A DNA stretch of 64,000 nt, from sequence record JX128259; one strand, written 5' to 3'. Below are positions 1 to 64,000 of the stretch, one piece after another. Positions within the stretch are counted from its first letter, which is position 1; the number at the start of each line of letters is the position of its first letter. The position numbers and the translations under genes were made by a program. The notes beneath the pieces were generated by a model. That model saw nothing but the letters and a program-made list of their open reading frames with translations, had not been told where the DNA came from and did not search any database. The DNA is from Escherichia phage ECML-134.

Positions 1-1
1 A

Positions 2-1492
2 GGTTCTAACTGGACTGCGGAAATTTCTTCGTCTTCCTCTGGTTTAGCTGCAGTAATAACCCTTGGAAAAATTATTACTGATTCTGGTATTTTATTGGCT
101 GAAATTGAAAATGCTGAAGCTGCTATGACAGCGGTTGACTTTCAAGCAAATCTCGAAAAATACGGAATTCCAGGAGTAGTAGCTCTTTATCCAGGCGAAT
201 TAGGCGATAAAATTGAAATTGAAATCGTATCTAAAGCTGACTATGCAAAAGGAGCTTCTGCATTACTCCCAATTTATCCAGGTGGTGGTACTCGTGCATC
301 TACTGCCAAAGCAGTGTTTGGATATGGACCGCAAACTGATTCACAGTATGCTATTATAGTTCGTCGTAATGATGCTATTGTTCAAAGCGTTGTTCTTTCA
401 ACTAAGCGTGGTGAAAAAGATATTTACGATAGTAACATCTATATCGATGACTTTTTCGCAAAAGGTGGTTCAGAATATATTTTTGCAACTGCACAAAACT
501 GGCCAGAAGGCTTCTCTGGAATTTTAACTCTGTCTGGTGGATTATCATCAAATGCTGAAGTAACAGCAGGAGATTTGATGGAAGCTTGGGACTTTTTTGC
601 TGACCGTGAATCTGTTGACGTTCAACTGTTTATTGCGGGTTCTTGTGCCGGTGAATCTTTAGAAACAGCATCTACTGTCCAAAAACATGTTGTTTCAATC
701 GGGGATGCTCGTCAAGATTGCTTAGTATTGTGTTCTCCTCCGCGCGAAACTGTAGTTGGAATTCCTGTAACTCGTGCTGTTGATAACTTAGTCAATTGGA
801 GAACTGCAGCAGGTTCATACACTGATAATAATTTTAATATCAGTTCAACCTATGCAGCAATCGACGGCAACTACAAATATCAGTATGACAAATATAATGA
901 TGTGAATCGTTGGGTTCCATTAGCAGCTGATATTGCTGGTTTATGCGCAAGAACTGATAACGTATCTCAGACTTGGATGTCTCCAGCTGGTTATAATCGT
1001 GGCCAAATTTTGAACGTTATTAAACTTGCTATTGAAACTCGCCAGGCTCAGCGTGACCGTTTATACCAAGAAGCTATCAACCCAGTAACTGGTACAGGTG
1101 GTGATGGTTACGTATTGTATGGTGATAAAACAGCTACTTCTGTTCCTTCTCCATTTGATCGTATTAACGTTCGTCGTCTGTTTAATATGTTGAAAACGAA
1201 TATCGGACGTAGTTCAAAATATCGTTTGTTCGAATTAAACAACGCGTTTACTCGTTCATCATTCCGCACAGAAACTGCCCAATACTTACAGGGAATTAAA
1301 GCTCTCGGTGGAATTTATGAATATCGTGTAGTTTGCGATACAACAAATAACACTCCGTCAGTAATTGATAGAAATGAGTTTGTTGCAACATTCTACATCC
1401 AACCGGCTCGTAGTATAAATTATATCCAACTTAATTTCGTCGCAACTGCTACTGGTGCAGATTTTGATGAGTTAACTGGTCTTGCAGGTTAA
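2..1492 (+). CDS. 18: Tail sheath protein gp18, 5'-truncated by the window edge
   Basis: Frame is open from base 2 to TAA at 1490-1492; translation matches recalled T4 gp18 C-terminal region. The ORF-track start at 95 is a TTG artefact. Confidence 0.95.
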   Translation, partial: GSNWTAEISSSSSGLAAVITLGKIITDSGILLAEIENAEAAMTAVDFQANLEKYGIPGVVALYPGELGDKIEIEIVSKADYAKGASALLPIYPGGGTRASTAKAVFGYGPQTDSQYAIIVRRNDAIVQSVVLSTKRGEKDIYDSNIYIDDFFAKGGSEYIFATAQNWPEGFSGILTLSGGLSSNAEVTAGDLMEAWDFFADRESVDVQLFIAGSCAGESLETASTVQKHVVSIGDARQDCLVLCSPPRETVVGIPVTRAVDNLVNWRTAAGSYTDNNFNISSTYAAIDGNYKYQYDKYNDVNRWVPLAADIAGLCARTDNVSQTWMSPAGYNRGQILNVIKLAIETRQAQRDRLYQEAINPVTGTGGDGYVLYGDKTATSVPSPFDRINVRRLFNMLKTNIGRSSKYRLFELNNAFTRSSFRTETAQYLQGIKALGGIYEYRVVCDTTNNTPSVIDRNEFVATFYIQPARSINYIQLNFVATATGADFDELTGLAG

Positions 1493-1498
1493 TTGATA

Positions 1499-1514
1499 AG
1501 GGGCTTCGGCCCCT
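1499..1514 (+). terminator. GC-rich stem-loop with UUCG tetraloop (AGGGGC-uucg-GCCCCT) just after gene 18 stop
   Basis: Perfect 6-bp GC stem with UUCG loop 7 nt after the gp18 stop; weak T-run, so it may act in RNA stability rather than termination. Confidence 0.5.
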
Positions 1515-1530
1515 ATTCTCGAGGAATCAA

Positions 1531-2136
1531 GTGATTATTTCTAAGTTTGTTACAATAAAACCAAGAAATCATTCAAAAATGTGGTCGACAATTCTGGGAT
1601 ATAAAGTATCATATCATGATACAGTATCTGTTCCAATAGAATTAATGCCAAAGAATAGTAATAAAATAGTTGACGCTAAATGTGATTTGTGTGGTATTAA
1701 ATTTAGTAGAAGCATTCAGCTTTTAAATAGAACACCAACGCATGCATGTAGAAAATGTAGCATTAAACAAGTTGCTATTAAAAATTCGGAAGTTCAATCT
1801 GGAATAAGTAGACCATGGCAAAGAGGTGATAAACATCCTCGATGGACTGGTAAAAGAAAAGAGTTTGCATTATATGCTAGTAGAGTTCATTCTATAACTA
1901 AGTCAGCTAAAATAAGAAAAATCTGGTCAAAATGGCCAAATGCTGATAAAATAGGAGTGTGTGGCGTAGAAGGTGCTTACCAACTCGATCATAAAGTATC
2001 TATCAAATATGGATTTGATAATTTAATTCCGCCGGAAATTATAGCAAGCGTAAAAAATTTAGAAATAATCACTTGGGAATCTAACCGAGAAAAGTCAAAA
2101 AGAAATAGCGTAGATCTTTGGGATTTACTAGAATGA
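1531..2136 (+). CDS. HNH-family endonuclease (free-standing homing-endonuclease-like, mob-type)
   Basis: GTG start preceded by GAGGA; N-terminal Cys pairs (CDLCG...CRKC) and C-terminal HNH-like motif (LDHKVS...N...NLE..WESNREK). Confidence 0.6.
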   Translation: MIISKFVTIKPRNHSKMWSTILGYKVSYHDTVSVPIELMPKNSNKIVDAKCDLCGIKFSRSIQLLNRTPTHACRKCSIKQVAIKNSEVQSGISRPWQRGDKHPRWTGKRKEFALYASRVHSITKSAKIRKIWSKWPNADKIGVCGVEGAYQLDHKVSIKYGFDNLIPPEIIASVKNLEIITWESNREKSKRNSVDLWDLLE

Positions 2137-2143
2137 TTCTAAA

Positions 2144-2161
2144 GGCCTGTTTCGGCAGGCC
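2144..2161 (+). terminator. Stem-loop (GGCCTG...CAGGCC) after the HNH ORF
   Basis: Inverted repeat immediately after the ORF stop and before the gene 19 late promoters. Confidence 0.4.
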
Positions 2162-2162
2162 A

Positions 2163-2170
2163 TATAAATA
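2163..2170 (+). promoter_or_regulatory. T4-type late promoter core TATAAATA
   Basis: Exact TATAAATA 74 nt upstream of the gene 19 ATG. Confidence 0.55.
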
Positions 2171-2221
2171 CACTATATCCTTAATTCTTTAATTCTATAT
2201 GCCCTAGGTTAAACATAGGGA

Positions 2222-2229
2222 TATAAATA
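2222..2229 (+). promoter_or_regulatory. T4-type late promoter core TATAAATA (proximal, gene 19)
   Basis: Exact TATAAATA 15 nt upstream of the gene 19 ATG. Confidence 0.6.
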
Positions 2230-2243
2230 CTACAGAGGCTAAT

Positions 2244-2735
2244 ATGTTTGTAGATGATGTAACACGAGCGTTTGAATCTGGTGATTTTGCTCGACCTAAC
2301 TTATTCCAAGTAGAAATTTCTTATCTTGGACAAAATTTTACGTTTCAATGTAAAGCCACTGCTTTACCAGCTGGTATTGTAGAAAAAATTCCAGTCGGAT
2401 TTATGAACCGTAAAATTAACGTAGCAGGCGATCGTACATTCGATGACTGGACTATTACAGTAATGAATGATGAGGCGCATGATGCACGCCAGAAGTTTGT
2501 TGACTGGCAAAGCATTGCTGCGGGGCAAGGAAACGAAATTACTGGTGGAAAACCTGCAGAGTATAAAAAGAGTGCTATTGTACGCCAATATGCTCGTGAC
2601 GCTAAAACTGTAACAAAAGAAGTCGAAATTAAAGGCCTGTGGCCTACTAACGTGGGTGAACTTCAGTTAGATTGGGATTCAAACAATGAAATCCAAACCT
2701 TTGAAGTAACTCTCGCTCTCGATTATTGGGAATAA
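2244..2735 (+). CDS. 19: Tail tube protein gp19
   Basis: 163 aa, ATG start, matches T4 gp19 length and position after gene 18. Confidence 0.93.
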   Translation: MFVDDVTRAFESGDFARPNLFQVEISYLGQNFTFQCKATALPAGIVEKIPVGFMNRKINVAGDRTFDDWTITVMNDEAHDARQKFVDWQSIAAGQGNEITGGKPAEYKKSAIVRQYARDAKTVTKEVEIKGLWPTNVGELQLDWDSNNEIQTFEVTLALDYWE

Positions 2736-2767
2736 AATGAATGGGGAGAAATCCCCATCCTGCTTAA

Positions 2768-4392
<1,625 letters not shown>

Positions 4393-4393
<1 letters not shown>

Positions 4394-4641
4394 TGGAAGG
4401 TTTAATTGAAGCTATTAAATCAAACGACCTCGTAGCCGCTCGTAAATTATTTGCTGAAGCCATGGCTGCAAGAACGATTGATTTAATTAAAGAAGAAAAA
4501 ATCGCTATCGCTCGTAATTTCTTAATCGAAGGTGAAGAACCTGAAGACGAGGATGATGACGAAGACGAAGATAGTGATGATAAAGACGACAAAAAAGACA
4601 AAGACTCTGACGAAGATGACGAAGACGAGGATGATGAATAA
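4393..4641 (+). CDS. 67: Prohead core protein gp67 with acidic C-terminal tail
   Basis: Start overlaps gene 20 stop (TAATG); Asp/Glu-rich C-terminus; T4 position between 20 and 68. Confidence 0.9.
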
Positions 4642-5066
4642 TGCTTCTGATCCCTGAAACTCATGAATTAGTTCTCGAGAATGTCGAAGCACTTATTCCT
4701 GAAGCACAGGGTCGCTTTGACGAATTGTCTTCTGCTTTAGATAAAGACGATATAAATACAATTGTCGAGAATATGCTTGATGATGAAACTGATTTAGCAG
4801 TTGCATTAGCTTCTATTAATGAAAATATGCCGTTAAATGAATTCATTGTTAAGCACGTTTCAGCTCGTGGTGAAATTACACGTACTAAAGACCGCAAGAC
4901 GCGTGAACGTAATGCATTTCAAACCACCGGGCTGTCTAAAGCAAAACGTAGACAAATTGCTCGCAAAGCTACCAAAACGAAGATTGCCAATCCAGCAGGT
5001 CAATCTCGTGCTCAGCGTAAGCGTAAAAAAGCTCTTAAACGCCGTAAAGCATTAGGATTAAGCTAA
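4641..5066 (+). CDS. 68: Prohead core protein gp68
   Basis: 141 aa, ATGA-type coupling to gene 67 stop; basic C-terminus. Confidence 0.9.
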
Positions 5067-5704
5067 TGAATGAACCCCAATTACTAATTGAAACTTGGGG
5101 TCAACCTGGCGAAATTATTGATGGTGTGCCAATGCTTGAATCCCACGATGGAAAAGACCTAGGCTTAAAACCTGGTTTATACATCGAAGGAATATTCATG
5201 CAAGCAGAAGTCGTCAATAGAAATAAACGTCTTTATCCAAAACGCATATTAGAAAAAGCGGTAAAAGACTATATTAATGAGCAAGTTTTAACTAAACAAG
5301 CTCTCGGAGAATTAAATCATCCTCCACGCGCTAATGTTGACCCGATGCAAGCCGCTATCATTATAGAAGATATGTGGTGGAAAGGAAATGACGTATACGG
5401 ACGAGCTCGTGTTATTGAAGGTGACCATGGTCCTGGAGATAAATTAGCAGCTAATATTCGTGCCGGATGGATTCCAGGAGTTTCTTCTCGTGGATTAGGT
5501 TCATTGACTGACACAAATAAAGGTTATCGTATCGTAAACGAAGGATTCAAATTAACTGTAGGTGTTGATGCAGTATGGGGTCCAAGTGCTCCAGATGCAT
5601 GGGTAACTCCTAAGGAAATTACCGAATCACAGACGGCGGAAGCCGATACAAGTGCCGATGACGCCTATATGGCTCTCGCAGAGGCCATGAAAAAAGCGTT
5701 ATAA
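5066..5704 (+). CDS. 21: Prohead core scaffold protease gp21
   Basis: 212 aa, matches T4 gp21 length and position. Confidence 0.93.
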   Translation: MNEPQLLIETWGQPGEIIDGVPMLESHDGKDLGLKPGLYIEGIFMQAEVVNRNKRLYPKRILEKAVKDYINEQVLTKQALGELNHPPRANVDPMQAAIIIEDMWWKGNDVYGRARVIEGDHGPGDKLAANIRAGWIPGVSSRGLGSLTDTNKGYRIVNEGFKLTVGVDAVWGPSAPDAWVTPKEITESQTAEADTSADDAYMALAEAMKKAL

Positions 5705-5707
5705 ATA
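5700..5707 (+). promoter_or_regulatory. Late promoter TATAAATA upstream of gene 22
   Basis: Exact TATAAATA overlapping the gene 21 stop, 28 nt before the gene 22 ATG. Confidence 0.55.
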
Positions 5708-5734
5708 TTATTATCTAAACAACAGGACTACAAA

Positions 5735-6544
5735 ATGCTTAAAGAACAACTGATTGCCGAAGCGCAAAAAATTGATGCTTCCGTTGCTCTTGATAGTATT
5801 TTCGAATCAGTTAATATTTCTCCGGAAGCAAAAGAAACTTTCGGCACTGTATTCGAAGCTACCGTCAAGCAGCACGCCGTTAAATTAGCTGAATCTCATA
5901 TCGCTAAAATTGCTGAAAAAGCAGAAGAAGAAGTAGAAAAAAATAAAGAAGAAGCCGAAGAAAAAGCCGAGAAGAAAATCGCTGAGCAAGCTTCTAAATT
6001 CATTGACCATCTTGCGAAAGAATGGCTCGCTGAAAATAAATTAGCAGTTGATAAAGGCATCAAAGCCGAACTGTTTGAATCCATGCTTGGTGGATTAAAA
6101 GAGCTCTTTGTTGAACACAACGTTGTTGTTCCAGAAGAATCAGTTGATGTTGTAGCTGAAATGGAAGAAGAGCTGCAAGAACATAAAGAAGAATCAGCTC
6201 GTCTGTTCGAAGAACTCAATATGCGCGACGCATATATCAATTATGTGCAGCGTGAAGTGGCATTGAGCGAAAGTACTAAAGATCTGACTGAGTCTCAAAA
6301 AGAAAAAGTCTCTGCTCTGGTCGAAGGTATGGATTATTCAGATGCATTCTCAAGTAAATTGAGTGCCATCGTAGAAATGGTGAAGAAGTCTAATAAAGAT
6401 GAAAGCACTATTACTGAGGGTATAAATACTCCTGATACTGAAGCAGCCGGACTGAATTTCGTCACTGAAGCTGTAGAAGATAAAGCTGCACCTGGTGCAG
6501 AAGATATTGTAAGTGTATATGCGAAAGTCGCATCTCGTTTCTAA
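5735..6544 (+). CDS. 22: Major prohead scaffolding core protein gp22
   Basis: 269 aa, Glu/Lys-rich coiled-coil-like sequence, position between 21 and 23. Confidence 0.93.
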   Translation: MLKEQLIAEAQKIDASVALDSIFESVNISPEAKETFGTVFEATVKQHAVKLAESHIAKIAEKAEEEVEKNKEEAEEKAEKKIAEQASKFIDHLAKEWLAENKLAVDKGIKAELFESMLGGLKELFVEHNVVVPEESVDVVAEMEEELQEHKEESARLFEELNMRDAYINYVQREVALSESTKDLTESQKEKVSALVEGMDYSDAFSSKLSAIVEMVKKSNKDESTITEGINTPDTEAAGLNFVTEAVEDKAAPGAEDIVSVYAKVASRF

Positions 6545-6562
6545 TTTTAAAGGTTAACACAA

Positions 6563-8128
6563 ATGACTATCAAAACTAAAGCTGAACTTTTGAACAAATG
6601 GAAGCCATTACTGGAAGGTGAAGGTTTACCGGAAATTGCTAATAGCAAACAAGCGATTATCGCTAAAATCTTTGAAAACCAGGAAAAAGATTTCCAGACA
6701 GCTCCAGAGTACAAAGACGAAAAAATCGCTCAGGCGTTCGGTTCTTTCTTAACAGAAGCTGAAATCGGCGGTGACCACGGTTACAATGCTACTAACATCG
6801 CTGCTGGTCAGACTTCTGGCGCAGTAACTCAGATTGGCCCAGCTGTTATGGGTATGGTACGTCGTGCTATTCCTAACCTGATTGCTTTCGATATTTGCGG
6901 TGTTCAGCCGATGAACAGCCCGACTGGTCAGGTATTCGCACTGCGCGCAGTATATGGTAAAGACCCAATCGCTGCCGATGCTAAAGAAGCATTCCACCCA
7001 ATGTATGGTCCAGATGCAATGTTCTCTGGTCAGGGTGCTGCTAAGAAATTCCCAGCTCTGGCTGCTAGCACACAAACCGTTGTAGGTGATATCTATACTC
7101 ACTTCTTCCAGGAAACTGGTACTGTGTATCTGCAGGCTTCCGCTGTAGTAACAATCGATGCTAGTGCATCTGACGCAGCTAAATTAGATGCTGAAATTAA
7201 GAAACAAATGGAAGCTGGCGTACTGGTAGAAATCGCTGAAGGTATGGCTACTTCTATCGCTGAACTTCAGGAAGGTTTCAACGGTTCTACCGATAACCCA
7301 TGGAATGAAATGGGCTTCCGTATCGATAAACAAGTTATCGAAGCTAAATCTCGTCAGCTGAAAGCTGCTTACTCTATCGAATTAGCACAAGACCTCCGCG
7401 CTGTTCACGGTATGGATGCTGATGCTGAACTGTCTGGTATTCTGGCTACCGAAATCATGCTGGAAATCAACCGTGAAGTTGTTGATTGGATTAACTACTC
7501 AGCTCAGGTTGGTAAATCTGGTATGACCCTGACTCCAGGTTCTAAAGCTGGTGTATTTGACTTCCAGGATCCGATTGATATTCGTGGTGCTCGCTGGGCG
7601 GGTGAATCCTTTAAAGCTCTGTTGTTCCAGATTGACAAAGAAGCAGTTGAAATTGCTCGTCAGACCGGTCGTGGTGAAGGTAACTTCATTATCGCTTCCC
7701 GTAACGTAGTTAACGTTCTGGCTTCAGTTGATACCGGCATTTCTTATGCTGCACAGGGTCTGGCTACCGGCTTCAACACTGATACTACCAAGTCAGTATT
7801 TGCTGGTGTTCTGGGTGGTAAATACCGCGTATATATCGACCAGTATGCTAAACAGGATTATTTCACTGTAGGTTATAAAGGTCCGAACGAAATGGATGCT
7901 GGTATTTACTATGCTCCATATGTAGCTCTGACTCCACTGCGTGGTTCCGATCCGAAGAACTTCCAACCGGTAATGGGATTCAAAACTCGTTACGGTATCG
8001 GTATCAACCCATTTGCAGAATCCGCTGCTCAGGCTCCGGCTTCTCGCATCCAGAGCGGTATGCCTTCTATTCTGAATAGCCTTGGTAAAAACGCTTACTT
8101 TAGACGTGTATATGTTAAAGGTATCTAA
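6563..8128 (+). CDS. 23: Major capsid protein gp23
   Basis: 521 aa, matches recalled T4 gp23 (MTIKTKAELLNKWKPLLEGEG...). Confidence 0.97.
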   Translation: MTIKTKAELLNKWKPLLEGEGLPEIANSKQAIIAKIFENQEKDFQTAPEYKDEKIAQAFGSFLTEAEIGGDHGYNATNIAAGQTSGAVTQIGPAVMGMVRRAIPNLIAFDICGVQPMNSPTGQVFALRAVYGKDPIAADAKEAFHPMYGPDAMFSGQGAAKKFPALAASTQTVVGDIYTHFFQETGTVYLQASAVVTIDASASDAAKLDAEIKKQMEAGVLVEIAEGMATSIAELQEGFNGSTDNPWNEMGFRIDKQVIEAKSRQLKAAYSIELAQDLRAVHGMDADAELSGILATEIMLEINREVVDWINYSAQVGKSGMTLTPGSKAGVFDFQDPIDIRGARWAGESFKALLFQIDKEAVEIARQTGRGEGNFIIASRNVVNVLASVDTGISYAAQGLATGFNTDTTKSVFAGVLGGKYRVYIDQYAKQDYFTVGYKGPNEMDAGIYYAPYVALTPLRGSDPKNFQPVMGFKTRYGIGINPFAESAAQAPASRIQSGMPSILNSLGKNAYFRRVYVKGI

Positions 8129-8154
8129 TCTCTAACGATAGAAACACAATTTTA

Positions 8155-8179
8155 GGGAGCCTTCGGGCTCCCTTTTTCT
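8155..8179 (+). terminator. Rho-independent terminator after gene 23 (GGGAGCC-uucg-GGCTCCC plus T-run)
   Basis: Perfect 7-bp GC stem, UUCG loop, then TTTTTCTATTTT. Confidence 0.7.
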
Positions 8180-8849
8180 ATTTTATACGATAGCAATCAG
8201 GCATATCATCCGCATTTATCCAATTGCGAATAGTTTTAGGACTAACTTTAAAATGCTCCGCTGCGTAATCAGGATTATCAAATTTAACGCCCTTTATACA
8301 TATTGGAATAAATTTTTTAATACCACCAAGTTTTTCAGAAATAGCTTTACGATGTGAAATCGATATAGGTTTATTTTTTCGTGGATGAACATGTGTTTTA
8401 TAATATTCATTGCGCCCTTTAACTCGCTTCGCAATAGTTTCATCAGATTGCTTAACGCCTGTTTTTGCCTTTGATATTTTTCGTTTAGCTTCCACAGTCA
8501 TTCCTTCTTTTGTTCGTATTGATAACATATTACGATATGAAGGATCTTGCAAATGAACTATAACTGGATTTCCTCTGCCACCAATAGCAGCATTATAGGT
8601 ATCAGTTCTCATAACGAATTCCTCATTGACTAGTAAAGCTTCCATTTTATACATCTCCTCAGATGAGGAGAAAGAATAAAGAATTTCTTTTTTAAAGTTA
8701 TGAATACCATATTTTTTGATGGATTTTTTGATGTTTACGCCAGAACCCATATAACCATCGTTTTCGTCAAGAGTAGCATGAGCTCCGATGTAAATTTTTC
8801 CATTGATGATATTAGTAATTTGATATATTAAATATTTCATTTTAAACAT
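8178..8849 (-). CDS. segD: GIY-YIG homing endonuclease SegD
   Basis: GIY-YIG motif (YLIYQITNIINGKIYIGAH); sits between 23 and 24 as in T4. Start uncertain (ATG at 8879, 8849 or 8840; GGAG precedes the latter two). Confidence 0.85.
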   Translation of the reverse strand: MFKMKYLIYQITNIINGKIYIGAHATLDENDGYMGSGVNIKKSIKKYGIHNFKKEILYSFSSSEEMYKMEALLVNEEFVMRTDTYNAAIGGRGNPVIVHLQDPSYRNMLSIRTKEGMTVEAKRKISKAKTGVKQSDETIAKRVKGRNEYYKTHVHPRKNKPISISHRKAISEKLGGIKKFIPICIKGVKFDNPDYAAEHFKVSPKTIRNWINADDMPDCYRIK

Positions 8850-8904
8850 CGCTCCGTTTGTATATGAATATAATATCATATTACTTTGGTCTTGTAAATA
8901 ACTT

Positions 8905-8912
8905 TATAAATA
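8905..8912 (+). promoter_or_regulatory. Late promoter TATAAATA upstream of gene 24
   Basis: Exact TATAAATA 28 nt upstream of the gene 24 ATG. Confidence 0.6.
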
Positions 8913-8939
8913 GTATTATATTTCAACAAGGAAAATACA

Positions 8940-10223
8940 ATGGCTAAAATCAACGAACTTCTGCGCGAATCAACAACAACGAATAGCAACTCAATCGGTC
9001 GCCCAAATCTCGTTGCTTTGACTCGCGCTACCACTAAATTAATATATTCTGACATTGTAGCAACGCAAAGAACTAATCAACCTGTTGCTGCTTTTTATGG
9101 TATCAAATACCTTAACCCAGACAATGAATTTACATTTAAAACTGGTGCTACTTACGCTGGCGAAGCTGGATATGTAGACCGAGAACAAATCACAGAATTA
9201 ACAGAAGAGTCTAAATTAACTCTCAATAAAGGCGATTTATTCAAATATAATAATATCGTTTATAAAGTATTAGAAGATACTCCATTTGCTGATATTGAAG
9301 AAAGCGATTTAGAATTAGCTCTTCAGATTGCAATTGTTCTTTTAAAGGTTCGTCTATTTTCTGACGCAGCGTCAACAAGCAAATTTGAAAGCTCTGATAG
9401 CGAAATTGCGGATGCTAGATTCCAGATTAATAAATGGCAAACCGCAGTTAAATCTCGTAAACTTAAAACTGGTATCACAGTTGAATTAGCACAAGATTTA
9501 GAAGCAAATGGATTCGATGCTCCTAATTTCTTGGAAGATTTGCTTGCAACTGAAATGGCGGATGAAATTAATAAAGATATTCTGCAGTCTTTGATTACAG
9601 TATCAAAACGCTATAAAGTTACAGGAATTACTGATAGTGGATTCATCGATTTGAGTTATGCATCTGCTCCTGAAGCTGGTCGTTCATTATACCGAATGGT
9701 ATGTGAAATGGTTTCGCATATCCAAAAAGAATCAACTTATACAGCAACGTTCTGTGTTGCTTCAGCTCGTGCTGCTGCGATTCTTGCTGCATCAGGTTGG
9801 TTAAAACATAAACCAGAAGATGATAAATATCTTTCACAAAATGCCTACGGGTTCTTAGCTAATGGTTTACCGCTTTATTGCGATACTAACAGCCCATTAG
9901 ATTATGTAATCGTTGGCGTAGTAGAAAATATCGGTGAAAAAGAAATTGTTGGTTCAATTTTCTATGCTCCGTATACAGAAGGTCTTGACTTAGATGACCC
10001 TGAACATGTGGGTGCATTTAAAGTTGTTGTTGATCCAGAAAGCTTACAACCGTCTATCGGTTTATTAGTTAGATATGCTTTATCAGCAAATCCTTATACT
10101 GTAGCAAAAGATGAAAAAGAAGCAAGAATAATTGACGGTGGAGACATGGATAAAATGGCAGGTCGTTCAGATTTGTCTGTTTTATTAGGTGTTAAATTAC
10201 CAAAAATTATTATTGATGAATAA
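8940..10223 (+). CDS. 24: Capsid vertex protein gp24
   Basis: 427 aa, gp23 paralogue, T4 position. Confidence 0.95.
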   Translation: MAKINELLRESTTTNSNSIGRPNLVALTRATTKLIYSDIVATQRTNQPVAAFYGIKYLNPDNEFTFKTGATYAGEAGYVDREQITELTEESKLTLNKGDLFKYNNIVYKVLEDTPFADIEESDLELALQIAIVLLKVRLFSDAASTSKFESSDSEIADARFQINKWQTAVKSRKLKTGITVELAQDLEANGFDAPNFLEDLLATEMADEINKDILQSLITVSKRYKVTGITDSGFIDLSYASAPEAGRSLYRMVCEMVSHIQKESTYTATFCVASARAAAILAASGWLKHKPEDDKYLSQNAYGFLANGLPLYCDTNSPLDYVIVGVVENIGEKEIVGSIFYAPYTEGLDLDDPEHVGAFKVVVDPESLQPSIGLLVRYALSANPYTVAKDEKEARIIDGGDMDKMAGRSDLSVLLGVKLPKIIIDE

Positions 10224-10229
10224 AGCAAA

Positions 10230-10252
10230 GGGACCTTTCGGTCCCTTTTTAT
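10230..10252. terminator. Terminator hairpin (GGGACC-uuuc-GGTCCC plus T-run) between convergent genes 24 and rnlB
   Basis: Perfect GC stem followed by TTTTTATTT. Confidence 0.65.
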
Positions 10253-11257
10253 TTAACTTACCAATTCAATCCAAGCCGGACGAAGTACATCTTGTACCAT
10301 TTTAACTAATTCCTTCTTAATCAAAGAAGGATTATCCGCTTGAGTTAGAATAATACCTTCACGAGAAGTTTCTTCCAAAATATCTTGAACAGTTAGTCCC
10401 ATCACCTTTCCAAAATCTTTAGGACCAATTTCGCCAATTTTAGAAATAACGTTATTTACCCGGTTCAGTGTAACGTAACAAGCTAAAATCCCCACCAATT
10501 TGTTATCAGCTTCTGACAGTTCAACTTTAGCTTTAATAGGCTTATCAGACTTTTTCTTTTCACTAAATTTAGAGTTCTTGCATTTAATCGCCACACGATT
10601 GCGATTAGGCAGCCAAGAAGGATAACAAGGTTTCAATACATATCCTTCAGCAGTAAATACTTCGCCTTTTGCTTCGGCATTCCAAATGCATTTATTTGCA
10701 TCAACTAATCCGGCATGGTCTACTGTAAAATTATAATCTTGGACGACAGAATCTAAATCATTTGGCAATTTAATAAGCTCTTCAAATTTACCGCGACCTA
10801 AAAGTGGAGCCATTTTAAATTTAAACGTATTACAGAATGATTCCATCATATAATCATCGACATAAGTCACATCACCACTTTCTGTAGTAACAATAATGTC
10901 AAATACATAAAAATCTTTATCACCATAATCGACATTCTTCTGAATGCCAGGTCCAGCAAATTCGCCAAAGACTTGATAAGATACAACTGCCGAAGTTTCC
11001 ATAATATCTTGTACTGCTTTAATGGAATCAGCGTAATTCTTTAGAATAATTTCATACCCAAAGAAATCTTCAGCAGGAAGAATAGGACCAGTACGTTTAG
11101 CGCAAGTCACTTTATCGCGTTCAATAATCAGTGAGAAATTTGTGCCATGAATCTTTTCACGAGCTACCCATTCGCCGCCAGTCAATCCTAAGCTGTAAAG
11201 TTTTTCAATGAATTTAGAATTGTAATGATTTTCAAGACTGCTATACTTTTTAAACAT
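10253..11257 (-). CDS. rnlB: RNA ligase 2 (RnlB)
   Basis: 334 aa; nucleotidyltransferase motif I KIHGTN near the N-terminus; T4 position after gene 24. Confidence 0.93.
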
Positions 11258-11266
11258 AATTAATCC

Positions 11267-11545
11267 TCAAAATGTAATTTCTAACCAATCACCATCACGC
11301 TGATCGCTATTGACTTTAAAGCTAAATCCTTCTTTTCTCAGCCAATCACCAATTTCTTCAGTAATCAATTTATCGCGAGCAGTACAATAATAATTAAAAT
11401 GTGTTTTACCTTGTTCAGCTGCTTTATTAGCAAGTTCCGAAAAATCTTTAATAAAGCACTCTAGTTTAAACTGTTTACTTTTGAATGCTTTTTCGCGTAA
11501 TTGATTAGCAAAAGATTCATTTTCATAAAGATCATACTGTTCCAT
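11267..11545 (-). CDS. Small protein at T4 24.2 position
   Basis: 92 aa ORF, tightly packed, codon usage consistent with neighbours. Confidence 0.7.
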   Translation of the reverse strand: MEQYDLYENESFANQLREKAFKSKQFKLECFIKDFSELANKAAEQGKTHFNYYCTARDKLITEEIGDWLRKEGFSFKVNSDQRDGDWLEITF

Positions 11546-11747
11546 TTTTCACCTTTTTATTGATATGTCTTTTTCTATAGACAACTTTTTCTCGAGTTTC
11601 AAATTTATTCTTAGCAGTCATAGCTCGAGCCCATAATACAGCCACTTCTTTCGCCTGTAAGTTTAATTCACGAGCAATTTCAATGAATGACTTTCCAGAC
11701 TCATGAAGAGTAAACACCACAACCTCAGTTCTCATAATCAATCTCAT
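11532..11747 (-). CDS. Small protein at T4 24.3 position
   Basis: 71 aa ORF overlapping the start of the downstream gene. Confidence 0.65.
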   Translation of the reverse strand: MRLIMRTEVVVFTLHESGKSFIEIARELNLQAKEVAVLWARAMTAKNKFETREKVVYRKRHINKKVKNGTV

Positions 11748-11799
11748 GTTATCGAGTTGGTGCCATTATATACATCATTTTCTGAGTGTGTTTTGTGTG

Positions 11800-11830
11800 C
11801 TTTTAAAATGAAGAAAGGGGCCGAAGCCCC
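11800..11830 (-). terminator. Hairpin (GGGGC-uucg-GCCCC on the - strand) plus T-rich tract after hoc
   Basis: GC stem at 11817-11830, T-rich run downstream on the - strand. Confidence 0.55.
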
Positions 11831-11836
11831 TTATGA

Positions 11837-12034
11837 TTATGGATAGGTATAGATGATACCAGTTTCTAAAGCAGTTTTATGAATGATATATCCATTACGT
11901 GATTCTTGGACATCAACTTCTGGATAGTCTTTCATCATCTTCTGAAGAGTGTAACGATGCAGGTAGTATTTACTATCTGGATCTTCAGTTTTCCAATCTT
12001 TACCTTCTTCAGTCATTTTTTGGATTTCATCCAT
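11837..12034 (-). CDS. hoc: Hoc C-terminal segment, in frame with the upstream hoc ORF
   Basis: 65 codons in the same frame as 12050..12967, separated from it by TAG plus five sense codons (C G W W V). Confidence 0.7.
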   Translation of the reverse strand: MDEIQKMTEEGKDWKTEDPDSKYYLHRYTLQKMMKDYPEVDVQESRNGYIIHKTALETGIIYTYP

Positions 12035-12049
12035 AACCCACCAACCGCA

Positions 12050-12967
12050 CTAGATGTAAGCTGAGCTACGGTGTGGAAGAGGATGAACATAAGGTAATTC
12101 ACCTTCTGGTTCTGGAGCAACTTTATCAGTTACCTGAACTTGACCTGTGGCTTTAACTGTTTTACTATCATAGTCAGTTGCTGTAACGACAGCAGTAACT
12201 TCAATAGTTTGACTTCCAATAGATGAGGTATCAACAGTATATACGTTAGTTGACCCTTCCACAGGAGAAGAATCTTTCTTCCATGAGTAAGTAATTTGTG
12301 CTGCTTCAGGTGCGCCAGTAACATTAGCAGTAAATGTAGCCGAAGTATCTTGCTGAACATTAATAGAAGGAGGAGTCAATGTAACCTGTGGATTCATTGT
12401 CTTCTTATTAACTGTCAATGATACTTCATTGGAAGTAACTTCTTTTGCATCATAATCTGTCGCGGTTACTTGAGCCACACACTTAATTGTTTTAACTCCG
12501 CTTGTGGTAGGAGTGTAATTGAATGTAGCAGAAGTTGCTTCGCCCACAGGAGAACCGTCAACGTACCATTGATACGTAGCAGATGCACCTGGTGGCTGCG
12601 AAGCTAAGGCAGCGGTAAATTCAATAGCTGTTCCAATTACTCCAGCGTCAGGGCTATTAGGAGTTACAGCTAGGGTAGTCGTTTGTGTCTTATTTTGAAC
12701 TGTGATAGTTGTAGAAGCTTCTGCTGTTTCAGCTTCAGCTTCTGGAACTGGGTTTGTTGCAACTACTTTAATAGTCTTTTGACCGGCAGGTCCTTTTAGT
12801 ACATAGCTAAAAGTTGCTGACGTTTCTTCCTGCGGAGCGTCGTCTACAGTCCAAGCATATGTAATAGGTCCATCTCCAGTTTGACCACTGGGTGTAGCAG
12901 TAAACTGCTGAGTCTGATCTATAACTCCAGTAGGTGTTTTAGGAGTTATATCAACGGTAAAAGCCAT
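12050..12967 (-). CDS. hoc: Hoc (outer capsid decoration protein), N-terminal 305 codons ending at an in-frame TAG
   Basis: Repeated Ig-like segments (TATDYD... motifs); matches recalled T4 Hoc; 305 + 1 + 5 + 65 = 376 codons, the T4 Hoc length. Confidence 0.9.
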   Translation of the reverse strand: MAFTVDITPKTPTGVIDQTQQFTATPSGQTGDGPITYAWTVDDAPQEETSATFSYVLKGPAGQKTIKVVATNPVPEAEAETAEASTTITVQNKTQTTTLAVTPNSPDAGVIGTAIEFTAALASQPPGASATYQWYVDGSPVGEATSATFNYTPTTSGVKTIKCVAQVTATDYDAKEVTSNEVSLTVNKKTMNPQVTLTPPSINVQQDTSATFTANVTGAPEAAQITYSWKKDSSPVEGSTNVYTVDTSSIGSQTIEVTAVVTATDYDSKTVKATGQVQVTDKVAPEPEGELPYVHPLPHRSSAYI

Positions 12968-12976
12968 AAGTTATCC

Positions 12977-13657
12977 TTATTTTAATGTTATGAAAGAAGA
13001 ATTGCGTGTTTCACGAATTAGAACTGATCCGTCACGATTAATGTAGTAAATTAAGCTAAATAAAGTTTGGTGTGCCGACGCGTGTTCAAAACTAGTTGGG
13101 TGAGATTTCCAATCCGGAGTTTCAGCAATCCACTGGTAAATCCACCAAGGAACAGTGCAGAATCCTGGATTTTTTCCAATCAGCTGAAGATTCGGACTAA
13201 AGTTTTCCGGAAGAGTAAATACAGACGGCTTTTCAGATTCAATAATCTCAGCTACAGCCTGTTCGAATTTTTCTTCAACAAAAGGAGTATCTTCAATCAA
13301 AACATCGGTATTTTCAGGAATTTTATCCGTTTCTATGACTTCAATTTTAATGTCAGATTTAACCGGAGAATCAATCAGAAGTGCTGCTTCTGGATTGACT
13401 TCTTCATCGTCATATTTTAATCCCTCTGCAGCATCTGCAGCATCGATTAAGTCTTTAATAGATAACCCATCAGTCTCTGGCATAGGTTCACTAGCGAGCT
13501 TCTGGAGGGCTTCTTCAATATCAATAACGATATTATCAAAAGATTTATTCTTTTTGACCTTTATACCAAACTGTTCAGCATATTCAGCTAATTTAGCTTT
13601 AGCTTCTTTATTATCATCAAGAGCCTTCAACTCTGCAATATAATCTTTATCTATCAT
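12977..13657 (-). CDS. inh: Inh, inhibitor of prohead protease gp21
   Basis: 226 aa, T4 position next to hoc. Confidence 0.85.
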   Translation of the reverse strand: MIDKDYIAELKALDDNKEAKAKLAEYAEQFGIKVKKNKSFDNIVIDIEEALQKLASEPMPETDGLSIKDLIDAADAAEGLKYDDEEVNPEAALLIDSPVKSDIKIEVIETDKIPENTDVLIEDTPFVEEKFEQAVAEIIESEKPSVFTLPENFSPNLQLIGKNPGFCTVPWWIYQWIAETPDWKSHPTSFEHASAHQTLFSLIYYINRDGSVLIRETRNSSFITLK

Positions 13658-13670
13658 AATATTTCCTCAG

Positions 13671-13678
13671 TATAAATA
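13671..13678 (+). promoter_or_regulatory. Late promoter TATAAATA upstream of segE
   Basis: Exact TATAAATA 29 nt upstream of the segE ATG. Confidence 0.5.
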
Positions 13679-13706
13679 TAGATATATTTATTACTCGGAA
13701 AATAGT

Positions 13707-14324
13707 ATGTACCACTTTGTATATGAAACAACAAATCTAATAAATGGTAAAAAGTATATAGGAAAACACTCTACTGATGACTTGAATGATGGTTACCTTG
13801 GTTCCGGTAAGGCAATTCAGCAGGCTATAAAGAAGTATGGTGAAAACAATTTCTCTAGAACAATACTAAAAGAGTTTAAAACTTCCGAAGAAGCGTACAT
13901 GTATGAAGAAGAAATTATAACTCCTGAAATAATAAAAAGCAAAAATTATTATAATATGAAACCTGGTGGAATTGGTGGAATTGTTATGACTACAGAGGTT
14001 ATAGCAAAGATGAAAGAATCTTCCGCTAAGAGATTTGAAAACTCACCGGGCACGGTATTAGGTACAACTTGTTACACTAATGGAACTAAAAATATTTTTA
14101 TTAAACCTGGAGAACTTGTTCCAGAAGGATTTGTAAAAGGGATGGTTCATCCTAATAGAAAGTCCAGAAAAGGATGTAAAGTCAAACCGACTACCACAGG
14201 AACTTTTTGGGTCAATAATGGCGCAATAAATAAATTAATACAACCAGACGGTATTATTCCCGACGGATTTATTAAAGGTCGTCTCATGAAAAGAGATTCT
14301 AAAGGCAAATTTAGTAAGGCATAA
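13707..14324 (+). CDS. segE: GIY-YIG homing endonuclease SegE
   Basis: 205 aa; GIY-YIG motif (HFVYETTNLINGKKYIGKH); between inh and uvsW as in T4. Confidence 0.88.
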   Translation: MYHFVYETTNLINGKKYIGKHSTDDLNDGYLGSGKAIQQAIKKYGENNFSRTILKEFKTSEEAYMYEEEIITPEIIKSKNYYNMKPGGIGGIVMTTEVIAKMKESSAKRFENSPGTVLGTTCYTNGTKNIFIKPGELVPEGFVKGMVHPNRKSRKGCKVKPTTTGTFWVNNGAINKLIQPDGIIPDGFIKGRLMKRDSKGKFSKA

Positions 14325-14326
14325 TT

Positions 14327-15835
14327 ATGGATATTAAAGTACATTTTCACGACTTCAGTCATGTACGCATCGATTGTGAAGAGAGCACGTTCCACGAATT
14401 AAGAGATTTCTTTTCGTTTGAGGCCGATGGATATAGATTTAATCCTCGCTTCAGATATGGCAACTGGGATGGACGAATCCGTCTTTTAGATTATAATCGC
14501 CTTCTTCCGTTCGGCTTAGTTGGGCAAATTAAAAAGTTCTGTGATAACTTTGGCTATAAAGCCTGGATTGACCCACAAATTAACGAAAAAGAAGAATTAT
14601 CAAGAAAAGATTTTGATGAATGGCTTTCTAAATTAGAAATCTATTCAGGAAATAAAAGAATTGAACCACATTGGTATCAAAAAGATGCAGTGTTCGAAGG
14701 ATTAGTTAATCGTCGCAGAATTCTTAATCTTCCAACATCCGCAGGTAAATCTTTAATTCAAGCTTTGCTTGCTCGGTATTATTTGGAAAATTATGAAGGT
14801 AAAATTCTTATCATTGTTCCAACAACTGCTCTAACAACTCAGATGGCTGATGACTTTGTTGACTATCGTTTATTCAGTCATGCAATGATAAAGAAAATCG
14901 GTGGCGGAGCATCAAAAGATGATAAATATAAAAATGATGCACCAGTCGTTGTTGGTACATGGCAAACTGTAGTAAAACAACCAAAAGAATGGTTCTCACA
15001 GTTTGGAATGATGATGAATGATGAATGCCATCTTGCTACAGGAAAAAGTATTTCATCTATCATATCAGGTTTAAATAACTGCATGTTCAAATTCGGTTTG
15101 TCTGGTTCATTACGAGATGGCAAAGCCAATATCATGCAGTATGTTGGAATGTTTGGTGAAATATTTAAGCCAGTAACGACTTCTAAATTAATGGAAGATG
15201 GACAAGTAACTGAGCTAAAAATTAATAGTATTTTTCTTCGCTATCCCGATGAGTTCACTACTAAATTAAAGGGAAAAACTTACCAAGAAGAAATAAAAAT
15301 TATTACTGGGCTTAGTAAAAGAAATAAATGGATCGCTAAATTAGCTATTAAGCTTGCGCAAAAAGATGAAAACGCTTTTGTCATGTTTAAACATGTATCG
15401 CATGGTAAAGCTATTTTCGATTTAATTAAAAATGAATACGATAAAGTTTATTACGTATCAGGGGAAGTTGATACCGAAACCCGCAATATAATGAAAACCT
15501 TAGCTGAAAATGGTAAAGGAATAATTATAGTAGCGAGTTATGGCGTATTTTCTACTGGTATTTCAGTTAAAAATCTGCATCACGTTGTTTTAGCGCACGG
15601 TGTTAAATCAAAAATCATTGTATTACAAACAATCGGTCGTGTATTACGTAAGCATGGTTCTAAAACAATCGCAACGGTCTGGGACCTCATAGATGATTGT
15701 GGTGTTAAGCCAAAATCTGCTAATACGAAAAAGAAATATGTTCATTTGAACTATCTTTTAAAACACGGCATTGATCGTATTCAGCGCTACGCAGATGAAA
15801 AATTTAATTACGTAATGAAAACAGTTAATTTATAA
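14327..15835 (+). CDS. uvsW: UvsW, SF2 DNA/RNA helicase
   Basis: 502 aa; Walker A-like PTSAGKS and DECH box. Confidence 0.93.
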   Translation: MDIKVHFHDFSHVRIDCEESTFHELRDFFSFEADGYRFNPRFRYGNWDGRIRLLDYNRLLPFGLVGQIKKFCDNFGYKAWIDPQINEKEELSRKDFDEWLSKLEIYSGNKRIEPHWYQKDAVFEGLVNRRRILNLPTSAGKSLIQALLARYYLENYEGKILIIVPTTALTTQMADDFVDYRLFSHAMIKKIGGGASKDDKYKNDAPVVVGTWQTVVKQPKEWFSQFGMMMNDECHLATGKSISSIISGLNNCMFKFGLSGSLRDGKANIMQYVGMFGEIFKPVTTSKLMEDGQVTELKINSIFLRYPDEFTTKLKGKTYQEEIKIITGLSKRNKWIAKLAIKLAQKDENAFVMFKHVSHGKAIFDLIKNEYDKVYYVSGEVDTETRNIMKTLAENGKGIIIVASYGVFSTGISVKNLHHVVLAHGVKSKIIVLQTIGRVLRKHGSKTIATVWDLIDDCGVKPKSANTKKKYVHLNYLLKHGIDRIQRYADEKFNYVMKTVNL

Positions 15836-15848
15836 GGGCTTCGGCCCT
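15835..15848 (+). terminator. Short hairpin (AGGGC-uucg-GCCCT) between uvsW and uvsW.1
   Basis: GC stem with UUCG loop overlapping the uvsW stop. Confidence 0.4.
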
Positions 15849-15860
15849 TTGGAGAAAAAG

Positions 15861-16091
15861 ATGTTACTAGAATTTAAACAATTTCTTTATGAAGCTTCTA
15901 TTGATGAATTTATGGGTAAAATTGCCTCTTGTCAAACATTAGAAGGTTTAGAAGAACTTGAAGCTTATTATAAGAAAAGAGTTAAAGAAACTGAATTAAA
16001 AGATACTGATGACATCTCTGTAAGAGATGCTTTGGCAGGAAAAAGAGCTGAATTAGAAGATTCAGACGATGAAGTAGAAGAAAGCTTTTAA
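15861..16091 (+). CDS. uvsW.1: UvsW.1 small acidic protein
   Basis: 76 aa from ATG at 15861 (ORF-track start at 15849 is TTG); GGAG 6 nt upstream. Confidence 0.8.
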   Translation: MLLEFKQFLYEASIDEFMGKIASCQTLEGLEELEAYYKKRVKETELKDTDDISVRDALAGKRAELEDSDDEVEESF

Positions 16092-16146
16092 ATTAAAAAA
16101 GGCCCAACCAAAAAGGAAGGGCCAAAACTATAGACTAAAGGTCACA

Positions 16147-16314
16147 CTATAGCAAAAGTTGTGTTTCATTTAATTGTTCTTCCGAACTTTCTGAAACTGG
16201 TAGTTCTTTAATGTAATTATAGCAAGGCCCAGGATGTACAGGACCTTTGTCTGTTTCAACAACCAATGCAGAATCGATTGGAGTTTTACAGACAACACAA
16301 ATCTTATCTGACAT
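16147..16314 (-). CDS. Small Cys-containing protein at T4 uvsY.-2 position
   Basis: 55-codon ORF (MSDKICVVCKTPIDS...) found by hand translation; below the ORF-track size cut-off. Confidence 0.55.
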   Translation of the reverse strand: MSDKICVVCKTPIDSALVVETDKGPVHPGPCYNYIKELPVSESSEEQLNETQLLL

Positions 16315-16342
16315 GATTGTCTCCTCTGAATTATATATCTAT

Positions 16343-16567
16343 TTATACAACTCTCATATGCATATCAATGCCCATATCTTTAGAATAAAAATATTCATCA
16401 AGATATCCGGCAAATTTTCCTTTAATATAAAGGACGTCTTCACCACACGGGTGGTCGGCCAGGATACGAATATCCTGACGCTTAAGATTATACTTTTTCA
16501 TTAAGAATTGAATCTCAGTTTCAAATTCTTCTTCATAATTAAAAGCATCATCAATGCTATATCCCAT
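16343..16567 (-). CDS. Small protein at T4 uvsY.-1 position
   Basis: 74 aa ORF directly downstream of uvsY. Confidence 0.7.
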   Translation of the reverse strand: MGYSIDDAFNYEEEFETEIQFLMKKYNLKRQDIRILADHPCGEDVLYIKGKFAGYLDEYFYSKDMGIDMHMRVV

Positions 16568-16980
16568 TATTTTCCAGCCTCAAATGCCCGCATGTCTTGA
16601 ATATGCTTAATAGCAAATCCTCGTGATTTAATAGCATCAAGAGCTCCGCTACAGAAATCTAATAAAATCCCCCAATACTGTAACGAGGTATCAACCTTTA
16701 AAACATCCTTATCAGCTGATAGAACTGTCTTCATTTCTGATTTCTCGTAACGATCCATACTAAATTCATCACCATCTCCTCGTCCCGAGTAGTAGTCTAA
16801 TTTAGCTTTAAGAGCAACTTTTTTCTGTGCGTCAATTCTAAGCATTTCCTTTTTAATACTTGAATGCTTATTAAGCCATTTACTATATAACATCACATTA
16901 TTAGCTGCTTCATACTGTAATTTAGTCGAATCTATAAACACATCTTTCTTCAATTCTTCTTGAAGATCTTCTAATCTCAT
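16567..16980 (-). CDS. uvsY: UvsY recombination mediator
   Basis: 137 aa, matches T4 UvsY length and position. Confidence 0.92.
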   Translation of the reverse strand: MRLEDLQEELKKDVFIDSTKLQYEAANNVMLYSKWLNKHSSIKKEMLRIDAQKKVALKAKLDYYSGRGDGDEFSMDRYEKSEMKTVLSADKDVLKVDTSLQYWGILLDFCSGALDAIKSRGFAIKHIQDMRAFEAGK

Positions 16981-17046
16981 ATTGTTCTCTATTCAATTGT
17001 TATTGGATGGACTTAGATTCATTATACCACGTTTTAACGTGAAGCA

Positions 17047-17445
17047 TTATACCCTATTACTCGAAGCCAGTTGCAGTTTTATCTGCTCAATATCATCAGG
17101 GTTATCGATGACCGAAAAGCGTATTTCTACTATCAGAGTATAATCATCATAAACCGGTATTACATTAACTGCTAATTTATCAATACGTGGCTCGTAGTTT
17201 CTTACTGCGCTTTCGATATTACGCTCAACTGTGTCAGCAGTAAGAGGAGTCATATTTTCAAAAAGTTGATCAGATAAATCGCATCCAAATTCTGGGTCAA
17301 ATGGCCTTGACCCTTTTCTGGTTGTAATAATTCCCAAAAGGCTATTTTTAATTGACCTTAATCCAAGAGATCTAGAAACATCTTTGTCCCAATCCATTTT
17401 CATTTCTGGGTCAATGTCAGAATAAAGCTTATTAATATTTGCCAT
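17047..17445 (-). CDS. 25: Baseplate wedge protein gp25
   Basis: 132 aa, T4 position and length. Confidence 0.92.
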   Translation of the reverse strand: MANINKLYSDIDPEMKMDWDKDVSRSLGLRSIKNSLLGIITTRKGSRPFDPEFGCDLSDQLFENMTPLTADTVERNIESAVRNYEPRIDKLAVNVIPVYDDYTLIVEIRFSVIDNPDDIEQIKLQLASSNRV

Positions 17446-18071
17446 TACAATAGCTCAAAGAATTCTTTGAGTCCTCTTATTACATGAGCGTGAGATTTTC
17501 CACACTCTGGACACTTAATTGGAACAGCCAAATAAACAGTAGGCTTTAAAAGCATATCTTTTATAGCTACAATATCTGACTCTGTGATGATAGAATATAA
17601 ATCTTCCAACTCTTTTTCATTCAAGTCTTCAATTGGAATGCTTTCCCCGTTAGCATGAATCGTTTCTATGCATGATACTATCATATGGGCTATATTTTTA
17701 TCATCAAAAATTTTAGGGTATCGGAATTTAATTTTAATGTCACCCAGTGTATACCAGAGGTCTTCTGGTGCATCTATTTGCGTATGTAATAGATTTATAT
17801 GGGTTGGTATTTCAGTTCCACAGGTGCACTTCCAGGAGTTTTCGTGATTAACTTCGCCGAGAGAATGTGCCCATAAATGAATCAACAATAGTTCTGATTC
17901 TTGGCGGTTTAAATCTTTTGCATTTGTGCAGTCTTTGATTAGCTTTTTAACAATTACTTCTACAGAACCATTATTTTTGGCAGTAATAAGTTCTAGATAT
18001 TCTTTAAGCGTGAATGCGCGACAATTGATTATTTTAGAACCAACTCTCACATCAAATTTGTATTCATACAT
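17445..18071 (-). CDS. 26: Baseplate hub protein gp26
   Basis: 208 aa, T4 position and length. Confidence 0.9.
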
Positions 18072-18092
18072 ATTTAGCTCCTTTATTTATCA

Positions 18093-18104
18093 TATTTATA
18101 AATA
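18093..18104. promoter_or_regulatory. Divergent overlapping late promoters (palindromic TATTTATAAATA) for genes 26 (-) and 51 (+)
   Basis: TATAAATA on + at 18097-18104; its reverse complement gives TATAAATA on - at 18093-18100. Confidence 0.6.
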
Positions 18105-18121
18105 GAATAAAAGGAGCATCT

Positions 18122-18871
18122 ATGGCAAACATTATTCGTTGTAAATTACCAGATGGTGTTCATCGTTTTAAACCATTTACGGTAGAAGATTATCGAGATT
18201 TTTTGTTAGTTCGAAACGATATAGAACATCGGTCACCACAAGAACAAAAAGAAATAATTGCTGATTTAATTGCCGATTATTTTGGAGACTATCCGAAGAC
18301 TTGGCAACCATTTATATTTTTGCAGGTATTTGTAGGGTCAATAGGTAAAACAAAAGTACCGGTCACATTTGTATGTCCAAAATGTAAAAAAGAAAAGACA
18401 GTTCCATTTGAAATATATCAAAAAGAATTAAAGGAACCTGTTTTTGATGTAGCTAATGTTAAAATTAAATTAAAGTTTCCTTCTGAGTTTTATGAAAATA
18501 AAGCAAAGATGATTACTGAAAATATTCATTCTGTTCAAGTAGATGAAACATGGTACGATTGGAAGGAAATTAGCGAATCAAGTCAAATAGAACTTGTTGA
18601 CGCCATCGAGATAGAAACATTAGAAAAAATTCTCGATTCAATGAATCCTATTAATTTAACATTGCACATGTCGTGTTGTAATAAGTATGTAAAAAAATAC
18701 ACTGATATAGTAGATGTGTTTAAGCTATTAGTTAACCCAGATGAAATATTTACTTTTTATCAAATTAATCACACACTTGTAAAAAGTAATTATAGCTTAA
18801 ATTCAATAATGAAAATGATTCCTGCCGAGCGCGGATTCGTATTAAAACTGATTGAGAAGGATAAACAATAA
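18122..18871 (+). CDS. 51: Baseplate hub assembly catalyst gp51
   Basis: 249 aa, T4 position and length. Confidence 0.9.
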
Positions 18872-20046
18872 TGAGTATGTTGCAACGCCCAGGATATCCA
18901 AATCTCAGCGTTAAATTATTTGATAGCTACGACGCTTGGAGTAATAATAGATTTGTTGAATTAGCTGCTACTATTACCACATTAACTATGCGGGATTCTC
19001 TTTATGGCCGAAATGAAGGAATGCTGCAGTTTTATGATTCTAAAAACATTCATACAAAAATGGATGGAAATGAAATAATTCAGATTTCTGTAGCTAATGC
19101 AAATGATATTAATAATGTTAAAACACGAATTTATGGATGTAAGCATTTTTCCGTGTCAGTAGATTCAAAAGGTGATAACATCATTGCTATTGAATTGGGA
19201 ACTATTCATTCTATAGAAAATCTTAAATTTGGTAGACCATTTTTCCCTGATGCAGGTGAATCTATAAAAGAAATGCTTGGTGTCATTTATCAAGACCGTA
19301 CATTATTAACTCCAGCGATAAATGCTATAAATGCTTATGTTCCTGATATTCCATGGACTAGCACATTTGAAAACTATTTGTCATATGTAAGAGAAGTTGC
19401 TCTAGCTGTAGGAAGCGACAAATTTGTATTTGTATGGCAAGACATCATGGGAGTTAACATGATGGACTATGATATGATGATAAATCAAGAACCATATCCA
19501 ATGATTGTCGGTGAGCCATCTTTAATAGGTCAATTTGTCCAAGAATTAAAATATCCATTAGCATATGATTTCGTTTGGTTGACTAAATCGAATCCTCACA
19601 AACGTGACCCAATGAAAAATGCTACTATCTATGCTCATTCATTTTTAGATTCTTCATTGCCAATGATTACTACAGGAAAGGGCGAAAACTCTATTGTAGT
19701 GTCAAGATCAGGTGCTTATTCTGAAATGACTTATAGGAATGGATATGAAGAAGCTATTCGTCTTCAAACTATGGCACAATATGACGGCTATGCTAAATGT
19801 TCTACTGTCGGTAATTTTAACTTGACTCCTGGTGTTAAAATTATTTTTAATGATAGTAAAAACCAATTTAAAACAGAATTTTACGTTGATGAAGTTATCC
19901 ATGAATTATCCAATAATAATTCAGTAACTCATCTATATATGTTCACTAATGCAACGAAACTGGAAACAATAGACCCAGTTAAGGTTAAAAATGAATTTAA
20001 ATCTGATACTACCACTGAAGAAAGTAGTTCTTCCAATAAGCAATAA
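18871..20046 (+). CDS. 27: Baseplate hub protein gp27
   Basis: 391 aa, T4 position and length. Confidence 0.93.
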
Positions 20047-20524
20047 AGAAGTTTCTATTCCTAAAATGGGTCTTAAACATTATAACATTTTAAAAGATGT
20101 TAAAGGTCCTGATGAAAATTTAAAACTTCTTATTGATTCTATTTGTCCGAATTTATCACCGGCAGAAGTTGATTTCGTTTCTATTCATTTATTGGAATTT
20201 AATGGAAAGATTAAATCTCGTAAAGAAATAGATGGCTATACTTATGACATTAATGATGTCTATGTATGCCAAAGATTGGAATTTCAATACCAAGGAAATA
20301 CATTTTATTTTAGACCTCCTGGAAAATTTGAACAATTTTTAACGGTGAGCGATATGTTATCTAAATGCTTGCTTAAGGTCAATGATGAAGTTAAAGAAAT
20401 TAATTTTCTTGAGATGCCAGCATTCGTTTTAAAATGGGCAAATGACATTTTTACAACTTTAGCAATTCCTGGCCCTAATGGTCCAATAACCGGAATTGGC
20501 AATATTATTGGATTATTTGAATGA
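19991..20524 (+). CDS. 28: Baseplate hub distal protein gp28
   Basis: 177 aa; overlaps the gene 27 3' end by 56 nt in another frame. Confidence 0.88.
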
Positions 20525-22293
20525 AAAAGCCACAAGAAATGCAAACGATGCGTAGAAAAGTTATTTCAGATAATAAACCAACACAGGAAGCGGCTAAATC
20601 CGCTTCTAACACTTTATCTGGACTTAATGATATATCTACGAAATTGGATGATGCTCAAGCTGCGTCTGAATTAATAGCTCAAACTGTCGAAGAAAAATCG
20701 AATGAAATAGTTGGAGCAATTGACAACGTAGAAAGCGCAGTGAGTGATACTACTGCTGGTTCTGAGTTAATTGCTGAAACTGTCGAAATTGGCAACAATA
20801 TTAATAAAGAAATCGGTGAATCACTCGGGAGCAAATTAGATAAATTAACAAGTTTACTAGAGCAAAAAATTCAGACAGCTGGAATTCAACAAACAGGAAC
20901 CAGTTTAGCCACGGTTGAAAGCGCTATTCCTGTTAAAGTTGTTGAGGATGATACTGCCGAATCTGTGGGTCCTTTATTACCAGCTCCCGAAGCAGTTAAT
21001 AATGATCCTGACGCTGATTTTTTCCCTACCCCTCAACCAGTTGAACCCAAACAAGAATCGCCAGAAGAAAAACAGAAAAAAGAAGCATTTAACTTAAAAT
21101 TATCTCAAGCTTTAGATAAATTAACAAAGACTGTTGATTTTGGATTTAAGAAATCCATTTCAATTAGTGATAAAATATCAAGCATGTTATTTAAGTACAC
21201 CATAAGTGCTGCTATTGAAGCTGCTAAAATGACTGCAATGATATTGGCTGTTGTTGTTGGAATAGACCTTTTGATGGTTCATTTTAAATACTGGTCAGAT
21301 AAATTTTCAAAAGCCTGGGATTTATTTAATACTGACTTTACTAAATTCTCTAGCGAAACCGGAACATGGGGTCCTTTATTACAGAGCATCTTTAGTTCTA
21401 TTGATGAAATTAAAAAGTTTTGGGAAGCCGGAGATTGGGGTGGATTGACAGTAGCTATTGTTGAAGGGCTTGGAAAGGTTCTTTATAATTTAGGAGAACT
21501 TATTCAATTAGGTATGGCTAAATTATCTGCGGCAATTCTTCGAGTTATTCCTGGTATGAAGGATACTGCTGATGAAGTAGAAGGAAGAGCACTAGAAAAT
21601 TTCCAAAATTCTACTGGAGCATCTCTCAGTAAAGAAGACCAAGAAAAAGTAGCAAATTATCAAGATAAACGAATGAATGGAGACCTCGGTCCAATAGCAG
21701 AAGGACTAGATAAAATTGCGAACTGGAAAACTCGTGCATCTAACTGGATTCGTGGTGTTGATAATAAAGAAGCATTGACAACTGACGAAGAACGTGCAGC
21801 GGAAGAAGAAAAATTAAAGCAACTTTCACCTGAAGAAAGAAAAAATGCTTTAATGAAAGCTAATGAAGCTCGTGCCGCGATGATTCGTTTTGAACAATAT
21901 GCCGATTCAGCTGATATGAGTAAAGACTCAACGGTTAAATCAGTTGAAGCTGCCTATGAAGACCTTAAAAAACGGATGGATGACCCGGATTTAAATAATT
22001 CACCGGCAGTTAAAAAAGAACTTGCTGCTAGATTTTCTAAAATTGATGCTACTTATCAAGAGCTCAAGAAAAATCAGCCTAATGCCAAACCTGAAACTTC
22101 TGCTAAATCACCAGAAGCGAAACAAGTCCAGGTGATTGAAAAGAACAAAGCACAGCAAGCTCCTGTTCAACAAGCATCTCCTTCAATCAATAATACTAAT
22201 AATGTTATTAAGAAAAATACTGTCGTTCATAATATGACACCTGTAACGAGCACGACTGCTCCTGGTGTATTTGATGCGACTGGAGTTAATTAA
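20521..22293 (+). CDS. 29: Tail tape measure protein gp29
   Basis: 590 aa, T4 position and length. Confidence 0.93.
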   Translation: MKKPQEMQTMRRKVISDNKPTQEAAKSASNTLSGLNDISTKLDDAQAASELIAQTVEEKSNEIVGAIDNVESAVSDTTAGSELIAETVEIGNNINKEIGESLGSKLDKLTSLLEQKIQTAGIQQTGTSLATVESAIPVKVVEDDTAESVGPLLPAPEAVNNDPDADFFPTPQPVEPKQESPEEKQKKEAFNLKLSQALDKLTKTVDFGFKKSISISDKISSMLFKYTISAAIEAAKMTAMILAVVVGIDLLMVHFKYWSDKFSKAWDLFNTDFTKFSSETGTWGPLLQSIFSSIDEIKKFWEAGDWGGLTVAIVEGLGKVLYNLGELIQLGMAKLSAAILRVIPGMKDTADEVEGRALENFQNSTGASLSKEDQEKVANYQDKRMNGDLGPIAEGLDKIANWKTRASNWIRGVDNKEALTTDEERAAEEEKLKQLSPEERKNALMKANEARAAMIRFEQYADSADMSKDSTVKSVEAAYEDLKKRMDDPDLNNSPAVKKELAARFSKIDATYQELKKNQPNAKPETSAKSPEAKQVQVIEKNKAQQAPVQQASPSINNTNNVIKKNTVVHNMTPVTSTTAPGVFDATGVN

Positions 22294-22301
22294 GGAATAA
22301 T

Positions 22302-23396
22302 ATGGCAATTGTTAAAGAAATAACTGCTGATTTAATTAAAAAGTCCGGTGAGAAAATTTCAGCCGGACAGAGTACTAAATCAGAAGTAGGAACTAAAACA
22401 TACACTGCCCAGTTTCCAACTGGGCGTGCTAGTGGTAATGACACTACAGGGGACTTCCAGGTAACAGATCTATATAAGAATGGATTATTATTTACTGCAT
22501 ACAATATGTCATCTAGGGATTCTGGAAGTCTTAGATCGATGAGATCTAACTACTCTTCTTCATCTTCGAGTATTTTACGTACAGCTAGAAACACTATTAG
22601 TAGTACAGTATCAAAACTATCAAATGGATTAATATCAAATAATAATTCAGGAACAATAAGTAAATCTCCTATCGCAAACACTCTTTTACCGAGATCTAAA
22701 TCTGATGTTGATACATCATCACATAGATTTAATGATGTTCAAGAAAGCCTTATCAGTAGAGGCGGAGGTACTGCTACTGGTGTGCTAAGTAATATTGCTT
22801 CAACCGCAGTATTTGGGGCGCTGGAAAGTATAACACAAGGCATAATGGCTGATAATAATGAACAGATTTATACGACAGCCAGAAGTATGTATGGTGGTGC
22901 TGAAAATAGAACTAAAGTGTTTACATGGGATTTGACTCCACGTTCAACAGAAGATTTAATGGCTATTATTAATATCTATCAATATTTTAACTATTTTTCT
23001 TATGGTGAAACTGGTAAATCTCAATATGCTGCTGAAATAAAGGGGTATTTAGATGATTGGTATCGTTCTACGTTAATTGAACCTTTATCTCCAGAAGACG
23101 CAGCTAAAAATAAAACACTATTTGAGAAAATGACATCGAGTTTAACTAACGTTCTAGTAGTTTCAAACCCGACAGTTTGGATGGTGAAAAACTTTGGCGC
23201 AACATCTAAGTTTGATGGAAAAACGGAAATATTTGGTCCATGTCAAATACAGAGCATTAGATTTGATAAAACACCTAATGGTAACTTTAACGGATTAGCT
23301 ATTGCTCCAAACCTCCCTAGTACATTTACTCTCGAGATTACTATGAGAGAAATTATCACGTTAAACCGTGCTTCTTTATATGCGGGGACTTTTTAA
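22302..23396 (+). CDS. 48: Baseplate tail-tube junction protein gp48
   Basis: 364 aa, T4 position and length. Confidence 0.92.
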   Translation: MAIVKEITADLIKKSGEKISAGQSTKSEVGTKTYTAQFPTGRASGNDTTGDFQVTDLYKNGLLFTAYNMSSRDSGSLRSMRSNYSSSSSSILRTARNTISSTVSKLSNGLISNNNSGTISKSPIANTLLPRSKSDVDTSSHRFNDVQESLISRGGGTATGVLSNIASTAVFGALESITQGIMADNNEQIYTTARSMYGGAENRTKVFTWDLTPRSTEDLMAIINIYQYFNYFSYGETGKSQYAAEIKGYLDDWYRSTLIEPLSPEDAAKNKTLFEKMTSSLTNVLVVSNPTVWMVKNFGATSKFDGKTEIFGPCQIQSIRFDKTPNGNFNGLAIAPNLPSTFTLEITMREIITLNRASLYAGTF

Positions 23397-24361
23397 TGTA
23401 TTCTTTAGAGGAATTTAATAATCAAGCAATAAACGCAGATTTCCAACGTAATAATATGTTTAGCTGCGTTTTTGCAACAACTCCATCAACTAAAAGCTCT
23501 TCGTTGATAAGTTCAATTAGCAACTTTTCTTATAATAACTTGGGCCTAAATTCAGATTGGTTAGGATTAACTCAAGGCGATATTAATCAGGGAATTACCA
23601 CGCTAATTACAGCTGGCACACAAAAACTGATAAGAAAATCAGGAGTTAGTAAATATCTTATTGGTGCCATGAGTCAACGTACAGTTCAAAGTTTATTAGG
23701 ATCATTTACAGTTGGTACATATTTAATTGACTTCTTTAACATGGCATATAACTCATCTGGATTGATGATATATTCTGTAAAAATGCCAGAGAATAGATTA
23801 TCCTATGAAACTGACTGGAACTACAACTCTCCTAATATTCGTATAACTGGGAGAGAATTAGACCCTTTGGTTATTTCATTTAGAATGGATTCAGAAGCTT
23901 GTAACTATCGTGCAATGCAAGACTGGGTTAACTCTGTTCAAGACCCAGTAACTGGATTACGTGCTTTGCCGCAAGATGTCGAGGCAGATATTCAGGTTAA
24001 TCTTCATTCTCGCAATGGATTACCTCATACTGCGGTGATGTTCACCGGATGCATTCCAATATCAGTGAGCGCTCCTGAGTTATCATATGATGGAGATAAC
24101 CAAATAACTACATTTGATGTTACTTTTGCGTACAGAGTGATGCAGGCTGGAGCAGTTGATAGGCAAGCTGCGCTTGAATGGCTTGAATCTGCTGCTATAA
24201 ATGGTATTCAAAGCGTTCTCGGAAATAGTGGAGGTGTTACTGGACTATCTAATTCGCTTTCACGACTTAGTAGATTAGGAGGAACTGCAGGAAGCATTTC
24301 AAACATTAATACTATGACAGGAATTGTCAATTCGCAGAGTAAAATATTAGGAGCAATATAA
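23396..24361 (+). CDS. 54: Baseplate tail-tube initiator gp54
   Basis: 321 aa, T4 position and length. Confidence 0.92.
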   Translation: MYSLEEFNNQAINADFQRNNMFSCVFATTPSTKSSSLISSISNFSYNNLGLNSDWLGLTQGDINQGITTLITAGTQKLIRKSGVSKYLIGAMSQRTVQSLLGSFTVGTYLIDFFNMAYNSSGLMIYSVKMPENRLSYETDWNYNSPNIRITGRELDPLVISFRMDSEACNYRAMQDWVNSVQDPVTGLRALPQDVEADIQVNLHSRNGLPHTAVMFTGCIPISVSAPELSYDGDNQITTFDVTFAYRVMQAGAVDRQAALEWLESAAINGIQSVLGNSGGVTGLSNSLSRLSRLGGTAGSISNINTMTGIVNSQSKILGAI

Positions 24362-24365
24362 CAAT

Positions 24366-24395
24366 GGGGACCTTTCGGTCCCCATATTTTTATTT
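24366..24395. terminator. Terminator hairpin (GGGGACC-uuuc-GGTCCCC plus T-run) after gene 54
   Basis: Perfect 7-bp GC stem followed by ATATTTTTATTT. Confidence 0.65.
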
Positions 24396-24680
24396 ACGGA
24401 ATGAAATGAAAGCAGCAACTGAAGCAACTAAACTGTCTTCAATATAAACTTCAATTTTTACCGGAGCTTCTGACTCAAATTTACCTGTTACTACACCCTG
24501 AAAAATACTTTCAGTCTGTTCTGGCTTTGAAAAATTTTCAGAAGGAAAAATTCCGAACTTTTTATCTGTTCCAAAAATTTTGATAAATTCATCATAAACT
24601 GCTTCATTAAAAGCATTATCAGCAGGAATAACGCCTTCAACTACAAGTTCTTGACCTAAAAAGCGTAAAGAAGATTTCAT
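24390..24680 (-). CDS. Small early protein (T4 alt.-1/-2/-3 region)
   Basis: 96 aa ORF with GAGGAA Shine-Dalgarno and a T4 early promoter upstream. Confidence 0.7.
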   Translation of the reverse strand: MKSSLRFLGQELVVEGVIPADNAFNEAVYDEFIKIFGTDKKFGIFPSENFSKPEQTESIFQGVVTGKFESEAPVKIEVYIEDSLVASVAAFISFRK

Positions 24681-24711
24681 TTTGTGTTCCTCATGTTATG
24701 TCAGTAAGACT

Positions 24712-24741
24712 ACTATAACACAACATAAGGAACTTGTAAAC
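24712..24741 (-). promoter_or_regulatory. T4-type early promoter (-35 GTTTAC, -10 TATAGT)
   Basis: On the - strand: GTTTAC, 18-nt spacer, TATAGT, then GAGGAA and ATG of the 24390..24680 ORF. Confidence 0.65.
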
Positions 24742-26804
24742 TACATCTTGAACTTTTTAGACATTCCGTTGATGTTAACCAAAGAAGCTAAGATTTGAGA
24801 AACTTCGTTTTCCTCTTCTTTTGATTCTTCTACAAGGAATTGATTAAATCCAGCCATTGGACGAACTTCACCAGTTTCCATTAGATGGTCTCCATCATAT
24901 ACTGATTCTTCTAATTGTTCAGAAGGAGGAACGATTGTACCTTCGATTAGATACTTGTTATAAGCAGTTTCTTTCATAAAGTACGTACTTACTTTATTAA
25001 TCTTCAGTAAAATTCCACGCGGTAGAATAACTTCAGCTTCTGATGGAAATCCTGATAAATGACCTGGAACGATAACTTTGATTCGCTCAGCTCCTTTAAT
25101 TACCATACCCACGCTAGTTTCAGCATCTTCATTGGCATATGTAGAATGACTACCCATATGCATTAAATCTTCTGCATCAACGGAACCTTCTCCTTCGCCA
25201 GAAAATACTGCGCCGGAATCATCTAGAGCCATATAGTTTTTACCATGCTCACCGAAGATATTTGGTTTAAGTGATGTCGATACGAAGTTCTTGAAATAGA
25301 ACATTTTATTTTCAATGTTATGACGCAAAGTTTTAAAGGTAACTTCTTGTCCACGGTAAAGTGTAGTTCCTGGAGGAAGAACTGATCCTTTGGCAAAGGC
25401 AGAATCTAACGTCTCGATGTGCTTAATAGCTCGTTCCATGTATTCTTCACGGGTAGAATCTGGTTTACCCAAAAGGAACGAGTTCATTTCAACATATGAA
25501 TCTGCACAATAATCTTCAATTACATCAGATTCAGCCTGAGTCAGTCCTTTTGGAGTTACTTCGGTGCTTGCGTATTCATATGCCTGAGCAGCAGATTCAT
25601 TAATCAATTTATAAATGCCATTCATTACAAATTGAATAATAGCTGTCTTTTCATCTGACGTAGCTTTAGAACCTTTAACTAAATCATTGATAATTTTCTT
25701 AATAACATCAAAGCTATTAGAAATATTAATGTCAGCAAGATCGCTTAAAATTTTATCAGTTTTATAATCAAAGAATTCTTTATTCTTTAAATATTCTTGA
25801 GAACCTTGATATGTTATATCGCTCTGCAGCTTGATAGATGGATCGCGTAAACGTGCATGGGCTAATGCAATATGATTTCGGAAACTTTCTAGTTCATAAT
25901 CATTAGATTTAAAACGAGAAGCACTTCTCATACCACCGATAGCTCCTTTGCTGAAGTTTGAACCAATCTGGATAACGCCAGAGTTCATTGGTCCTTCTGC
26001 TTTATATACCGGAACTTTAGATTCAAACTCTTGATATTTCTTGGCAGCGAAGCTATCACCCTGAAGTGAAGCATCAACAGTAGAATATTGAGCTTGTGCT
26101 GCTAATCGACGACTAATTTTAGTTTTCTGAATAACAGCTTGATCAGTGCGCTTATCATTTTCTAAAGCAATAGAAGCAGCAACAGCGACAGCTTTAGGAA
26201 CAGCATTACCTGTTTTAACGTCTACATAAACATCACCAACCTTTGATTCAACTTTTGTGAATAACTCAGTTGAAATAGGAGGTACACCTGGAATGTCTTC
26301 TAAATTGGCATTTTTACGGTAAACCATAATATATGCATACTTTTTATCGTAATCCCAGAGTTCCTTAAGAAGGACGTATCTGCCACCTGAACGACTACGG
26401 ATAAGTCTATCAGCAATAACTTGAATTTGTCGAGCTTGGCCAGCAGTTTTAGACTTAAGAATACGAAGCATACAAGCATCAATTTTATATTGACGCATTG
26501 TTTGCATTGCAACAGTAAAAACTGAATTGATATAATTAATTGGGCTTGGACCAAGACCTTTTAATTTAGCAATTGAACCTTTAGCAGTTAATGTAAAAGG
26601 AACAATATGCATCATTTTGTCGCCCATTTTTAAATCGCGATTAGTATCACCTCCAGATGTATAGGTACATAAACGAAAGCCTGGTTGTTCAATTGCATCA
26701 TCAACATGAACTGAAAAAATTTGTGGTATTTTCTTCTTTGGATTTAAGTTTGTAATCGGAAGAGTAGTATCTTCGTCAAATAATTCTGTAATGAGTTCCA
26801 TCAT
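24741..26804 (-). CDS. alt: Alt, ADP-ribosyltransferase packaged in the virion
   Basis: 687 aa ORF at the T4 alt position; assigned by position and length. Confidence 0.85.
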   Translation of the reverse strand: MMELITELFDEDTTLPITNLNPKKKIPQIFSVHVDDAIEQPGFRLCTYTSGGDTNRDLKMGDKMMHIVPFTLTAKGSIAKLKGLGPSPINYINSVFTVAMQTMRQYKIDACMLRILKSKTAGQARQIQVIADRLIRSRSGGRYVLLKELWDYDKKYAYIMVYRKNANLEDIPGVPPISTELFTKVESKVGDVYVDVKTGNAVPKAVAVAASIALENDKRTDQAVIQKTKISRRLAAQAQYSTVDASLQGDSFAAKKYQEFESKVPVYKAEGPMNSGVIQIGSNFSKGAIGGMRSASRFKSNDYELESFRNHIALAHARLRDPSIKLQSDITYQGSQEYLKNKEFFDYKTDKILSDLADINISNSFDVIKKIINDLVKGSKATSDEKTAIIQFVMNGIYKLINESAAQAYEYASTEVTPKGLTQAESDVIEDYCADSYVEMNSFLLGKPDSTREEYMERAIKHIETLDSAFAKGSVLPPGTTLYRGQEVTFKTLRHNIENKMFYFKNFVSTSLKPNIFGEHGKNYMALDDSGAVFSGEGEGSVDAEDLMHMGSHSTYANEDAETSVGMVIKGAERIKVIVPGHLSGFPSEAEVILPRGILLKINKVSTYFMKETAYNKYLIEGTIVPPSEQLEESVYDGDHLMETGEVRPMAGFNQFLVEESKEEENEVSQILASLVNINGMSKKFKM

Positions 26805-26824
26805 ATCCTCTCTAGTGTTTATTC

Positions 26825-26832
26825 TATTTATA
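26825..26832 (-). promoter_or_regulatory. Late promoter TATAAATA (on - strand) upstream of alt
   Basis: Reverse complement of 26825-26832 is TATAAATA, about 20 nt upstream of the alt ATG. Confidence 0.55.
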
Positions 26833-26837
26833 AAATT

Positions 26838-26855
26838 AAAGGCCCGAAGGCCTTT
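26838..26855 (-). terminator. Hairpin (AAAGGCC-cgaa-GGCCTTT) between the 26854..27042 ORF and alt
   Basis: Short GC stem flanked by A/T runs. Confidence 0.4.
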
Positions 26856-27042
26856 AATAATCTATTGGTAAGAGAGTACGATATATTTCAAACTTTGGAC
26901 CTTTTTCATAGGCATCAAATGTTTCTGTGAATTTATTATAAGCATATGCATCTATAAATTCAATCATGATTTGTGATACAGAAGTAGAAACATCTCCACC
27001 TTCTTTTTGAGCCACGACAATTGTTTCTAAGTAAGCTTTCAT
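26854..27042 (-). CDS. Small protein between gene 30 and alt
   Basis: 62 aa ORF whose start overlaps the gene 30 stop. Confidence 0.6.
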   Translation of the reverse strand: MKAYLETIVVAQKEGGDVSTSVSQIMIEFIDAYAYNKFTETFDAYEKGPKFEIYRTLLPIDY

Positions 27043-28502
27043 AAACCAGTTACCTCATGAAAATTACCAAATACATCCTCGAATGTATTAGCTTTAGTTT
27101 TATCTTCACGCAAACGAATCGCAATCGGAAGAAATAATTTAACGTAATCAGTGCGGCCATCAGATTTTAACCAACCGTTGCATTCGCACTCTAGAATTTT
27201 TCCAATATAATAATTTTGGTTTTCCATAATGCGAGTACGGTCAAGTTCATGCGATTTTACACCGGCTTTATCTTTTAAGCCTGAACCAGCATTTACTTTA
27301 ATTTTTCCACACTCTGACTCAAGAATAAATCCACCTGCTTTAGTAGGGTCTTTACGGTGAGGATAAATTCCTACAATTTTTAAATCAACATCAATTACTT
27401 CTTTAAATTTATAGAGATTTTTTGAACGAGCATTTTCCCATAATCCATCGATATTTTTGAGAATAATACCTTCAAGACCTTGGTCAATATACTTTTTATA
27501 AATTACCTTAGCTTCATCTAGGTTATTTACTATCTGGTTTTCAATTAAAATTACTTTATCATAGCCTGATGTCATTTGTTCTAGTTTAGAAAAACGTACA
27601 TCATATTTTAAACGAAATGCTGGAAGACCGTATATTTCTACTAATGGAACATAGTCCCAGACCTGAAACTTCATGCATTGTGCTTCTTTTTCAGAAATGG
27701 TTCCCTTTAAAGATTTATTAGCGATTCCATTAGAAGCAGTACGTGATTCAGCTACTTCGGCGAATTCTTTAGCTTTACTAATTTCAGGATAAGCATCAAA
27801 AAGAAAATCTAGGCCTTCTGGTTCCTTTTCAACTTGCTCATGGTATACCAATTCGCCATCAATTAATACACCTTCTGGATGAATCTGGCGGGCTTCAGCA
27901 GTCATTTTGATTAACTCTTCCTTAAGAAGATCTAATCCTAGATATTCATTGCCAGCTCGTGATAAAAGACGAACATCATCTAATTCATCACCTCTGACTT
28001 CGGCAAAGCACCGAGCTCCATCAGCTTTTAACTGGGCAAAGGCTGGAAATTTGATATTCTTATTAATGCCTTTTTCATCATAAGAACTTGCAAGCATTTG
28101 AGGTTGTTCAGGAATTAAACCTGGCCAAACTTTGTTCGCAATAGATACTGAAGCGCCACATTCAAGATCTCGCATCATCACTCGACGCAAAACTTCAACA
28201 TCATCTTTTTTACCATCGGTGATGTATCCAGTTAATTCCTCAATCGCCGCATTTCCAGTCAATTTCCGAGTAGCTAACGTGAATTCAATGAAGTCAAACA
28301 TATCGGTAAGAGTCAACATTCCAAAACTCTGGGTAGCAATACCAGGTTTAGGCCATTTCTTGATATAATACTGTAACCCACGAGAATAAGTCAGACGATA
28401 TACTCGTTTAAGCAATTCATTATCTTTATTCTTTTCAAGAATTGCTTGCTTCTGCTTAGTTGAACCAATAGATGCTATTTCGTTCAGAATTTTAAGAATC
28501 AT
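27039..28502 (-). CDS. 30: ATP-dependent DNA ligase gp30
   Basis: 487 aa; adenylation motif KADGAR; matches recalled T4 DNA ligase N-terminus. Confidence 0.96.
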   Translation of the reverse strand: MILKILNEIASIGSTKQKQAILEKNKDNELLKRVYRLTYSRGLQYYIKKWPKPGIATQSFGMLTLTDMFDFIEFTLATRKLTGNAAIEELTGYITDGKKDDVEVLRRVMMRDLECGASVSIANKVWPGLIPEQPQMLASSYDEKGINKNIKFPAFAQLKADGARCFAEVRGDELDDVRLLSRAGNEYLGLDLLKEELIKMTAEARQIHPEGVLIDGELVYHEQVEKEPEGLDFLFDAYPEISKAKEFAEVAESRTASNGIANKSLKGTISEKEAQCMKFQVWDYVPLVEIYGLPAFRLKYDVRFSKLEQMTSGYDKVILIENQIVNNLDEAKVIYKKYIDQGLEGIILKNIDGLWENARSKNLYKFKEVIDVDLKIVGIYPHRKDPTKAGGFILESECGKIKVNAGSGLKDKAGVKSHELDRTRIMENQNYYIGKILECECNGWLKSDGRTDYVKLFLPIAIRLREDKTKANTFEDVFGNFHEVTGL

Positions 28503-28768
28503 TGTTCATCCTTTAGAGTTTGGTTTACAGCTCTATTATAAATCAATTCATCATTAAGCTCAGTCAAAGACCTGTGGTACGTGGTTCTAACTTTATTTCC
28601 TTGCATCCAGTGCTTGACGTAAATGAAACCTTGCTCTACACATTTTTTAAAAATTCGTTCGTCTTTTTGAGCTCGGAATTCTGGATTGCATCTAAAAAAT
28701 TGATTTACGTGACCGTAATCACGTGTAGTATTACCTTCATTTTCATAAATAGTGTGAACGACAAACAT
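28499..28768 (-). CDS. Small protein (T4 30.1 position)
   Basis: 89 aa ORF; stop overlaps the gene 30 start. Confidence 0.7.
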   Translation of the reverse strand: MFVVHTIYENEGNTTRDYGHVNQFFRCNPEFRAQKDERIFKKCVEQGFIYVKHWMQGNKVRTTYHRSLTELNDELIYNRAVNQTLKDEQ

Positions 28769-29622
28769 TAGAATGCTCCTTGGAAAATATTATCACCACT
28801 ACCACTAGTAAGTCTATTAAAATACCCTGCATCACCAGGCTTAATATAACTCCATGTATGGAATGGATGCATCTGATGTGAGTGCGTATAATATGGATGA
28901 TATGGATTATAAGGATTAAATCCAGGAGTTCTCCAGGTAGTGTTCCAACGAAAAGAATCGTTTTTAATCATCTTTTCAATTACATCTTTTATAGCTTTTT
29001 CACTATCAAAACTTTCTTTATTTTCCTTTGGTGGAAAAAGCTTATTCTCTACATCATTCCATGTATAAACTCGCTGAGCGGTTTTTGGAATACTGTCACG
29101 CTCCCCTCGAGCCATCCAATAAACAGGAACATTTAATATTTCACTTGCATGATCGCAGTGGTGAGCGAGATCGTCAATATAACAAATTACGTTATATTTC
29201 TCTTTTGCCTTTTTGAACAACTCTTCTTTTGAAGAATCATGACCACACATCAATACTTCTGAGAAGGCACCAGGAAAAAGAGCATTCAAATTAAATTGAC
29301 GATTCAGCAGAGCGTCAATAGAATCACCCAATGCTGTAACAGCTACAAAATTATAATCTTCTTTTAATTTGTTAATTACACACAGGGCATCTTTATATGG
29401 AGACAAGTAACGAATAAAATCTGAACGATTGTATTTTTCAATTAACTTGACGCCAAGTTCTTCATCACAATTAAAGAGTTTACCAGGAGAAATAAATTTC
29501 TCATCTTGGATCATTTTTAAAATATGTTCTAACGGAAGATTATATTTCTGAGCAAAATAAGGAAGGCCTGATTGCCAGCTTAAACATACTCCATCAATAT
29601 CAGTCAAAATAGTAGGCTTCAT
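28768..29622 (-). CDS. HAD-superfamily hydrolase-like protein (T4 30.2 position)
   Basis: 284 aa; N-terminal motif LTDIDGV (DxDG, HAD motif I). Confidence 0.7.
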   Translation of the reverse strand: MKPTILTDIDGVCLSWQSGLPYFAQKYNLPLEHILKMIQDEKFISPGKLFNCDEELGVKLIEKYNRSDFIRYLSPYKDALCVINKLKEDYNFVAVTALGDSIDALLNRQFNLNALFPGAFSEVLMCGHDSSKEELFKKAKEKYNVICYIDDLAHHCDHASEILNVPVYWMARGERDSIPKTAQRVYTWNDVENKLFPPKENKESFDSEKAIKDVIEKMIKNDSFRWNTTWRTPGFNPYNPYHPYYTHSHQMHPFHTWSYIKPGDAGYFNRLTSGSGDNIFQGAF

Positions 29623-30083
29623 AGAGAGTCTCTTAATAGGTTTAACACATCAATAAATTCAGCTTCGGTTAGTATTGTATCATCTTTTGTTAGACCACTA
29701 GCCATGCTGTGCTTCAAAACTTTTCCTTTTGAGGCTTGTAAGGCATCACGAAACCCCTTGTTTTGAATCGCTGCTTCAAAATATGCATTTGTATACAACT
29801 CTTTCCACGCTGGGGAGTATCTTGAAAATGGAACTCCCAGCCAGAAGAGGGTCCCACGGTCCTGAGCTCTTGCATAAGACCTTCCAGCTTGTTGGGCGGC
29901 AAGCCCGGATAACCCAAATATACGTCTTTGCTGCTCAACATTTTTCACCTTGCATCCTTGGAGGAATCCTTCGAGACCTCCAAATTGGATACCATCCATA
30001 ACAAAAGGCCATTGGGCGAAATTACTTAATGCGCATGATGGCCATCTAAAATTGCTTCTAATCTCTAACTCAGACATTTTCAA
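29619..30083 (-). CDS. YbiA/NADAR-like (DUF1768) protein (T4 30.3 position)
   Basis: 154 aa; segment ALSNFAQWPFVMDGIQFGGLEGFLQGCKV resembles the recalled E. coli YbiA core (DFSNFAAWPIKVDGKTWPTSEHYFQAQKF). Confidence 0.6.
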   Translation of the reverse strand: MKMSELEIRSNFRWPSCALSNFAQWPFVMDGIQFGGLEGFLQGCKVKNVEQQRRIFGLSGLAAQQAGRSYARAQDRGTLFWLGVPFSRYSPAWKELYTNAYFEAAIQNKGFRDALQASKGKVLKHSMASGLTKDDTILTEAEFIDVLNLLRDSL

Positions 30084-30276
30084 TACTTATAATTTCAACA
30101 TCAGCCCAATGACCATAGCAAGGAAGACGAAATTCAACTGGCCAGTTAGGGTCCTTTTCTAATATAATAGACTTAACTTGTGGTTCTTCATGTTCATCAG
30201 TATATGGATTTTTATCTGTTACTTTATATGTGACCTTAATGTACTGAATTCCAAAAATCTTATTAATTATATTCAT
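30070..30276 (-). CDS. Small protein (30.3' position)
   Basis: 68 aa ORF overlapping the neighbours at start and stop. Confidence 0.6.
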   Translation of the reverse strand: MNIINKIFGIQYIKVTYKVTDKNPYTDEHEEPQVKSIILEKDPNWPVEFRLPCYGHWADVEIISIENV

Positions 30277-30470
30277 ACTAATTCCTTTAATCCGTAAATA
30301 GGAGATAATTCATCACCCATACGAAGGTCTTCATTTCCATCTACCCAGGAAACAATATAAGCCTCTTTTATTTGAACACCACTCCATTTAAATGGAGGTA
30401 GAACCTTAGAAATTAATCCAGGTATACCAACTCCCTTTAATTCAACAGTTTGACCTAAAAAGAATTTCAT
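30273..30470 (-). CDS. Small protein (30.4 position)
   Basis: 65 aa ORF. Confidence 0.6.
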   Translation of the reverse strand: MKFFLGQTVELKGVGIPGLISKVLPPFKWSGVQIKEAYIVSWVDGNEDLRMGDELSPIYGLKELV

Positions 30471-30757
30471 TAGAACCTCATCTGAAAGCCGTGTGATTTA
30501 ACATTACCACCGCCAATATCAGAAATGTTAATTTCACTCGCAATTGAAGGGTCAATGTCAATTTCACGATTGAGTTTAGTGATAGCTAAAGTATCACGCC
30601 CATTTACTGTACGGAATTCTAAAGGACAAACCACATCAACGTAATTTTTAATCGATTCACTAGTAGGTTGCAAATGAGCAGGAAGGTCTTTGGGCGCCTT
30701 TGAGAAAACCACTTCACAGAAATTTTTACGGGTATCAAAATAAGTAGTCATAAACAT
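30470..30757 (-). CDS. Small protein (30.5 position)
   Basis: 95 aa ORF. Confidence 0.65.
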   Translation of the reverse strand: MFMTTYFDTRKNFCEVVFSKAPKDLPAHLQPTSESIKNYVDVVCPLEFRTVNGRDTLAITKLNREIDIDPSIASEINISDIGGGNVKSHGFQMRF

Positions 30758-30767
30758 GGTATTTTCC

Positions 30768-30783
30768 TCAGTAAGGGGCCGAA
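30768..30783 (-). terminator. Hairpin (AGGGGC-cgaa-GCCCCT) between 30.6 and 30.5 positions
   Basis: Perfect 6-bp GC stem with tetraloop. Confidence 0.45.
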
Positions 30784-30798
30784 GCCCCTCATTTTATT

Positions 30799-31164
30799 TT
30801 AAATATCAAATTCATTAAGAACTACATCAAAGATTGCTTCGAGATGTTCAGGTTTAGCTCTGTTACTCAGAATATGACGAATCCAAGTTTTAACCAAAAG
30901 CTTGCGATTAGCACCATTCCAACAAGGATGAGTCCCTAAATCGCGTTGACGAAAATCATCATCCAGAGCGATTTTAAAGTTGGAACCTTCCATTGTGATT
31001 GAAACCGTGATGCCATTTTCAAATCGCATATAAACGTAATTAGGAGTCATATACTGTTCAATTTCGCATACTGATCCATTTTGATGTTTCCAAAGGCAAA
31101 TAGTATCAATAGAACCTGCAATACCATTAGAAACATATTTACGTTCAAAGTTGATGTAGTTCAT
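30799..31164 (-). CDS. Small protein (30.6 position)
   Basis: 121 aa ORF. Confidence 0.65.
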   Translation of the reverse strand: MNYINFERKYVSNGIAGSIDTICLWKHQNGSVCEIEQYMTPNYVYMRFENGITVSITMEGSNFKIALDDDFRQRDLGTHPCWNGANRKLLVKTWIRHILSNRAKPEHLEAIFDVVLNEFDI

Positions 31165-31232
31165 TTTTATTCTCCGTGATGTTTAATTGCGGTACAGGTA
31201 TATAATATCATATCCTGTACCAAAGTAAACAA

Positions 31233-31565
31233 TTATTTTACTACTTTCCAATGCTTCATGTCAAGTTTACCAACTTTTTTCATCTTCTCAATTAAGCGTT
31301 CGGCACGTTGGCGAGCTGTAACATAATACCATTCACCTAATTCATTTTGTTCAATTTTTCCAACGATTACTGTATTCAATTCATAAATCCAACCGGTAAA
31401 GAAATTATGAACTTGAATTGTAAAGGTGAAATCTGTTCCCATACCTTCTGTTGTTTCTACTTCAATAATATCACCTTCAACTGCCATTAAGAACCACATA
31501 GTTTCATTATATTTACCATTGAAGCATTTAGTTTTAACTGCAGCGTTCAGATTAATCGTTTTCAT
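31233..31565 (-). CDS. Small protein (30.7 position)
   Basis: 110 aa ORF with AAGGAG Shine-Dalgarno and an early promoter upstream. Confidence 0.7.
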   Translation of the reverse strand: MKTINLNAAVKTKCFNGKYNETMWFLMAVEGDIIEVETTEGMGTDFTFTIQVHNFFTGWIYELNTVIVGKIEQNELGEWYYVTARQRAERLIEKMKKVGKLDMKHWKVVK

Positions 31566-31593
31566 TTTATTCTCCTTTGTTTGTGTAAGATAA

Positions 31594-31622
31594 TACTATC
31601 ACAAAGGAACCATATTGTAAAC
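31594..31622 (-). promoter_or_regulatory. T4-type early promoter (-35 GTTTAC, -10 TAGTAT)
   Basis: On the - strand: GTTTAC, 17-nt spacer, TAGTAT, then AAGGAG and ATG at 31565. Confidence 0.55.
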
Positions 31623-31653
31623 AACTTTGTGCAATCTTTGGAAAATAAAAAAG

Positions 31654-31671
31654 GACTCCCGAAGGAGTCCT
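31654..31671 (-). terminator. Hairpin (GGACTCC-cgaa-GGAGTCC) after the small basic-protein ORF
   Basis: Perfect 7-bp stem directly after the stop at 31676. Confidence 0.5.
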
Positions 31672-31675
31672 CAAC

Positions 31676-31894
31676 TTATGCTTTCTGCTTACCAAAACGA
31701 GAAGCATCATCTCGAAGAACCGCACGTGCTCGGCGCATGATCTTCTCAACAGTTTGATTGATACGAGAGTTCGACCCACGCTTGTAGCCAGCGCGTTTAG
31801 AATCACCAACTTTCTTTTCAACTGCTTTCTTTGCTTTAACTTGTTTTGCCATTATAAATTCTCTTTTAAATGAAAATGCAGGACTTATTGGCAT
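31676..31894 (-). CDS. Small, highly basic Lys/Arg-rich protein (30.8/30.9 region)
   Basis: ORF with an alternative start at 31852 (MAKQVKAKKAVEKK...); start not resolved. Confidence 0.55.
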   Translation of the reverse strand: MPISPAFSFKREFIMAKQVKAKKAVEKKVGDSKRAGYKRGSNSRINQTVEKIMRRARAVLRDDASRFGKQKA

Positions 31895-32073
31895 TGCCTG
31901 CGCAAGCCCTCAAGGGGGTACTTAGGTTTTGAATATTTACCGACAGGATAACCATAAACCTCGTCATCATACCACCAAGACTTACACAGATAACACTTTT
32001 CTGACGCATGATAGTAACATTCAAGAGGTACACCGTAAAACTGCCGGGGTCTTAAAACTATAATGATTCGCAA
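31885..32073 (-). CDS. Small Cys-rich protein (30.9 region)
   Basis: 62 aa ORF with several Cys and Tyr. Confidence 0.5.
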   Translation of the reverse strand: MRIIIVLRPRQFYGVPLECYYHASEKCYLCKSWWYDDEVYGYPVGKYSKPKYPLEGLRRQCQ

Positions 32074-32140
32074 ATCATTAATCAGACAGTTCGACGGCTC
32101 CTCGATTTAGCTCACACTAAGGCAGTGAATCTCCAATAAA

Positions 32141-32389
32141 TTACTTCAATGTTACCACAAAGTGACGAACTGCTTTTCGTGCAGCAGAAGCCAGAGGCTT
32201 AGCATATTTAAGTTCATCTTTTTCCTGAAGCTCAGCAGCTAATGCAGTTTGAGCAGGATTCAGATGTTTGAAATAACGCAGGATTTCAAGAGCTTCGGCT
32301 TCAACATCAATAGATGCGCCATAGTTTTCGTGACCATTATTCCATGCGTTTCGTTGCAGTTCAAGAGCGTGTTGTAATTGTTTAATCAT
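32141..32389 (-). CDS. rIII: rIII lysis-inhibition accessory protein
   Basis: 82 aa, T4 length and position upstream of gene 31. Confidence 0.85.
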   Translation of the reverse strand: MIKQLQHALELQRNAWNNGHENYGASIDVEAEALEILRYFKHLNPAQTALAAELQEKDELKYAKPLASAARKAVRHFVVTLK

Positions 32390-32536
32390 TTAAAAATTCT
32401 CGTTAGAGATTAAAACTCGGTAGTCACGTTCTTCTGAATTTCATCTTCTTTCGACAGATCTCTCAGTTGTAGACTACCACGTAGAATTGTTCGGTTAACA
32501 TATTATTCCGACACCCAATTCATATTATTATTTATA

Positions 32537-32872
32537 TCACTTATAAAGACATGGAATAGCTTTATAGTGGCAAGTGACGAATTTTTGTTTAATTTCTTTT
32601 GGCTGCTTAAGACCCAGAGCTACAAAAGGATGCGGAACGTTTCGAATTTGACCAACTGGAAGAGAAGTCAAATCACCAACTTCGCAGAAACCTTCAGGAA
32701 CATCAGGACCAACAGAGTGAACTACACACAGTTCAGGAACTTCACCTTGAACACGTTTACCGATAATAAGTCCTGATTCTGTAACTTCTTCATCACCGGC
32801 TTGTGCAGGTTCAGAAACTAAAATAACATATTCACCGACAGCACGAATTGGTAGCTGTTGTACTTCAGACAT
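32537..32872 (-). CDS. 31: gp31 co-chaperonin (GroES analogue)
   Basis: 111 aa, matches T4 gp31 length and position. Confidence 0.92.
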
Positions 32873-32928
32873 CGTTTTTCCTTTTTGTTAACAGATGAAT
32901 TAATAATAACAAATAATTCTTAAAGCAT

Positions 32929-33237
32929 TTATTTACCAATAAATTGGAGTAAATGCTCAACTTTCATACCATTAACGGAAATCAATTTGTCAATAGAAAA
33001 ACCTCGCCATGCACCAAGCTCGACATCAAACACTGGAATCATGTCAGTAGATTCTTTCCGAGTAGATTCAGTCAATTTACCAGTTTGCATGGTTGGCATA
33101 AAGTCTGCATCACGAGTACCTTTCATAGTACGAATAGTACCATCAGACTTTTCAAAAACTACGTTTGAAACACCCATGGACAATTTAGTTTTCAAAATTT
33201 CGCGAATTGCTACTTTCTGCTCAGTTGTCAGTTTCAT
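32929..33237 (-). CDS. Small protein (31.1 position)
   Basis: 102 aa ORF. Confidence 0.7.
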   Translation of the reverse strand: MKLTTEQKVAIREILKTKLSMGVSNVVFEKSDGTIRTMKGTRDADFMPTMQTGKLTESTRKESTDMIPVFDVELGAWRGFSIDKLISVNGMKVEHLLQFIGK

Positions 33238-33474
33238 TTATTTACCTATCACAGTTTTAATATGAGTTGTTCCACGTTCTTTAAGGGTGGAAAGTAATTT
33301 TTGGCATTTTTCTAAATCAGATTTCCAACTATATGGTCTATCAATACTAGTCCAATCAGTTTTATAATACTGTTTCCATTTAGAGAAAAAATATTTCTTA
33401 TACTCTACAGCAAATGAGATGTTCTCGTTAGAATAAGAACTAATTGCTGTGAGCTTTACCAAACGAAATTTCAT
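33238..33474 (-). CDS. Small protein (31.2 position)
   Basis: 78 aa ORF. Confidence 0.65.
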   Translation of the reverse strand: MKFRLVKLTAISSYSNENISFAVEYKKYFFSKWKQYYKTDWTSIDRPYSWKSDLEKCQKLLSTLKERGTTHIKTVIGK

Positions 33475-34055
33475 TATTCACCACAGAATTCGTTGATATT
33501 TTCCCAGTTTAACTTATTCAAGTTTTTCTTAGGAACATTAAACACTTCAATACCTGCATTTCGCAGAATATCATCCCAGCCAGGTTTATTTTTATCGTAT
33601 GTTTCACAATAAACCAGCTTTTTAATACCAGATTGAGCTATCGCTTTTGCACAATCTGGGCAAGGAGAAAGTGTTACATACATAGTAGCACCTTCAATAG
33701 AAGAACCATTTCGTGCAGCAAACAAAATTGCATTTAGTTCAGCATGAATTTCATTTTTAGACGACCATTCAGAGTGAGCGCTACGATGTTCTTTCGCCAA
33801 AACAAAACGATCAGTTGAACCAAATGATACGCATTCAGGCTTATGGCCTTGAATGATAGTGTGTTTAGGCTTATTCAACAACCAACCTTGCTCAGCAGCA
33901 TAATCACAACAGTTCACACCCCCTGCGGGTGAACCATTATACCCAGTAGAAATAATACGTCCATTCTTTTCAATTACTGCTCCTACCTTCCAGGAGCAAC
34001 ATTTTGATTCCTGTGATACTAAATATGCAATTTGAAGTACTGTACTCGCTTTCAT
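33474..34055 (-). CDS. cd: dCMP deaminase
   Basis: 193 aa; zinc-binding deaminase motifs HAELNAI and SPCPDCAKAI. Confidence 0.95.
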   Translation of the reverse strand: MKASTVLQIAYLVSQESKCCSWKVGAVIEKNGRIISTGYNGSPAGGVNCCDYAAEQGWLLNKPKHTIIQGHKPECVSFGSTDRFVLAKEHRSAHSEWSSKNEIHAELNAILFAARNGSSIEGATMYVTLSPCPDCAKAIAQSGIKKLVYCETYDKNKPGWDDILRNAGIEVFNVPKKNLNKLNWENINEFCGE

Positions 34056-34390
34056 TTCATAATCACCAGATAAGCAGATTTAGCAGTTTCAACACGATAA
34101 ATTTCGTGACGAAGTTTAGTTATACTTTTAATAACAGAACTAATTATATTCTGCCCATCTTTAAAGCGGTTTTTCTTATCAATAAAAATTGCGCCAACCA
34201 TCTTTTTGTGAAGCTCAACTGGATACTTCGTCACAATAATAGCATCATTCACAGAAGGATGAATACTATTCACCAGAGTATCATTCATTAAAGTTATTCT
34301 AATGAACTGTGCTGTTTCAGAATCAAGCGCTCTATGATCGCCAGTATCATTTTCAAGACAATTATCAATTATATCAGTTAAATTCATCAT
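34052..34390 (-). CDS. Small protein (cd.1 position)
   Basis: 112 aa ORF overlapping the cd start. Confidence 0.65.
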   Translation of the reverse strand: MMNLTDIIDNCLENDTGDHRALDSETAQFIRITLMNDTLVNSIHPSVNDAIIVTKYPVELHKKMVGAIFIDKKNRFKDGQNIISSVIKSITKLRHEIYRVETAKSAYLVIMK

Positions 34391-34626
34391 AGTACGCCAT
34401 ACACCCTTTGTGCTTCAACTAATCCATCAAAATCCAGTTTAAGATGCGATATTTGATCGCCATCACCTGGATTCACAATTACTAATACTGAACGAGGAGT
34501 TTCGGTAATAACACGAACCGATGTTTCAGGAAATCGTTCAGAAACCTTATTTACTAATTCCTGTGCAAATAGTTTAACTTTTTCTTGGAATTCTTTAACA
34601 GTAATTGGTTTTTCACTTAGCAGCAT
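34387..34626 (-). CDS. Small protein (cd.2 position)
   Basis: 79 aa ORF. Confidence 0.65.
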   Translation of the reverse strand: MLLSEKPITVKEFQEKVKLFAQELVNKVSERFPETSVRVITETPRSVLVIVNPGDGDQISHLKLDFDGLVEAQRVYGVL

Positions 34627-35147
34627 GTTGATCCCAGCTCCTTACTTTCAACGTTTTTAACTAATTTGACAGAAACTAATTCAGCATCTTGAGTAATCAT
34701 TACCGGACCTTCTTCATACTCTTCAAGATATTCTAGTGCTTTCTTTTTAGCTTCTTCCTTCGTATCAGTTTGAGCATAGATATAAAACATACAACCAGTA
34801 ATACCTACTACTTTCCACTTAATTTCTTTATCAGTTTTAATTTCAAATTTACTGACAGAATCATCTTTTTGAACTTCTTCGAAAAAAGAATATTCTAACA
34901 TATAAGCAATTGAAAATAGCGGGCTAACTTTATAGGATTCTCCCATTACATCAACAGCTTTATACCAGCAGTCATCAATTTCGCGTTTAATGCTAATAAC
35001 ATTTTTCGCAGGATCTATTTTTACTTTAAATGAATTTTCCCCAATAAACTGGGCAATTCGTTTATTAGCCCCGCAAGTTTCATTAAAAATATCTTTATAC
35101 CCAGTTTTAAAGCGATAAACCTTATCTTCTTCAAACCATTCGCTCAT
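34617..35147 (-). CDS. Protein at cd.3 position
   Basis: 176 aa ORF. Confidence 0.7.
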   Translation of the reverse strand: MSEWFEEDKVYRFKTGYKDIFNETCGANKRIAQFIGENSFKVKIDPAKNVISIKREIDDCWYKAVDVMGESYKVSPLFSIAYMLEYSFFEEVQKDDSVSKFEIKTDKEIKWKVVGITGCMFYIYAQTDTKEEAKKKALEYLEEYEEGPVMITQDAELVSVKLVKNVESKELGSTCC

Positions 35148-35210
35148 TTCAATTTCCTCATTTGTTTTTGGTAGAGCTATAATATCACAACTCTACCGTA
35201 AAGTAAACCA

Positions 35211-35516
35211 TTAAATCGCTTTGAATTCCGCAGTTTGAGATTCAAAGCGAATGTCGCCTTTGATAACTAGCTCAGCATCAAGACCGAATACAACAATGAT
35301 ATGCGCGGAACCTGGATACAACGTAATGGCAATAGAATCCACCTGGTCTGGAAGCAAAGTGTTCAATACATGAGTCACTTGAGCATGGATTCGAAGCTCA
35401 GCTGCGTTATCAAGTTTTTCAAACATATTATTAGCGATAATTTGGCTAAACACTACTTCTACGATTTTAGAGTAAGTCGGAAACATATTTACCTCACATA
35501 ATTTTCTTCGAGCCAA
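35211..35516 (-). CDS. Small protein (cd.4 position)
   Basis: 101 aa ORF. Confidence 0.65.
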   Translation of the reverse strand: MARRKLCEVNMFPTYSKIVEVVFSQIIANNMFEKLDNAAELRIHAQVTHVLNTLLPDQVDSIAITLYPGSAHIIVVFGLDAELVIKGDIRFESQTAEFKAI

Positions 35517-35681
35517 TCAATAACATCCAAAGCGTTATCAAAAGTTTCGCCATCTACTTTGTCTTCTGTTTCATAATCAAGAACATCTAGGCCTACTCTT
35601 CCGTCAACAATAGGCCATAGACAAAATAGATATTTCTTTTCTTTTTCAATTTTATCACAAAGACGATAAATCTTTTCTAGG

Positions 35682-35689
<8 letters not shown>
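35489..35689 (-). CDS. Small acidic protein (cd.5 position)
   Basis: 66 aa ORF. Confidence 0.6.
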
Positions 35690-37082
<1,393 letters not shown>

Positions 37083-37086
<4 letters not shown>

Positions 37087-37313
37087 TTATTTTTCTCAAC
37101 CAACGATTGAATATAATCATGCAGGTCTTTAGATGCTTTACCCCACTTATTTTGATATTCATTTTTAAGATTAGCTCGAGATTGAGCTAATAAAACATCA
37201 TTAGTTGGAGGTAAAGATTCTAACCGCTGAATCTGGCGTCCATAAATCATTGCAGCCATCTCGGATTCATAAATCAATCCTTTGAGATGCTCAAATTGAT
37301 GCCATGAAATCAT
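37083..37313 (-). CDS. Small protein between pseT and the spanin pair
   Basis: 76 aa ORF. Confidence 0.6.
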
Positions 37314-37609
37314 TTACATTTATCCTCTTTTAACTCTTGACGATAATAACATATCATAGTTTTCTGGTCGTGTACATATCGTTTTACATCATTAAGCCAA
37401 ATACGAAATTCCTGAGAATCTTCAAATGGCATACCGACCCAAGCTTTACCATCGATAACTTTAACTTGCCAAGATAGTTTAGCTTCATCATATGACTTTA
37501 TCTGCACAGGCCAATTAGGATGAACTGTTTCTTTCTTTACTTCTAGAGGCTTTGTCGAACAACCAACTAGAAGACCAATAGATAATATTACTGCTGATAG
37601 TTTAATCAT
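37310..37609 (-). CDS. Outer-membrane spanin (o-spanin lipoprotein; T4 pseT.2 equivalent)
   Basis: 99 aa; signal peptide with lipobox LLVGC; C-terminal Cys residues. Confidence 0.8.
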   Translation of the reverse strand: MIKLSAVILSIGLLVGCSTKPLEVKKETVHPNWPVQIKSYDEAKLSWQVKVIDGKAWVGMPFEDSQEFRIWLNDVKRYVHDQKTMICYYRQELKEDKCK

Positions 37610-37959
37610 TTAGAAAGGTCCTGGATGTCTTCTGCGAACTTGTTGAAGGAGTTGTTGATTTGTTTTTCAACCAATCCTGGCTTATGAGCCACCACATCCG
37701 CCTTCTTTGCGTCTTTGCGCAGCTTTTCATTTTCACGCTCAATAGCAGCAATTGCCTCACGATTTTTATTATTCATCGCATCAATATAATTATACTGAAT
37801 TCGCAAATTATTTAATGCTAAAGCGTTTTCATTGGCTGTTTTTGTAATTTCAGTAACTGATGTTTCTAATCTTTCTACCTTATTTTTTAAAATAATAGAT
37901 GTTCCGCCCAATGCTATTACAATTAATAGCAAACCTGCTGTCGTATTACTTAATTGCAT
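37606..37959 (-). CDS. Inner-membrane spanin (i-spanin; T4 pseT.3 equivalent)
   Basis: 117 aa; N-terminal transmembrane segment (AGLLLIVIALGGTSIIL) then a predicted coiled coil. Confidence 0.8.
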   Translation of the reverse strand: MQLSNTTAGLLLIVIALGGTSIILKNKVERLETSVTEITKTANENALALNNLRIQYNYIDAMNNKNREAIAAIERENEKLRKDAKKADVVAHKPGLVEKQINNSFNKFAEDIQDLSK

Positions 37960-38456
37960 AAAGTTTTAATAACCTCTATAATATCGTCTTGAGAAAGACC
38001 GTTAATTAAAATATGATGTTCAGCCGGAGATTTAGAAATTTTAAAGCATGCCTCAACATCTTCTGCCATATCCGATGCGCTACGATTTGGATTACTAATT
38101 CCAAGACGATGTTTTCCCGTCAAAGGATTAACGATGATGTAGCATTTGCAGCTATTGATATGAACATTGGGTTGAGTCTGATTAATGAACACTTCACAAT
38201 CATACTTAGCGAGTTGATTTTCTAAAAAGATTTTCATCTCTTCAACCGCATCAGGAAGCATATCACGGGCTTGCTCAAGACGACGATTTCGATATTCTTT
38301 AATGGTCGTTTTCCGCTTGACTTGCTTAGCTAAATCTTTCTTAAGATCGGTGATATATCCAACTCGACGATTTCCTTTAAATACAGAAATCCCATCCGTA
38401 GTATCACCGTATGCTTCAACGACCATTTCAGTAGTAATAAGCTGCAAATCCATCAT
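37950..38456 (-). CDS. alc: Alc, inhibitor of host transcription elongation
   Basis: 168 aa ORF at the T4 alc position with an early promoter upstream. Confidence 0.85.
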   Translation of the reverse strand: MMDLQLITTEMVVEAYGDTTDGISVFKGNRRVGYITDLKKDLAKQVKRKTTIKEYRNRRLEQARDMLPDAVEEMKIFLENQLAKYDCEVFINQTQPNVHINSCKCYIIVNPLTGKHRLGISNPNRSASDMAEDVEACFKISKSPAEHHILINGLSQDDIIEVIKTLCN

Positions 38457-38484
38457 AAAGTCCTCATGTTATGTCAGTAAGACT

Positions 38485-38514
38485 ACTATAACACAACACG
38501 AGGGACTTGTAAAC
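38485..38514 (-). promoter_or_regulatory. T4-type early promoter (-35 GTTTAC, -10 TATAGT) upstream of alc
   Basis: Near-identical copy of the promoter/leader block at 24688-24743. Confidence 0.65.
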
Positions 38515-38517
38515 AGC

Positions 38518-40105
<1,588 letters not shown>

Positions 40106-40132
40106 AATAAAATGGGCCTTGCGGCCCACTCC

Positions 40133-41311
40133 TTAAAAGTATTTTTTAAAACTCATCATAACTTTATCATCAACATCATTATCAATCTGTGCTACAAGGT
40201 AAGATGACAGTTCTACTTCTTGCGGCGCGGATTGAACATTATCAGAATTAAGGTATTCACGAATCCAAGGATATGGATGTTTAACCGGAGCATCGGTAAT
40301 TGGGCATGGAAGACCACACTGTTTCATACGAGATACAGTTAAGTAATCAATAAAGCTCCACATGCTATTTGTATTTAATCCAGGAACATCGCCATCTTTA
40401 AATAAATGAACTGCCCAATCTTTTTCTTGGCGGTTAACTTCCATGAAAATATCAACTGCTTCTTGTTCACACTCTTGAGCAATTTTAACCCATTCATCGC
40501 CATCAGTGCCAAGTTGAAGTTGACGAATAATATATTGAGTGCCTTTAAGGTGAAGCTGCTCATCACGTGCAATAAACTTCATAATCTTGGCATTACCTTC
40601 CATGATTTCCATGTTCTTATGGAAGTTAAAGGTACATGCAAAAGATACATAAAAACGAATAGCTTCTAAGGCATTAATAACGTGTAAACAGAGGTAAAGA
40701 GACTTCATTAAAGCGCGTTTAGCTTCGGCTTCTTGCTTAATAGCTCGGTTTAAACGAAAGTCGGCATCAGGAGATTCTTTAGCTAGTTCTACAAATTCTT
40801 TAGCATTTTCCCATTCACGGGTTTTAATCAGAACATCATCATAATAGCGACCGATAGATTCAGCACGTTTCATGATAGCTTCATCTAATACAATCTCATC
40901 AAATACCTTTGACGGATCAGTATAAAGATTTCGCATGATATGAGTATATGAACGACTGTGAATAGTTTCACTAAAAGTCCATGTAGCAACCCATGTATCA
41001 AGGCTTGGGTCTGAAATTAATGACATAAGTACAGCAGACGGCGCACGGCCCTGAATGCTATCCAAAAGTGATTGATACTTCAGGTTGTTAGTAAAAATAT
41101 TTTGCTGATACTGAGGAAGCTTATTAAACTGTGCAGCATCCATCATTAAGTTTACTTCTTCCGGGCGCCAGAAAAATGACAATTGCTTTTCGGTCAAATC
41201 TTCAAAAACTTTATGGCGTTGAATATCATAACGCGCAATACCAAGACCTGAACCAAAAAACATAGGTTCTTTTAAAACATCAACTGGATTTGTGTTAAAA
41301 ATTGTGCTCAT
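40133..41311 (-). CDS. nrdB: Ribonucleotide reductase small subunit, uninterrupted (no intron)
   Basis: Continuous 392 aa ORF. Confidence 0.93.
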   Translation of the reverse strand: MSTIFNTNPVDVLKEPMFFGSGLGIARYDIQRHKVFEDLTEKQLSFFWRPEEVNLMMDAAQFNKLPQYQQNIFTNNLKYQSLLDSIQGRAPSAVLMSLISDPSLDTWVATWTFSETIHSRSYTHIMRNLYTDPSKVFDEIVLDEAIMKRAESIGRYYDDVLIKTREWENAKEFVELAKESPDADFRLNRAIKQEAEAKRALMKSLYLCLHVINALEAIRFYVSFACTFNFHKNMEIMEGNAKIMKFIARDEQLHLKGTQYIIRQLQLGTDGDEWVKIAQECEQEAVDIFMEVNRQEKDWAVHLFKDGDVPGLNTNSMWSFIDYLTVSRMKQCGLPCPITDAPVKHPYPWIREYLNSDNVQSAPQEVELSSYLVAQIDNDVDDKVMMSFKKYF

Positions 41312-41362
41312 AAATTTTCCGCTTAGTTAATAGTTGGTGACTCGTCCGTGAGTCAAATTATA

Positions 41363-43627
41363 TCATAATTTACAGGATGAACAATCTTCAGCTTTTGGAG
41401 TTTCTATTTCATAATCATCAGTACCAGAACCATCACGGGTATTATGATAATAGAAATTTTTTCCGCCAAAATACCAGAAATACAAAAGGTCATCAATCAT
41501 TATTGACATTGGAACCTTTCCTTTTGGAAAAATCTGCGGGTCATAGTATGTATTCGCTGAAGCTGATTGACATACCCATTTCAGCATAATAGCTACTTGC
41601 GTAAGATAAGGTTTATTACCTTTCTTAGCTAATTTCCATGTATAATCATATAGGTCTATGTTATGCTCAATATTGGGCACGACTTGATTAAAGGAGCCCT
41701 CTTTTGATTCTTTAACAGAGACTGGTCCACGTGGAGGCTCGATACCGTTTGTACTGTTAGAAACTTGGGAAGATGACTCACATGGCATAAGTGCTGATAA
41801 TGTGCTATTACGGATGCCAAAGAGCTTAAGGTCTTCCCGCAGCGACGACCAGTCACAAACGTATTTTGGAGCTGCGATTTGGTCAATCTTTTTATTGTAC
41901 CAGTCGATAGGTAATTCGCCTCGAGACCAACGAGTGTCTGAATAATATTCGCAAGGTCCTTTTTCTTTGGCGAGATTAATGGATGCTTTAATGAGTCCAT
42001 ACTGTAATCTCTCAAATAGTTCATGTGTTAAATCGTTAGCATCTTCATAAGAAGCAAAGTTACTTGCCAGCCAAGCTGCATAGTTGGTAACACCTACACC
42101 AAGGTTACGACGCTTTTTAGCTTTTTCTGCTTCAGGAACTGGATATCCTTGGTAATCCAAAAGATTATCAAGAGCACGAACTTGAACTTCTGCCAATTCA
42201 TTAATTTTATCTTGGTCTTGCCAATCAAAATTATCTAGTACGAATGCAGAGAGAGTACACAATCCAATTTCAGCATCAGGACTATTCACATCATTTGTTG
42301 GAATAGCAATTTCACAGCACAAGTTACTCTGACGAATAGGTGCCTTTTCACGAATAAACGGAGTATAGTTATTCGTATTATCAATGAACTGTACATAAAT
42401 CCTTGCTGTTCCTGAACGTTCAGTCATGAGCAATTCAAATAGTTCACGGGCTTTAATACGCTTTTTACGAATATTAGGATCTTTTTCTGCTGCTTCGTAT
42501 AATTCACGGAAACGGTCTTGGTCTTTAAAATAAGAATAATAAAGCTCGCCACCCATTTCATGCGGACTGAACAAAGTAATGTAATCGTTCTTTCCAAAAC
42601 GTTCCATCATCAAATCATTCAGCTGAACACCATAATCCATATGACGAATGCGGTTTTCTTCTACGCCTTTGTTATTTTTCAAAACGAGAAGATTTTCAAC
42701 TTCCAAATGCCAAATAGGATAATAAGCAGTAGCAGCGCCGCCACGAATTCCACCCTGTGAACATGATTTAACTGCAGTCTGAAAATGTTTCCAAAAAGGA
42801 ATAACACCAGTATGACGTACTTCACCCATGCCAATCTTAGAACCTTCAGCACGAATCATACCAACGTTAATACCAATTCCAGCGCGTTTAGAGATATATT
42901 CAACAATTGAAGCGGAAGCCTTATTGATAGACTTCAGCGAATCACCTGCCTCAATAACAACGCATGAACTGAACTGTCGAGTCGGAGTACGACAACCAGC
43001 CATAATAGGAGTTGGCAATGAAATCTGTCGAGTAGATACTGCTTCATAAAAACGAATAACATGTTTTAATCTATCAACAGGTTCATCTTGATGCAATGCC
43101 ATTCCAATAGTCATAAATGCAAACTGTGGAGTTTCATAAATTTGACCAGTGGTTTTATCTTTAACTAAATATTTTTCTTTTAATTGCATCGCCCCGGAAT
43201 AAGTAAATTCCATATCCCGTTCGTGCTTAATTTTTGATTCTAAAAATGTAATTTCTTCTGCTGAATATTTTGACAACAATTCAGGGTCATATTTACCTGC
43301 ATTTACACAATAAGAAATATGGTCAATAAATGAACGTGGTTCATACTGCCCATAAACATGCTTACGAAGAGCGAACATTAAACAGCGTGCAGCTACATAT
43401 TGATAATCAGGCTCTTCAACCGAAATAGAATTCGCAGCGGCCTTAATGACAATAGTCTGAATATCATCAGTTGTCATTCCATCACGGAGATATGATTTAA
43501 TATTTTCATATAATTCATAAGGATCTACTGATGTTCCCTCAGCTGCCCAAGATAAAACTTTAATAATTTTTTGCGGGTCAAAGCTCTGAGAAACACCACT
43601 ACTTTTGATAACATTAATTAATTGCAT
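41363..43627 (-). CDS. nrdA: Ribonucleotide reductase large subunit
   Basis: 754 aa, matches T4 NrdA length; only ~50 nt separate it from nrdB. Confidence 0.96.
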   Translation of the reverse strand: MQLINVIKSSGVSQSFDPQKIIKVLSWAAEGTSVDPYELYENIKSYLRDGMTTDDIQTIVIKAAANSISVEEPDYQYVAARCLMFALRKHVYGQYEPRSFIDHISYCVNAGKYDPELLSKYSAEEITFLESKIKHERDMEFTYSGAMQLKEKYLVKDKTTGQIYETPQFAFMTIGMALHQDEPVDRLKHVIRFYEAVSTRQISLPTPIMAGCRTPTRQFSSCVVIEAGDSLKSINKASASIVEYISKRAGIGINVGMIRAEGSKIGMGEVRHTGVIPFWKHFQTAVKSCSQGGIRGGAATAYYPIWHLEVENLLVLKNNKGVEENRIRHMDYGVQLNDLMMERFGKNDYITLFSPHEMGGELYYSYFKDQDRFRELYEAAEKDPNIRKKRIKARELFELLMTERSGTARIYVQFIDNTNNYTPFIREKAPIRQSNLCCEIAIPTNDVNSPDAEIGLCTLSAFVLDNFDWQDQDKINELAEVQVRALDNLLDYQGYPVPEAEKAKKRRNLGVGVTNYAAWLASNFASYEDANDLTHELFERLQYGLIKASINLAKEKGPCEYYSDTRWSRGELPIDWYNKKIDQIAAPKYVCDWSSLREDLKLFGIRNSTLSALMPCESSSQVSNSTNGIEPPRGPVSVKESKEGSFNQVVPNIEHNIDLYDYTWKLAKKGNKPYLTQVAIMLKWVCQSASANTYYDPQIFPKGKVPMSIMIDDLLYFWYFGGKNFYYHNTRDGSGTDDYEIETPKAEDCSSCKL

Positions 43628-43944
43628 AAGTCCTCAACTTGAAAATCGTCTTTAAACAGTCGGTTAACTATATGAGCTATTATATCACCATGACACGGAT
43701 TTGGTTTACATGTGCATCCTAGCCTCATTCCACGTAAAGGCTCTAAATGTGCTTTAGTTATTTCTCCGGATTTAATTCGACGTATAAAATCTTTTTTGAA
43801 TAATTCAATGGCAGCCGGGAGGCTGCCAGCATCTTTACCGACGTAATTTCCCCAAAATGTACCACGGTGAATATTAACATCAAAGTCGGATTTATATTTA
43901 TTCACTACCTGGCATAGACGGCCCGCGCGGTGATAATTCGTCAT
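43618..43944 (-). CDS. Small protein (nrdA.1 position), possibly DUF4326-like
   Basis: 108 aa; C-terminal motif [15 protein letters not shown]. Confidence 0.6.
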
Positions 43945-44173
43945 ATTGTTTTTCCGTTAAAACAGTAATATCATAGTAACAATCAGAAGAAGTTTTAACT
44001 GTAGAAATTTTATTATCAAAATACTCACGAGTCATTTTATGAGTATAATATTTTTTGCCATAAATGATAATAGGCTGATTTGGTCCTGGAACTTCTAGCT
44101 CACTTGGATTAGGAAGTGTAAAAAGAACTACACCAGAAGTATCTTTAAATCGTAAAATCATATATCCTCGCAA
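43898..44173 (-). CDS. Small protein (nrdA.2 position)
   Basis: 91 aa ORF. Confidence 0.6.
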
Positions 44174-44184
44174 TTAAATTGAAA

Positions 44185-44496
44185 TTACACCGCCATCTTT
44201 CCTTTAATTGGCGGGTGAGATACATAGTTGTTAAGAACAAAATTATGCGGCTTTGCGAATTGACTCAACCAAAATACCTGCGATTCTGTGTTCCATTCAT
44301 CAAATTCATCTGGAAATTTTAATTGTAATTCGCATAAATCCATAGGTTCACGACGCAAAATTTCTTTACATTGTTCTACGTGATTCATATAGATATGAGT
44401 ATTACCGCCAGAAAATATCAAATCTCCAGGAATAAGATTACACATCTTAGCTACAATATGAACTAACGCAGCATATGATGCAATATTAAACGGTAG
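44185..44496 (-). CDS. td: Thymidylate synthase exon 2 (103 codons)
   Basis: Exon begins CTACCGTTTAATATTG immediately after the intron 3' end ...AACATAATG. Confidence 0.93.
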   Translation of the reverse strand, partial: LPFNIASYAALVHIVAKMCNLIPGDLIFSGGNTHIYMNHVEQCKEILRREPMDLCELQLKFPDEFDEWNTESQVFWLSQFAKPHNFVLNNYVSHPPIKGKMAV

Positions 44497-45512
44497 CATT
44501 ATGTTCAGATAAGGTCGTTAATCTTACCCCGGAATTATATCCAGCTGCATGTCACCATGCAGAGCAGACTATATCTCCAACTTGTTAAAGCAAGTTGTCT
44601 ATCGTTTCGAGTCACTTGACCCTACTCCCCAAAGGGATAGTCGTTAGGCATTTATGTAGAACCAATTCCATTTATCAGATTTTACACGATAAGTAACTAA
44701 TCCAGACGAAATTTTAAAATGTCTAGCTGCATCTGCTGCACATTCAAAAATAACCCCATCACATGAAATCTTTTTAATATTACTAGGCTTTTTACCTTTC
44801 ATCTTTTCTGATATTTTAGATTTAGTTATGTCTGAATGCTTATGATTAAAGAATGAATTATTTTCACCTGAACGATTTCTGCATTTACTACAAGTATAAG
44901 CAGAAGTTTGTATGCGAACACCACACTTACAAAACTTATGGGTTTCTGGATTCCAACGCCCATTTTCACTTCCATATTTACCATAAAGAGCTTTTCGGCC
45001 TTTTACGCCGAGTTTAAGCATATTTACTTTAACAGTTTCAGAGCGTTTCTTGATAATTTCTTCTTTTAATGGATGTGTAGAACATGTATCACCAAACGTT
45101 GCATCAGCAATATTGTATCCATTAATTTTAGAATTAAGCTCTTTAATCCAAAAATTTTCTCGTTCAATAATCAAATCTTTCTCATATGGAATTTCTTCCA
45201 AAATAGAACATTCAAACACATTACCATGTTTGTTAAAAGACCTCTGAAGTTTTATAGAAGAATGGCATCCTTTTTCTAAATCTTTAAAATGCCTCTTCCA
45301 TCTCTTTTCAAAATCTTTAGCACTTCCTACATATACTTTATTGTTTAAAGTATTTTTAATCTGATAAATTCCACTTTTCATAAATACCTCTTTAAATATA
45401 GAAGTATTTATTAAAGGGCAGTCCTACAATTTAGCACGGGATTGTCTACTAGAGAGGTTCCCCGTTTAGATAGATTACAAGTATAAGTCACCTTATACTC
45501 AGGCCTCAATTA
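44497..45512 (-). mobile_element. Group I self-splicing intron in td (1016 nt) carrying I-TevI
   Basis: Intron 5' end TAATTGAGGCCTGAGTATAAGGTGACTTATACTTGTAATCTATC matches the recalled T4 td intron; length 1016 nt; exons sum to 286 codons. Confidence 0.92.
44644..45381 (-). CDS. I-TevI: I-TevI GIY-YIG intron homing endonuclease
   Basis: 245 aa inside the td intron; GIY-YIG motif GIYQIKNTLNNKVYVGSA and C-terminal zinc-finger/DNA-binding region. Confidence 0.95.
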   Translation of the reverse strand: MKSGIYQIKNTLNNKVYVGSAKDFEKRWKRHFKDLEKGCHSSIKLQRSFNKHGNVFECSILEEIPYEKDLIIERENFWIKELNSKINGYNIADATFGDTCSTHPLKEEIIKKRSETVKVNMLKLGVKGRKALYGKYGSENGRWNPETHKFCKCGVRIQTSAYTCSKCRNRSGENNSFFNHKHSDITKSKISEKMKGKKPSNIKKISCDGVIFECAADAARHFKISSGLVTYRVKSDKWNWFYINA

Positions 45513-46061
45513 ACCCAAGAAAACATCTACTGAGCGTTGATACCATTGAAGGTCAAGGTATCCATTACGCACATTAAACTGATAGAACATATGACAAGGC
45601 GGTAATGCCATATATTTAAGTTCAGCTGGATTCCATGCAGAAACAATTTGACGCCTATCATTTGGCAATTTTTTAATACGATCAACAACTTCTATAATTT
45701 GGTCTACACCGCCAAAATCGCGCCATTGTTTTCCATAAATTGGACCAAGTTCACCGCTATGGTATCCTAAATCTTTTGCTTGATTTTCGTAATTTTCATC
45801 CCAGACTGTTTTGCCTTGAATTAATGAATCATGTTGAATTAATCGTAAATCATTGACATTTGTGCTTCCCGATAAAAACCATATTAGCTCAGCAATGCAA
45901 GCTTTCCAGGCGAGCTTCTTAGTTGTTACTGCAGGAAAACCTTTAGTTAAATCCCAGCGTAATTTAGTACCGAACAAAGCAATTGTTCCTGTGCCCGTTC
46001 TGTCATCGGTTTCATAGCCATTTTCAAAAATGTCTTTAATTAAATCTTGGTATTGTTTCAT
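45513..46061 (-). CDS. td: Thymidylate synthase exon 1 (183 codons)
   Basis: MKQYQDLIKDIFENGY...; exon ends ...TTCTTGGGT at the 5' splice site. Confidence 0.95.
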
Positions 46062-46106
46062 TTAGTACCTTATATAAATTATAATACATTTTATGAAGCT
46101 AAATAA

Positions 46107-46454
46107 TCAATACGGTTTAGCATCAAATTTTCTCTCAATTTCAGGCGTGAAATATAATTCTTTACCGCGTTTGGAAAAGCGACCAATAATATGATAATTA
46201 TTCTCATCAAACGTAATATTACCAATATCCATAGCTTTCAACCAAATATCGATATTTCTATCCAGCTTTATGTCAAAATTCCAATACGGAGAACTATTAC
46301 CGAAAATACTGCAAGCAGATTCAGTGAAACAACTGCTATAAATCTTGTCTTTAGGAACTACTAATTGATAGACACCTTTAATAAACTGAGGACCCTGCCA
46401 TTTAGGTTGTTTCACGTCTTTTTCTAATAGAATAGGGTAATAATTAAAATTCAT
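46107..46454 (-). CDS. Hypothetical protein encoded between frd and td
   Basis: ORF with GTG at 46466 or ATG at 46454 (MNFNYYPILLEK...), about 115 codons; no motif I recognise. Confidence 0.6.
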   Translation of the reverse strand: MNFNYYPILLEKDVKQPKWQGPQFIKGVYQLVVPKDKIYSSCFTESACSIFGNSSPYWNFDIKLDRNIDIWLKAMDIGNITFDENNYHIIGRFSKRGKELYFTPEIERKFDAKPY

Positions 46455-46474
46455 ATTTTCCGCCACGCGTTATT

Positions 46475-47301
<827 letters not shown>

Positions 47302-47311
47302 ATTATTTTCC

Positions 47312-47554
47312 TCAGACAGACTTTTTCACAATTTTCCAATCAGCTTTAAACTGCTCGACGTCAGAATGGTAAATCCAGAATCCTGCGCTTTCTCCGTCTT
47401 CATAAAGAGGACATCCATCGCATTCATCTTCCCATCCCATATCACGTAAAAGATGTTCAGCTTTTTCAACAAGTTCAGAATCTTTACCGATGATATTAAA
47501 ATACCATTTACCTCTAACTTCCGAATCTTTAATGCTCTGACGTTGTAATCTCAT
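47312..47554 (-). CDS. Small protein (frd.2 position)
   Basis: 80 aa; AAGGAG Shine-Dalgarno. Confidence 0.7.
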   Translation of the reverse strand: MRLQRQSIKDSEVRGKWYFNIIGKDSELVEKAEHLLRDMGWEDECDGCPLYEDGESAGFWIYHSDVEQFKADWKIVKKSV

Positions 47555-47692
47555 TTTATTCTCCTTAGCAAGCTTTAATCAAAAGATATAAACAAACCAA
47601 CATAACTGCTGCCATAATATAAGGTGCGAACATTTTCTTTTCTCCATTAGTTTTGATAGGGTAATAGTATCACACTACTACCCTGTTGTAAA

Positions 47693-48079
47693 CTACTTTT
47701 TGAAAGTTTTTCGCAAAAGTTCAATGATTTCATCTACATTGTTTTCATCTACAATGCAGTGAATTTTTGTTACACCAGAAACCTTGTCTTTAACTTCATC
47801 CTCTTCAGAAGTCGGTTCTTTATATTCGCGGAAACAATAAAACTCTTCTTCACTAAGTTCAAAATAATCATCACCCATACCATCATCATTATAGATTTCA
47901 CCATTAGCACAAATGATTTCGGTTACATAATCAAATCCATCTAAACTTGATATTGATTTAACTTCAAACCAACCACCATTTTCTTGAATGATGCCGACCA
48001 TATTAGCATTTGATGAACTAATATCAATGAAAGATTTAATACGGTGTGGATTTAACTCGTATTTTTTGCCGATTTCCAT
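47693..48079 (-). CDS. Acidic protein (frd.3 position)
   Basis: 128 aa from ATG at 48079 with GAGGAAAA upstream; the ORF-track start at 48136 is TTG and runs through a hairpin. Confidence 0.65.
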   Translation of the reverse strand: MEIGKKYELNPHRIKSFIDISSSNANMVGIIQENGGWFEVKSISSLDGFDYVTEIICANGEIYNDDGMGDDYFELSEEEFYCFREYKEPTSEEDEVKDKVSGVTKIHCIVDENNVDEIIELLRKTFKK

Positions 48080-48125
48080 TTTGATTTTCCTCATTTTTAA
48101 TAGGGGCTTAATAGCCCCTTGATAA

Positions 48126-48353
48126 TTATTGTTCAATCAGTCCCATGTAAAATTCTGCGTCTTCAGCATCCATACCGTCGCAGTATTCATTAGCCATAAA
48201 GCGGGTGAGGTCTTCAAGAGGACCTTCAATAACGATTTGAATACTCCAAAACTTAGAATCTTGCACGCTTGTAATACTAAGTTCAGGATAACGATTACGA
48301 ATAATCTCTTCAATATATTCAAAATCAACGATGTCAATATCAACTTTAGCCAT
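48126..48353 (-). CDS. Small acidic protein downstream of gene 32
   Basis: 75 aa from ATG at 48353 (MAKVDIDIV...) with GAGGAAAA upstream. Confidence 0.6.
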
Positions 48354-48396
48354 ATTATTTTCCTCTTCAATTATTAGCAGTATTGCTGATAGTTGT

Positions 48397-48426
48397 ATAG
48401 TACCATGGAAGGACAAGGATGTAAAC
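48397..48426 (-). promoter_or_regulatory. T4-type early promoter (-35 GTTTAC, -10 TACTAT)
   Basis: On the - strand: GTTTAC, 18-nt spacer, TACTAT, upstream of the 48126..48353 ORF. Confidence 0.5.
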
Positions 48427-48445
48427 AGTTTTGTGAAAAATTTTT

Positions 48446-48476
48446 AAAATAAAAAAGGGGACCTCTAGGGTCCCCA
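48446..48476 (-). terminator. Rho-independent terminator of gene 32 (GGGGACCCuagaGGUCCCC plus U-run)
   Basis: Perfect GC stem then TTTTTTTATTTT on the - strand, 20 nt after the gene 32 stop. Confidence 0.75.
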
Positions 48477-48497
48477 ATTAATTAGTAATATAATCTA

Positions 48498-49406
48498 TTA
48501 AAGGTCATTCAAAAGGTCATCCAGGTCCGTGTCATCAGCACTAGATGAACTGCCAGAGCTTGAGCTCATAAAATCATCTTCAGTTTTTGTATTGAAGTCA
48601 TCAACATTGAATGCATCCAAATCATCAGCAACTTTATCAGCTTTCTTAGCAGCAGTCGCTGCGGCACCACCCATTGCAGCAGTTCCCATAACTTGACCGA
48701 ATTTAGTGCTCAGTTCTTCAAATGATTTGAATTTATCTTTAGAAGTCATTTCAGAAAGGTCAACCATTTGTTCGAACAGTTCTTTCTGGAAAGATTCATC
48801 GTCAATGTTTGGAATCGCAGATTGATTCAGGAATTTAGATTCGTCGTAGTTACTAAAACCAGAAACTTGTTTAACTTTCAGTACAAAGTTAGCACCTTCC
48901 CACGGACAAGTTACATCAACCGGAGTTTCACCCATTTCAACATCAACTGCAATCATTGCATTGATTTTATCCCAGATTTTCTTACCGAAACGATATTTAA
49001 ATACTTTACCTTCGTTTTCTGGAGCAGCTGGGTCTTTTACAACAAGAATGTTAGCCCAGTAAGAAGTTTTACGTTTAACAAGACTGTACTCTTTATTGTC
49101 AGTGTTGTACAAATCATTTTTACTGATGTACTGACATACTGGACAAGAATCGTAATCACCGTAGGTAGATGAGCATGTTTCGATATACCATTTACCATTT
49201 TTCTTGAAACCGTGATTTACAAGAAGTGCGAATGGTGCTTGTTCATCATTTTTAGACGGAAGAAAACGAATTACTGCTTGGCCGTTACCCGCATTGTCGA
49301 GTTTCAGTTTCCACTCGCCTTTATCTTCAGAAGAAAAACCACCTTTATTTCCAGCCAGTTTAGCCATTTGCGCAGCGAGTTCAGCAGTAGATTTACGTTT
49401 AAACAT
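48498..49406 (-). CDS. 32: Single-stranded DNA-binding protein gp32
   Basis: Matches recalled T4 gp32 including the acidic, Ser-rich C-terminus. Confidence 0.97.
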
Positions 49407-49500
49407 TTTTATTTCCTTTTTAATTTAATTAACAGTTGGTGCTATGACGATGTATGACCTCATAGCTGGTCAGTGAGATAATTATAATCTATTTATAATA
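49407..49500 (-). promoter_or_regulatory. Gene 32 leader: late promoter (TATAAATA on -, 49490-49497) and AU-rich 5'UTR, likely the autoregulatory translational operator
   Basis: TATAAATA on the - strand, then a structured segment, then the AU-rich tract TTAATTAAATTAAAAAGGAAATAAAA before the ATG. Confidence 0.55.
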
Positions 49501-49505
49501 AGCAA

Positions 49506-50159
49506 TTAATACTTGCAAGATTTCACAGTTTCAATGAAAACATTTTTAGCTTTCTGTGAATCAATATTTAAAATTTTTCTATAAGCCTTTAACTTTATAG
49601 AATAATTATTCCAGACTAAATTATCAGTCTGTTCATCATGTTTATCAATTATATTTAAAAACGAATCAAGCAAGATAAACGTTTCAAACGAAATTATATT
49701 CGATTGAAGTAGTTTAAAAATATAACTTGATTGAACTTTTGGATTATACTCAAAGATTTCTTTAAAAGCAGAAACTTCAACTTTTTTACTAAAATAGTAA
49801 ATATTGCGAATATCTTCTTCAAACTTAAATTTAATTTGCTTTAAGCGTCCGATATATTCACGATAAAACACAAGTGCATCAGCGTCAGAGATGTCACCAA
49901 TCCAAGCATCTTGGTTAGCAACCAAATTACTTATAAAAATTAAAGCAAGTTCCTTTAATTTATATTTTTCTGATAACTTCTGGAAAAAATACTTATCCCT
50001 TCGCTTTTGATAAGCGGCATCAGACACCCGCATGCACCAATTATACTTAATAACATCATACTTTCCATTCATATGCTGTTTTATCATTAAGTATAATTTA
50101 TAAACTGATTTACCATCAATGTATCTTTCACCACCAGCAGGCATGCGGAGTTTAATCAT
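49506..50159 (-). CDS. 59: gp59 helicase loader
   Basis: 217 aa, matches recalled T4 gp59. Confidence 0.95.
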   Translation of the reverse strand: MIKLRMPAGGERYIDGKSVYKLYLMIKQHMNGKYDVIKYNWCMRVSDAAYQKRRDKYFFQKLSEKYKLKELALIFISNLVANQDAWIGDISDADALVFYREYIGRLKQIKFKFEEDIRNIYYFSKKVEVSAFKEIFEYNPKVQSSYIFKLLQSNIISFETFILLDSFLNIIDKHDEQTDNLVWNNYSIKLKAYRKILNIDSQKAKNVFIETVKSCKY

Positions 50160-50494
50160 AGTAGAAAATCTAATGTATTAGTTTTTTCACAACGAACAAC
50201 AGGAGGACGTAAAAGATTTTCGTCAATGGCTTCTGACTGAATTTTTTCAATTATACCCGAAGGAATAAATTTAGCAAATTGAGTTTCAGGAATAGAGTTT
50301 TCTTCCAAGAATGCTGTCGTAGCTTCAAGATAACTCATTCCAAACTCTTCTACCATTTTTTCAATAATAAATCCATTTTCTTGACGATCAAGAAGCTTTG
50401 CTATTTCATCCTTTTCTTTTTTGATTGAAAGTTCTTTTTCTGAAAGACCGGTCTCATCGACCGGACGAATATCATTTAGAGAAAACTGTGTCAT
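50156..50494 (-). CDS. 33: gp33 late-transcription co-activator
   Basis: 112 aa from MTQFSLNDIRP...; overlaps the dsbA 3' end. Confidence 0.9.
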   Translation of the reverse strand: MTQFSLNDIRPVDETGLSEKELSIKKEKDEIAKLLDRQENGFIIEKMVEEFGMSYLEATTAFLEENSIPETQFAKFIPSGIIEKIQSEAIDENLLRPPVVRCEKTNTLDFLL

Positions 50495-50741
50495 AAAGTT
50501 CAACTACCTCTTCAGTTTCAGCTTCAAACACATCACGATTATCTTTATGATACAAAGCTAATAGACGATTAAACATCTTACCATCAACGCCAAGTTCATC
50601 TTTAGCACGAATTCGAATATCTTTAATCAGTTCATTATAACCGGAAATTTTCAGTTTATGATCAGATGCTTCTTTAATAAATTTAGCCAAGTCTTCGCCA
50701 TGGATAGCTTCATCAAATTCAACCATTTCTTTTTTAGCCAT
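50472..50741 (-). CDS. dsbA: DsbA double-stranded DNA-binding protein
   Basis: 89 aa, T4 position between rnh and 33. Confidence 0.88.
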   Translation of the reverse strand: MAKKEMVEFDEAIHGEDLAKFIKEASDHKLKISGYNELIKDIRIRAKDELGVDGKMFNRLLALYHKDNRDVFEAETEEVVELYDTVFSK

Positions 50742-50749
50742 TATTCACC

Positions 50750-51667
50750 TCAAAATTCATTAATGCTATTAGTTAATTTAGAAAGACCCGCTTTTACAAA
50801 ATATGAATAAATTTTGCCACGCGGTGGTAATTTATATGAATTATAGTAATTCACAATGTTTGAAGCAATATTATCAGGAATATAATCAAAATCAATTAGA
50901 ACTAAATTTTCTTTATAACGATTATATTCAGATTCTGTGAGAAGCACCTTAGCTTGCTCACGGTCATTAGCAATAGCTTCAACGATTGAAGTTTTCATTG
51001 AAGGAGTTCGTTCACCTTCAACTCTGGTAAACCAAAAGTCAGATCGTACTTTAACTGAAGCAACGTTATCCTTTTTGTCGCCTTTAAGGATTTTAGTCAT
51101 ACAGTCAATTTCAGCAGAACCGCTTTTAATTTTAACCCATTTCTTATGCATCGGTGACCATTGCTTAACATTTGGATATTTGTGAAGCTGTGTAAAGTCA
51201 CCATCCGATGAAATGATTAAAATCTTATGTCCTTCTAAAGAGAACTTTTTAACAAGAACAGCAATGTGGTCATCTGCTTCATACTTATCAATATCCATAA
51301 CAATGTATGGCATATAAGCTTTCAATTCATCTATAACTTTATGGCTGGATTCAAAATAACCTTCCCAGTCCCAAGTAGATTCTTCTCGTGCTTTTCCACG
51401 GTTTTTCTTGTAATAGTAAGCGAAATCACGACGCCAGTATCCAGATTTCGCGTTATCAATACACAGCACAATTTTAGTGTATCCAAGCGTTTTTGCTTTT
51501 TTGACATTAAACTTAATTGAGTTCAATATCAAATGACGAACCATCGATAAATTAATTTTTTCTTTATCTGGGAAGTTTACCAGAGCAGTTGAAAGAGCAA
51601 TTTGACTAAAGTCGATAAAGCAAATTCCTTCTTTGTAATCTTCATCCAGCATCATTTCTAAATCCAT
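50750..51667 (-). CDS. rnh: RNase H (5'-3' exonuclease / flap endonuclease)
   Basis: 305 aa from MDLEMMLDEDYKEG... (GAGG upstream); matches recalled T4 RNase H. Confidence 0.95.
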   Translation of the reverse strand: MDLEMMLDEDYKEGICFIDFSQIALSTALVNFPDKEKINLSMVRHLILNSIKFNVKKAKTLGYTKIVLCIDNAKSGYWRRDFAYYYKKNRGKAREESTWDWEGYFESSHKVIDELKAYMPYIVMDIDKYEADDHIAVLVKKFSLEGHKILIISSDGDFTQLHKYPNVKQWSPMHKKWVKIKSGSAEIDCMTKILKGDKKDNVASVKVRSDFWFTRVEGERTPSMKTSIVEAIANDREQAKVLLTESEYNRYKENLVLIDFDYIPDNIASNIVNYYNSYKLPPRGKIYSYFVKAGLSKLTNSINEF

Positions 51668-51696
51668 ATGAACCTCGTTCAATTAGTGAGATTTCT

Positions 51697-51726
51697 ATTA
51701 TATACTATCTAAATCTTAAAGTAAAC
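51697..51726 (-). promoter_or_regulatory. T4-type early promoter for rnh (-35 GTTTAC, -10 TATAAT)
   Basis: On the - strand: GTTTAC, 18-nt spacer, TATAAT, about 30 nt upstream of the rnh ATG. Confidence 0.6.
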
Positions 51727-51729
51727 AGG

Positions 51730-51737
51730 TATAAATA
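51730..51737 (+). promoter_or_regulatory. Late promoter TATAAATA upstream of gene 34
   Basis: Exact TATAAATA 35 nt upstream of the gene 34 ATG, back-to-back with the rnh early promoter. Confidence 0.6.
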
Positions 51738-51771
51738 CTTATTATTGAAAACACAATAGGAGCCCGGGAGA

Positions 51772-54700
51772 ATGGCCGAGATTAAAAGAAAGTTCAGAGC
51801 AGAAGATGGTCTGGACGCAGGTGGCGATAAAATAATCAACGTAGCTTTAGCTGATCGTACCGTAGGAACTGACGGTGTTAACGTTGATTACTTAATTCAA
51901 GAAAACACAGTTCAGCAATATGATCCAACTCGTGGATATTTAAAAGATTTTGTAATCATTTATAATAATCGTTTTTGGGCAGCAACGGATAATATTCCAA
52001 AACCTGCTGGAAATTTTAATAGAATTCGTTGGAAAGCATTACGTACTGATGCCGTATATACAACCGTATCATCTGGACCATATCAATTAAAATCCGGAGA
52101 AGCAATTTCAGTAGATACATCAGTTGGCAATGACATTGAATTTACTTTACCACCTTCTCCGCTTGATGGAGAAACCGTAATAATTCAAGATATCGGTGGA
52201 AAACCTGGCATAAATCAGGTTAAAATAAATTCTTCAAATCAGAGTATTGTCAATTTTAGAGGTGAACAGGTACGTTCAGTTTTAATGACTCATCCAAAGT
52301 CACAGATGGTATTCATTTTTAATAATCGTTTGTGGCAAATGTATATTGCTGATTATAGCAGAGAAGCTGCGATTGTTACTCCATCGACTGCATATCAAGC
52401 ACAATCTAATGATTTTATCGTACGTAGATTTACTTCTGCCGCACCGATTAATGTTAAACTTCCAAGATTTGCCAATCATGGAGATATCATTAATTTCGTT
52501 GATTTAGATAAATTAAATCCACTTTATCATACAATTGTTACAACATATGATGAAACGACGTCAGTGCAAGAAGTTGGAACTCATTCCATTGAAGGCCGTA
52601 CATCGATTGACGGTTTCTTGATGTTTGATGATAATGAGAAATTGTGGAGATTGTTTGACGGGGATAGTAAAGCACGTTTACGCATTATAACAACTAATTC
52701 TAATATTCGTCCAAATGAAGAAGTCATGGTATTTGGCGCGAATAACGGAACAACTCAGACAATTGAGCTTCAGCTTCCGACTGATATTTCTGTTGGTGAT
52801 ACTGTTAAAATTTCCATGAATTACATGAGAAAAGGACAAACAGTTAAAATCAAAGCTGCCGGTGAAGATAAAATTGCTTCTTCAGTTCAATTGCTGCAAT
52901 TCCCAAAACGTTCAGAATATCCGCCTGAAGCTGAATGGGTAACAGTTCAAGAATTAGTTTTTAACGGTGAAACTAATTATGTTCCAGTTTTACAACTTGC
53001 TTATATAGAAGATTCTGATGGAAAATACTGGGTTGTACAGCAAAACGTTCCAACTGTAGAAAGAGTAGACTCTTTAAATGCTTCTACTAGAGCAAGATTA
53101 GGCGTAATTGCTTTAGCTACGCAAGCTCAAGCAAATGCTGATTTAGAAAGTTCTCCACAAAAAGAATTGGCAATTACTCCAGAAACGTTAGCTAATCGTA
53201 CTGCTACAGAAACTCGCAGAGGTATTGCAAGAATAGCAACTACTGCTCAAGTGAATCAGAACACCACATTCTCTTTTGCGGATGACCTTATCATCACTCC
53301 TAAAAAGCTGAATGAAAGAACTGCTACAGAAACTCGTAGAGGTGTTGCTGAAATTGCTACGCAGCAGGAAACTAATACAGGTACTGATGATACTACAATC
53401 ATCACTCCTAAAAAGCTTCAAGCTCGTCAAGGTTCTGAATCATTATCTGGTATTGTAACTTTTGTATCTACGGCGAGTGCTACTCCAGCTTCTAGTCGTG
53501 AATTAAATGGTACAAATGTTTATAATAAAAACACTAATAATTTAGTTGTTTCGCCAAAAGCACTTGATCAGTATAAAGCTACTCCAACGCAACAAGGCGC
53601 AGTAATTTTAGCAGTTGAAAGTGAAGTAATTGCTGGACAAAGCCAAGAAGGATGGGCAAATGCGGTTGTAACGCCAGAAACGTTACATAAAAAGACATCA
53701 ACTGATGGAAGAATTGGTTTAATTGAAATTGCTACGCAAAGTGAAGTTAATACAGGAACTGACTATACTCGTGCAGTCACTCCTAAAACTTTAAATGACC
53801 GTAGAGCAACTGAAAGTTTAAGTGGTATAGCTGAAATTGCTACGCAAGTTGAATTCGACGCAGGCGTCGACGATACTCGTATCTCTACACCATTAAAAAT
53901 TAAAACCAGATTTAATAGTACTGATCGTACTTCTGTTGCTACTCTATCTGGATTAGTTGAATCAGGAACTCTCTGGGACCATTATACCCTTAATATTCTT
54001 GAAGCAAATGAGACACAGCGTGGTACACTTCGTGTAGCTACACAAGTTGAAGCTGCTGCAGGAACATTAGATAATGTTTTAATAACTCCTAAAAAGCTTT
54101 TAGGTACTAAATCTACTGAAGCGCAAGAAGGTGTTATTAAAGTTGCAACTCAGTCTGAAACTGTGACTGGAACATCAGCAAATACTGCTGTATCTCCAAA
54201 AAATTTAAAGTGGATTGTGCAGAGTGAACCAACTTGGGCAGCAACTACTCTGATAAGAGGGTTTGTTAAAACTTCATCTGGTTCAATTACATTCGTTGGT
54301 AATGATACCGTTGGTTCAACGCAGTCATTAGAATCATATGAGAAAAATGGTTATGCAGTATCACCATATGAATTAAATCGCGTATTAGCAAATTATTTGC
54401 CATTAAAAGCAAAAGCTGTAGATAGTAATTTATTAGATGGTCTAGATTCGCTCCAGTTCATTCGTAGGGACATTGCACAAACAGTTAATGGTTCACTAAC
54501 CTTAACCCAACAAACGAATCTGAGTGCCCCTCTTGTATCATCTAGTACTGCTACATTCGGTGGATCAGTTTCAGCAAATAGTACATTAACTATTTCTAAT
54601 ACTGGAACGGCAACTCGTCTGATTTTTGAGAAAGGACCTCAAACTGGAACAAACCCGGCTCAAACGATGACAGTCAGAGTGTGGGGAAATCAATTTAGTG

Positions 54701-55641
54701 GGGAATCAGACACAACACGTTCTACCGTATTTGAAGTTAGTGATGAAACGTCTAGTCATTTTTATTCTCAGCGTAATAAAGCTGGAAATATAACATTTAA
54801 TATCAACGGTACAGTAACACCGATAAATGTTAATGCTTCAGGAACATTGAATGCAAATGGCGTAGCAACATTTGGTAATTCAGTCACTGCAACTGGTGAA
54901 ATTATTTCTCGAAGCGCAAATGCTTTCCGTGCTATTAACGGAAATTATGGTTTCATTGTTCGCAATGATGGGTCAGTAACGAATTTTATGCTTACTGCAT
55001 CGGGTGATCAAACCGGCGGATTTAATGGATTGCGTCCTTTAGCTATTAATAATGCATCTGGCCAAGTAACGATTGGTGAAAGCTTAATCATTGCAAAAGG
55101 TGCTACTATAAGTTCAGGCGGTTTAACTGTTAACTCGAGAATTCGTTCTCAAGGTGTTAAAACATCTGATTTATATACCCGTGCGCCAACATCTGATACA
55201 GTAGGATTCTGGTCAATTGATATTAACGATTCAGCCACTTATAATCAATTCCCTGGTTATTTTAAAATGGTTGAAAAAACTAATGAAGTGACTGGACTTC
55301 CATATTTAGAACGCGGTGAAGAAGTTAAATCTCCTGGTACATTGACTCAGTTTGGTAACACGCTTGATTCGCTTTATCAAGATTGGATTACTTATCCAAC
55401 GACTCCAGAAGCACGTACCACTCGCTGGACGCGTACATGGCAGAAAACTAAAAATTCTTGGTCAAGTTTTGTTCAGGTATTCGATGGAGGTAATCCTCCT
55501 CAACCTTCGGATATAGGAGCAATCCCATCTGATAATGGAATAATAGGTAATCTTACTATTCGTGATTTCTTACGAATTGGTAATGTTCGCATTATTCCTG
55601 ACCCAGTGAATAAAACTGTTAAATTTGAATGGGTTGAATAA
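51772..55641 (+). CDS. 34: Long tail fibre proximal subunit gp34
   Basis: 1289 aa, same as T4 gp34; internal ~30-aa repeats. Confidence 0.95.
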   Translation: MAEIKRKFRAEDGLDAGGDKIINVALADRTVGTDGVNVDYLIQENTVQQYDPTRGYLKDFVIIYNNRFWAATDNIPKPAGNFNRIRWKALRTDAVYTTVSSGPYQLKSGEAISVDTSVGNDIEFTLPPSPLDGETVIIQDIGGKPGINQVKINSSNQSIVNFRGEQVRSVLMTHPKSQMVFIFNNRLWQMYIADYSREAAIVTPSTAYQAQSNDFIVRRFTSAAPINVKLPRFANHGDIINFVDLDKLNPLYHTIVTTYDETTSVQEVGTHSIEGRTSIDGFLMFDDNEKLWRLFDGDSKARLRIITTNSNIRPNEEVMVFGANNGTTQTIELQLPTDISVGDTVKISMNYMRKGQTVKIKAAGEDKIASSVQLLQFPKRSEYPPEAEWVTVQELVFNGETNYVPVLQLAYIEDSDGKYWVVQQNVPTVERVDSLNASTRARLGVIALATQAQANADLESSPQKELAITPETLANRTATETRRGIARIATTAQVNQNTTFSFADDLIITPKKLNERTATETRRGVAEIATQQETNTGTDDTTIITPKKLQARQGSESLSGIVTFVSTASATPASSRELNGTNVYNKNTNNLVVSPKALDQYKATPTQQGAVILAVESEVIAGQSQEGWANAVVTPETLHKKTSTDGRIGLIEIATQSEVNTGTDYTRAVTPKTLNDRRATESLSGIAEIATQVEFDAGVDDTRISTPLKIKTRFNSTDRTSVATLSGLVESGTLWDHYTLNILEANETQRGTLRVATQVEAAAGTLDNVLITPKKLLGTKSTEAQEGVIKVATQSETVTGTSANTAVSPKNLKWIVQSEPTWAATTLIRGFVKTSSGSITFVGNDTVGSTQSLESYEKNGYAVSPYELNRVLANYLPLKAKAVDSNLLDGLDSLQFIRRDIAQTVNGSLTLTQQTNLSAPLVSSSTATFGGSVSANSTLTISNTGTATRLIFEKGPQTGTNPAQTMTVRVWGNQFSGESDTTRSTVFEVSDETSSHFYSQRNKAGNITFNINGTVTPINVNASGTLNANGVATFGNSVTATGEIISRSANAFRAINGNYGFIVRNDGSVTNFMLTASGDQTGGFNGLRPLAINNASGQVTIGESLIIAKGATISSGGLTVNSRIRSQGVKTSDLYTRAPTSDTVGFWSIDINDSATYNQFPGYFKMVEKTNEVTGLPYLERGEEVKSPGTLTQFGNTLDSLYQDWITYPTTPEARTTRWTRTWQKTKNSWSSFVQVFDGGNPPQPSDIGAIPSDNGIIGNLTIRDFLRIGNVRIIPDPVNKTVKFEWVE

Positions 55642-55649
55642 GAGGTATT

Positions 55650-56765
55650 ATGGAAAAATTTATGGCAGAGTTTGGACAAGGATATGTCCAAACGCCATTT
55701 TTATCGGAAAGCAATTCAGTAAGATATAAAATAAGCATAGCGGGTTCTTGCCCGCTTTCTACTGCGGGACCATATGTTAAATTTCAGGATAATCCCGTTG
55801 GAAATCAAACATTTAGTGCAGGTCTTCATTTAAGAGTTTTTGACCCTTCTACGGGAGCATTAGTTGATAGTAAGTCATATGCTTTTTCTGCTTCAAACAA
55901 TACAACATCTGCCGCTTTTGTCAGTTTCATGAATTCTTTGTCAAACAATAAACTTGTTGCTATATTAACTAGCGGAAAGGTTAATTTTCCTCCTGAAGTG
56001 GTATCTTGGTTAAGGGAAGCAGGAACTTCAGTTTTTCCATCAGATTCCGTATTGTCAAGATTTGACGTATCATATGCTGCTTTTTACACTTCTTCTAAAA
56101 GAGCTATCGCATTAGAGCATGTTAAACTAAGTAATAGAAAAAGCACAGATGACTATCAAACTATGTTAGATGTTGTATTTGATAGTTTAGAAGACGTTGG
56201 AGCGACAGGATTTCCAAAAAGAACTTATGAAAGCGTTGAACAATTTATGTCTGCGGTTGGAGGAACTAATAATGAAATTGCGCGATTGCCAACTTCAGCT
56301 GCTATAAGTAAACTTTCTGACTACAATTTAATTCCTGGTGATGTTCTTTATCTTAAAGCACAGTTATATGCTGATGCTGATTTACTTGATCTTGGAACTA
56401 CAAACATATCCATTCGTTTTTATGATGCATCAAATGGATATATTTCCTCTACCCAAGCTGAGTTTACTGGGCAAGCTGGGTCTTGGGAATTAAAGGAAGA
56501 TTATGTAGTTGTTCCTGAAAATGCAGTCGGATTTACTATATATGCACAGAGAACTGCTCAAGCTGGTCAAGGCGGAATGAGGAATTTAAGCTTTTCTGAA
56601 GTATCAAGAAATGGCGGCATTTCAAAACCTGCCGAATTTGGCGTCAATGGTATTCGTGTTAATTATATCGGTGAATCCTCTTCACCTCCAGATATAATGG
56701 TACTTCCTACACAGGCATCGTCTAAAACTGGTAAAGTGTTTGGACAGGAATTTAGAGAAGTTTAA
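55650..56765 (+). CDS. 35: Long tail fibre hinge protein gp35
   Basis: 371 aa, T4 position. Confidence 0.9.
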   Translation: MEKFMAEFGQGYVQTPFLSESNSVRYKISIAGSCPLSTAGPYVKFQDNPVGNQTFSAGLHLRVFDPSTGALVDSKSYAFSASNNTTSAAFVSFMNSLSNNKLVAILTSGKVNFPPEVVSWLREAGTSVFPSDSVLSRFDVSYAAFYTSSKRAIALEHVKLSNRKSTDDYQTMLDVVFDSLEDVGATGFPKRTYESVEQFMSAVGGTNNEIARLPTSAAISKLSDYNLIPGDVLYLKAQLYADADLLDLGTTNISIRFYDASNGYISSTQAEFTGQAGSWELKEDYVVVPENAVGFTIYAQRTAQAGQGGMRNLSFSEVSRNGGISKPAEFGVNGIRVNYIGESSSPPDIMVLPTQASSKTGKVFGQEFREV

Positions 56766-56769
56766 ACTG

Positions 56770-56795
56770 AGGGAGCCTTCGGGTTCCTTTTTTCT
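56770..56795 (+). terminator. Terminator hairpin (GGGAGCC-uucg-GGUUCCC plus T-run) after gene 35
   Basis: GC stem with one G-U pair followed by TTTTTTCTTT. Confidence 0.6.
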
Positions 56796-56796
56796 T

Positions 56797-56804
56797 TATA
56801 AATA
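56797..56804 (+). promoter_or_regulatory. Late promoter TATAAATA upstream of gene 36
   Basis: Exact TATAAATA 24 nt upstream of the gene 36 ATG. Confidence 0.6.
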
Positions 56805-56827
56805 ATATTAAAATAAAGGGGCATACA

Positions 56828-57517
56828 ATGGCTGATTTAAAAGTAGGTTCAACTGTGGGTGGATCTGTCATTTGGCATCAAGGAAATTTTCCATTGAATT
56901 CAGCCGGTGACGATGTACTCTACAAATCATTTAAAATATATTCAGAATATAATAAACCGCAGGCAGCTGATAACGATTTCGTTTCTAAAGCTAATGGTGG
57001 CACAAAGTCTAGAGGTTTCCAAAAAGAAGTAGAATTTAAAGAAGGCGTTAAGATTTCTGCGACGTTTTCTGGTGGTTCAGACCTGAATGGGTTATATTCT
57101 GGCAATGGAGATGGAGCTTCCAGAGAAAAAGCTAACATGGATTTACATTCATGGTACGGCATTGGTATTTGGAATACATGCACAGGTGATGGGGTCCAGG
57201 GACGCACAATCTGGTTTAATGCCAGGCGTGGTACAATTGAAACAGTTGGCGATATTGTTTCAGGCCGACAAGTTATTTCTAATGCTTCAGTACCGACCGG
57301 CCCAGCACACTTAACTCGCAAAGATTATGTCGATGGAGCAATAAATACTGTTACGACAAATGCAAACTCTAGAGTGTTACGATCTGGTGACACTATGACA
57401 GGTAATTTAACAGCACCAAACTTTTTCTCGCAGAATCCTGCATCTCAACCCTCACATGTTCCACGATTTGACCAAATCGTGATTAAGGATTCTGTTCAAG
57501 ATTTCGGCTATTATTAA
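56828..57517 (+). CDS. 36: Long tail fibre distal connector gp36
   Basis: 229 aa, T4 position. Confidence 0.9.
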
Positions 57518-57525
57518 GAGGACTT

Positions 57526-60500
57526 ATGGCTACTTTAAAACAAATACAATTTAAAAGAAGCAAAACTGCAGGTCAACTTCCTGCTGCTTCAGTATTAGCC
57601 GAAGGTGAATTGGCTATTAATTTAAAAGATAAAACAATTTTCACAAAAGATGACTCAGGCAATGTTATAGAATTAGGTTTAAAATATGGAGGAACAATTG
57701 ATGGTTCTTTAACTGTTAATGGAAATATAATTGGAAATTTAACAGGTAACGCTGCAACTGCAACGAAATTAAAAACAGCACGAAAAATTAATGGTATATC
57801 CTTTGATGGGTCAAAAGATATCACGCTAACTCCATCTGACATAAATGTCAATAGCACAACGTTTATAAAAAATAACGGCGAATTACCTGTTGACGCTAAT
57901 TTAGATGAATATGGGCCCACTGAAGAGTATCTTGGCGTTTGGTCGAAATCTACTTCAACAAATGCGCAACCGGCAAATAAATTCCCAGAAGAAAATGCCG
58001 TAGGTGTACTAGAAGTATTTGTGGCCGGTCAATTTGCTGGTACTCAGAGATATACTGTAAGATCTGGTAACGTATATGTTCGATCTTTGTCTGCTAAATG
58101 GAACGGTGTTAACGGTCCGTGGGGAGTTTGGCGTAATGTTCAAGCGTCAACTCGTCCACTTTCACAAACGATTGACCTTGATAGCTTGGGAGAATTAGAA
58201 CATTGCGGCTTATGGCGAAATAGTTCAAGTTCTATCGCATCGTTTGACCGTCATTATCCAGAAGAAGGAGCAGCCGCACAAGGATTTTTGGAAATTTTTG
58301 AGGGTGGTTTATACACAAGAACTCAACGTTATACAACTAGATTTGGTGTTGTTTATACTCGCTGTCTTGCTGCTGCATGGGATGCATCTGCGCCTAAATG
58401 GGGACCGTGGCAACAAGTCGGTAATGTCACACCGGCGACTTTCTATGACGGAGACCTGAATGATTTTAAAGCTCCTGGGTTATATAACATTTTAGGCACT
58501 GATGCCGTTATTAACTGTCCTACAGGTGAAGGTTTGCCGACTGTTATTGTTGGTTTGCTGGAAGTTAAACAGCGTGCTTCTGGCGGTGCTATTTTCCAAA
58601 AATTTACTACTGCCGGAACGGCTTCAACTACTCGCGATCGTATTTTTGAGCGTGCATATACTGGTGGTGCGTGGGGTGCATGGAACGAAGTATATACATC
58701 TTATTCTCTGCCAATTACTTTGGGTATGGGTGGTATTAAAGCTCAATTAGCGGAGTTAGATTGGCAAACCTTTGATTTTGTCCCTGGTAGTATGTTTAGT
58801 GTTCCTTTGAACAAAATAAAGAATATGCCAGCAAATATGGATTGGGGCACGATTGATGGAAACCTGGTTATGTTTTCCGTTGGTCCTAGCGAACGCACTA
58901 GCACAGGACGTACTGTTCAGATTTGGCGCGGCACCGTATCCCAGACAAACTACCGTTATTTTGTCGTTCGTGTGTTCGGTAATTCTGGAAATAGAACTTG
59001 CACAGTTCGTCGTGTTGTTCTTGAAGATGGTCGCCACACATGGACAGCTCAACAAGATTTTAATGGCGCAGTTAACTTTAACTCTACTGTTAACCTTAAT
59101 AACACTACCACATTTAAAACAGAAGTTAAATTTCGCTCATTGAATGCATTCCGTATGTATGGCGGAAAATTTGGTACATTTTTACGTAATGATGGAGAGA
59201 GTCTTTATATTCTTTCCACCGACGAAGATGATCAACATGGAAACTTTAATACAAATAGACCTTTCCGTTATGAATTAAGAACTGGTGATGTTACTTTGGG
59301 TGGTGCTAGTGGTGCTAACGTTTTAAAATTAAAACGTGATTCTCTCACCGCATTTTTTGGTGGTGATATTAACATGAAAGGCACGATGACTTTTGACGCC
59401 GGACGTTTAGGATCACGAGATTATTTTAAATTTAACCATTGGGGTGATAGTAATAATGCTCGTGATAACATTATTCAGTTAGAAGATAGCAAAGGCGTTC
59501 ATTTTTCCACTGAACGTACTTTAGCGACTGGTGCAATTAAAACTAGATTCTTTGGCGAAACATTCACTGACGGGACATTATACCTAAATCAGATGAATAA
59601 TAGTTCTGAACGATTCTCTATCAACAATTGGGGAAGTTCAGAAGTTGGTCGCGCGGCAGTATTGGAAGTCGGCGATTCCAAAGGTTATCACTTCTATACG
59701 GAACGTAGAACAGATGACACCGTTTTATTTTCTGTAGCTGGTGCTTTGACCGTGCGTGGACCTAACGGAATAACCATCAAAAACTCAACTGGTGCACGCC
59801 ATATCTGGTTTAGAGATGACAGCGAATCGGAAAAGGCTGTTATTTGGGCGACCGATGAGGGTATTTTACATATTCGCAATAACAACGGTGGACAATTTAG
59901 TCATCACTTCCAGGGCGCAATGATTAAACTGGAAGGGCGTGTTCCTTATGATGCAACAAAGGGGATTATCCGTGGTGAAGTTGATGGTGGTGCATATGTT
60001 GCATGGAGAGACCGCCCTGCTGGTTTGTTGGTTGACTGCCAGAAAAGTATTGACAGTGCTCATGCTGTTTGGAAAGCGGTTGATTGGGGGCGTCAATATA
60101 TCGCTGCTATGGACGTTCACTGTCCGGGTGATGGTAATAATACTGCGACAGCGATTCTTCATGTTCAGGCTGCTGATTATCAATTCCACGCAAGCGGAGA
60201 ATTCGTTACCAGTGGTAACGGAAACTTTAACGATGTGTATATTCGTTCTGACCGTCGTCTGAAAATTAATGTTGAAGATTATACCGGAAATGCGTTAAGT
60301 TTGATTGGTAAGCTGAAAGTGAAAACTTACGATAAAGTTAAATCTCTTAAGGACCGTGAAATTATCGGTCATGAGATTGGCATTATCGCACAGGATTTAC
60401 AAGAAATATTACCGGAAGCGGTGAAATCTTCAAAAGTTGGCAATCTTGATAATCCAGACGATGTTCTGACAATTTCTAACTCGGCAGTGAATGCTCTTTT

Positions 60501-60600
60501 AATTAAGGCTATTCAGGAAATGAGTGAAGAAATTAAAGAATTGAAAACTCCTTTCTTTACTAAAATTGCTCGCAAAATTAGTAAATATTTTAAATTCTAA
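57526..60600 (+). CDS. 37: Long tail fibre distal subunit gp37 with C-terminal intramolecular-chaperone (S74-like) domain
   Basis: 1024 aa; C-terminal ~120 aa ([14 protein letters not shown]...[20 protein letters not shown]...) resembles auto-cleaving tail-fibre chaperone domains. Confidence 0.93.
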
Positions 60601-60606
60601 CAACAA

Positions 60607-60621
60607 GGGGGCAACGCCCCC
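60607..60621 (+). terminator. Hairpin (GGGGGC-aac-GCCCCC) after gene 37
   Basis: Perfect 6-bp G/C stem 7 nt after the gp37 stop; short T-run. Confidence 0.45.
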
Positions 60622-60637
60622 CTTTGGAGTATAAATT

Positions 60638-61438
60638 ATGGCAGTAGTTGGTGTTCCTGGTTGGATTGGAAGTTCAGCCGCAAATGAAACAGGACAAAGA
60701 TGGATGAGTCAAGCGGCTGGACAATTAAGATTGGGTGTTCCTTGCTGGATGAGTCAATTTGCAGGTCGCTCGCGAGAAATTATTCATACTGTAGGAGCAA
60801 ACCACAATTTTAATGGTCAGTGGTTCCGTGATAGATGCTTTGAAGCTGGCGGTGCACCTATTGTATTCAATATTGTTGGTGATATCGTTTCTTATTCTAA
60901 AGATGTACCGCTTTTCTTTATGTATGGTGACACTCCTAACGAATACGTTGTCCTTAATATTCATGGTGGTGTCCATATGTGGGGTCGAGGTGGTAATGGT
61001 GGATACACTCACTCAGGTGGAGATGGTAACGGTACACAAGGCGGTCATGTTATTCAAAATGATATCGGTGGACGGCTTCGTATTTGGAACTACGGTGTTA
61101 TAGCTGCTGGCGGTGGTGGCGGTGGTGGTATTGCATATCGTCCACACTCAGGGGCAAACTGGCAAGATATCGGTGGCGGTGGCGGTCGACCTTTCGGTGG
61201 TGCTGGCGGTGGCGGTTATTCCGGTGGTGCTGCTTCTTATGAAGGTCCGGGTGGTGGTTACAACTATGGTAACGCACACTCCGGCGCGGGTGGTAATGCT
61301 GGCGCTGCTGGTCAGAATGCATGGTCTGATGGCGGTAAAGTTCTTAAAGTTGGTGTTGGTGGTGCTTCTGGTCATGCCGTGTTTGGATCTTCTCCAACGT
61401 GGCAAAACGTTGGAATAATATATGGTCCAAGAGTATAA
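60638..61438 (+). CDS. 38: gp38 receptor-recognising adhesin (T2-type, glycine-rich motifs)
   Basis: 266 aa; several poly-Gly tracts (GGGGGGG, GGGGG, GGAGGGG) separated by short variable segments. Confidence 0.88.
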
Positions 61439-61468
61439 TTTGAATAAATATCCTTAAAAGGAGGGTCT

Positions 61469-62125
61469 ATGGCAGCACCTAGAATATCATTTTCACCCTC
61501 TGATATTCTATTTGGTGTTCTAGATCGCTTGTTCAAAGATAACGCTACCGGGAAAGTTCTTGCTTCCCGAGTAGCTGTCGTAATTCTTTTATTTATGATG
61601 GCGATTGTTTGGTATAGGGGAGATAGTTTCTTTGAGTACTATAAGCAATCAAAGTATGAAACATACCGTGAAATTATTGAAAAGGAAAGAAATGCACGCT
61701 TTGAATCTGTCGCCCTGGAACAACTCCAGATAGTTCATATATCATCTGAGGCAGACTTTAGTGCGGTGTATTCTTTCCGCCCTAAAAACTTAAACTATTT
61801 TGTTGATATTATAGCATATGAAGGAAAATTACCTTCAACAATAAGTGAAAAATCACTTGGAGGATATCCTGTTGATAAAACTATGGATGAATATACAGTT
61901 CATTTAAATGGACGTCATTATTATTCCAATTCAAAATTTGCTTTTTTACCAACTAAAAAGCCTACTCCCGAAATAAACTACATGTACAGTTGTCCATATT
62001 TTAATTTGGATAATATCTATGCTGGAACGATAACCATGTACTGGTATAGAAATGATCATATAAGTAATGACCGCCTTGAATCAATATGTTCTCAGGCGGC
62101 CAGAATATTAGGAAGGGCTAAATAA
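61469..62125 (+). CDS. t: Holin T
   Basis: 218 aa; matches recalled T4 holin; single N-terminal transmembrane segment. Confidence 0.95.
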   Translation: MAAPRISFSPSDILFGVLDRLFKDNATGKVLASRVAVVILLFMMAIVWYRGDSFFEYYKQSKYETYREIIEKERNARFESVALEQLQIVHISSEADFSAVYSFRPKNLNYFVDIIAYEGKLPSTISEKSLGGYPVDKTMDEYTVHLNGRHYYSNSKFAFLPTKKPTPEINYMYSCPYFNLDNIYAGTITMYWYRNDHISNDRLESICSQAARILGRAK

Positions 62126-62398
62126 TTATTTGTTTGTATACATCTCTAGATATCGATATACACCCTCAAAACCCTCGTTGAATTCGTCGATGAGGGTTTT
62201 CTTATCTTCTTGGGTTAATTCAGAAACAATTTTACGGAATGAATTCTGATTTAACTTTCTACCTTCATGCGTTACTCCAATCTCATTCAGAAATGCAATA
62301 AAATTAGCACGATTCTCAACAATATCTTCTCTGGAAAATTTAATCAAAATAGATGCAACAGTAATAATTTCACGAACTGTATCAATGTTTTTATTCAT
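62126..62398 (-). CDS. asiA: AsiA anti-sigma-70 factor
   Basis: 90 aa, matches recalled T4 AsiA (MNKNIDTVREIITVASILIKFSREDIVENRANFIAFLNEIG...). Confidence 0.95.
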   Translation of the reverse strand: MNKNIDTVREIITVASILIKFSREDIVENRANFIAFLNEIGVTHEGRKLNQNSFRKIVSELTQEDKKTLIDEFNEGFEGVYRYLEMYTNK

Positions 62399-62404
62399 TA
62401 ACTA

Positions 62405-62563
62405 TACCACTCAATTAGTTGACTTTGTTATAATATCATCAGACGCTTGATTTGTAAACTGGTCTGTGTTATTTTCTTCAAAAATTTTTTCTACGAATTC
62501 CTTGAACGACTCACGTTCCTGAGCTACATTATGCTCGATTACCTTTTCAAGATTATGACTCAT
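62405..62563 (-). CDS. Small acidic protein between arn and asiA
   Basis: 52-codon ORF (MSHNLEKVIEHNVAQERESF...) whose ATG overlaps the arn stop (ATGA); the asiA early promoter lies inside it. Confidence 0.45.
62426..62459 (-). promoter_or_regulatory. T4-type early promoter for asiA (-35 GTTTAC, -10 TATAAC)
   Basis: On the - strand: GTTTAC, 17-18-nt spacer, TATTATAAC, about 30 nt upstream of the asiA ATG. Confidence 0.55.
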
Positions 62564-62838
62564 TCGAAATAATCTTCAATTTCGTAATCATGGACATAAA
62601 TCATTATAGTTTTTAATACATCATCAATACTTTTTCCTGGAGCTGGAATTACGTAGAAATATCCTGCTTTTGAGAGGTCTTTATAAGTTCCAATTAAGAA
62701 ATCATTATTCTCAAGATGTAGTTCTTCAACTAATTCATTAACAATTGAATAGTATAAATTTGGTAGAAACTTATATAGCTCTTCTAGTATATCAATTTTG
62801 ATTGTGTATTGAACCACAGATTGAGAATCAATAATCAT
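62560..62838 (-). CDS. arn: Arn (anti-restriction nuclease; McrBC inhibitor) candidate
   Basis: 92 aa acidic protein at the T4 arn position next to asiA. Confidence 0.7.
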   Translation of the reverse strand: MIIDSQSVVQYTIKIDILEELYKFLPNLYYSIVNELVEELHLENNDFLIGTYKDLSKAGYFYVIPAPGKSIDDVLKTIMIYVHDYEIEDYFE

Positions 62839-62921
62839 AGACCTTCCCCTTATGTTTCTGTTTGCGATTAAATTCTTTAAACGCTTTCTTCTTATCTTTA
62901 TGGACAGAAGCTTTATTAAAA

Positions 62922-63140
62922 TTATGCTTTGCGACTAAATTGTTCATAGTGCTGAATTACCTCTCTTAAACATTTGCATGTGAATGAAAACTTTTTAGCT
63001 ACACCACATTCAAACATATGTTCTCTTAAATCGCGTGTATCGGTATATCCCATCTCAACAATAAAATGCCGTATTAGATTTTTATCTTTATCATTGAGAG
63101 AATTAAAATAATCGGATTTTGAATTAATTTCCCTGGCCAA
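62922..63140 (-). CDS. Small protein (arn-motA interval)
   Basis: 72 aa ORF. Confidence 0.55.
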   Translation of the reverse strand: MAREINSKSDYFNSLNDKDKNLIRHFIVEMGYTDTRDLREHMFECGVAKKFSFTCKCLREVIQHYEQFSRKA

Positions 63141-63420
63141 ATTGAATCACCTTCAGTTGACGTTTTAATTCTTTTATCATCTCTTCGTTCATCGCAATAT
63201 AAAGATCGCGTAAAGCAGGTTTTAACATTCCATTTACTGGAGAACTAAATGGACATACATAATCTTTTCCTACGAGCTTTTTAGTGAATTCAATATTACG
63301 GAACTGAAATGCCGGCTCATTGGTATAAATTCCCCAATTAGTTGACATCATTTTATTGGCATATTCCAGTGCCTGGATTTGATTCATAATTCCATCAATT
63401 TGAAACTGTTTAATATTCAT
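63124..63420 (-). CDS. Small protein (arn-motA interval)
   Basis: 98 aa ORF. Confidence 0.6.
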   Translation of the reverse strand: MNIKQFQIDGIMNQIQALEYANKMMSTNWGIYTNEPAFQFRNIEFTKKLVGKDYVCPFSSPVNGMLKPALRDLYIAMNEEMIKELKRQLKVIQFGQGN

Positions 63421-63881
63421 TAGTAAAGGTCCTCAGAATAAAGTTCTTTTTCACTACCACCACGTTCAATACGTACTTGTCCAGCGTAAGTTGCAATAAT
63501 CATTGCTTCTTCACGTGTCCAATAATTACTATATTGGTCAATAAACCCTTGGTCATCATCACAAACTTGTTGAGTAACTAATTGAGGTTTAACTACATCT
63601 AAAACTTCTGCCATATCTTTAGAATAATGACGAGCACCTGGAATAATAAGAGTTCGTCCATCTTTTAATTTAAAACGATTAGCTGCACAGACAATTCGTC
63701 GTTGATACTTTTGGTTTTCATCCCAGTACGCAGTCTGCCAACAGATTTCAGGAACTTCTTTCAGAATATCTTCTTCTGTGCATTTATAACCATGCGCTTT
63801 AAATTTTTGAACAAGACTCTCCGGAGTCTCACGAGATAAAGGCACATTCAGCATTTTTAAACGATTAATAAATGGGTTCAT
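63420..63881 (-). CDS. Protein of unknown function (arn-motA interval)
   Basis: 153 aa ORF overlapping the downstream start (ATGA). Confidence 0.65.
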
Positions 63882-64000
63882 TTAAACCATCCTTTAATAC
63901 GCTGCCACAAAGTTTTCTGCTGAGCTTTGTTAACACCAATTGAACGAATAACCGGTTGAGATTCCTGGAATTCTTTATAATCGGCAAGGTAAATTTCGTA

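Follow-up and report, generated by a model that had tools for sequence, protein, structure and literature searches.

The hoc gene in the window, the 64,000-nucleotide stretch of DNA analysed here, is interrupted at codon 306 by a single in-frame amber codon, and this lesion (TGG→TAG, hereafter W306am) is very probably a genuine, inherited amber allele of the non-essential hoc gene, carried by a small Tequatrovirus lineage that comprises the phages ECML-134 and vB_EcoM_SCS4 and whose virions are predicted, from the sequence, to be Hoc-less. At this locus the Ig domains and the capsid-binding domain are not joined in a single open reading frame (ORF), owing to the TAG at codon 306, which makes the locus a nonsense allele of hoc and not a functional hoc gene.

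Translation of hoc (12967..11837, minus strand) yielded 377 codons with stops at codons 306 and 377 only, and the ORF listing placed the 305-aa and the 65-aa ORF in one common frame. The first-pass annotation had described a single in-frame TAG in a minus-strand hoc frame whose segments (305 + 1 + 5 + 65) add up to 376 codons, the length of T4 Hoc; the stop was indeed located at codon 306, with the same frame on both sides, and the translation reproduced the codon count. The minus-strand letters at the site read ...GCT TAC ATC TAG TGC GGT TGG TGG GTT ATG GAT GAA..., in which the next in-frame ATG (12034..12032, minus strand) encodes Met312. T4 Hoc, a protein of 376 aa, carries Trp at position 306, and across 61 nt around the TAG a single nucleotide separates the T4 DNA from the window (TGG versus TAG). 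On the coding strand, the amber lesion corresponds to a G→A transition; the base 3' of the stop is T (UAG-U in the message). The earlier proposal that the stop lies one transition away from TGG is thereby borne out, as comparison with T4 and the relatives gives TGG (Trp) at codon 306. Downstream of the TAG, 69 of the 70 codons specify the same residue as T4 Hoc, and the probability of 70 open codons at the local base composition is 0.007; together, these two values rule out chance as the reason for the open downstream frame.

A 1.2-kb query around the TAG matched the vB_EcoM_SCS4 record ON506924.1 at 100% identity (record coordinates equal window coordinates plus 96000), and the GenBank annotation of SCS4 lists the locus as two CDS, URQ05371.1 (305 aa) and URQ05370.1 (65 aa), each named 'capsid and scaffold protein'. 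The next-best hoc match was T4_ev240 with 94.5% identity, and most of the 653 matching records fell between 80 and 95%, a range that is expected given that the Ig-domain part of hoc is hypervariable. The parts of the split gene and the element that follows it are listed in the table.

Table. Features of the interrupted hoc locus (window coordinates)
Feature	Position	Strand	Description
hoc N-terminal ORF, codons 1-305 + TAG	12050..12967	-	Three Ig-like domains plus residues 281-305 (strands beta1-beta2)
Amber TAG, Hoc codon 306	12052..12050	-	TGG/Trp in T4 and all sampled relatives
Five codons, Cys307-Gly-Trp309-Trp310-Val311	12035..12049	-	Between the stop and Met312
hoc C-terminal ORF, Met312-Pro376 + TAA	11837..12034	-	Three-helix bundle, beta3-beta4, conserved ESRNG loop
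Terminator-like GC hairpin + T-run	11815..11832	-	5 nt 3' of the hoc TAA

The predicted product of codons 1-305 (31.9 kDa, pI 4.4) retains only 25 of the 96 capsid-binding-domain residues. Its ORF matched the Pfam families Ig_3, I-set and PKD, at or close to their cut-offs, as well as PHROG 1149 ('Hoc-like head decoration', E=1e-74), and its identity to T4 Hoc was 232/280 over residues 1-280 and 24/25 over residues 281-305. The latter value, together with the 69/70 found downstream, covers the capsid-binding domain, all residues of which are encoded in frame around the TAG. The predicted Met312-Pro376 product comprises 65 residues (7.9 kDa) and was matched end to end (E=2e-43) by PHROG 21694, a 66-position 'Hoc-like head decoration' family, with PHROG 1149 matching its C-terminus; the PHROG 21694 match indicates that stand-alone C-fragments had already been called before SCS4 existed. 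The codons for Cys307-Val311 are lost from both predicted products and contain the conserved gp23*-contacting residues Trp309 and Trp310, while the stretch GGTTGGTGGG within them (minus strand) forms an incidental Shine-Dalgarno-like element. The hoc transcription unit normally ends at the hairpin, and the gene context is otherwise intact: the order rnlB (10253-11257), 24.2-like, 24.3-like, hoc and inh (12977-13657), all on the minus strand, is that of T4, with the hoc locus adjoining gene 24.

The position of the stop can be read against the near-atomic cryo-EM model of Hoc (Fokine et al. 2023; PMC10385173), in which the capsid-binding domain (residues 281-376) consists of a three-helix bundle mounted on a four-stranded sheet and docks onto each of the six gp23* subunits. 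The contacts to gp23* are located on the sheet (Tyr293, His295, Tyr304, Trp306, Gln354, and Tyr360), with further ones provided by Trp309, Trp310, Arg300, and the conserved Glu355-Gly359 loop; the most strongly conserved of these contacts do not include Trp306 (PMC10385173). Since Trp306 touches gp23*, codon 306 itself specifies one of the contacts, and the interruption comes within the domain, past strand beta2. The first-pass annotation had predicted the loss of a C-terminal capsid-binding segment, and that loss stands; its placement required correction, because the stop lies within domain 281-376, at a gp23* contact residue, and not merely upstream of the domain. The Met312-376 peptide lacks beta1-beta2 and all three contact tryptophans, and residues 306-311 are found in neither piece. 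With the domain cut in two and these residues absent from both pieces, we infer that neither Hoc fragment should bind capsids and that the virions are probably Hoc-less.

The allele proved to be rare among relatives. In the annotated phage collection, searched without the ECML-134 records JX128259 and NC_025449, megablast matched all 61 nt around the TAG in one of 513 phage records, namely SCS4, and the count of TAG versus TGG at codon 306 in phage genomes was 1 versus ~512. Since a few wobble positions in the flanks are variable, chained 30-mers were also used, built for six TAG-bearing and four TGA-bearing flank haplotypes, so that any 28-nt megablast seed had to span the mutated base; across 50,697 phage records, the TAG/TGA 30-mer search returned no match besides SCS4. 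Degenerate-pattern scans found TAG in no contig versus TGG in 22 contigs of IMG/VR, TAG in no contig versus TGG in 25 contigs of the JGI metagenomes, and no TAG match in the GTDB representative genomes. Trp306 was retained in all ~20 aligned relatives, down to ~70% nucleotide identity. Given that no metagenome, IMG/VR contig or further phage genome carried the allele, two isolates provide the only evidence for its circulation in nature. Contigs with a stand-alone 65-aa ORF were considered as additional carriers: two of them (L039 and L040) were rejected, having TGG at codon 306 and different upstream defects, and in two others (L038 and L041) the ORF begins at the contig edge. Downstream of the stop, SCS4 showed 6-11 synonymous differences from close relatives and no private non-synonymous one; apart from the stop, its sole non-synonymous change in this region, D328E, is common to other phages. 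Relatives that end Hoc at this point and continue into a diverged frame, which the first-pass annotation had named as evidence against its reading, did not appear among these sequences, and the sole other carrier, ECML-134, keeps the downstream frame intact.

The link between SCS4 and ECML-134 is the exact identity of two annotated proteins. By exact-sequence look-up, the 305-aa product is identical to ECML-134 AFO10703.1/YP_009102652.1 and the 65-aa product to ECML-134 AFO10702.1/YP_009102651.1. ECML-134, whose source was fresh or salt water, is deposited as ATCC PTA-7949 and GenBank JX128259, was published in 2012, was sequenced by another group than SCS4, and is a component of the FDA-cleared EcoShield cocktail (PMC3530527). 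SCS4 is a Tequatrovirus from Kazakhstan wastewater that was sequenced by Illumina MiSeq and assembled with SPAdes at a depth of >1000x; according to its authors, ECML-134 is its closest whole-genome relative, with 98.17% identity (PMC9697832). As a check on the independence of the two records, 20 SCS4 proteins were looked up against the ECML-134 products. Inh, RnlB, SegE-like, gp23, gp24, gp34, gp37, gp38, gp41, NrdD, and gp5 were identical in sequence, several of the identical proteins being found in these two phages only, whereas rIIA, DexA, Dda, gp12, Wac, and both modB fragments differed, with a 7-nt insertion in the SCS4 modB. These differences reveal SCS4 as a separate mosaic genome that has long blocks, including hoc, in common with ECML-134. 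Because the hoc block and many of its neighbours are 100% identical at the protein level, the two records are not phylogenetically independent. Nevertheless, the same split gene was reached by two sequencing projects roughly a decade apart, which makes it very probable that the stop is real and inherited.

These data bear directly on whether the A at 12051 might be a sequencing or assembly error, or a carry-over from the ECML-134 reference, with the real SCS4 carrying TGG and an intact hoc. Such an origin could be suspected since the Genome Detective environment was used and the SCS4 genome ends were set by comparison with ECML-134 (PMC9697832), since every sampled window protein is identical to ECML-134, and since in the related phage OQ031495.1 codons 305-307 are precisely covered by a run of N, marking a troublesome spot in at least one assembly. 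However, a consensus base substitution is very unlikely at >1000x Illumina depth with SPAdes, the split gene had been obtained independently for ECML-134 a decade earlier, and the SCS4 sequence is its own in rIIA, DexA, Dda, gp12, Wac, and the 7-nt modB insertion, which shows that it is not a copy of the reference. A generally poor assembly was likewise rejected: when every T4 ORF of at least 50 aa was compared with the SCS4 genome by tblastn, an internal stop turned up in a single annotated T4 gene, hoc, arguing against an error-ridden assembly. The remaining tblastn flags consisted of antisense pseudo-ORFs, stops 5' of the true start (nrdG and nrdC.11), a shorter 55.3 C-terminus, and uvsW/uvsW.1, the last being a known discrepancy noted in the T4 reference annotation. 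An artefact is thus very unlikely, and the sequencing error that the first-pass annotation had left as an option loses most of its weight, given the identical 305-aa and 65-aa products recorded for ECML-134 and the depth of the SCS4 data.

If the stop is real, the two pieces of the gene could in principle still be of use to the phage, and the 65-aa Met312-Pro376 peptide could be synthesized by one route only, reinitiation at Met312. The Met312 AUG lies 15 nt downstream of the stop, and a GGUGG motif preceding it pairs with the anti-Shine-Dalgarno sequence at -5.4 kcal/mol, stronger than 91% of random ATG contexts; the median for real starts in the window is -5.8 kcal/mol. Reinitiation at Met312 is plausible on these values; however, no more than 2-3 nt separate GGUGG from Met312, and the motif is nothing beyond the Gly-Trp-Trp codons themselves. 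In a split but functional gene, the C-peptide or both fragments would occupy the Hoc site, or the free Ig fragment would act as an antibody or mucin decoy, and the allele would be kept for that reason. The occurrence of the allele in two isolates from different continents, ~15 years apart, would fit such a role, as would the Shine-Dalgarno-like GGUGG, with its AUG shortly after the stop and a pairing energy typical of real starts, and the existence of unusual Hoc architectures in which short or non-Ig proteins are built on the same C-domain (PMC10385173; L025). Yet residues 306-311, including the three contact tryptophans, are in neither piece, the sheet and its hydrophobic core are halved, the Shine-Dalgarno spacing is short, and the motif is forced by the Gly-Trp-Trp codons. 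Moreover, the arrangement was found in no other phage or metagenome searched, other stand-alone C-fragments stem from different, scattered lesions, a pattern of random inactivation, and the carriers are near-identical over the hoc block, so that persistence of the allele needs no selection. We therefore regard a functional role of the split gene as highly improbable. A specific form of this idea holds that W306am has been maintained by selection (ECML-134 in the USA before 2012, SCS4 in Kazakhstan ~2020), either through loss of capsid-bound Hoc combined with secretion of a soluble three-Ig fragment, which would for example allow escape from anti-Hoc antibodies or alter mucus retention, or through a 65-residue peptide that caps the Hoc site; we consider this scarcely probable, and the reading of the fragments as useful products finds little support.

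Whether the TAG is read as a stop in these phages was addressed through their tRNA genes and codon usage. In the complete 166.8-kb SCS4 genome, ARAGORN detected nine tRNAs (Arg-TCT, Asn-GTT, Tyr-GTA, Met/Ile-CAT, Thr-TGT, Ser-TGA, Gly-TCC, Leu-TAA, and Gln-TTG), none with a CUA anticodon, and within the 64-kb window it found no tRNA genes. A phage-encoded amber suppressor was accordingly rejected (0/9 tRNAs with a CUA anticodon). Codon reassignment was also rejected, as TAG terminates 12 of the 148 long ORFs (TAA 101 and TGA 35) and an internal stop occurs in hoc alone. The stop is missing in ~560 related sequences, and the site is therefore not a conserved recoding site. In E. coli, a UAG followed by U is reportedly a context of efficient termination and poor suppression. 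The hosts used to isolate and propagate SCS4 were clinical E. coli, not laboratory suppressor strains, and the phage needs no suppressor because hoc is dispensable. The least probable of the alternatives is hence that full-length Hoc is made in useful amounts through a host or phage suppressor tRNA, programmed read-through or reassignment: the 70 downstream codons are preserved, and an insertion of Gln, Ser or Tyr at a residue outside the most conserved contacts might be tolerated, but the phage tRNAs lack the required anticodon, TAG is a routine terminator that lies in frame in no other annotated gene, the stop is not shared by relatives, the UAG-U context is reportedly unfavourable for suppression, and preservation downstream is expected anyway for a lesion that is years to decades old. 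Among the options raised by the first-pass annotation, a suppressible or read-through amber is thus disfavoured by the missing CUA-anticodon tRNA and the routine use of TAG, and a nonsense allele is upheld by the single TGG→TAG change, the Trp in every relative examined, the lack of a phage suppressor tRNA and the normal role of TAG as a terminator.

[quoted passage not shown] This fragment would be devoid of Trp306, Trp309, Trp310, the three-helix bundle, beta3-beta4, and the ESRNG loop, and should not dock at the centres of the gp23* hexamers. Termination-reinitiation may produce a little of the Met312-Pro376 peptide, in which half of the sheet and the three contact tryptophans would be missing. 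As in T4 HAP1 or in phages with a hoc deletion, the virions would be Hoc-less, with no loss of viability in culture. The allele most likely originated as a neutral G:C→A:T transition, and W306am appears to be recent in evolution, since the downstream codons show no decay. Intact downstream codons are what is expected for a lesion that is years to decades old, and they provide no argument for function.

Among the surface proteins of T4-type heads, Hoc is the most immunogenic; it is also the Ig-like adhesin on which the 'bacteriophage adherence to mucus' idea is based, and in mammals T4 without Hoc (HAP1) shows a different behaviour. If our reading is true, ECML-134 (EcoShield) and SCS4 (a therapy candidate) would be natural Hoc-null strains, a status that bears on the immunogenicity, clearance, aggregation, and mucosal retention of applied phages. 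SCS4 raised no phage-specific antibodies in mice, and SCS57 likewise raised none (PMC12309589). The allele offers a testable, partial explanation of the SCS4 antibody result, one that is not specific, as SCS57, with an unrelated allele, gave the same outcome. For annotation, the two CDS named 'capsid and scaffold' or 'Hoc-like' in both records should be merged into one pseudogene. Our literature search returned no searchable paper linking ECML-134 with Hoc, and the SCS4 papers PMC9697832 and PMC12309589 contain no mention of Hoc; the status of both phages as carriers of a hoc allele thus seems to have gone unremarked so far. W306am is a routine loss of function in a dispensable gene, and its value is practical rather than conceptual.

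The classical T4 ambers are sense-to-UAG changes in essential genes, conditional-lethal and kept on supD/E/F hosts. W306am resembles them in the type of lesion and in the behaviour expected on suppressor strains, and differs from them in that hoc is dispensable, so that it needs no suppressor and would have no plating phenotype. The closest parallel is T4 HAP1 from the Dabrowska lab, in which hoc has spontaneously acquired an ochre codon (C496T, Gln166→TAA); this phage is viable, and its capsid lacks Hoc by ELISA (PMC10580926). Both are spontaneous, single-transition nonsense mutations in a Tequatrovirus hoc; however, the HAP1 ochre lies at 44% of the gene, in Ig domain 2, and was selected from T4 in the laboratory, whereas the W306am amber lies at 81% of the gene, in the capsid-binding domain, leaves three Ig domains translatable, and was found in environmental isolates. 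The Hoc(-) and Hoc(-)Soc(-) T4 phages engineered in the Rao lab, which serve as standard platforms for in vitro display and vaccines, have capsids that lack Hoc; they are fully infectious, and their free Hoc sites accept recombinant Hoc (PMC10385173). Those phages carry deliberate deletions; in contrast, the W306am gene is complete apart from one base, and its Hoc-less capsids are predicted here from the sequence. Among natural isolates, the hoc gene of vB_EcoM_IME537 is also in two pieces, but through a +1 frameshift near codon 157, and OE5505 and BYEP02 carry stand-alone hoc C-fragments of 86 and 59 aa that start at residues 291 or 318; in none of these three is there a stop at codon 306. 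The hoc lesions are thus scattered across isolates, which points to recurrent inactivation, the signature of neutral loss.

Beyond the interrupted hoc, modB is a second accessory gene that is inactivated in SCS4. Relative to T4, the SCS4 gene carries an extra 7 nt (GGCAGTC), with substitutions close by, and this insertion breaks it into two ORFs whose products were found in SCS4 only and are absent from ECML-134. An insertion of this kind is not typical of Illumina error. The tblastn screen of T4 ORFs for internal stops also flagged uvsW, and this flag was rejected as false since the T4 RefSeq annotation used as the reference, which carries a note on sequence discrepancies, still fuses uvsW and uvsW.1 into a single product of 587 aa.

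Our comparisons further revealed broken or fragmentary hoc genes in other genomes. In vB_EcoM_IME537, a +1 frameshift around codon 157 has led to hoc being called as two overlapping CDS, and this phage is a further deposited Tequatrovirus whose hoc is broken. Lone C-terminal pieces of Hoc are annotated in several further genomes and are numerous enough to form a family of their own, PHROG 21694. In OQ031495.1, the record of Escherichia phage MRostami-2023e from Iran, which is marked UNVERIFIED, 20 kb of sequence contain just two N-runs, each of them within hoc, and the haplotype flanking the shorter run is that of SCS4. The position of this shorter run may be a coincidence, or it may mark an ambiguous spot in that assembly.

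Protein comparison of SCS4 (Kazakhstan) with the commercial phage ECML-134 (USA) points to a striking block-mosaic relationship between the two isolates. Their long-tail-fibre proteins gp34, gp37, and adhesin gp38 are exactly identical, as are Inh, RnlB, gp23, and NrdD, the latter four being seen in no third phage, and differences were observed in rIIA, DexA, Dda, gp12, and Wac. Compared with T4, where genes 39 and 60 are separated by 60.1 and mobA, SCS4 encodes the topoisomerase II large subunit in one ORF; it therefore appears to lack the region that holds the translational bypass element of T4 gene 60. The tRNA cluster also differs from that of T4 (eight genes), as Asn-GTT and Tyr-GTA are present while the Pro tRNA is absent.

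Features in SCS4 and in other genomes. L-numbers denote retrieved loci (L006 and L007, SCS4 outside the window).
Feature	Position	Genome	Detail
gp34-gp38 long-tail-fibre region	window 51772-61438	SCS4
uvsW	window 14327-15835 and downstream	SCS4	502-aa ORF, then separate uvsW.1
modB, split	L006:11786-12416 (ON506924.1 record coordinates)	SCS4	59-aa and 161-aa ORFs
Topoisomerase II large subunit	L006:2458-4275	SCS4	single 605-aa ORF
tRNA cluster	L007:18419-19821	SCS4	nine genes
N-run	L044:1507-1568	OQ031495.1	62 N, hoc Ig domain 3
N-run	L044:1768-1775	OQ031495.1	8 N, exactly hoc codons 305-307
hoc	L004:534-1665	NC_054921.1, vB_EcoM_IME537	two overlapping "Hoc-like head decoration" CDS
Stand-alone Hoc C-terminal fragment P0007		vB_EcoM_OE5505	86 aa
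Stand-alone Hoc C-terminal fragment P0008		168.5-kb contig within E. coli assembly	65 aa
Stand-alone Hoc C-terminal fragment P0009		BYEP02	59 aa
Two hoc paralogues	L025:747-2761	IMGVR_UViG_2974544603_000001	in tandem, same strand

Each of the two hoc paralogues of IMGVR_UViG_2974544603_000001 carries the conserved capsid-binding domain (…AYIWCGWW…ESRNGY…) at its C-terminal end. One, of 314 aa, has an N-terminal part without Ig-like appearance, and the other, of at least 345 aa, is Ig-rich. The same has been described for phages Muldoon and PG7 (Fokine 2023, PMC10385173).

Follow-up and report, generated by a model that had tools for sequence, protein, structure and literature searches.

What does the small minus-strand reading frame beside the DNA ligase gene of Escherichia phage ECML-134 encode, and could its product protect the phage against a host defence that ADP-ribosylates DNA? 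We addressed this question in the window, that is, the whole 64,000-nucleotide stretch of record JX128259 that was analysed. An earlier note, made from the letters alone, had described a 154-aa product with the core ALSNFAQWPFVMDGIQFGGLEGFLQGCKV, and the ORF listing indeed contains both, in a minus-strand ORF at 29619..30083 that opens with TTG.

Gene identity and genomic setting

The reading frame and the stop of this ORF hold, while its start probably does not: the ATG at 30077, two codons downstream of the TTG, is the likelier start and gives a product of 152 aa. The T4 annotation gives gene 30.3 as a 459-nt CDS whose ATG is the counterpart of window position 30077, and a start at this position overlaps the stop of gene 30.4. 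We therefore took 29619..30077 (minus strand, 152 codons and a TGA stop), with the length and ends of T4 30.3, as the CDS of the 30.3 ortholog, adfN. The ATG start also reproduces the published residue numbers E36 and K43. The extra codons TTG AAA (30078..30083, minus strand) lie inside the 3' end of gene 30.4; they come from the longest-ORF listing and are probably an artefact of it, not translated as part of AdfN.

The adfN ATG and the gene 30.4 TGA overlap at 30070..30077 (minus strand, ATGTCTGA), and the adfN stop and the gene 30.2 start share an ATGA at 29619..29622 (minus strand), an arrangement that is also annotated in T4. Reading of the sequence by eye gave no strong Shine-Dalgarno sequence upstream of the adfN ATG. 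The start/stop overlap with 30.4 suggests translational coupling of the two genes.

AdfN is identical to T4 gp30.3 in 151 of 152 residues (99%), the sole change being Ile125 to Met. Methionine is the family consensus at this position and is also found in RB69. Proteins exactly identical to this AdfN are encoded by phages teqskov and JEP6. Its sequence identifies the gene as adfN (T4 gene 30.3), carried by a Tequatrovirus that is a close relative of T4.

The surroundings of the gene agree in detail with T4. The source is a Tequatrovirus, a T4 relative, and the best DNA matches are Tequatroviruses that are about 98% identical. Matches to the 465-nt stretch occur in 694 phage records (80-98% identity), the 6 kb around adfN are about 97-98% identical to many T4-like coliphages, and adfN with its flanks shares 98% DNA identity with T4. 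The minus-strand order is DNA ligase (27039..28502), 30.1 (DUF3045), 30.2, adfN, 30.4, 30.5, 30.6, 30.7 and 30.8, as in T4. Placement of the ORF in the 30.x cluster, as the earlier note had proposed, is thus borne out by the position of adfN between 30.4 and 30.2 beside the ligase gene. The neighbours of adfN are these two genes, and no ADP-ribosyltransferase or darT gene adjoins it.

A scan for promoters and terminators found 24 sites, compared to 20.4 +/- 5.1 in shuffled sequence. Since this is no excess over the shuffled expectation, we make no promoter claim for adfN, nor one of early timing. We note a GC-rich hairpin, AGGGGC-CGAA-GCCCCT, at 30774..30789, as a candidate only; it lies between 30.7 and 30.6, where the 30.x block has its one intergenic gap of notable size. 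Upstream of 30.7, at 31229..31202, there are candidate hexamers resembling T4 early promoters, GTTTAC...TATTAT; all sites taken together, the scan stayed at the shuffled level.

Comparison of adfN with its T4 counterpart showed 23 nucleotide differences in 22 codons. In 21 of these codons the changes were synonymous and in one non-synonymous, with dS of about 0.25 and dN of about 0.006. The predominance of synonymous changes and the low dN relative to dS indicate that adfN is functional and under strong purifying selection. The frame 30.3' that is annotated in T4 (75 codons in the +1 frame within adfN) is also open here (29714..29941, minus strand), and its product differs from that of T4 in 15 of 75 residues. 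All nucleotide differences inside 30.3' are non-synonymous in its own frame (0 synonymous) and synonymous in the adfN frame, and the codon comparison with T4 gave no indication that a 30.3' protein is under selection.

The part of the window that was mapped onto T4 runs collinear with about 124.8-152 kb there, a stretch that contains neither adfA/61.2 nor adfM/tk.4. Three elements of T4 are absent from the window: the nrdB group I intron with I-TevIII, the nrdB.1 and mobE segment between nrdB and nrdA, and, from between genes 32 and 59, the homing-endonuclease gene segG (sites 40635..40638, 41311..41367 and 49469..49505). The td region is collinear with T4, including a 245-aa ORF of I-TevI size at 44644..45381. 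Four small minus-strand ORFs have no T4 counterpart: 34617..35147 (176 aa) in the cd.2/cd.3 segment, 36784..37086 (100 aa) in the pseT/pseT.1 segment, 46107..46466 (119 aa) in the td/frd segment, and 47056..47301 (81 aa) in the frd/frd.1 segment. They represent the typical accessory-gene mosaicism of T-even phages.

Family, fold and functional residues

AdfN matched Pfam PF08010 (Phage_30_3) over model positions 1-138 of 138, scoring 235 bits where the cut-off is 36 (E=2e-70). Pfam PF08719 (NADAR/DUF1768) was not matched by AdfN at the gathering threshold; three of ten AdfN relatives matched it weakly, with a best E of 0.0031. Divergence accounts for the missed match, which leaves the fold and profile evidence given below standing; Pfam treats the phage clade as a family of its own. 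Because there is no direct PF08719 score, membership in the NADAR superfamily is based on fold and profile-profile evidence. A search of NCBIfam with AdfN returned no family. AdfN also matched PHROG 652 (phrog_652), which is labelled 'unknown function'. Of the 296 positions in the phrog_652 profile, AdfN covers only 126-272; some members of the cluster may be longer or fused relatives, or a neighbouring gene may have been merged into it.

No significant match came from direct sequence searches, so that profile and fold methods were needed. A match of PDB entry 3rjz to the single AdfN sequence (E=0.61) was set aside as chance. A family profile of 13 homologs, reaching down to 31% identity, was aligned by hhalign to residues 28-123 of E. 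coli YbiA with a probability of 87% (E=4.1e-6, 95 aligned columns). In hmmsearch runs of family profiles against the PDB, YbiA was the top and only match (E=0.055 and 0.15), spanning the motif SNFAxWP...E..xQ..K, which is suggestive and, taken alone, insufficient. An AlphaFold2 model of AdfN was built from the alignment (pLDDT 84.4, pTM 0.82). Fold comparison placed it in the NADAR fold and nowhere else, with E. coli YbiA as the best structural match. The resemblance to YbiA/DUF1768 that the earlier note had pointed out is thus real, and the predicted NADAR fold stands independently of the literature.

Fold, profile and residues place AdfN in the AdfN-T4 clade (PF08010) and in the NADAR superfamily. 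Within the superfamily it falls in the His-variant clade of phage NADARs, whose nearest kin are DarG1-type antitoxins, and outside the YbiA subfamily proper. A phage clade was already present in the NADAR classification of De Souza and Aravind, as cited in PMC11543638.

Three residues deserve particular attention. Glu36 (GAA, 29970..29972, minus strand) is the catalytic, ADP-ribose-contacting residue, is invariant in 13 of 13 homologs down to 31% identity, and aligns with the YbiA Glu in SEHYFQAQK. Together with the phosphate-coordinating Lys43 (AAG, 29949..29951, minus strand; kept in 12 of 13 homologs), it forms an E-x6-K motif that aligns to the E...K motif of YbiA. Both E36A and K43A impair AdfN-T4 (PMC11825919). 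Lys43 has equivalents in K95 of the E. coli C7 NADAR and K50 of PnNADAR, and Schuller et al. found the Glu and Lys equivalents to be needed for guanine-ADPr hydrolysis (PMC11543638). The third residue, His123 (CAC, 29709..29711, minus strand), is again invariant in 13 of 13 homologs and is the clade signature that replaces the Glu or Asp of other NADARs. One site distinguishes the groups, being Glu in YbiA-type proteins, Asp in DarT1-associated NADARs and His in phage NADARs (PMC11543638); position 123 would be this site, judging from the LxH motif.

In the homolog of Acinetobacter phage Acj61 (L003, 3001..3474), Arg is found instead of the catalytic Lys43. A K-to-R exchange in the E. coli C7 NADAR preserved in vitro activity and abolished antitoxin function (PMC11543638), so that the Arg of Acj61 may mark altered efficiency or specificity.

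The C-terminal alpha-helix (codons 138-152, 29622..29666, minus strand) comprises residues 138-151 in the model and is identical to that of T4. This helix is needed for full activity, and its truncation impaired the protein (PMC11825919). In the RB69 allele, which served as a control, an extra T yields ACT-TGA, a stop after Thr137 that costs the protein 15 residues, in agreement with the published report (PMC11825919). The RB69 +T frameshift is missing from the window, which carries the T4-type sequence with an intact C-terminal helix.

AdfN-T4-type homologs with 31-40% identity also occur outside the Straboviridae, namely in the Ackermannviridae-classified Ralstonia phage RSP15 (L004, 2995..3513), where the gene is embedded in a tRNA gene cluster, and in Rhizobium and Desulfovibrio phages. 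The AdfN-T4 clade is therefore wider than the coliphages of the 'T4 superfamily'. In the about 1,500 phage records with a homolog, nearly all are labelled 'hypothetical protein' and only one 'YbiA-like'; a few carry the unrelated names 'DprA-like', 'putative baseplate hub' or 'homing endonuclease'. Annotation of these homologs lags the literature of 2023-2025 and could be updated.

Guanine-linked ADP-ribose as the probable substrate, and alternatives

The activity of the T4 protein has been described in the literature. Cihlova et al. (2024) reported that T4-type gp30.3 hydrolyses guanosine-ADPr, not thymidine-ADPr, in vitro, and that it cleaves in vitro the guanine-ADPr made by the unrelated transferase ScARP (PMC11125620). 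With chimeras from T2/T4 x RB69, Johannesman et al. (2025, Nat Commun 16:1598) traced resistance to DarTG1 to 30.3, which they gave the new name adfN (PMC11825919). Deletion of adfN makes T4 and T2 sensitive to DarTG1, ectopic expression rescues RB69, and purified wild-type AdfN, but not E36A, strips ADP-ribose from DarT1-modified DNA, while AdfN-T4 is without effect on DarTG2 (PMC11825919). In an independent transposon-sequencing (HIDEN-SEQ) preprint, insertions in 30.3/adfN were lost only on DarTG1 hosts (bioRxiv 10.1101/2025.11.20.689424).

These publications on T4 gp30.3, to which the protein in the window is 99% identical, narrow the earlier proposal of an ADP-ribose-removing enzyme against DarT. 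It stands for guanine-linked ADP-ribose and DarT1/DarTG1, and falls for DarT2/DarTG2, which modifies thymidine. Because the activity is specific for guanine-linked ADP-ribose, AdfN counters DarT1/DarTG1 and not DarT2/DarTG2. A fold comparison, rescue in a DarTG-carrying host and removal of ADP-ribose in vitro had been suggested as tests, and all three have already been confirmed in the literature for a protein that differs by one residue. Function, mechanism and phenotype are known from the T4 protein and are not a new finding; the assignment carries little weight as a discovery, and a motif resemblance had led the earlier note to it correctly.

We consider it very probable that AdfN is a free-standing NADAR-fold DNA ADP-ribosylglycohydrolase that defeats DarTG1 by hydrolysis of guanine-ADP-ribose. 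In a DarTG1 host, DarT1 would ADP-ribosylate guanines in single-stranded phage DNA and thereby block replication. AdfN would hydrolyse the guanine-ADP-ribose bond and free ADP-ribose. Glu36 would engage the distal ribose and Lys43 the phosphates, and His123, which is particular to the clade, would take part as well. Removal of the lesion would give back a replicable template and allow the phage to grow. In this scheme, AdfN is expected to act on the modified DNA without binding the toxin and to leave the thymidine ADP-ribosylation by DarT2 unreversed. The Met125 allele can be expected to behave like T4 AdfN, and the phage should resist DarTG1-type defence, unlike RB69-type phages with the frameshifted allele.

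DarT1 might be one target only, with the main role of AdfN lying in the clearing of guanine-linked ADP-ribose left by other host ADP-ribosyltransferases, as raised by Johannesman et al. (PMC11825919). AdfN recognises the modified base, not the toxin, as the cleavage of the ScARP product illustrates (PMC11125620), and homologs are spread over more than 1,500 phage records, with hosts from Vibrio to Ralstonia and Desulfovibrio. However, a DarTG1-type toxin is the sole target demonstrated in vivo, and in the T4 transposon screen the gene was dispensable on K-12 without DarTG1 (bioRxiv 10.1101/2025.11.20.689424). We therefore consider a broader main role unlikely, while giving it some room.

If AdfN bound or sequestered DarT1 as AdfA does, the NADAR fold would be incidental. 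Protection independent of catalysis is conceivable, since E36A and K43A keep partial RB69 rescue (PMC11825919). Yet a two-hybrid assay showed no interaction between AdfN-T4 and DarT1, the catalytic mutants have clear defects, and wild-type protein removes ADP-ribose whereas E36A does not (PMC11825919). The retention of Glu36 and Lys43 across the distant homologs described above also speaks for catalysis, and toxin binding is very improbable as the mode of action.

Decay of this particular allele, similar to that in RB69, has precedents in the RB69 frameshift as a natural inactive allele and in several database homologs that are truncated or split. The gene in the window, however, has a full-length frame, departs from active T4 AdfN in just one conservative exchange towards the family consensus, and has a very low dN/dS, so that an inactive product is hardly to be expected. 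Finally, a YbiA-type housekeeping N-glycosidase acting on intermediates of the riboflavin pathway, and not a DNA de-ADP-ribosylase, is the least credible reading: E. coli YbiA is the best structural and only PDB sequence-profile match and is called 'N-glycosidase' by RefSeq, but an invariant His stands in for the YbiA-subfamily Glu, a published phylogeny sets the T4 clade beside DarG1-type NADARs and not YbiA (PMC11825919), and both DNA de-ADP-ribosylation and the DarTG1 phenotype are published for the 99%-identical T4 protein.

Hydrolysis of guanine-ADP-ribose by AdfN is nevertheless not the entire account. T4-type gp30.3 fails to rescue E. coli from DarT1 without infection (PMC11125620; PMC11825919), and AdfN-T4 only weakly rescues T5 and Bas25 (PMC11825919; PMC11125620). 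A simple enzyme-only model is therefore incomplete, and a T-even-specific factor or context is needed for full AdfN-T4 activity. A literature search on AdfN turned up the Nat Commun paper, its preprint and the HIDEN-SEQ preprint, and among the literature searched there was no publication that names a cofactor.

Gene 30.2 (28768..29622, minus strand, 284 aa) appears to be translationally coupled to adfN through the ATGA overlap. Its product has 284 aa compared to 278 aa in T4, with 92% identity and indels in the C-terminal tail, which is rich in Pro, Tyr, His and Asn. In Escherichia, Acinetobacter and Klebsiella straboviruses, gp30.2 remains encoded within about 0.5 kb downstream of adfN, and the 30.2 products near adfN in Acj61 and Roth22 have about 48% identity over the first 180-195 residues. 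In KVP40 and the Ackermannviridae phage RSP15, 30.2 was not found within 3 kb of adfN. In the four distant phages examined, there was no 30.4 homolog near adfN and no consistently conserved partner beside it.

The first approximately 180 residues of gp30.2 contain invariant HAD-like motifs (LTDIDG, FVAVTAL, a conserved Lys, and IDDL). Pfam, PDB and profile searches with gp30.2 were negative or marginal, with one of four homologs matching a HAD model (E=0.0057), and a single-sequence AlphaFold2 model had a pLDDT of 38, too low for use. That the partner of AdfN-T4 is a tightly linked, translationally coupled neighbour, mainly gp30.2 with its four HAD-phosphatase motifs, is a long shot. If true, the two genes would form a two-step module, in which AdfN removes ADP-ribose and gp30.2 either acts on what is released or directs AdfN to its substrate.

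Comparison with known NADAR proteins and anti-DarT factors

AdfN-T4 is the closest known system. It shares with the protein in the window its length, the overlaps with 30.4 and 30.2, the gene neighbourhood, the residues E36, K43 and H123, and the intact C-terminal helix. The differences are Ile125 in T4 in place of Met, the 23 nucleotide changes, nearly all of them synonymous, and the phage itself, which is a relative of T4.

DarG1/DarT1-associated NADARs, represented by the Geobacter lovleyi NADAR (PDB 8bat) and the E. coli C7 NADAR, differ from the AdfN considered here, which is an orphan. The G. lovleyi NADAR has 219 aa compared to the 152 aa of AdfN, which is without the N-terminal extension (also noted in PMC11825919). 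The catalytic Asp of the DarT1-associated NADARs is replaced in AdfN by His, at a site taken as equivalent from the motif. DarG1-type NADARs are antitoxins, whereas T4 AdfN cannot act as an antitoxin in uninfected cells (PMC11825919; PMC11125620). With no adjoining darT, no N-terminal extension and His for Asp, AdfN does not qualify, strictly speaking, as a DarG1-type antitoxin. Chemically, it would work like DarG1.

E. coli YbiA (PDB 2b3w; PF08719) has about 18-19% identity to AdfN. AdfN is not assigned to the YbiA subfamily because the subfamily Glu (E125 in PnNADAR numbering) is replaced by His123, an equivalence read from the motif; the hhalign alignment of the AdfN profile with YbiA ends before the His123 region. 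YbiA also differs in its setting, being encoded in the LexA-controlled host locus rhlE-ybiA-dinG-ybiB and linked to N-glycosidase action on riboflavin intermediates, and it gives no protection from DarT1 in cells (PMC11125620).

AdfN-Bas32 and AdfN-Bas60, from T5-like and Vequintavirinae phages, are, like AdfN-T4, phage NADARs with specificity for guanine-ADPr that undo the action of DarTG1 (PMC11825919). They belong to other NADAR clades, were acquired independently and, unlike AdfN-T4, neutralise DarT1 without infection and fully rescue unrelated phages (PMC11825919).

AdfM (T4 Tk.4) and AdfA (T4 61.2) are, like AdfN, anti-DarT factors of T-even phages. AdfM shares with AdfN the character of a predicted orphan antitoxin-like ADP-ribosylglycohydrolase (bioRxiv 10.1101/2025.11.20.689424), but it has a macrodomain fold and targets the thymidine modification of DarTG2. 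AdfA, in contrast, acts by binding DarT1 (PMC11825919).

Follow-up and report, generated by a model that had tools for sequence, protein, structure and literature searches.

Escherichia phage ECML-134 (sequence record JX128259) carries, within the 64,000-nucleotide stretch analysed here (hereafter the window), an nrdB gene without an intron and short spacers at the nrdA/nrdB and 32/59 junctions, which are three places at which phage T4 harbours an intron or homing endonuclease genes. This raises the question of whether these loci retain an ancestral endonuclease-free arrangement or have lost their mobile elements secondarily, and whether the unoccupied sites would be targets for homing in a mixed infection. 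The coordinates of the features considered are collected in Table 1. Position 40106, at which the initial annotation had started this locus, is located 27 nt inside denA (39695..40129), and the stop codon of nrdB starts at 40133.

Table 1. Features of the window, with the T4 (NC_000866) intervals that are deleted in it according to the whole-window BLAST
Feature	Window position	Strand	Deleted T4 interval	Remarks
18/19 ORF	1531..2136	+		Putative free-standing homing endonuclease, 201 aa; four-Cys zinc module, then HNH-like motif
segD	8178..8849	-		Free-standing GIY-YIG endonuclease gene between 23 and 24; 100% aa identity to T4 SegD, full length (tblastn)
segE	13707..14324	+		Free-standing GIY-YIG endonuclease gene between inh and uvsW; 98.5% aa identity to T4 SegE, full length (tblastn)
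nrdB	40133..41311	-		Class Ia ribonucleotide reductase beta subunit; continuous 392-codon ORF, intron-less
Empty site of T4/RB3 nrdB group I intron	40635..40636	-	138457-139058	nrdB nt 676/677; 598-nt gap exactly here
MobE-target region as mapped in T2 nrdB	41156..41198	-		nt 114-131, codon 42 and FFWRPEE block
FFWRPEE-coding block	41156..41176	-		From alignment
nrdB codon 42, AAG	41186..41188	-		From alignment with T2, T4 and T6
nrdA-nrdB spacer, empty mobE/nrdB.1 site	41312..41362	-	139719-140420	51 nt
nrdA	41363..43627	-		Ribonucleotide reductase alpha subunit, ORF; last ~35 nt T2-type
td exon ORFs flanking I-TevI	45510..46061 and 44185..44499			
I-TevI	44644..45381	-		GIY-YIG endonuclease in td intron; 96.7% aa identity to T4 I-TevI
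Gene 32	48498..49406	-		ssDNA-binding protein, SegG target gene; mosaic allele, mostly T2-like
59-32 spacer, empty segG site	49407..49505	-	147918-148542	99 nt
Late-promoter-like box TATAAATA	49490..49497			In 59-32 spacer; putative role, from spacer sequence and T4 literature
Gene 59	49506..50159	-		ORF

Relationship of the window to T4 and other T-even phages

A 5.5-kb query around the nrdA/nrdB site retrieved 989 phage records, with 471 of these matching at 95-99% identity. Whole-window BLAST against positions 90000-168903 of T4 (NC_000866) revealed that T4 99024..162749 is colinear with the window, with the same gene order, few indels and ~96-97% identity over most of the 64 kb. Among the indels were three clean deletions in the window, situated at the exact boundaries of T4 elements, such that T4 alone possesses a 598-nt intron in nrdB, a 700-nt insert encoding nrdB.1 and mobE, and a 623-nt insert encoding segG. 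The initial annotation had stated that T4 carries the I-TevIII intron in nrdB, mobE between nrdA and nrdB, and segG near gene 32. All three statements agreed with the T4 reference annotation, in which nrdB is a two-piece join with I-TevIII inside, mobE is accompanied by nrdB.1 in the nrdA-nrdB interval, and segG lies between 32 and 59; the alignments to T4, T2 and T6 that had been called for likewise found the three sites of the window empty. The segD and segE genes and the td intron with I-TevI are common to T4 and the window, whilst T4 lacks an ORF between genes 18 and 19 and four small ORFs that the window encodes. The degree of identity together with the several indels supports the assignment of the window as a T-even (Tequatrovirus) segment, from a relative of T4 rather than from T4 itself, as had been proposed.

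Phage T2 (AP018813.1) has the same intron-less NrdB of 392 aa and the same lengths of the nrdA-nrdB (51 nt) and 59-32 (99 nt) spacers as the window, yet four elements of the window, namely segD, segE, the I-TevI-bearing td intron and the 18/19 ORF, are absent from it. Phage T6 (AP018814.1) shares with the window the intron-less nrdB as well as segD, segE, I-TevI and the 18/19 ORF, but differs in harbouring a full-length mobE (213 aa) in the nrdA-nrdB interval and, after uvsW, an additional endonuclease gene.

Escherichia phage vB_EcoM_SCS4 (ON506924.1, hereafter SCS4) was found to be in exact register with the window (window position + 96000), in that the coordinates of nrdB, nrdA, 32 and 59 and the three empty sites are identical. 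The ~2% of substitutions between the two are patchily distributed, reaching 8% in nrdB, and blocks of 0% divergence alternate with blocks of 2-12%, indicative of a fine-scale mosaic. Within these 16 kb, divergence peaks in the 5' half of nrdB together with the adjoining hypervariable loop of NrdB, where it reaches 7-12%, the remainder showing 0-4%.

The exact register with ON506924.1, without indels over the 40 kb compared, alongside ~2% substitutions and the presence of N bases in that record, is a pattern that can arise from reference-guided consensus calling, and the empty sites could in principle be an assembly or consensus artefact, for instance where insertions were collapsed during a reference-guided assembly. 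This is extremely improbable, as the ORFs at all three sites are intact and in frame, the same junctions recur in the independent sequences of hundreds of phages, T2, RB32, RB33 and (for the 32/59 site) T6 among them, and the haplotypes on either side agree with unoccupied sites.

The intron-less nrdB gene

The nrdB ORF, which had been described as continuous over 392 codons, was confirmed as such, and its product matched the Pfam family PF00268 (Ribonuc_red_sm) over residues 33-335 of 392 (E 8.6e-37; 127.5 bits against a cut-off of 33.6). Residues 46-52 of NrdB form the motif FFWRPEE, invariant in the window, T2, T4 and T6, the tryptophan of which is the conserved radical-transfer tryptophan (PMC2790892). 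The amino acid identity of NrdB was ~92% to T2 (366 of 396 alignment columns) and ~91% to T4 (362 of 396), with a variable segment (aa ~160-205) in which the T2 protein differs from that of the window.

In an alignment of the gene with the T4 nrdB locus, the sole large gap was one of 598 nt following nrdB nt 676. An intron in nrdB, which would have overturned the initial description, was sought again, and the T4 intron aligned to this gap in an otherwise uninterrupted ORF. A scan of 39000-51000 with Rfam at gathering thresholds returned no match, a result that is uninformative alone since the td group I intron was also missed, and the absence of an nrdB intron hence rests on the T4 alignment and the intact ORF.

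The homing site of I-TevIII in the window is identical to that of T2 over ~64 nt (about -34 to +30), and differs from the T4 exon sequence that has been used as a substrate by one mismatch, an A for G at -2. I-TevIII cuts close to its own insertion site, 14 and 16 bp upstream (PMC1865063), a geometry that would place its cuts at ~40650-40652 of the window. In T4, however, I-TevIII is a defunct, degenerate relic (PMC2988022).

The nrdA/nrdB junction and the MobE target

The interval between nrdA and nrdB, previously estimated at ~50 nt, was measured at 51 nt, and is equal in length to that of T2 with four substitutions. At this position T4 has 700 nt comprising nrdB.1 and mobE, and T6 has its 213-aa mobE. 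A search for a terminator-like site in the 51-nt spacer found none, and phages devoid of mobE have been reported to have no terminator there (PMC2790892). The final ~35 nt of nrdA are also of the T2 type, rather than the mobE-linked type of nrdA 3' end that is found in T4 and T6.

MobE-dependent nicks have been mapped in vivo to codon 42 of T2 nrdB, adjoining the polymorphic nt 114-131 and the FFWRPEE-coding block, and this codon was described in 2009 as AAG in all phages lacking mobE (PMC2790892). Alignment of the corresponding region demonstrated that codon 42 is AAG in the window and in T2, CGG in T4 and AAA in T6, the T4 and T6 codons being embedded in surrounding sequence quite different from that of the window and T2. 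Across the first 200 nt of nrdB, the window was 95% identical to T2, relative to 81% for T4 and 80.5% for T6, both of which carry mobE.

The nrdB of SCS4 did not follow this pattern, since SCS4 is without mobE and nonetheless has a T6/T4-like allele at the MobE site, with AAT as codon 42. As sequenced, SCS4 shows that mobE and its linked nrdB allele can be uncoupled, and its non-AAG codon contradicts the 2009 generalisation, an observation that appears mildly new and that stands outside the main finding. Given the AAG codon of the window, the AAT codon of the mobE-less SCS4 and the local divergence of 7-12%, it is possible, though we suggest it tentatively, that susceptible and resistant alleles persistently compete in the 5' half of nrdB, segregating independently of the presence of the endonuclease gene. 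If this were general, target-site haplotypes would constitute a genome-wide record of past cycles of endonuclease invasion and loss.

The same polymorphism bears on whether the empty sites of the window may have become immune, their targets having drifted or been selected such that MobE, I-TevIII or SegG no longer cut them. Relative to T2 there are two differences in the 18 nt of nt 114-131 and another two, both synonymous, in the FFWRPEE-coding block; the intron site carries A at -2 where the T4 exon has G; and nowhere in the 16 kb aligned with SCS4 is polymorphism higher than in the 5' half of nrdB. However, each of the four MobE-region differences from T2 affects a third codon position and is synonymous, and codon 42 is the susceptible AAG (PMC2790892). 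The I-TevIII site, furthermore, is that of T2 throughout the ~64 nt compared. Enzymes of these homing endonuclease families recognise long sites and tolerate numerous substitutions within them (reviewed in PMC2988022), and immunity of the sites is accordingly improbable.

The gene 32/59 junction and the origin of the empty sites

The gap between 32 and 59 (49407..49505), given as ~100 nt in the initial annotation, measured 99 nt. This spacer is identical in the window, T2 and T6, with the window and T6 identical (100%) over 300 nt, and in T4 the 623 nt of segG replace window positions 49470..49504 according to BLAST. The spacer contains a late-promoter-like box and probably holds the gene 32 leader (pseudoknot/operator region), by analogy with the roles described in T4 (PMC2988022, PMC535899). 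A scan of both spacers that covered sigma-70-type promoters only returned nothing above shuffled expectation.

Gene 32 itself was found to be mosaic. Of the 40 positions that distinguish T2 from T4 in this gene, 27 match T2 in the window, 12 match T4 and one matches neither. The window is T2-like at nt 264, 276, 295 and 297, near which SegG reportedly cuts. The title of Liu et al. (2003) ascribes to SegG a 'distant cleavage site', one inside gene 32, and the cut reportedly falls 332 bp from the segG insertion site. As a sign of a SegG target, the T2-like bases at nt 264-297 are only suggestive.

This mosaicism is relevant to an alternative origin of the empty sites, in which an ancestor had the nrdB intron, mobE and/or segG, and the sites have reverted to the empty state rather than never having been invaded, either through precise deletion of the elements or, as is more likely, through recombination with a relative lacking the endonucleases, in a cycle of invasion, degeneration and loss. 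Such a history would be consistent with the alternation of 0% and 2-12% divergence blocks against SCS4, with the mixture of T2-type and T4-type polymorphisms in gene 32, with the uncoupling of element and allele in SCS4, and with the degenerate state of I-TevIII in T4 itself (PMC2988022). The spacers, in contrast, contain no remnant of the intron, mobE or segG and have the length and very nearly the sequence of those of T2, and the nrdB 5' region together with the nrdA 3' end constitutes a T2-type haplotype rather than a mobE-linked one. Simple deletion is particularly disfavoured because mobE and segG of T4 carry embedded promoters of nrdB and gene 32, which their deletion would remove (PMC2988022, PMC2790892). 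Secondary loss is hence regarded as unlikely, and ancestral emptiness of the three sites as the preferred reading.

Other endonuclease genes of the window

The segD, segE and I-TevI genes, which had been noted as retained, are all full-length, with the amino acid identities to T4 given in Table 1. The I-TevI protein matched the Pfam families PF01541 (GIY-YIG), PF22635 (I-TevI_ZnF) and PF20987 (I-TevI_DNA-bd), all above their cut-offs. The distribution of these genes and of the other elements among the T-even phages is listed in Table 2. The endonuclease occupancy of the window is intermediate between those of T2 and T6/T4, as is expected of a mosaic T-even genome.

Table 2. Presence (+) or absence (-) of mobile elements in the window and three T-even phages
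Element	Window	T4	T2	T6
18/19 ORF	+	-	-	+
segD	+	+	-	+
segE	+	+	-	+
Gene after uvsW	-	-	-	+
nrdB intron	-	+ (relic)	-	-
mobE	-	+	-	+
td intron/I-TevI	+	+	-	+
segG	-	+	-	-

The 18/19 ORF fills an insertion of 642 nt between genes 18 and 19 that is found in neither T4 nor T2. Homologues were present in 237 phage records from several host genera, with amino acid identities of 98.5% in T6 and ~50% in RB3. An alignment of 37 homologues revealed that C51, C54 and C73 are invariant and C76 nearly so, and that residues 150-188 encompass an invariant Y-Q-x-D-H ... N-L ... W-x-x-N-R-x-K, constituting a conserved D-H...N...N catalytic motif on a beta-beta-alpha-metal fold. No family was matched in Pfam (E<=10) or NCBIfam (E<=1), BLASTP detected no similarity to T6 MobE, and the ORF belongs to phrog_5104, a group of unknown function. 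The earlier designation of this ORF as an HNH gene is thus borne out by motif and fold, but not by a match to a curated profile.

The four small ORFs that are not in T4 (34617..35147, 36784..37086, 46107..46466 and 47056..47301) were considered as further endonuclease genes and rejected, as the profile searches gave no GIY-YIG or HNH signal for them and they fell only into PHROGs of unknown function. Equivalents of these ORFs are present in T2 and T6.

Prevalence of the empty sites

Approximately 531 of the 657 phage records matching the nrdB intron site were contiguous across it, and at least 80% of a T4-type nrdB intron was detected in 118 records. The nrdA/nrdB junction was contiguous in 424 of 561 matching records, with a full T4-type nrdB.1-mobE in only 20 and any part thereof in 143. 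The search with a 300-nt query for the 32/59 junction joins pieces <650 nt apart and consequently counts segG-bearing phages as covered, hence a segG query was used, which identified segG in 142 phage records relative to ~499 matching the junction region. The denominators of these frequencies are rough, being derived from separate BLAST searches among redundant records that include many laboratory isolates of T4, whilst their direction is unambiguous, in that the empty state is that of the majority of sequenced Tequatrovirus phages and T4 is the exception. T4 has indeed been portrayed as exceptional, with 15 homing endonuclease genes that are unequally distributed among its closest relatives (PMC2790892, PMC2993671), T2 and T6 having 1 and 11, respectively (PMC2993671). 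Endonuclease-free sites are therefore already known, having long been described for T2, and are not peculiar to the phage of the window.

Predicted homing at the empty sites

From the observed anatomy of the three loci, their identity of architecture with T2, the types of allele that flank them and their frequencies in the population, we conclude that the window very probably derives from a relative of T4, T2 and T6 in which these loci are in the ancestral endonuclease-free arrangement, as in T2, with flanking alleles of the T2 type, which enzymes encoded by T4 are known to cut. Nothing is functionally 'missing' from the window: nrdB is translated from its single continuous ORF, and the signals of nrdB and gene 32, for which T4 relies on the 3' ends of mobE and segG, would be situated in the short spacers.

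The sites of the window would be expected to act as recipients. If the same host cell also received a phage that encodes MobE, SegG or a functional I-TevIII, these sites would be nicked or cut at nrdB codon 42, at 14 and 16 bp upstream of the nrdB intron site, or within gene 32; the break would be repaired off the donor genome, and the endonuclease gene would be copied in along with flanking donor markers, resulting in homing, co-conversion and marker exclusion. That the sites are susceptible to cleavage is a reasonable prediction from their sequences. The initial annotation had gone further in naming the junctions themselves as predicted homing targets; the T2-type alleles favour the presence of targets, but the cuts of MobE and SegG fall inside nrdB and gene 32, and for these two endonucleases the junctions are insertion sites, not cleavage sites. 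Moreover, because I-TevIII of T4 is defunct, the nrdB intron would enter from a co-infecting T4 only in trans, via MobE (PMC2790892).

The importance of these observations beyond correct annotation is likely to be small. For annotators, they imply that the intron and endonuclease genes of T4 are not to be expected at these sites, and in phage cocktails or recombination studies involving T4, local marker exclusion would be expected around nrdB and gene 32. A mixed infection with T4 is predicted to result in preferential inheritance of its mobE, nrdB intron and segG with their flanking markers, which would repeat the T2 experiments of 2003 and 2009. T2 is the classical recipient in T4 homing and marker-exclusion crosses, with empty sites of the same kind for which this behaviour was shown experimentally, and it is this phage that the window, as a T-even relative, resembles at three well-studied homing sites.

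Comparison of the nrdB region with phage SCS4

The entire window (1..64000) was found to lie in exact coordinate register with positions 96001..160000 of Escherichia phage vB_EcoM_SCS4 (ON506924.1), with no indels across the compared 24 kb and 16 kb. The two sequences differed by approximately 2% substitutions, which were patchily distributed: divergence was 0 per 500 nt at window 35001-37000 and at 44501-46000, which spans the td intron and I-TevI, and rose to 7-12% in the 5' half of nrdB (40501-41500). The ON506924.1 record also contains N bases, and the patchy divergence could reflect either natural mosaicism or consensus calling guided by a reference.

SCS4 does not encode mobE, and its nrdA-nrdB spacer is identical to that of the window. 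The MobE nick region of its nrdB, however, carries T6/T4-like sequence in which codon 42 is AAT, whereas AAG has been stated to occupy this codon in all mobE-less phages (PMC2790892). SCS4 is an exception to that statement.

A hypervariable NrdB segment containing indels falls in the stretch that separates the MobE nick site from the intron insertion site. Within this segment, the window was just 57-66% identical to T2, T4 and T6 and 75% identical to SCS4, but 96% identical to phage ZCEC14, whilst NrdB was nearly invariant elsewhere.

Features of the window and of SCS4 discussed in the text
Feature	Position	Strand	Size	Remarks
ORF of gene 18/gene 19 junction	window 1531..2136	+		family with four-Cys zinc module and HNH-like motif
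alt	window 24741..26804		687 aa	single gene
Small ORF	window 34617..35147	-	176 aa	no T4 equivalent
Small ORF	window 36784..37086	-	100 aa	no T4 equivalent
Hypervariable NrdB segment	window ~40690..40830			nrdB nt ~480-620, NrdB aa ~160-205
SCS4 nrdB	L009 (SCS4 piece matching window 35001..51000) 5133..6311			compared with window 41156..41198
td	window 44185..46061			split
Small ORF	window 46107..46466	-	119 aa	no T4 equivalent
Small ORF	window 47056..47301	-	81 aa	no T4 equivalent
Gene 32 leader	window 49407..49470	-		
Distal tail-fibre genes 36-38	window 57003..61444			
ORF	window 60638..61438		266 aa	located where T6 has its annotated tail fibre adhesin

Detection of introns and endonuclease genes

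In the window as in T4, the two parts of td clearly lie on either side of I-TevI, yet an Rfam scan at gathering threshold reported no group I intron there, presumably because the long ORF insert breaks the covariance-model match. This null result from Rfam should not serve as evidence of intron absence.

The family of the 18/19 ORF, for which there is no Pfam or NCBIfam model, was found in 237 phage records, from T4-like phages of Escherichia, Klebsiella, Acinetobacter, Serratia, Shewanella and Sinorhizobium, and its members are usually annotated as hypothetical. The four small ORFs have equivalents in the T2 and/or T6 annotations; they matched solely PHROGs of unknown function (3710, 2364, 1928 and 3183) and gave no endonuclease signal.

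Several public annotations were found to be incorrect. The pseT homologue is named 'HNH homing endonuclease' in the ZCEC14 record. In those of T2 (AP018813) and T6 (AP018814), nrdB is entered as 'thymidylate synthase', nrdA as 'single stranded DNA-binding protein' and segE as 'tail tape measure protein'. Counts of endonuclease genes by name in records of this kind would mislead.

Comparison with T2, T4 and T6

The alt region is unlike that of T4, which encodes alt, alt.-1 and alt.-2, and the single alt gene of the window also contrasts with the two paralogues of T2 and T6. The distal tail-fibre genes have likewise diverged from T4. In T4, the regulatory pseudoknot of the gene 32 leader shares its 5' part with the segG reading frame (PMC535899). 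The leader of the window, which reads GAGGTCATACATCGTCATAGC in place of GAGG---TAAAGTGTCATAGC in T4, lacks one AATTA repeat present in T4, and is identical to those of T2 and T6.

Follow-up and report, generated by a model that had tools for sequence, protein, structure and literature searches.

A probable T2/T6/Ox2-type receptor-recognition module, with OmpA as the predicted receptor, in the long tail fibre of Escherichia phage ECML-134

The host-recognition tip of the T-even long tail fibre has counted as a textbook system ever since Henning studied it in the 1980s; crystal structures were published in 2018 and 2026. [quoted passage not shown] The gp38 loops that lie between the Gly motifs determine the receptor (PMC3157838, PMC12032242); receptor specificity moves with the hypervariable cassette when the latter is swapped (Trojet 2011, PMC3157838), and gp38 phylogeny predicts the receptor (Lutz 2025, PMC12032242). 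OmpC is the receptor of both S16 and PP01, and T6 binds Tsx (PMC3157838). FL08 and AV119 are OmpA-dependent by experiment (Lutz 2025, PMC12032242), and RB32 and RB33 need OmpA plus LPS (PMC3157838). T4 is unlike these systems in that its gp37 ends in a needle tip, with gp38 and gp57A acting as chaperones. The window analysed here is a stretch of 64,000 nucleotides of phage ECML-134 (JX128259), in which positions 57526-61438 constitute, with a probability of about 0.9, the receptor-recognising long-tail-fibre end of a Tequatrovirus, built to the T2/T6/Ox2-type and not the T4-type design. The gp37/gp38 module is already known biology, an ordinary and well-studied T-even host-recognition tip of little fundamental novelty, and the practical value of the analysis lies in annotation and prediction.

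Gene order, transcription signals and proposed assembly

The locus holds gp34, gp35, gp36, gp37, gp38 and holin t in the canonical T-even order, each gene with a family match, and T4 has the same locus and gene order. On the plus strand, as are all features described below, gp36 (56828..57517, 229 aa; Pfam Phage_T4_gp36, E=1.6e-24; PHROG 1425, E=5e-68), the small subunit linking gp35 to gp37 in the distal half-fibre, is followed by the large distal subunit gp37 (57526..60600, 1024 aa; PHROG 1699, E=5e-233 over residues 1-1019), by the predicted adhesin gp38 (60638..61438, 266 aa), and by holin t (61469..62125; Pfam Phage_holin_T, E=5.7e-117), which marks the downstream boundary of the module. 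The first-pass annotation had placed the gp37-gp38 module at 57526-61438, which is exactly the span of these two ORFs. Gene 38 thus lies between gene 37 and holin t, and Ox2, T2 and T6 are arranged alike. The minus-strand ORFs of the region (63-133 aa) were rejected as coding, all of them falling inside strongly supported plus-strand genes. An Rfam scan of both strands of 56500-62500 returned only a chance match to sR60 (E=0.41; 19.7 bits where the gathering score is 50), and no RNA gene is proposed there.

A T4-type late promoter motif, TATAAATA, was located by motif scan upstream of gene 36 (56797..56804), with a terminator-like hairpin ahead of it at 56769-56790. The motif occurs 17 times in the window against 8.2 expected, a count that was reached in 0 of 100 shuffles, and the copy at 56797 is the sole occurrence between gene 35 and gene t; neither gene 37 nor gene 38 has one immediately upstream. 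Given this single motif, genes 36, 37 and 38 are probably co-transcribed. A sigma-70 promoter scan remained at background level (20 sites versus 18.1 expected). The spacer between genes 37 and 38 contains a GC-rich hairpin (60604..60626; GGGGG/CCCCC core, -13.3 kcal/mol in the computed fold) that abuts the gene 38 Shine-Dalgarno GGAG (60626-60629), and T2, T6, Ox2 and T4 have hairpins of differing sequence at the same site.

In the mechanism that we propose, late transcription of genes 36, 37 and 38 would start from the TATAAATA promoter at 56797. Three gp37 chains would then trimerise, with the S74 domain (residues 908-1024) nucleating their folding and subsequently removing itself by Ser908/Lys913-catalysed autoproteolysis to leave mature gp37 1-907. 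One gp38 monomer would dock at the trimer tip thus exposed, by way of its N-terminal helical domain and W9, W22 and W37; its Gly-rich motifs would form the polyglycine-II sandwich scaffold, from whose distal end the hypervariable loops would bind the host receptor. Cleavage of gp37, the 3:1 stoichiometry, a virion location for gp38 and binding to OmpA are all predicted from homologues. Nothing in the sequence contradicts this model.

The gp38 adhesin and its specificity cassette

The gene following gene 37 had been described in the first-pass annotation as encoding a 266-aa adhesin of the T2/T6/Ox2 type, and both sequence and modelled fold agree with that assignment. The protein matches Pfam GP38 (PF05268; E=1.6e-66, 224.7 bits versus a cut-off of 25) and Gp38_N (PF21721; E=1.5e-19, 70.1 bits versus 25), as well as PHROG 2056 (E=1e-108). 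Its PDB sequence matches are 9V85, the PP01 gp38 (E=4e-65, the best), and 6F45_D, the S16 gp38 (E=2e-44), and these are also the only structures that its AF2 model (pLDDT 86.5) matches in Foldseek (9V85, E=2.5e-26, TM 0.88; 6F45_D, E=1.1e-20, TM 0.81; next E>2). As modelled, gp38 has a three-domain fold of helical attachment domain, beta-helix and polyglycine-II sandwich; S16 and PP01 share this arrangement, although identity to their gp38 is 42% and 58-59%, respectively, and the loops differ. The N-terminal attachment domain (residues 1-45, 60638..60772; Gp38_N over residues 1-42) carries three tryptophans, W9, W22 and W37, which align with the anchor residues of S16 gp38, have counterparts in PP01, and are invariant in Ox2, T2 and T6.

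Gly accounts for 26% of gp38 overall and for 38% of residues 110-250, with runs of G7 (158-164), G5 (179-183), G4 (190-193) and G3 (205-207). In an 88-sequence alignment of homologues, the conserved Gly-rich motifs exhibit column entropies of 0.2-0.9 bits and alternate with hypervariable segments at residues ~122-134, 165-178, 194-204, 208-215 and 226-240, which reach 1.5-2.6 bits and contain most indels. These variability values, like the gp37 and gp38 domain matches, are far beyond chance. They bear out the earlier description of poly-Gly tracts separated by variable loops, and the role of receptor determinants that had been assigned to these loops is supported by published work (PMC3157838, PMC12032242). 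The entropy profile delimits a specificity cassette at residues 116-250 (60983..61387), which is the predicted OmpA-binding surface.

A close described relative is gene 38 of Ox2 (X05675.1; Montag/Drexler/Henning 1987-1991), which likewise encodes 266 aa and is 95.1% identical overall, compared with 75% for T6 and 51% for T2; RB32 and RB33 gp38 are 88% identical to this gp38. The initial label of a 'T2-type' module consequently holds for the architecture, whereas the lineage is that of Ox2/T6/RB32. Ox2 also shares the gene 37 end with its S74 domain, the hairpin spacer, gene 38 and then gene t, and differs by 13 gp38 substitutions, of which three fall in the specificity region and several in the last 11 residues.

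The loops had further been called a recombination hot-spot. They are indeed variable, but the breakpoints lie in conserved flanks (~residues 105-116 and ~residue 251) and not in the loops themselves. Loop-by-loop shuffling of the segments was rejected, as no true loop-wise chimeras were found among 87 gp38 homologues, and the hypervariable segments are inherited as one block. The same result, with junctions in conserved flanks, was obtained experimentally by Trojet et al. (2011, PMC3157838). The DNA of the specificity cassette is 92-100% Ox2-like versus 35-67% T6-like, and T6 gp38 is 97% identical over the first 115 residues but only 13% identical in the hypervariable segments. The mosaic map provides a further natural example of a ~400-bp specificity cassette and a whole distal half-fibre moving as units between T-even genomes.

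Phage vB_EcoM_SCS4 (ON506924.1), the closest GenBank record, has 100% identical DNA across 56975-61389, a stretch that starts at gp36 codon ~50 and stops at gp38 codon ~251. It is unlike the present phage in eight nucleotide differences within 61390-61427, which lead to three gp38 C-terminal amino-acid changes, in a backbone that is only ~96-98% identical, and in proximal fibre genes that are ~7.6% divergent. A reading of the 4,415-bp exact tract as a single recent cassette transfer was withdrawn because comparably long exact tracts (6,395, 3,652 and 2,782 bp) occur elsewhere between both genomes, whose relationship is mosaic throughout. In the SCS4 record gp38 has the bare label 'hypothetical protein', for which the name Ox2-type adhesin can now be confidently substituted.

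OmpA as the predicted primary receptor

The gp38 comparison set included M1, T2, T6, Ox2, FL08, AV119, PP01 and S16, with K3 left out. Identity in the hypervariable segments is distributed bimodally, with a high group (Ox2, 96.7%; SH7, KIT03 and wV7, 90-92%; AV119, 88.5%; FL08, 86.9%) and a low group in which all values are ≤26% (T6, 12.9%; T2, 13.1%; M1, 9.2%), such that this gp38 clusters with the experimentally OmpA-dependent adhesins. Alignment with T2, T6 and Ox2 had been suggested at the outset as a guide to the receptor, and it points to OmpA. Because the loop set is that of Ox2, FL08 and AV119, E. coli OmpA, in the type 1 mode, is predicted as the most likely primary receptor. By analogy with what is reported for RB32 and Ox2, there is possibly some dependence on the LPS core besides OmpA.

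Individual positions may be compared within the specificity region, which is 97.8% identical to that of Ox2 gp38. FL08 and AV119 share the modular plan, and the FL08 contact R165 is kept as R168, along with its neighbours H170, S171, G172 and A173 (Y-R168-P-H-S-G-A). The N-terminal 115 residues, in contrast, are only 72-74% identical to those of FL08 and AV119, indicating a different attachment and beta-helix allele. At FL08-numbered V166 this gp38 has P169, and at D217 it has N220; Ox2 shares both replacements. The three differences from Ox2 are N174K, G193R and N209D, and at two of these positions the residues found here, N174 and G193, agree with FL08 and AV119.

These few replacements bear on whether a module otherwise as described could use Tsx, OmpC, OmpF, FadL, OmpX or LPS alone as its primary receptor, which we regard as unlikely. 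The three specificity-region differences and the loss of type 1 contact D217 to N220 would be in keeping with such a shift, and single substitutions in Ox2 gp38 reportedly alter receptor use or widen it (Drexler 1989, 1991, as cited in PMC12892980). The best PDB sequence match is moreover the OmpC-binding PP01 gp38. That match, however, rests on the conserved scaffold, and the aligned loop segments differ; the agreement of N174 and G193 with OmpA-dependent adhesins, and of N220 with Ox2, also argues against a shift. Further, the hypervariable segments are 87-97% identical to those of OmpA-dependent adhesins and ~13% identical to those of T6 (Tsx) and T2 (OmpF/FadL), in a family whose phylogeny predicts the receptor (Lutz 2025, PMC12032242). 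OmpA is hence retained as the predicted receptor, and the prediction would be useful in phage cocktail design and in foreseeing resistance via ompA or LPS mutations. Type 1 OmpA gp38 has been linked to a broader host range by Lutz et al. (PMC12032242).

Dissimilar loop sets can bind OmpA too, as do those of M1 and the type 2 adhesins, so that similar loops are better evidence for a receptor than dissimilar loops are against it.

Chaperone domain, tip and shaft of gp37

The C-terminal residues 908-1024 of gp37 (60247..60600) form a Peptidase_S74 intramolecular chaperone domain (Pfam PF13884). The match at residues 908-967 covers the full model (1-58 of 58; E=3.2e-14, 53.4 bits versus a curated cut-off of 22 bits), and the domain begins with the dyad motif S908-D-R-R-L-K913, in which Lys follows five residues past Ser. 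The Ser/Lys dyad is identified from what is established for the chaperone domains of endosialidase and T5 pb1. In the prediction, Ser908 acts as nucleophile and marks the cleavage site, Lys913 acts as general base, and a C-terminal fragment of 117 aa is released, in line with the ~120-aa auto-cleaving chaperone segment noticed at first reading. The surrounding VYIRSDxRLK motif is invariant in T2, T6 and Ox2 and is kept in S16, where SDRR(I/L)K is conserved. The domain can also be aligned with 6F45_A, the S16 gp37 construct, and with 7DC3, human MYRF, and at its 3' end the DNA is 92-95% identical to Ox2 and T6.

As cleavage is predicted from sequence and the tip before the domain is a divergent allele, the S74-like C-terminus might instead be an inactive remnant kept in the mature fibre, with gp38 located elsewhere or the fibre end unlike the T2/S16 model. 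We consider this very improbable: the full-length Pfam match starts exactly at Ser908, the dyad, like the motif flanking it, does not vary among T2, T6 and Ox2, the 92-95% DNA identity is consistent with purifying selection, and T2 gp37 is documented to be proteolytically processed (Drexler 1986, as cited in PMC3157838).

A T4-like His-rich tip, which the first-pass annotation had found wanting, is indeed absent; no HxH motif of the T4 iron-binding type occurs in gp37, and residues 1-66 are the only segment in common with T4 gp37 by BLASTP, with no shared C-terminal tip or S74 relationship. A rival reading makes gp38 a mere gp37 assembly chaperone like T4 gp38, absent from virions, with the gp37 tip binding the receptor. 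In its favour, the label 'distal long tail fiber assembly catalyst' is given to close homologues in some GenBank records, and the gene occupies the position of T4 gene 38. It can be dismissed as the least probable reading: gp38 shows no similarity to T4 gp38 (BLASTP E=3.2) and is an adhesin-family member in both sequence and fold, neither the needle tip nor the HxH motifs of T4 occur in gp37, S16 gp38 is seen on the gp37 tip (6F45, PMC6851490), and receptor specificity follows the hypervariable cassette when this is exchanged (Trojet 2011, PMC3157838).

With gp38 taken as an adhesin on a processed fibre, the distal tip left after processing would comprise gp37 residues ~800-907 (59923..60246), which should carry gp38 by analogy with the S16 gp37(3)-gp38 structure 6F45 (PMC6851490). 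This tip is a divergent allele: nucleotide identity to Ox2 and T6 is only ~35-45% over 59848-60190, and the protein is alignable to their tips, though divergent. The tip is thus unlike those of Ox2 and T6, yet gp38 has nearly the same attachment domain, an observation that we count against the model. The combination of divergent tip and Ox2/T6-type attachment domain might reflect a promiscuous docking interface, and such an interface, if real, would be usable for fibre engineering; together with the two readings of the shaft given below, to which a single joint estimate applies, we hold this to be decidedly unlikely.

Along its whole length gp37 is T6/Ox2-like (74% identical to T6 gp37 over residues 1-1024), and its resemblance to T2 gp37 is confined to both ends. 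The conserved N-terminus (residues 1-66, 57526..57723; 79% identical to T4 gp37 1-66 and 76% to T2) would by homology form the junction with gp36. Residues ~113-395 (57862..58710) contain three tandem ~90-aa 'pyocin-knob-like' repeats of the fibre shaft. Self-BLAST of gp37 did not report these repeats; they emerged when segments were compared directly in pairs, with repeats 1 and 2 being 42% identical (E=8e-21). They are without a Pfam or NCBIfam model, but relatives carry the name 'pyocin knob domain-containing protein', the repeats are shared with E. coli prophage tail fibres, and their AF2 model (pLDDT 70) matches phage receptor-binding proteins and the R1 pyocin fibre 6CL5. The knob repeats might form a second, carbohydrate-binding contact surface, in which case the distal half-fibre could have two ligands, OmpA via gp38 and LPS or O-antigen via the gp37 knobs. 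Under the same low joint estimate, such a surface, if true, could account for why Ox2- and RB32-type phages are reported to depend on LPS as well.

Pfam searches with gp37 sub-segments (knob repeats, middle section and tip) gave chance-level matches only, and NCBIfam scans of gp36, gp37 and gp38 gave nothing. Residues 519-581 (59080..59268) match a Gp34_trimer-like domain (Pfam PF21446, E=1.3e-13). The same domain is present at the end of gp34, with 37.5% identity to residues 1023-1102 of the phage's own gp34, and the region has PDB matches to the gp34 structures 4UXE and 5NXF.

Organization and expression signals of the fibre locus

The window DNA is that of a Tequatrovirus, and its nearest record is Escherichia phage vB_EcoM_SCS4 (ON506924.1), with 99.8% identity across the gp37–gp38 module and 96–98% across the remaining window. 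Six ORFs on the + strand between 51772 and 62125 encode, in order, gp34 (proximal long-tail-fibre subunit, 1289 aa, family match), gp35 (connector/hinge protein, 55650–56765, 371 aa, family match), gp36 (229 aa; Pfam Phage_T4_gp36, E = 1.6e-24), gp37 (distal subunit, 57526–60600, 1024 aa; PHROG 1699, E = 5e-233), gp38 (adhesin, 60638–61438, 266 aa; Pfam GP38, E = 1.6e-66, and Gp38_N, E = 1.5e-19) and holin T (218 aa, ending at 62125; family match, E = 5.7e-117). The interval 57526–61438, delimited in the first-pass annotation as a host-range module, has as its exact limits the start of gp37 and the stop of gp38. The observation of this module is confirmed, and its initial interpretation is supported with two refinements, concerning lineage and the position of exchange. 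Every element belongs to a long-characterised system.

GenBank naming of gene 38 is inconsistent between records. The SCS4 record (locus 5125–11600) gives the label ‘hypothetical protein’ to gp35, gp36, gp38 and holin t alike, and gp38 homologues elsewhere appear as ‘tail protein and peptidase’ or ‘distal long tail fiber assembly catalyst’. Residues 58–125 of gp35 match Pfam ILEI (PF15711, ‘Interleukin-like EMT inducer’; E = 4.8e-8, 33.8 bits versus a curated cut-off of 27), a family name that is surprising in a hinge protein of a phage.

The T4-type late promoter motif TATAAATA occurs at 51730, upstream of gene 34, and at 56797–56804, upstream of gene 36; the motif scan found none ahead of gene 37 or gene 38. 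A terminator-like hairpin (56769–56790) directly follows gene 35 and precedes the gene 36 motif, an order of hairpin and promoter (56769–56804) that points to late transcription of the two half-fibres, proximal and distal, as separate units. Genes 37 and 38 are divided by a 37-nt spacer with a GC hairpin (60604–60626, −13.3 kcal/mol) adjoining the gene 38 Shine–Dalgarno sequence GGAG. T2, T6, Ox2 and T4 also carry a hairpin at the equivalent site, although the sequences differ. The spacer hairpin might set the level of gp38 against that of gp37 (expected ratio 1:3) or stabilise the mRNA. No Rfam family was matched in the fibre region.

Chaperone domain, tip and shaft of gp37

The Pfam model Peptidase_S74 (‘chaperone of endosialidase’) covers gp37 residues 908–967 over its full 58 positions (E = 3.2e-14; 53 bits, cut-off 22). 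The match begins at Ser908 within the motif V-Y-I-R-S908-D-R-R-L-K913; the motif, as V-Y-I-R-S-D-x-R-L-K, is unchanged in the gp37 C-termini of T2, T6 and Ox2, and is conserved as SDRRIK in the S16 gp37 construct. A serine with a lysine five residues downstream forms the catalytic dyad of the endosialidase and T5 pb1 chaperone domains. Cleavage at Ser908, as predicted from this motif, would free 117 residues, in agreement with the ∼120-aa chaperone-like C-terminal segment originally proposed, and would leave a mature chain that ends at residue 907, some 13 kDa below its precursor. Processing of T2/T6-type gp37 at its C-terminus, followed by capping with gp38, has been described (Trojet et al. 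2011, PMC3157838, citing Drexler 1986).

The proposal that the tip is not of the His-rich T4 kind is likewise borne out, as the gp37 sequence holds zero HxH motifs and similarity to T4 gp37 is confined to residues 1–66 (79%). The protein is T6-like end to end (74% across 1–1024), and resembles T2 gp37 at the N-terminus and chaperone region only. The distal tip (residues ∼800–907, + strand) is an allele divergent from Ox2 and T6, resembling neither in a sliding comparison.

Pairwise comparison reveals three tandem ∼90-aa repeats in the shaft (residues ∼113–395; 57862–58710, + strand), of which repeats 1 and 2 share 42% identity (E = 8e-21). No Pfam or NCBIfam model matches these repeats; related fibre proteins of E. 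coli prophages carry the name ‘pyocin knob domain-containing protein’, and an AF2 model (pLDDT 70) matches Staphylococcus phage receptor-binding proteins and the R1 pyocin fibre 6CL5. The knob repeats might bind a second ligand, a reading of low probability. Further along, residues 519–581 (+ strand) match a Gp34_trimer-like domain that is also present at the gp34 end, and gp37 residues 513–592 (59062–59301) are 37.5% identical to residues 1023–1102 of the phage's own gp34, which indicates that the two half-fibres, proximal and distal, have a domain in common.

The gp38 adhesin and its predicted receptor

Glycine makes up 26% of gp38 and 38% of residues 110–250, with runs of G7, G5, G4 and G3. 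In an alignment of 88 sequences the Gly-rich motifs are nearly unchanging (mean column entropy 0.2–0.9 bits), whereas the segments ∼122–134, 165–178, 194–204, 208–215 and 226–240 are hypervariable (1.5–2.6 bits) and hold most indels; the Gly tracts with intervening variable loops that had been read from the sequence are thus evident in the entropy profile. Crystal structures matched by sequence are 9V85 (E = 4e-65), identified as the PP01 gp38 receptor-binding domain (PMC12892980), and 6F45_D (S16 gp38, E = 2e-44). The AlphaFold2 model (86 sequences, pLDDT 86.5) significantly matches these two PDB entries only (9V85, E = 2.5e-26, TM 0.88; 6F45_D, E = 1.1e-20, TM 0.81; next E > 2). The S16 adhesin is held in pockets of the gp37 trimer by three tryptophans (PMC6851490), which are found here as W9, W22 and W37. 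The T4 gp38 chaperone is unrelated (E = 3.2), and family matches and fold together uphold assignment to the T2/T6/Ox2 kind of adhesin. The label ‘T2-type’ holds for this architecture but not for lineage, which is Ox2/T6.

Alignment with the T2, T6 and Ox2 adhesins, by which the first-pass annotation had proposed to infer the receptor, places Ox2 gene 38 (X05675.1) nearest at 95.1% over all 266 aa, compared with 75% for T6 and 51% for T2. Identity to Ox2 is 97.8% in the specificity region (residues 116–250) and 96.7% in the hypervariable segments alone, where SH7, KIT03 and wV7 reach 90–92%, AV119 88.5% and FL08 86.9%, versus 12.9% for T6 (Tsx), 13.1% for T2 (OmpF/FadL) and 9.2% for M1. These identities are strongly bimodal, with one cluster at ≥75% and all remaining homologues at ≤26%. 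Ox2 is a classic OmpA phage, and FL08 and AV119, which deletion and complementation experiments showed to need OmpA, are the phages that define the ‘type 1’ group of OmpA adhesins with broad host range (PMC12032242). RB32 and RB33, with gp38 88% identical to that of the window, need OmpA and are affected by LPS composition (PMC3157838). The main type 1 contact R165 (FL08 numbering) and its neighbours are kept as R168-P-H-S-G-A, whereas D217 is replaced by N220, as in Ox2; N174 and G193, which differ from Ox2 in the specificity region, equal the residues of FL08 and AV119. Given the OmpA use of Ox2, FL08, AV119, RB32 and RB33, the conserved R168 contact with its neighbours and the N174/G193 match, OmpA is the predicted primary receptor, with a probability of about 80%. 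Some doubt remains because single substitutions in Ox2 gp38 are reported, in work cited by PMC12892980, to alter or widen the use of receptors. Dependence on the LPS core alongside OmpA is possible.

Some homologues carry unexpected labels. The gp38 of ‘Pseudomonas phage PsgM02F’ (H62, OR584013.1) is 95.9% identical to the putative OmpA-type adhesin of the window, and a cluster of gp38 sequences bears the label Bacillus cereus; such host assignments are probably due to contaminated or mislabelled records. The P0078 entry, a 303-aa ORF with an S74 domain fused to gp38, probably arose from a lost or misassembled gene 37 stop codon.

Block-wise exchange at conserved flanks

The variable loops had been put forward as a recombination hot-spot. 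Modular exchange is indeed found, but its junctions lie in conserved sequence and not in the loops, so that exchange is block-wise at conserved flanks. The N-terminal and specificity parts of gp38 are uncoupled: identity to the window in residues 1–115 versus the hypervariable segments is 97% versus 13% for T6, 74% versus 87% for FL08, and 44% versus 84% for the homologue P0055. DNA similarity of RB3, RB5–RB10, U115, SHFML-26 and others stops at query position 3424, gp38 codon ∼105, immediately ahead of the first Gly motif. In the sliding comparison, part of the N-terminal domain (60805–60909) is nearer to T6 (97%) than to Ox2 (∼80%), whereas a ∼400-bp cassette (60985–61389) is Ox2-like (92–100%) rather than T6-like (35–67%). 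The loops move as one set, and none of 87 homologues is a chimera joining a window-like to an unlike gp38 segment. In the experimental chimeras of Trojet, no recombination ever fell within the stretch bounded by the first Gly motif and the last (PMC3157838).

SCS4 is 100% identical to the window over 4,415 bp (56975–61389; gp36 codon ∼50 to gp38 codon ∼251), a tract bordered by 2–20% divergence per 250 bp; in the proximal fibre genes (51751–56975) divergence is about 7.6%. A unique module transfer as the source of this tract was rejected, since exact tracts of like length occur elsewhere (6,395 bp at 7937–14331, 3,652 bp at 33452–37103 and 2,782 bp at 30669–33450); the tract therefore reflects a mosaic relationship of the two phages in general, some of whose junctions lie in the fibre locus. 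The exact window gp38 sequence is absent from the assembly index. The eight nucleotides at which SCS4 differs within the module all fall in 61390–61427, inside the final 40 bp of gene 38 (gp38 residues 251–264), and alter three residues, with S252A, I260A and P264S in SCS4; this interval resembles a small patch of recombination within the conserved gp38 C-terminus.
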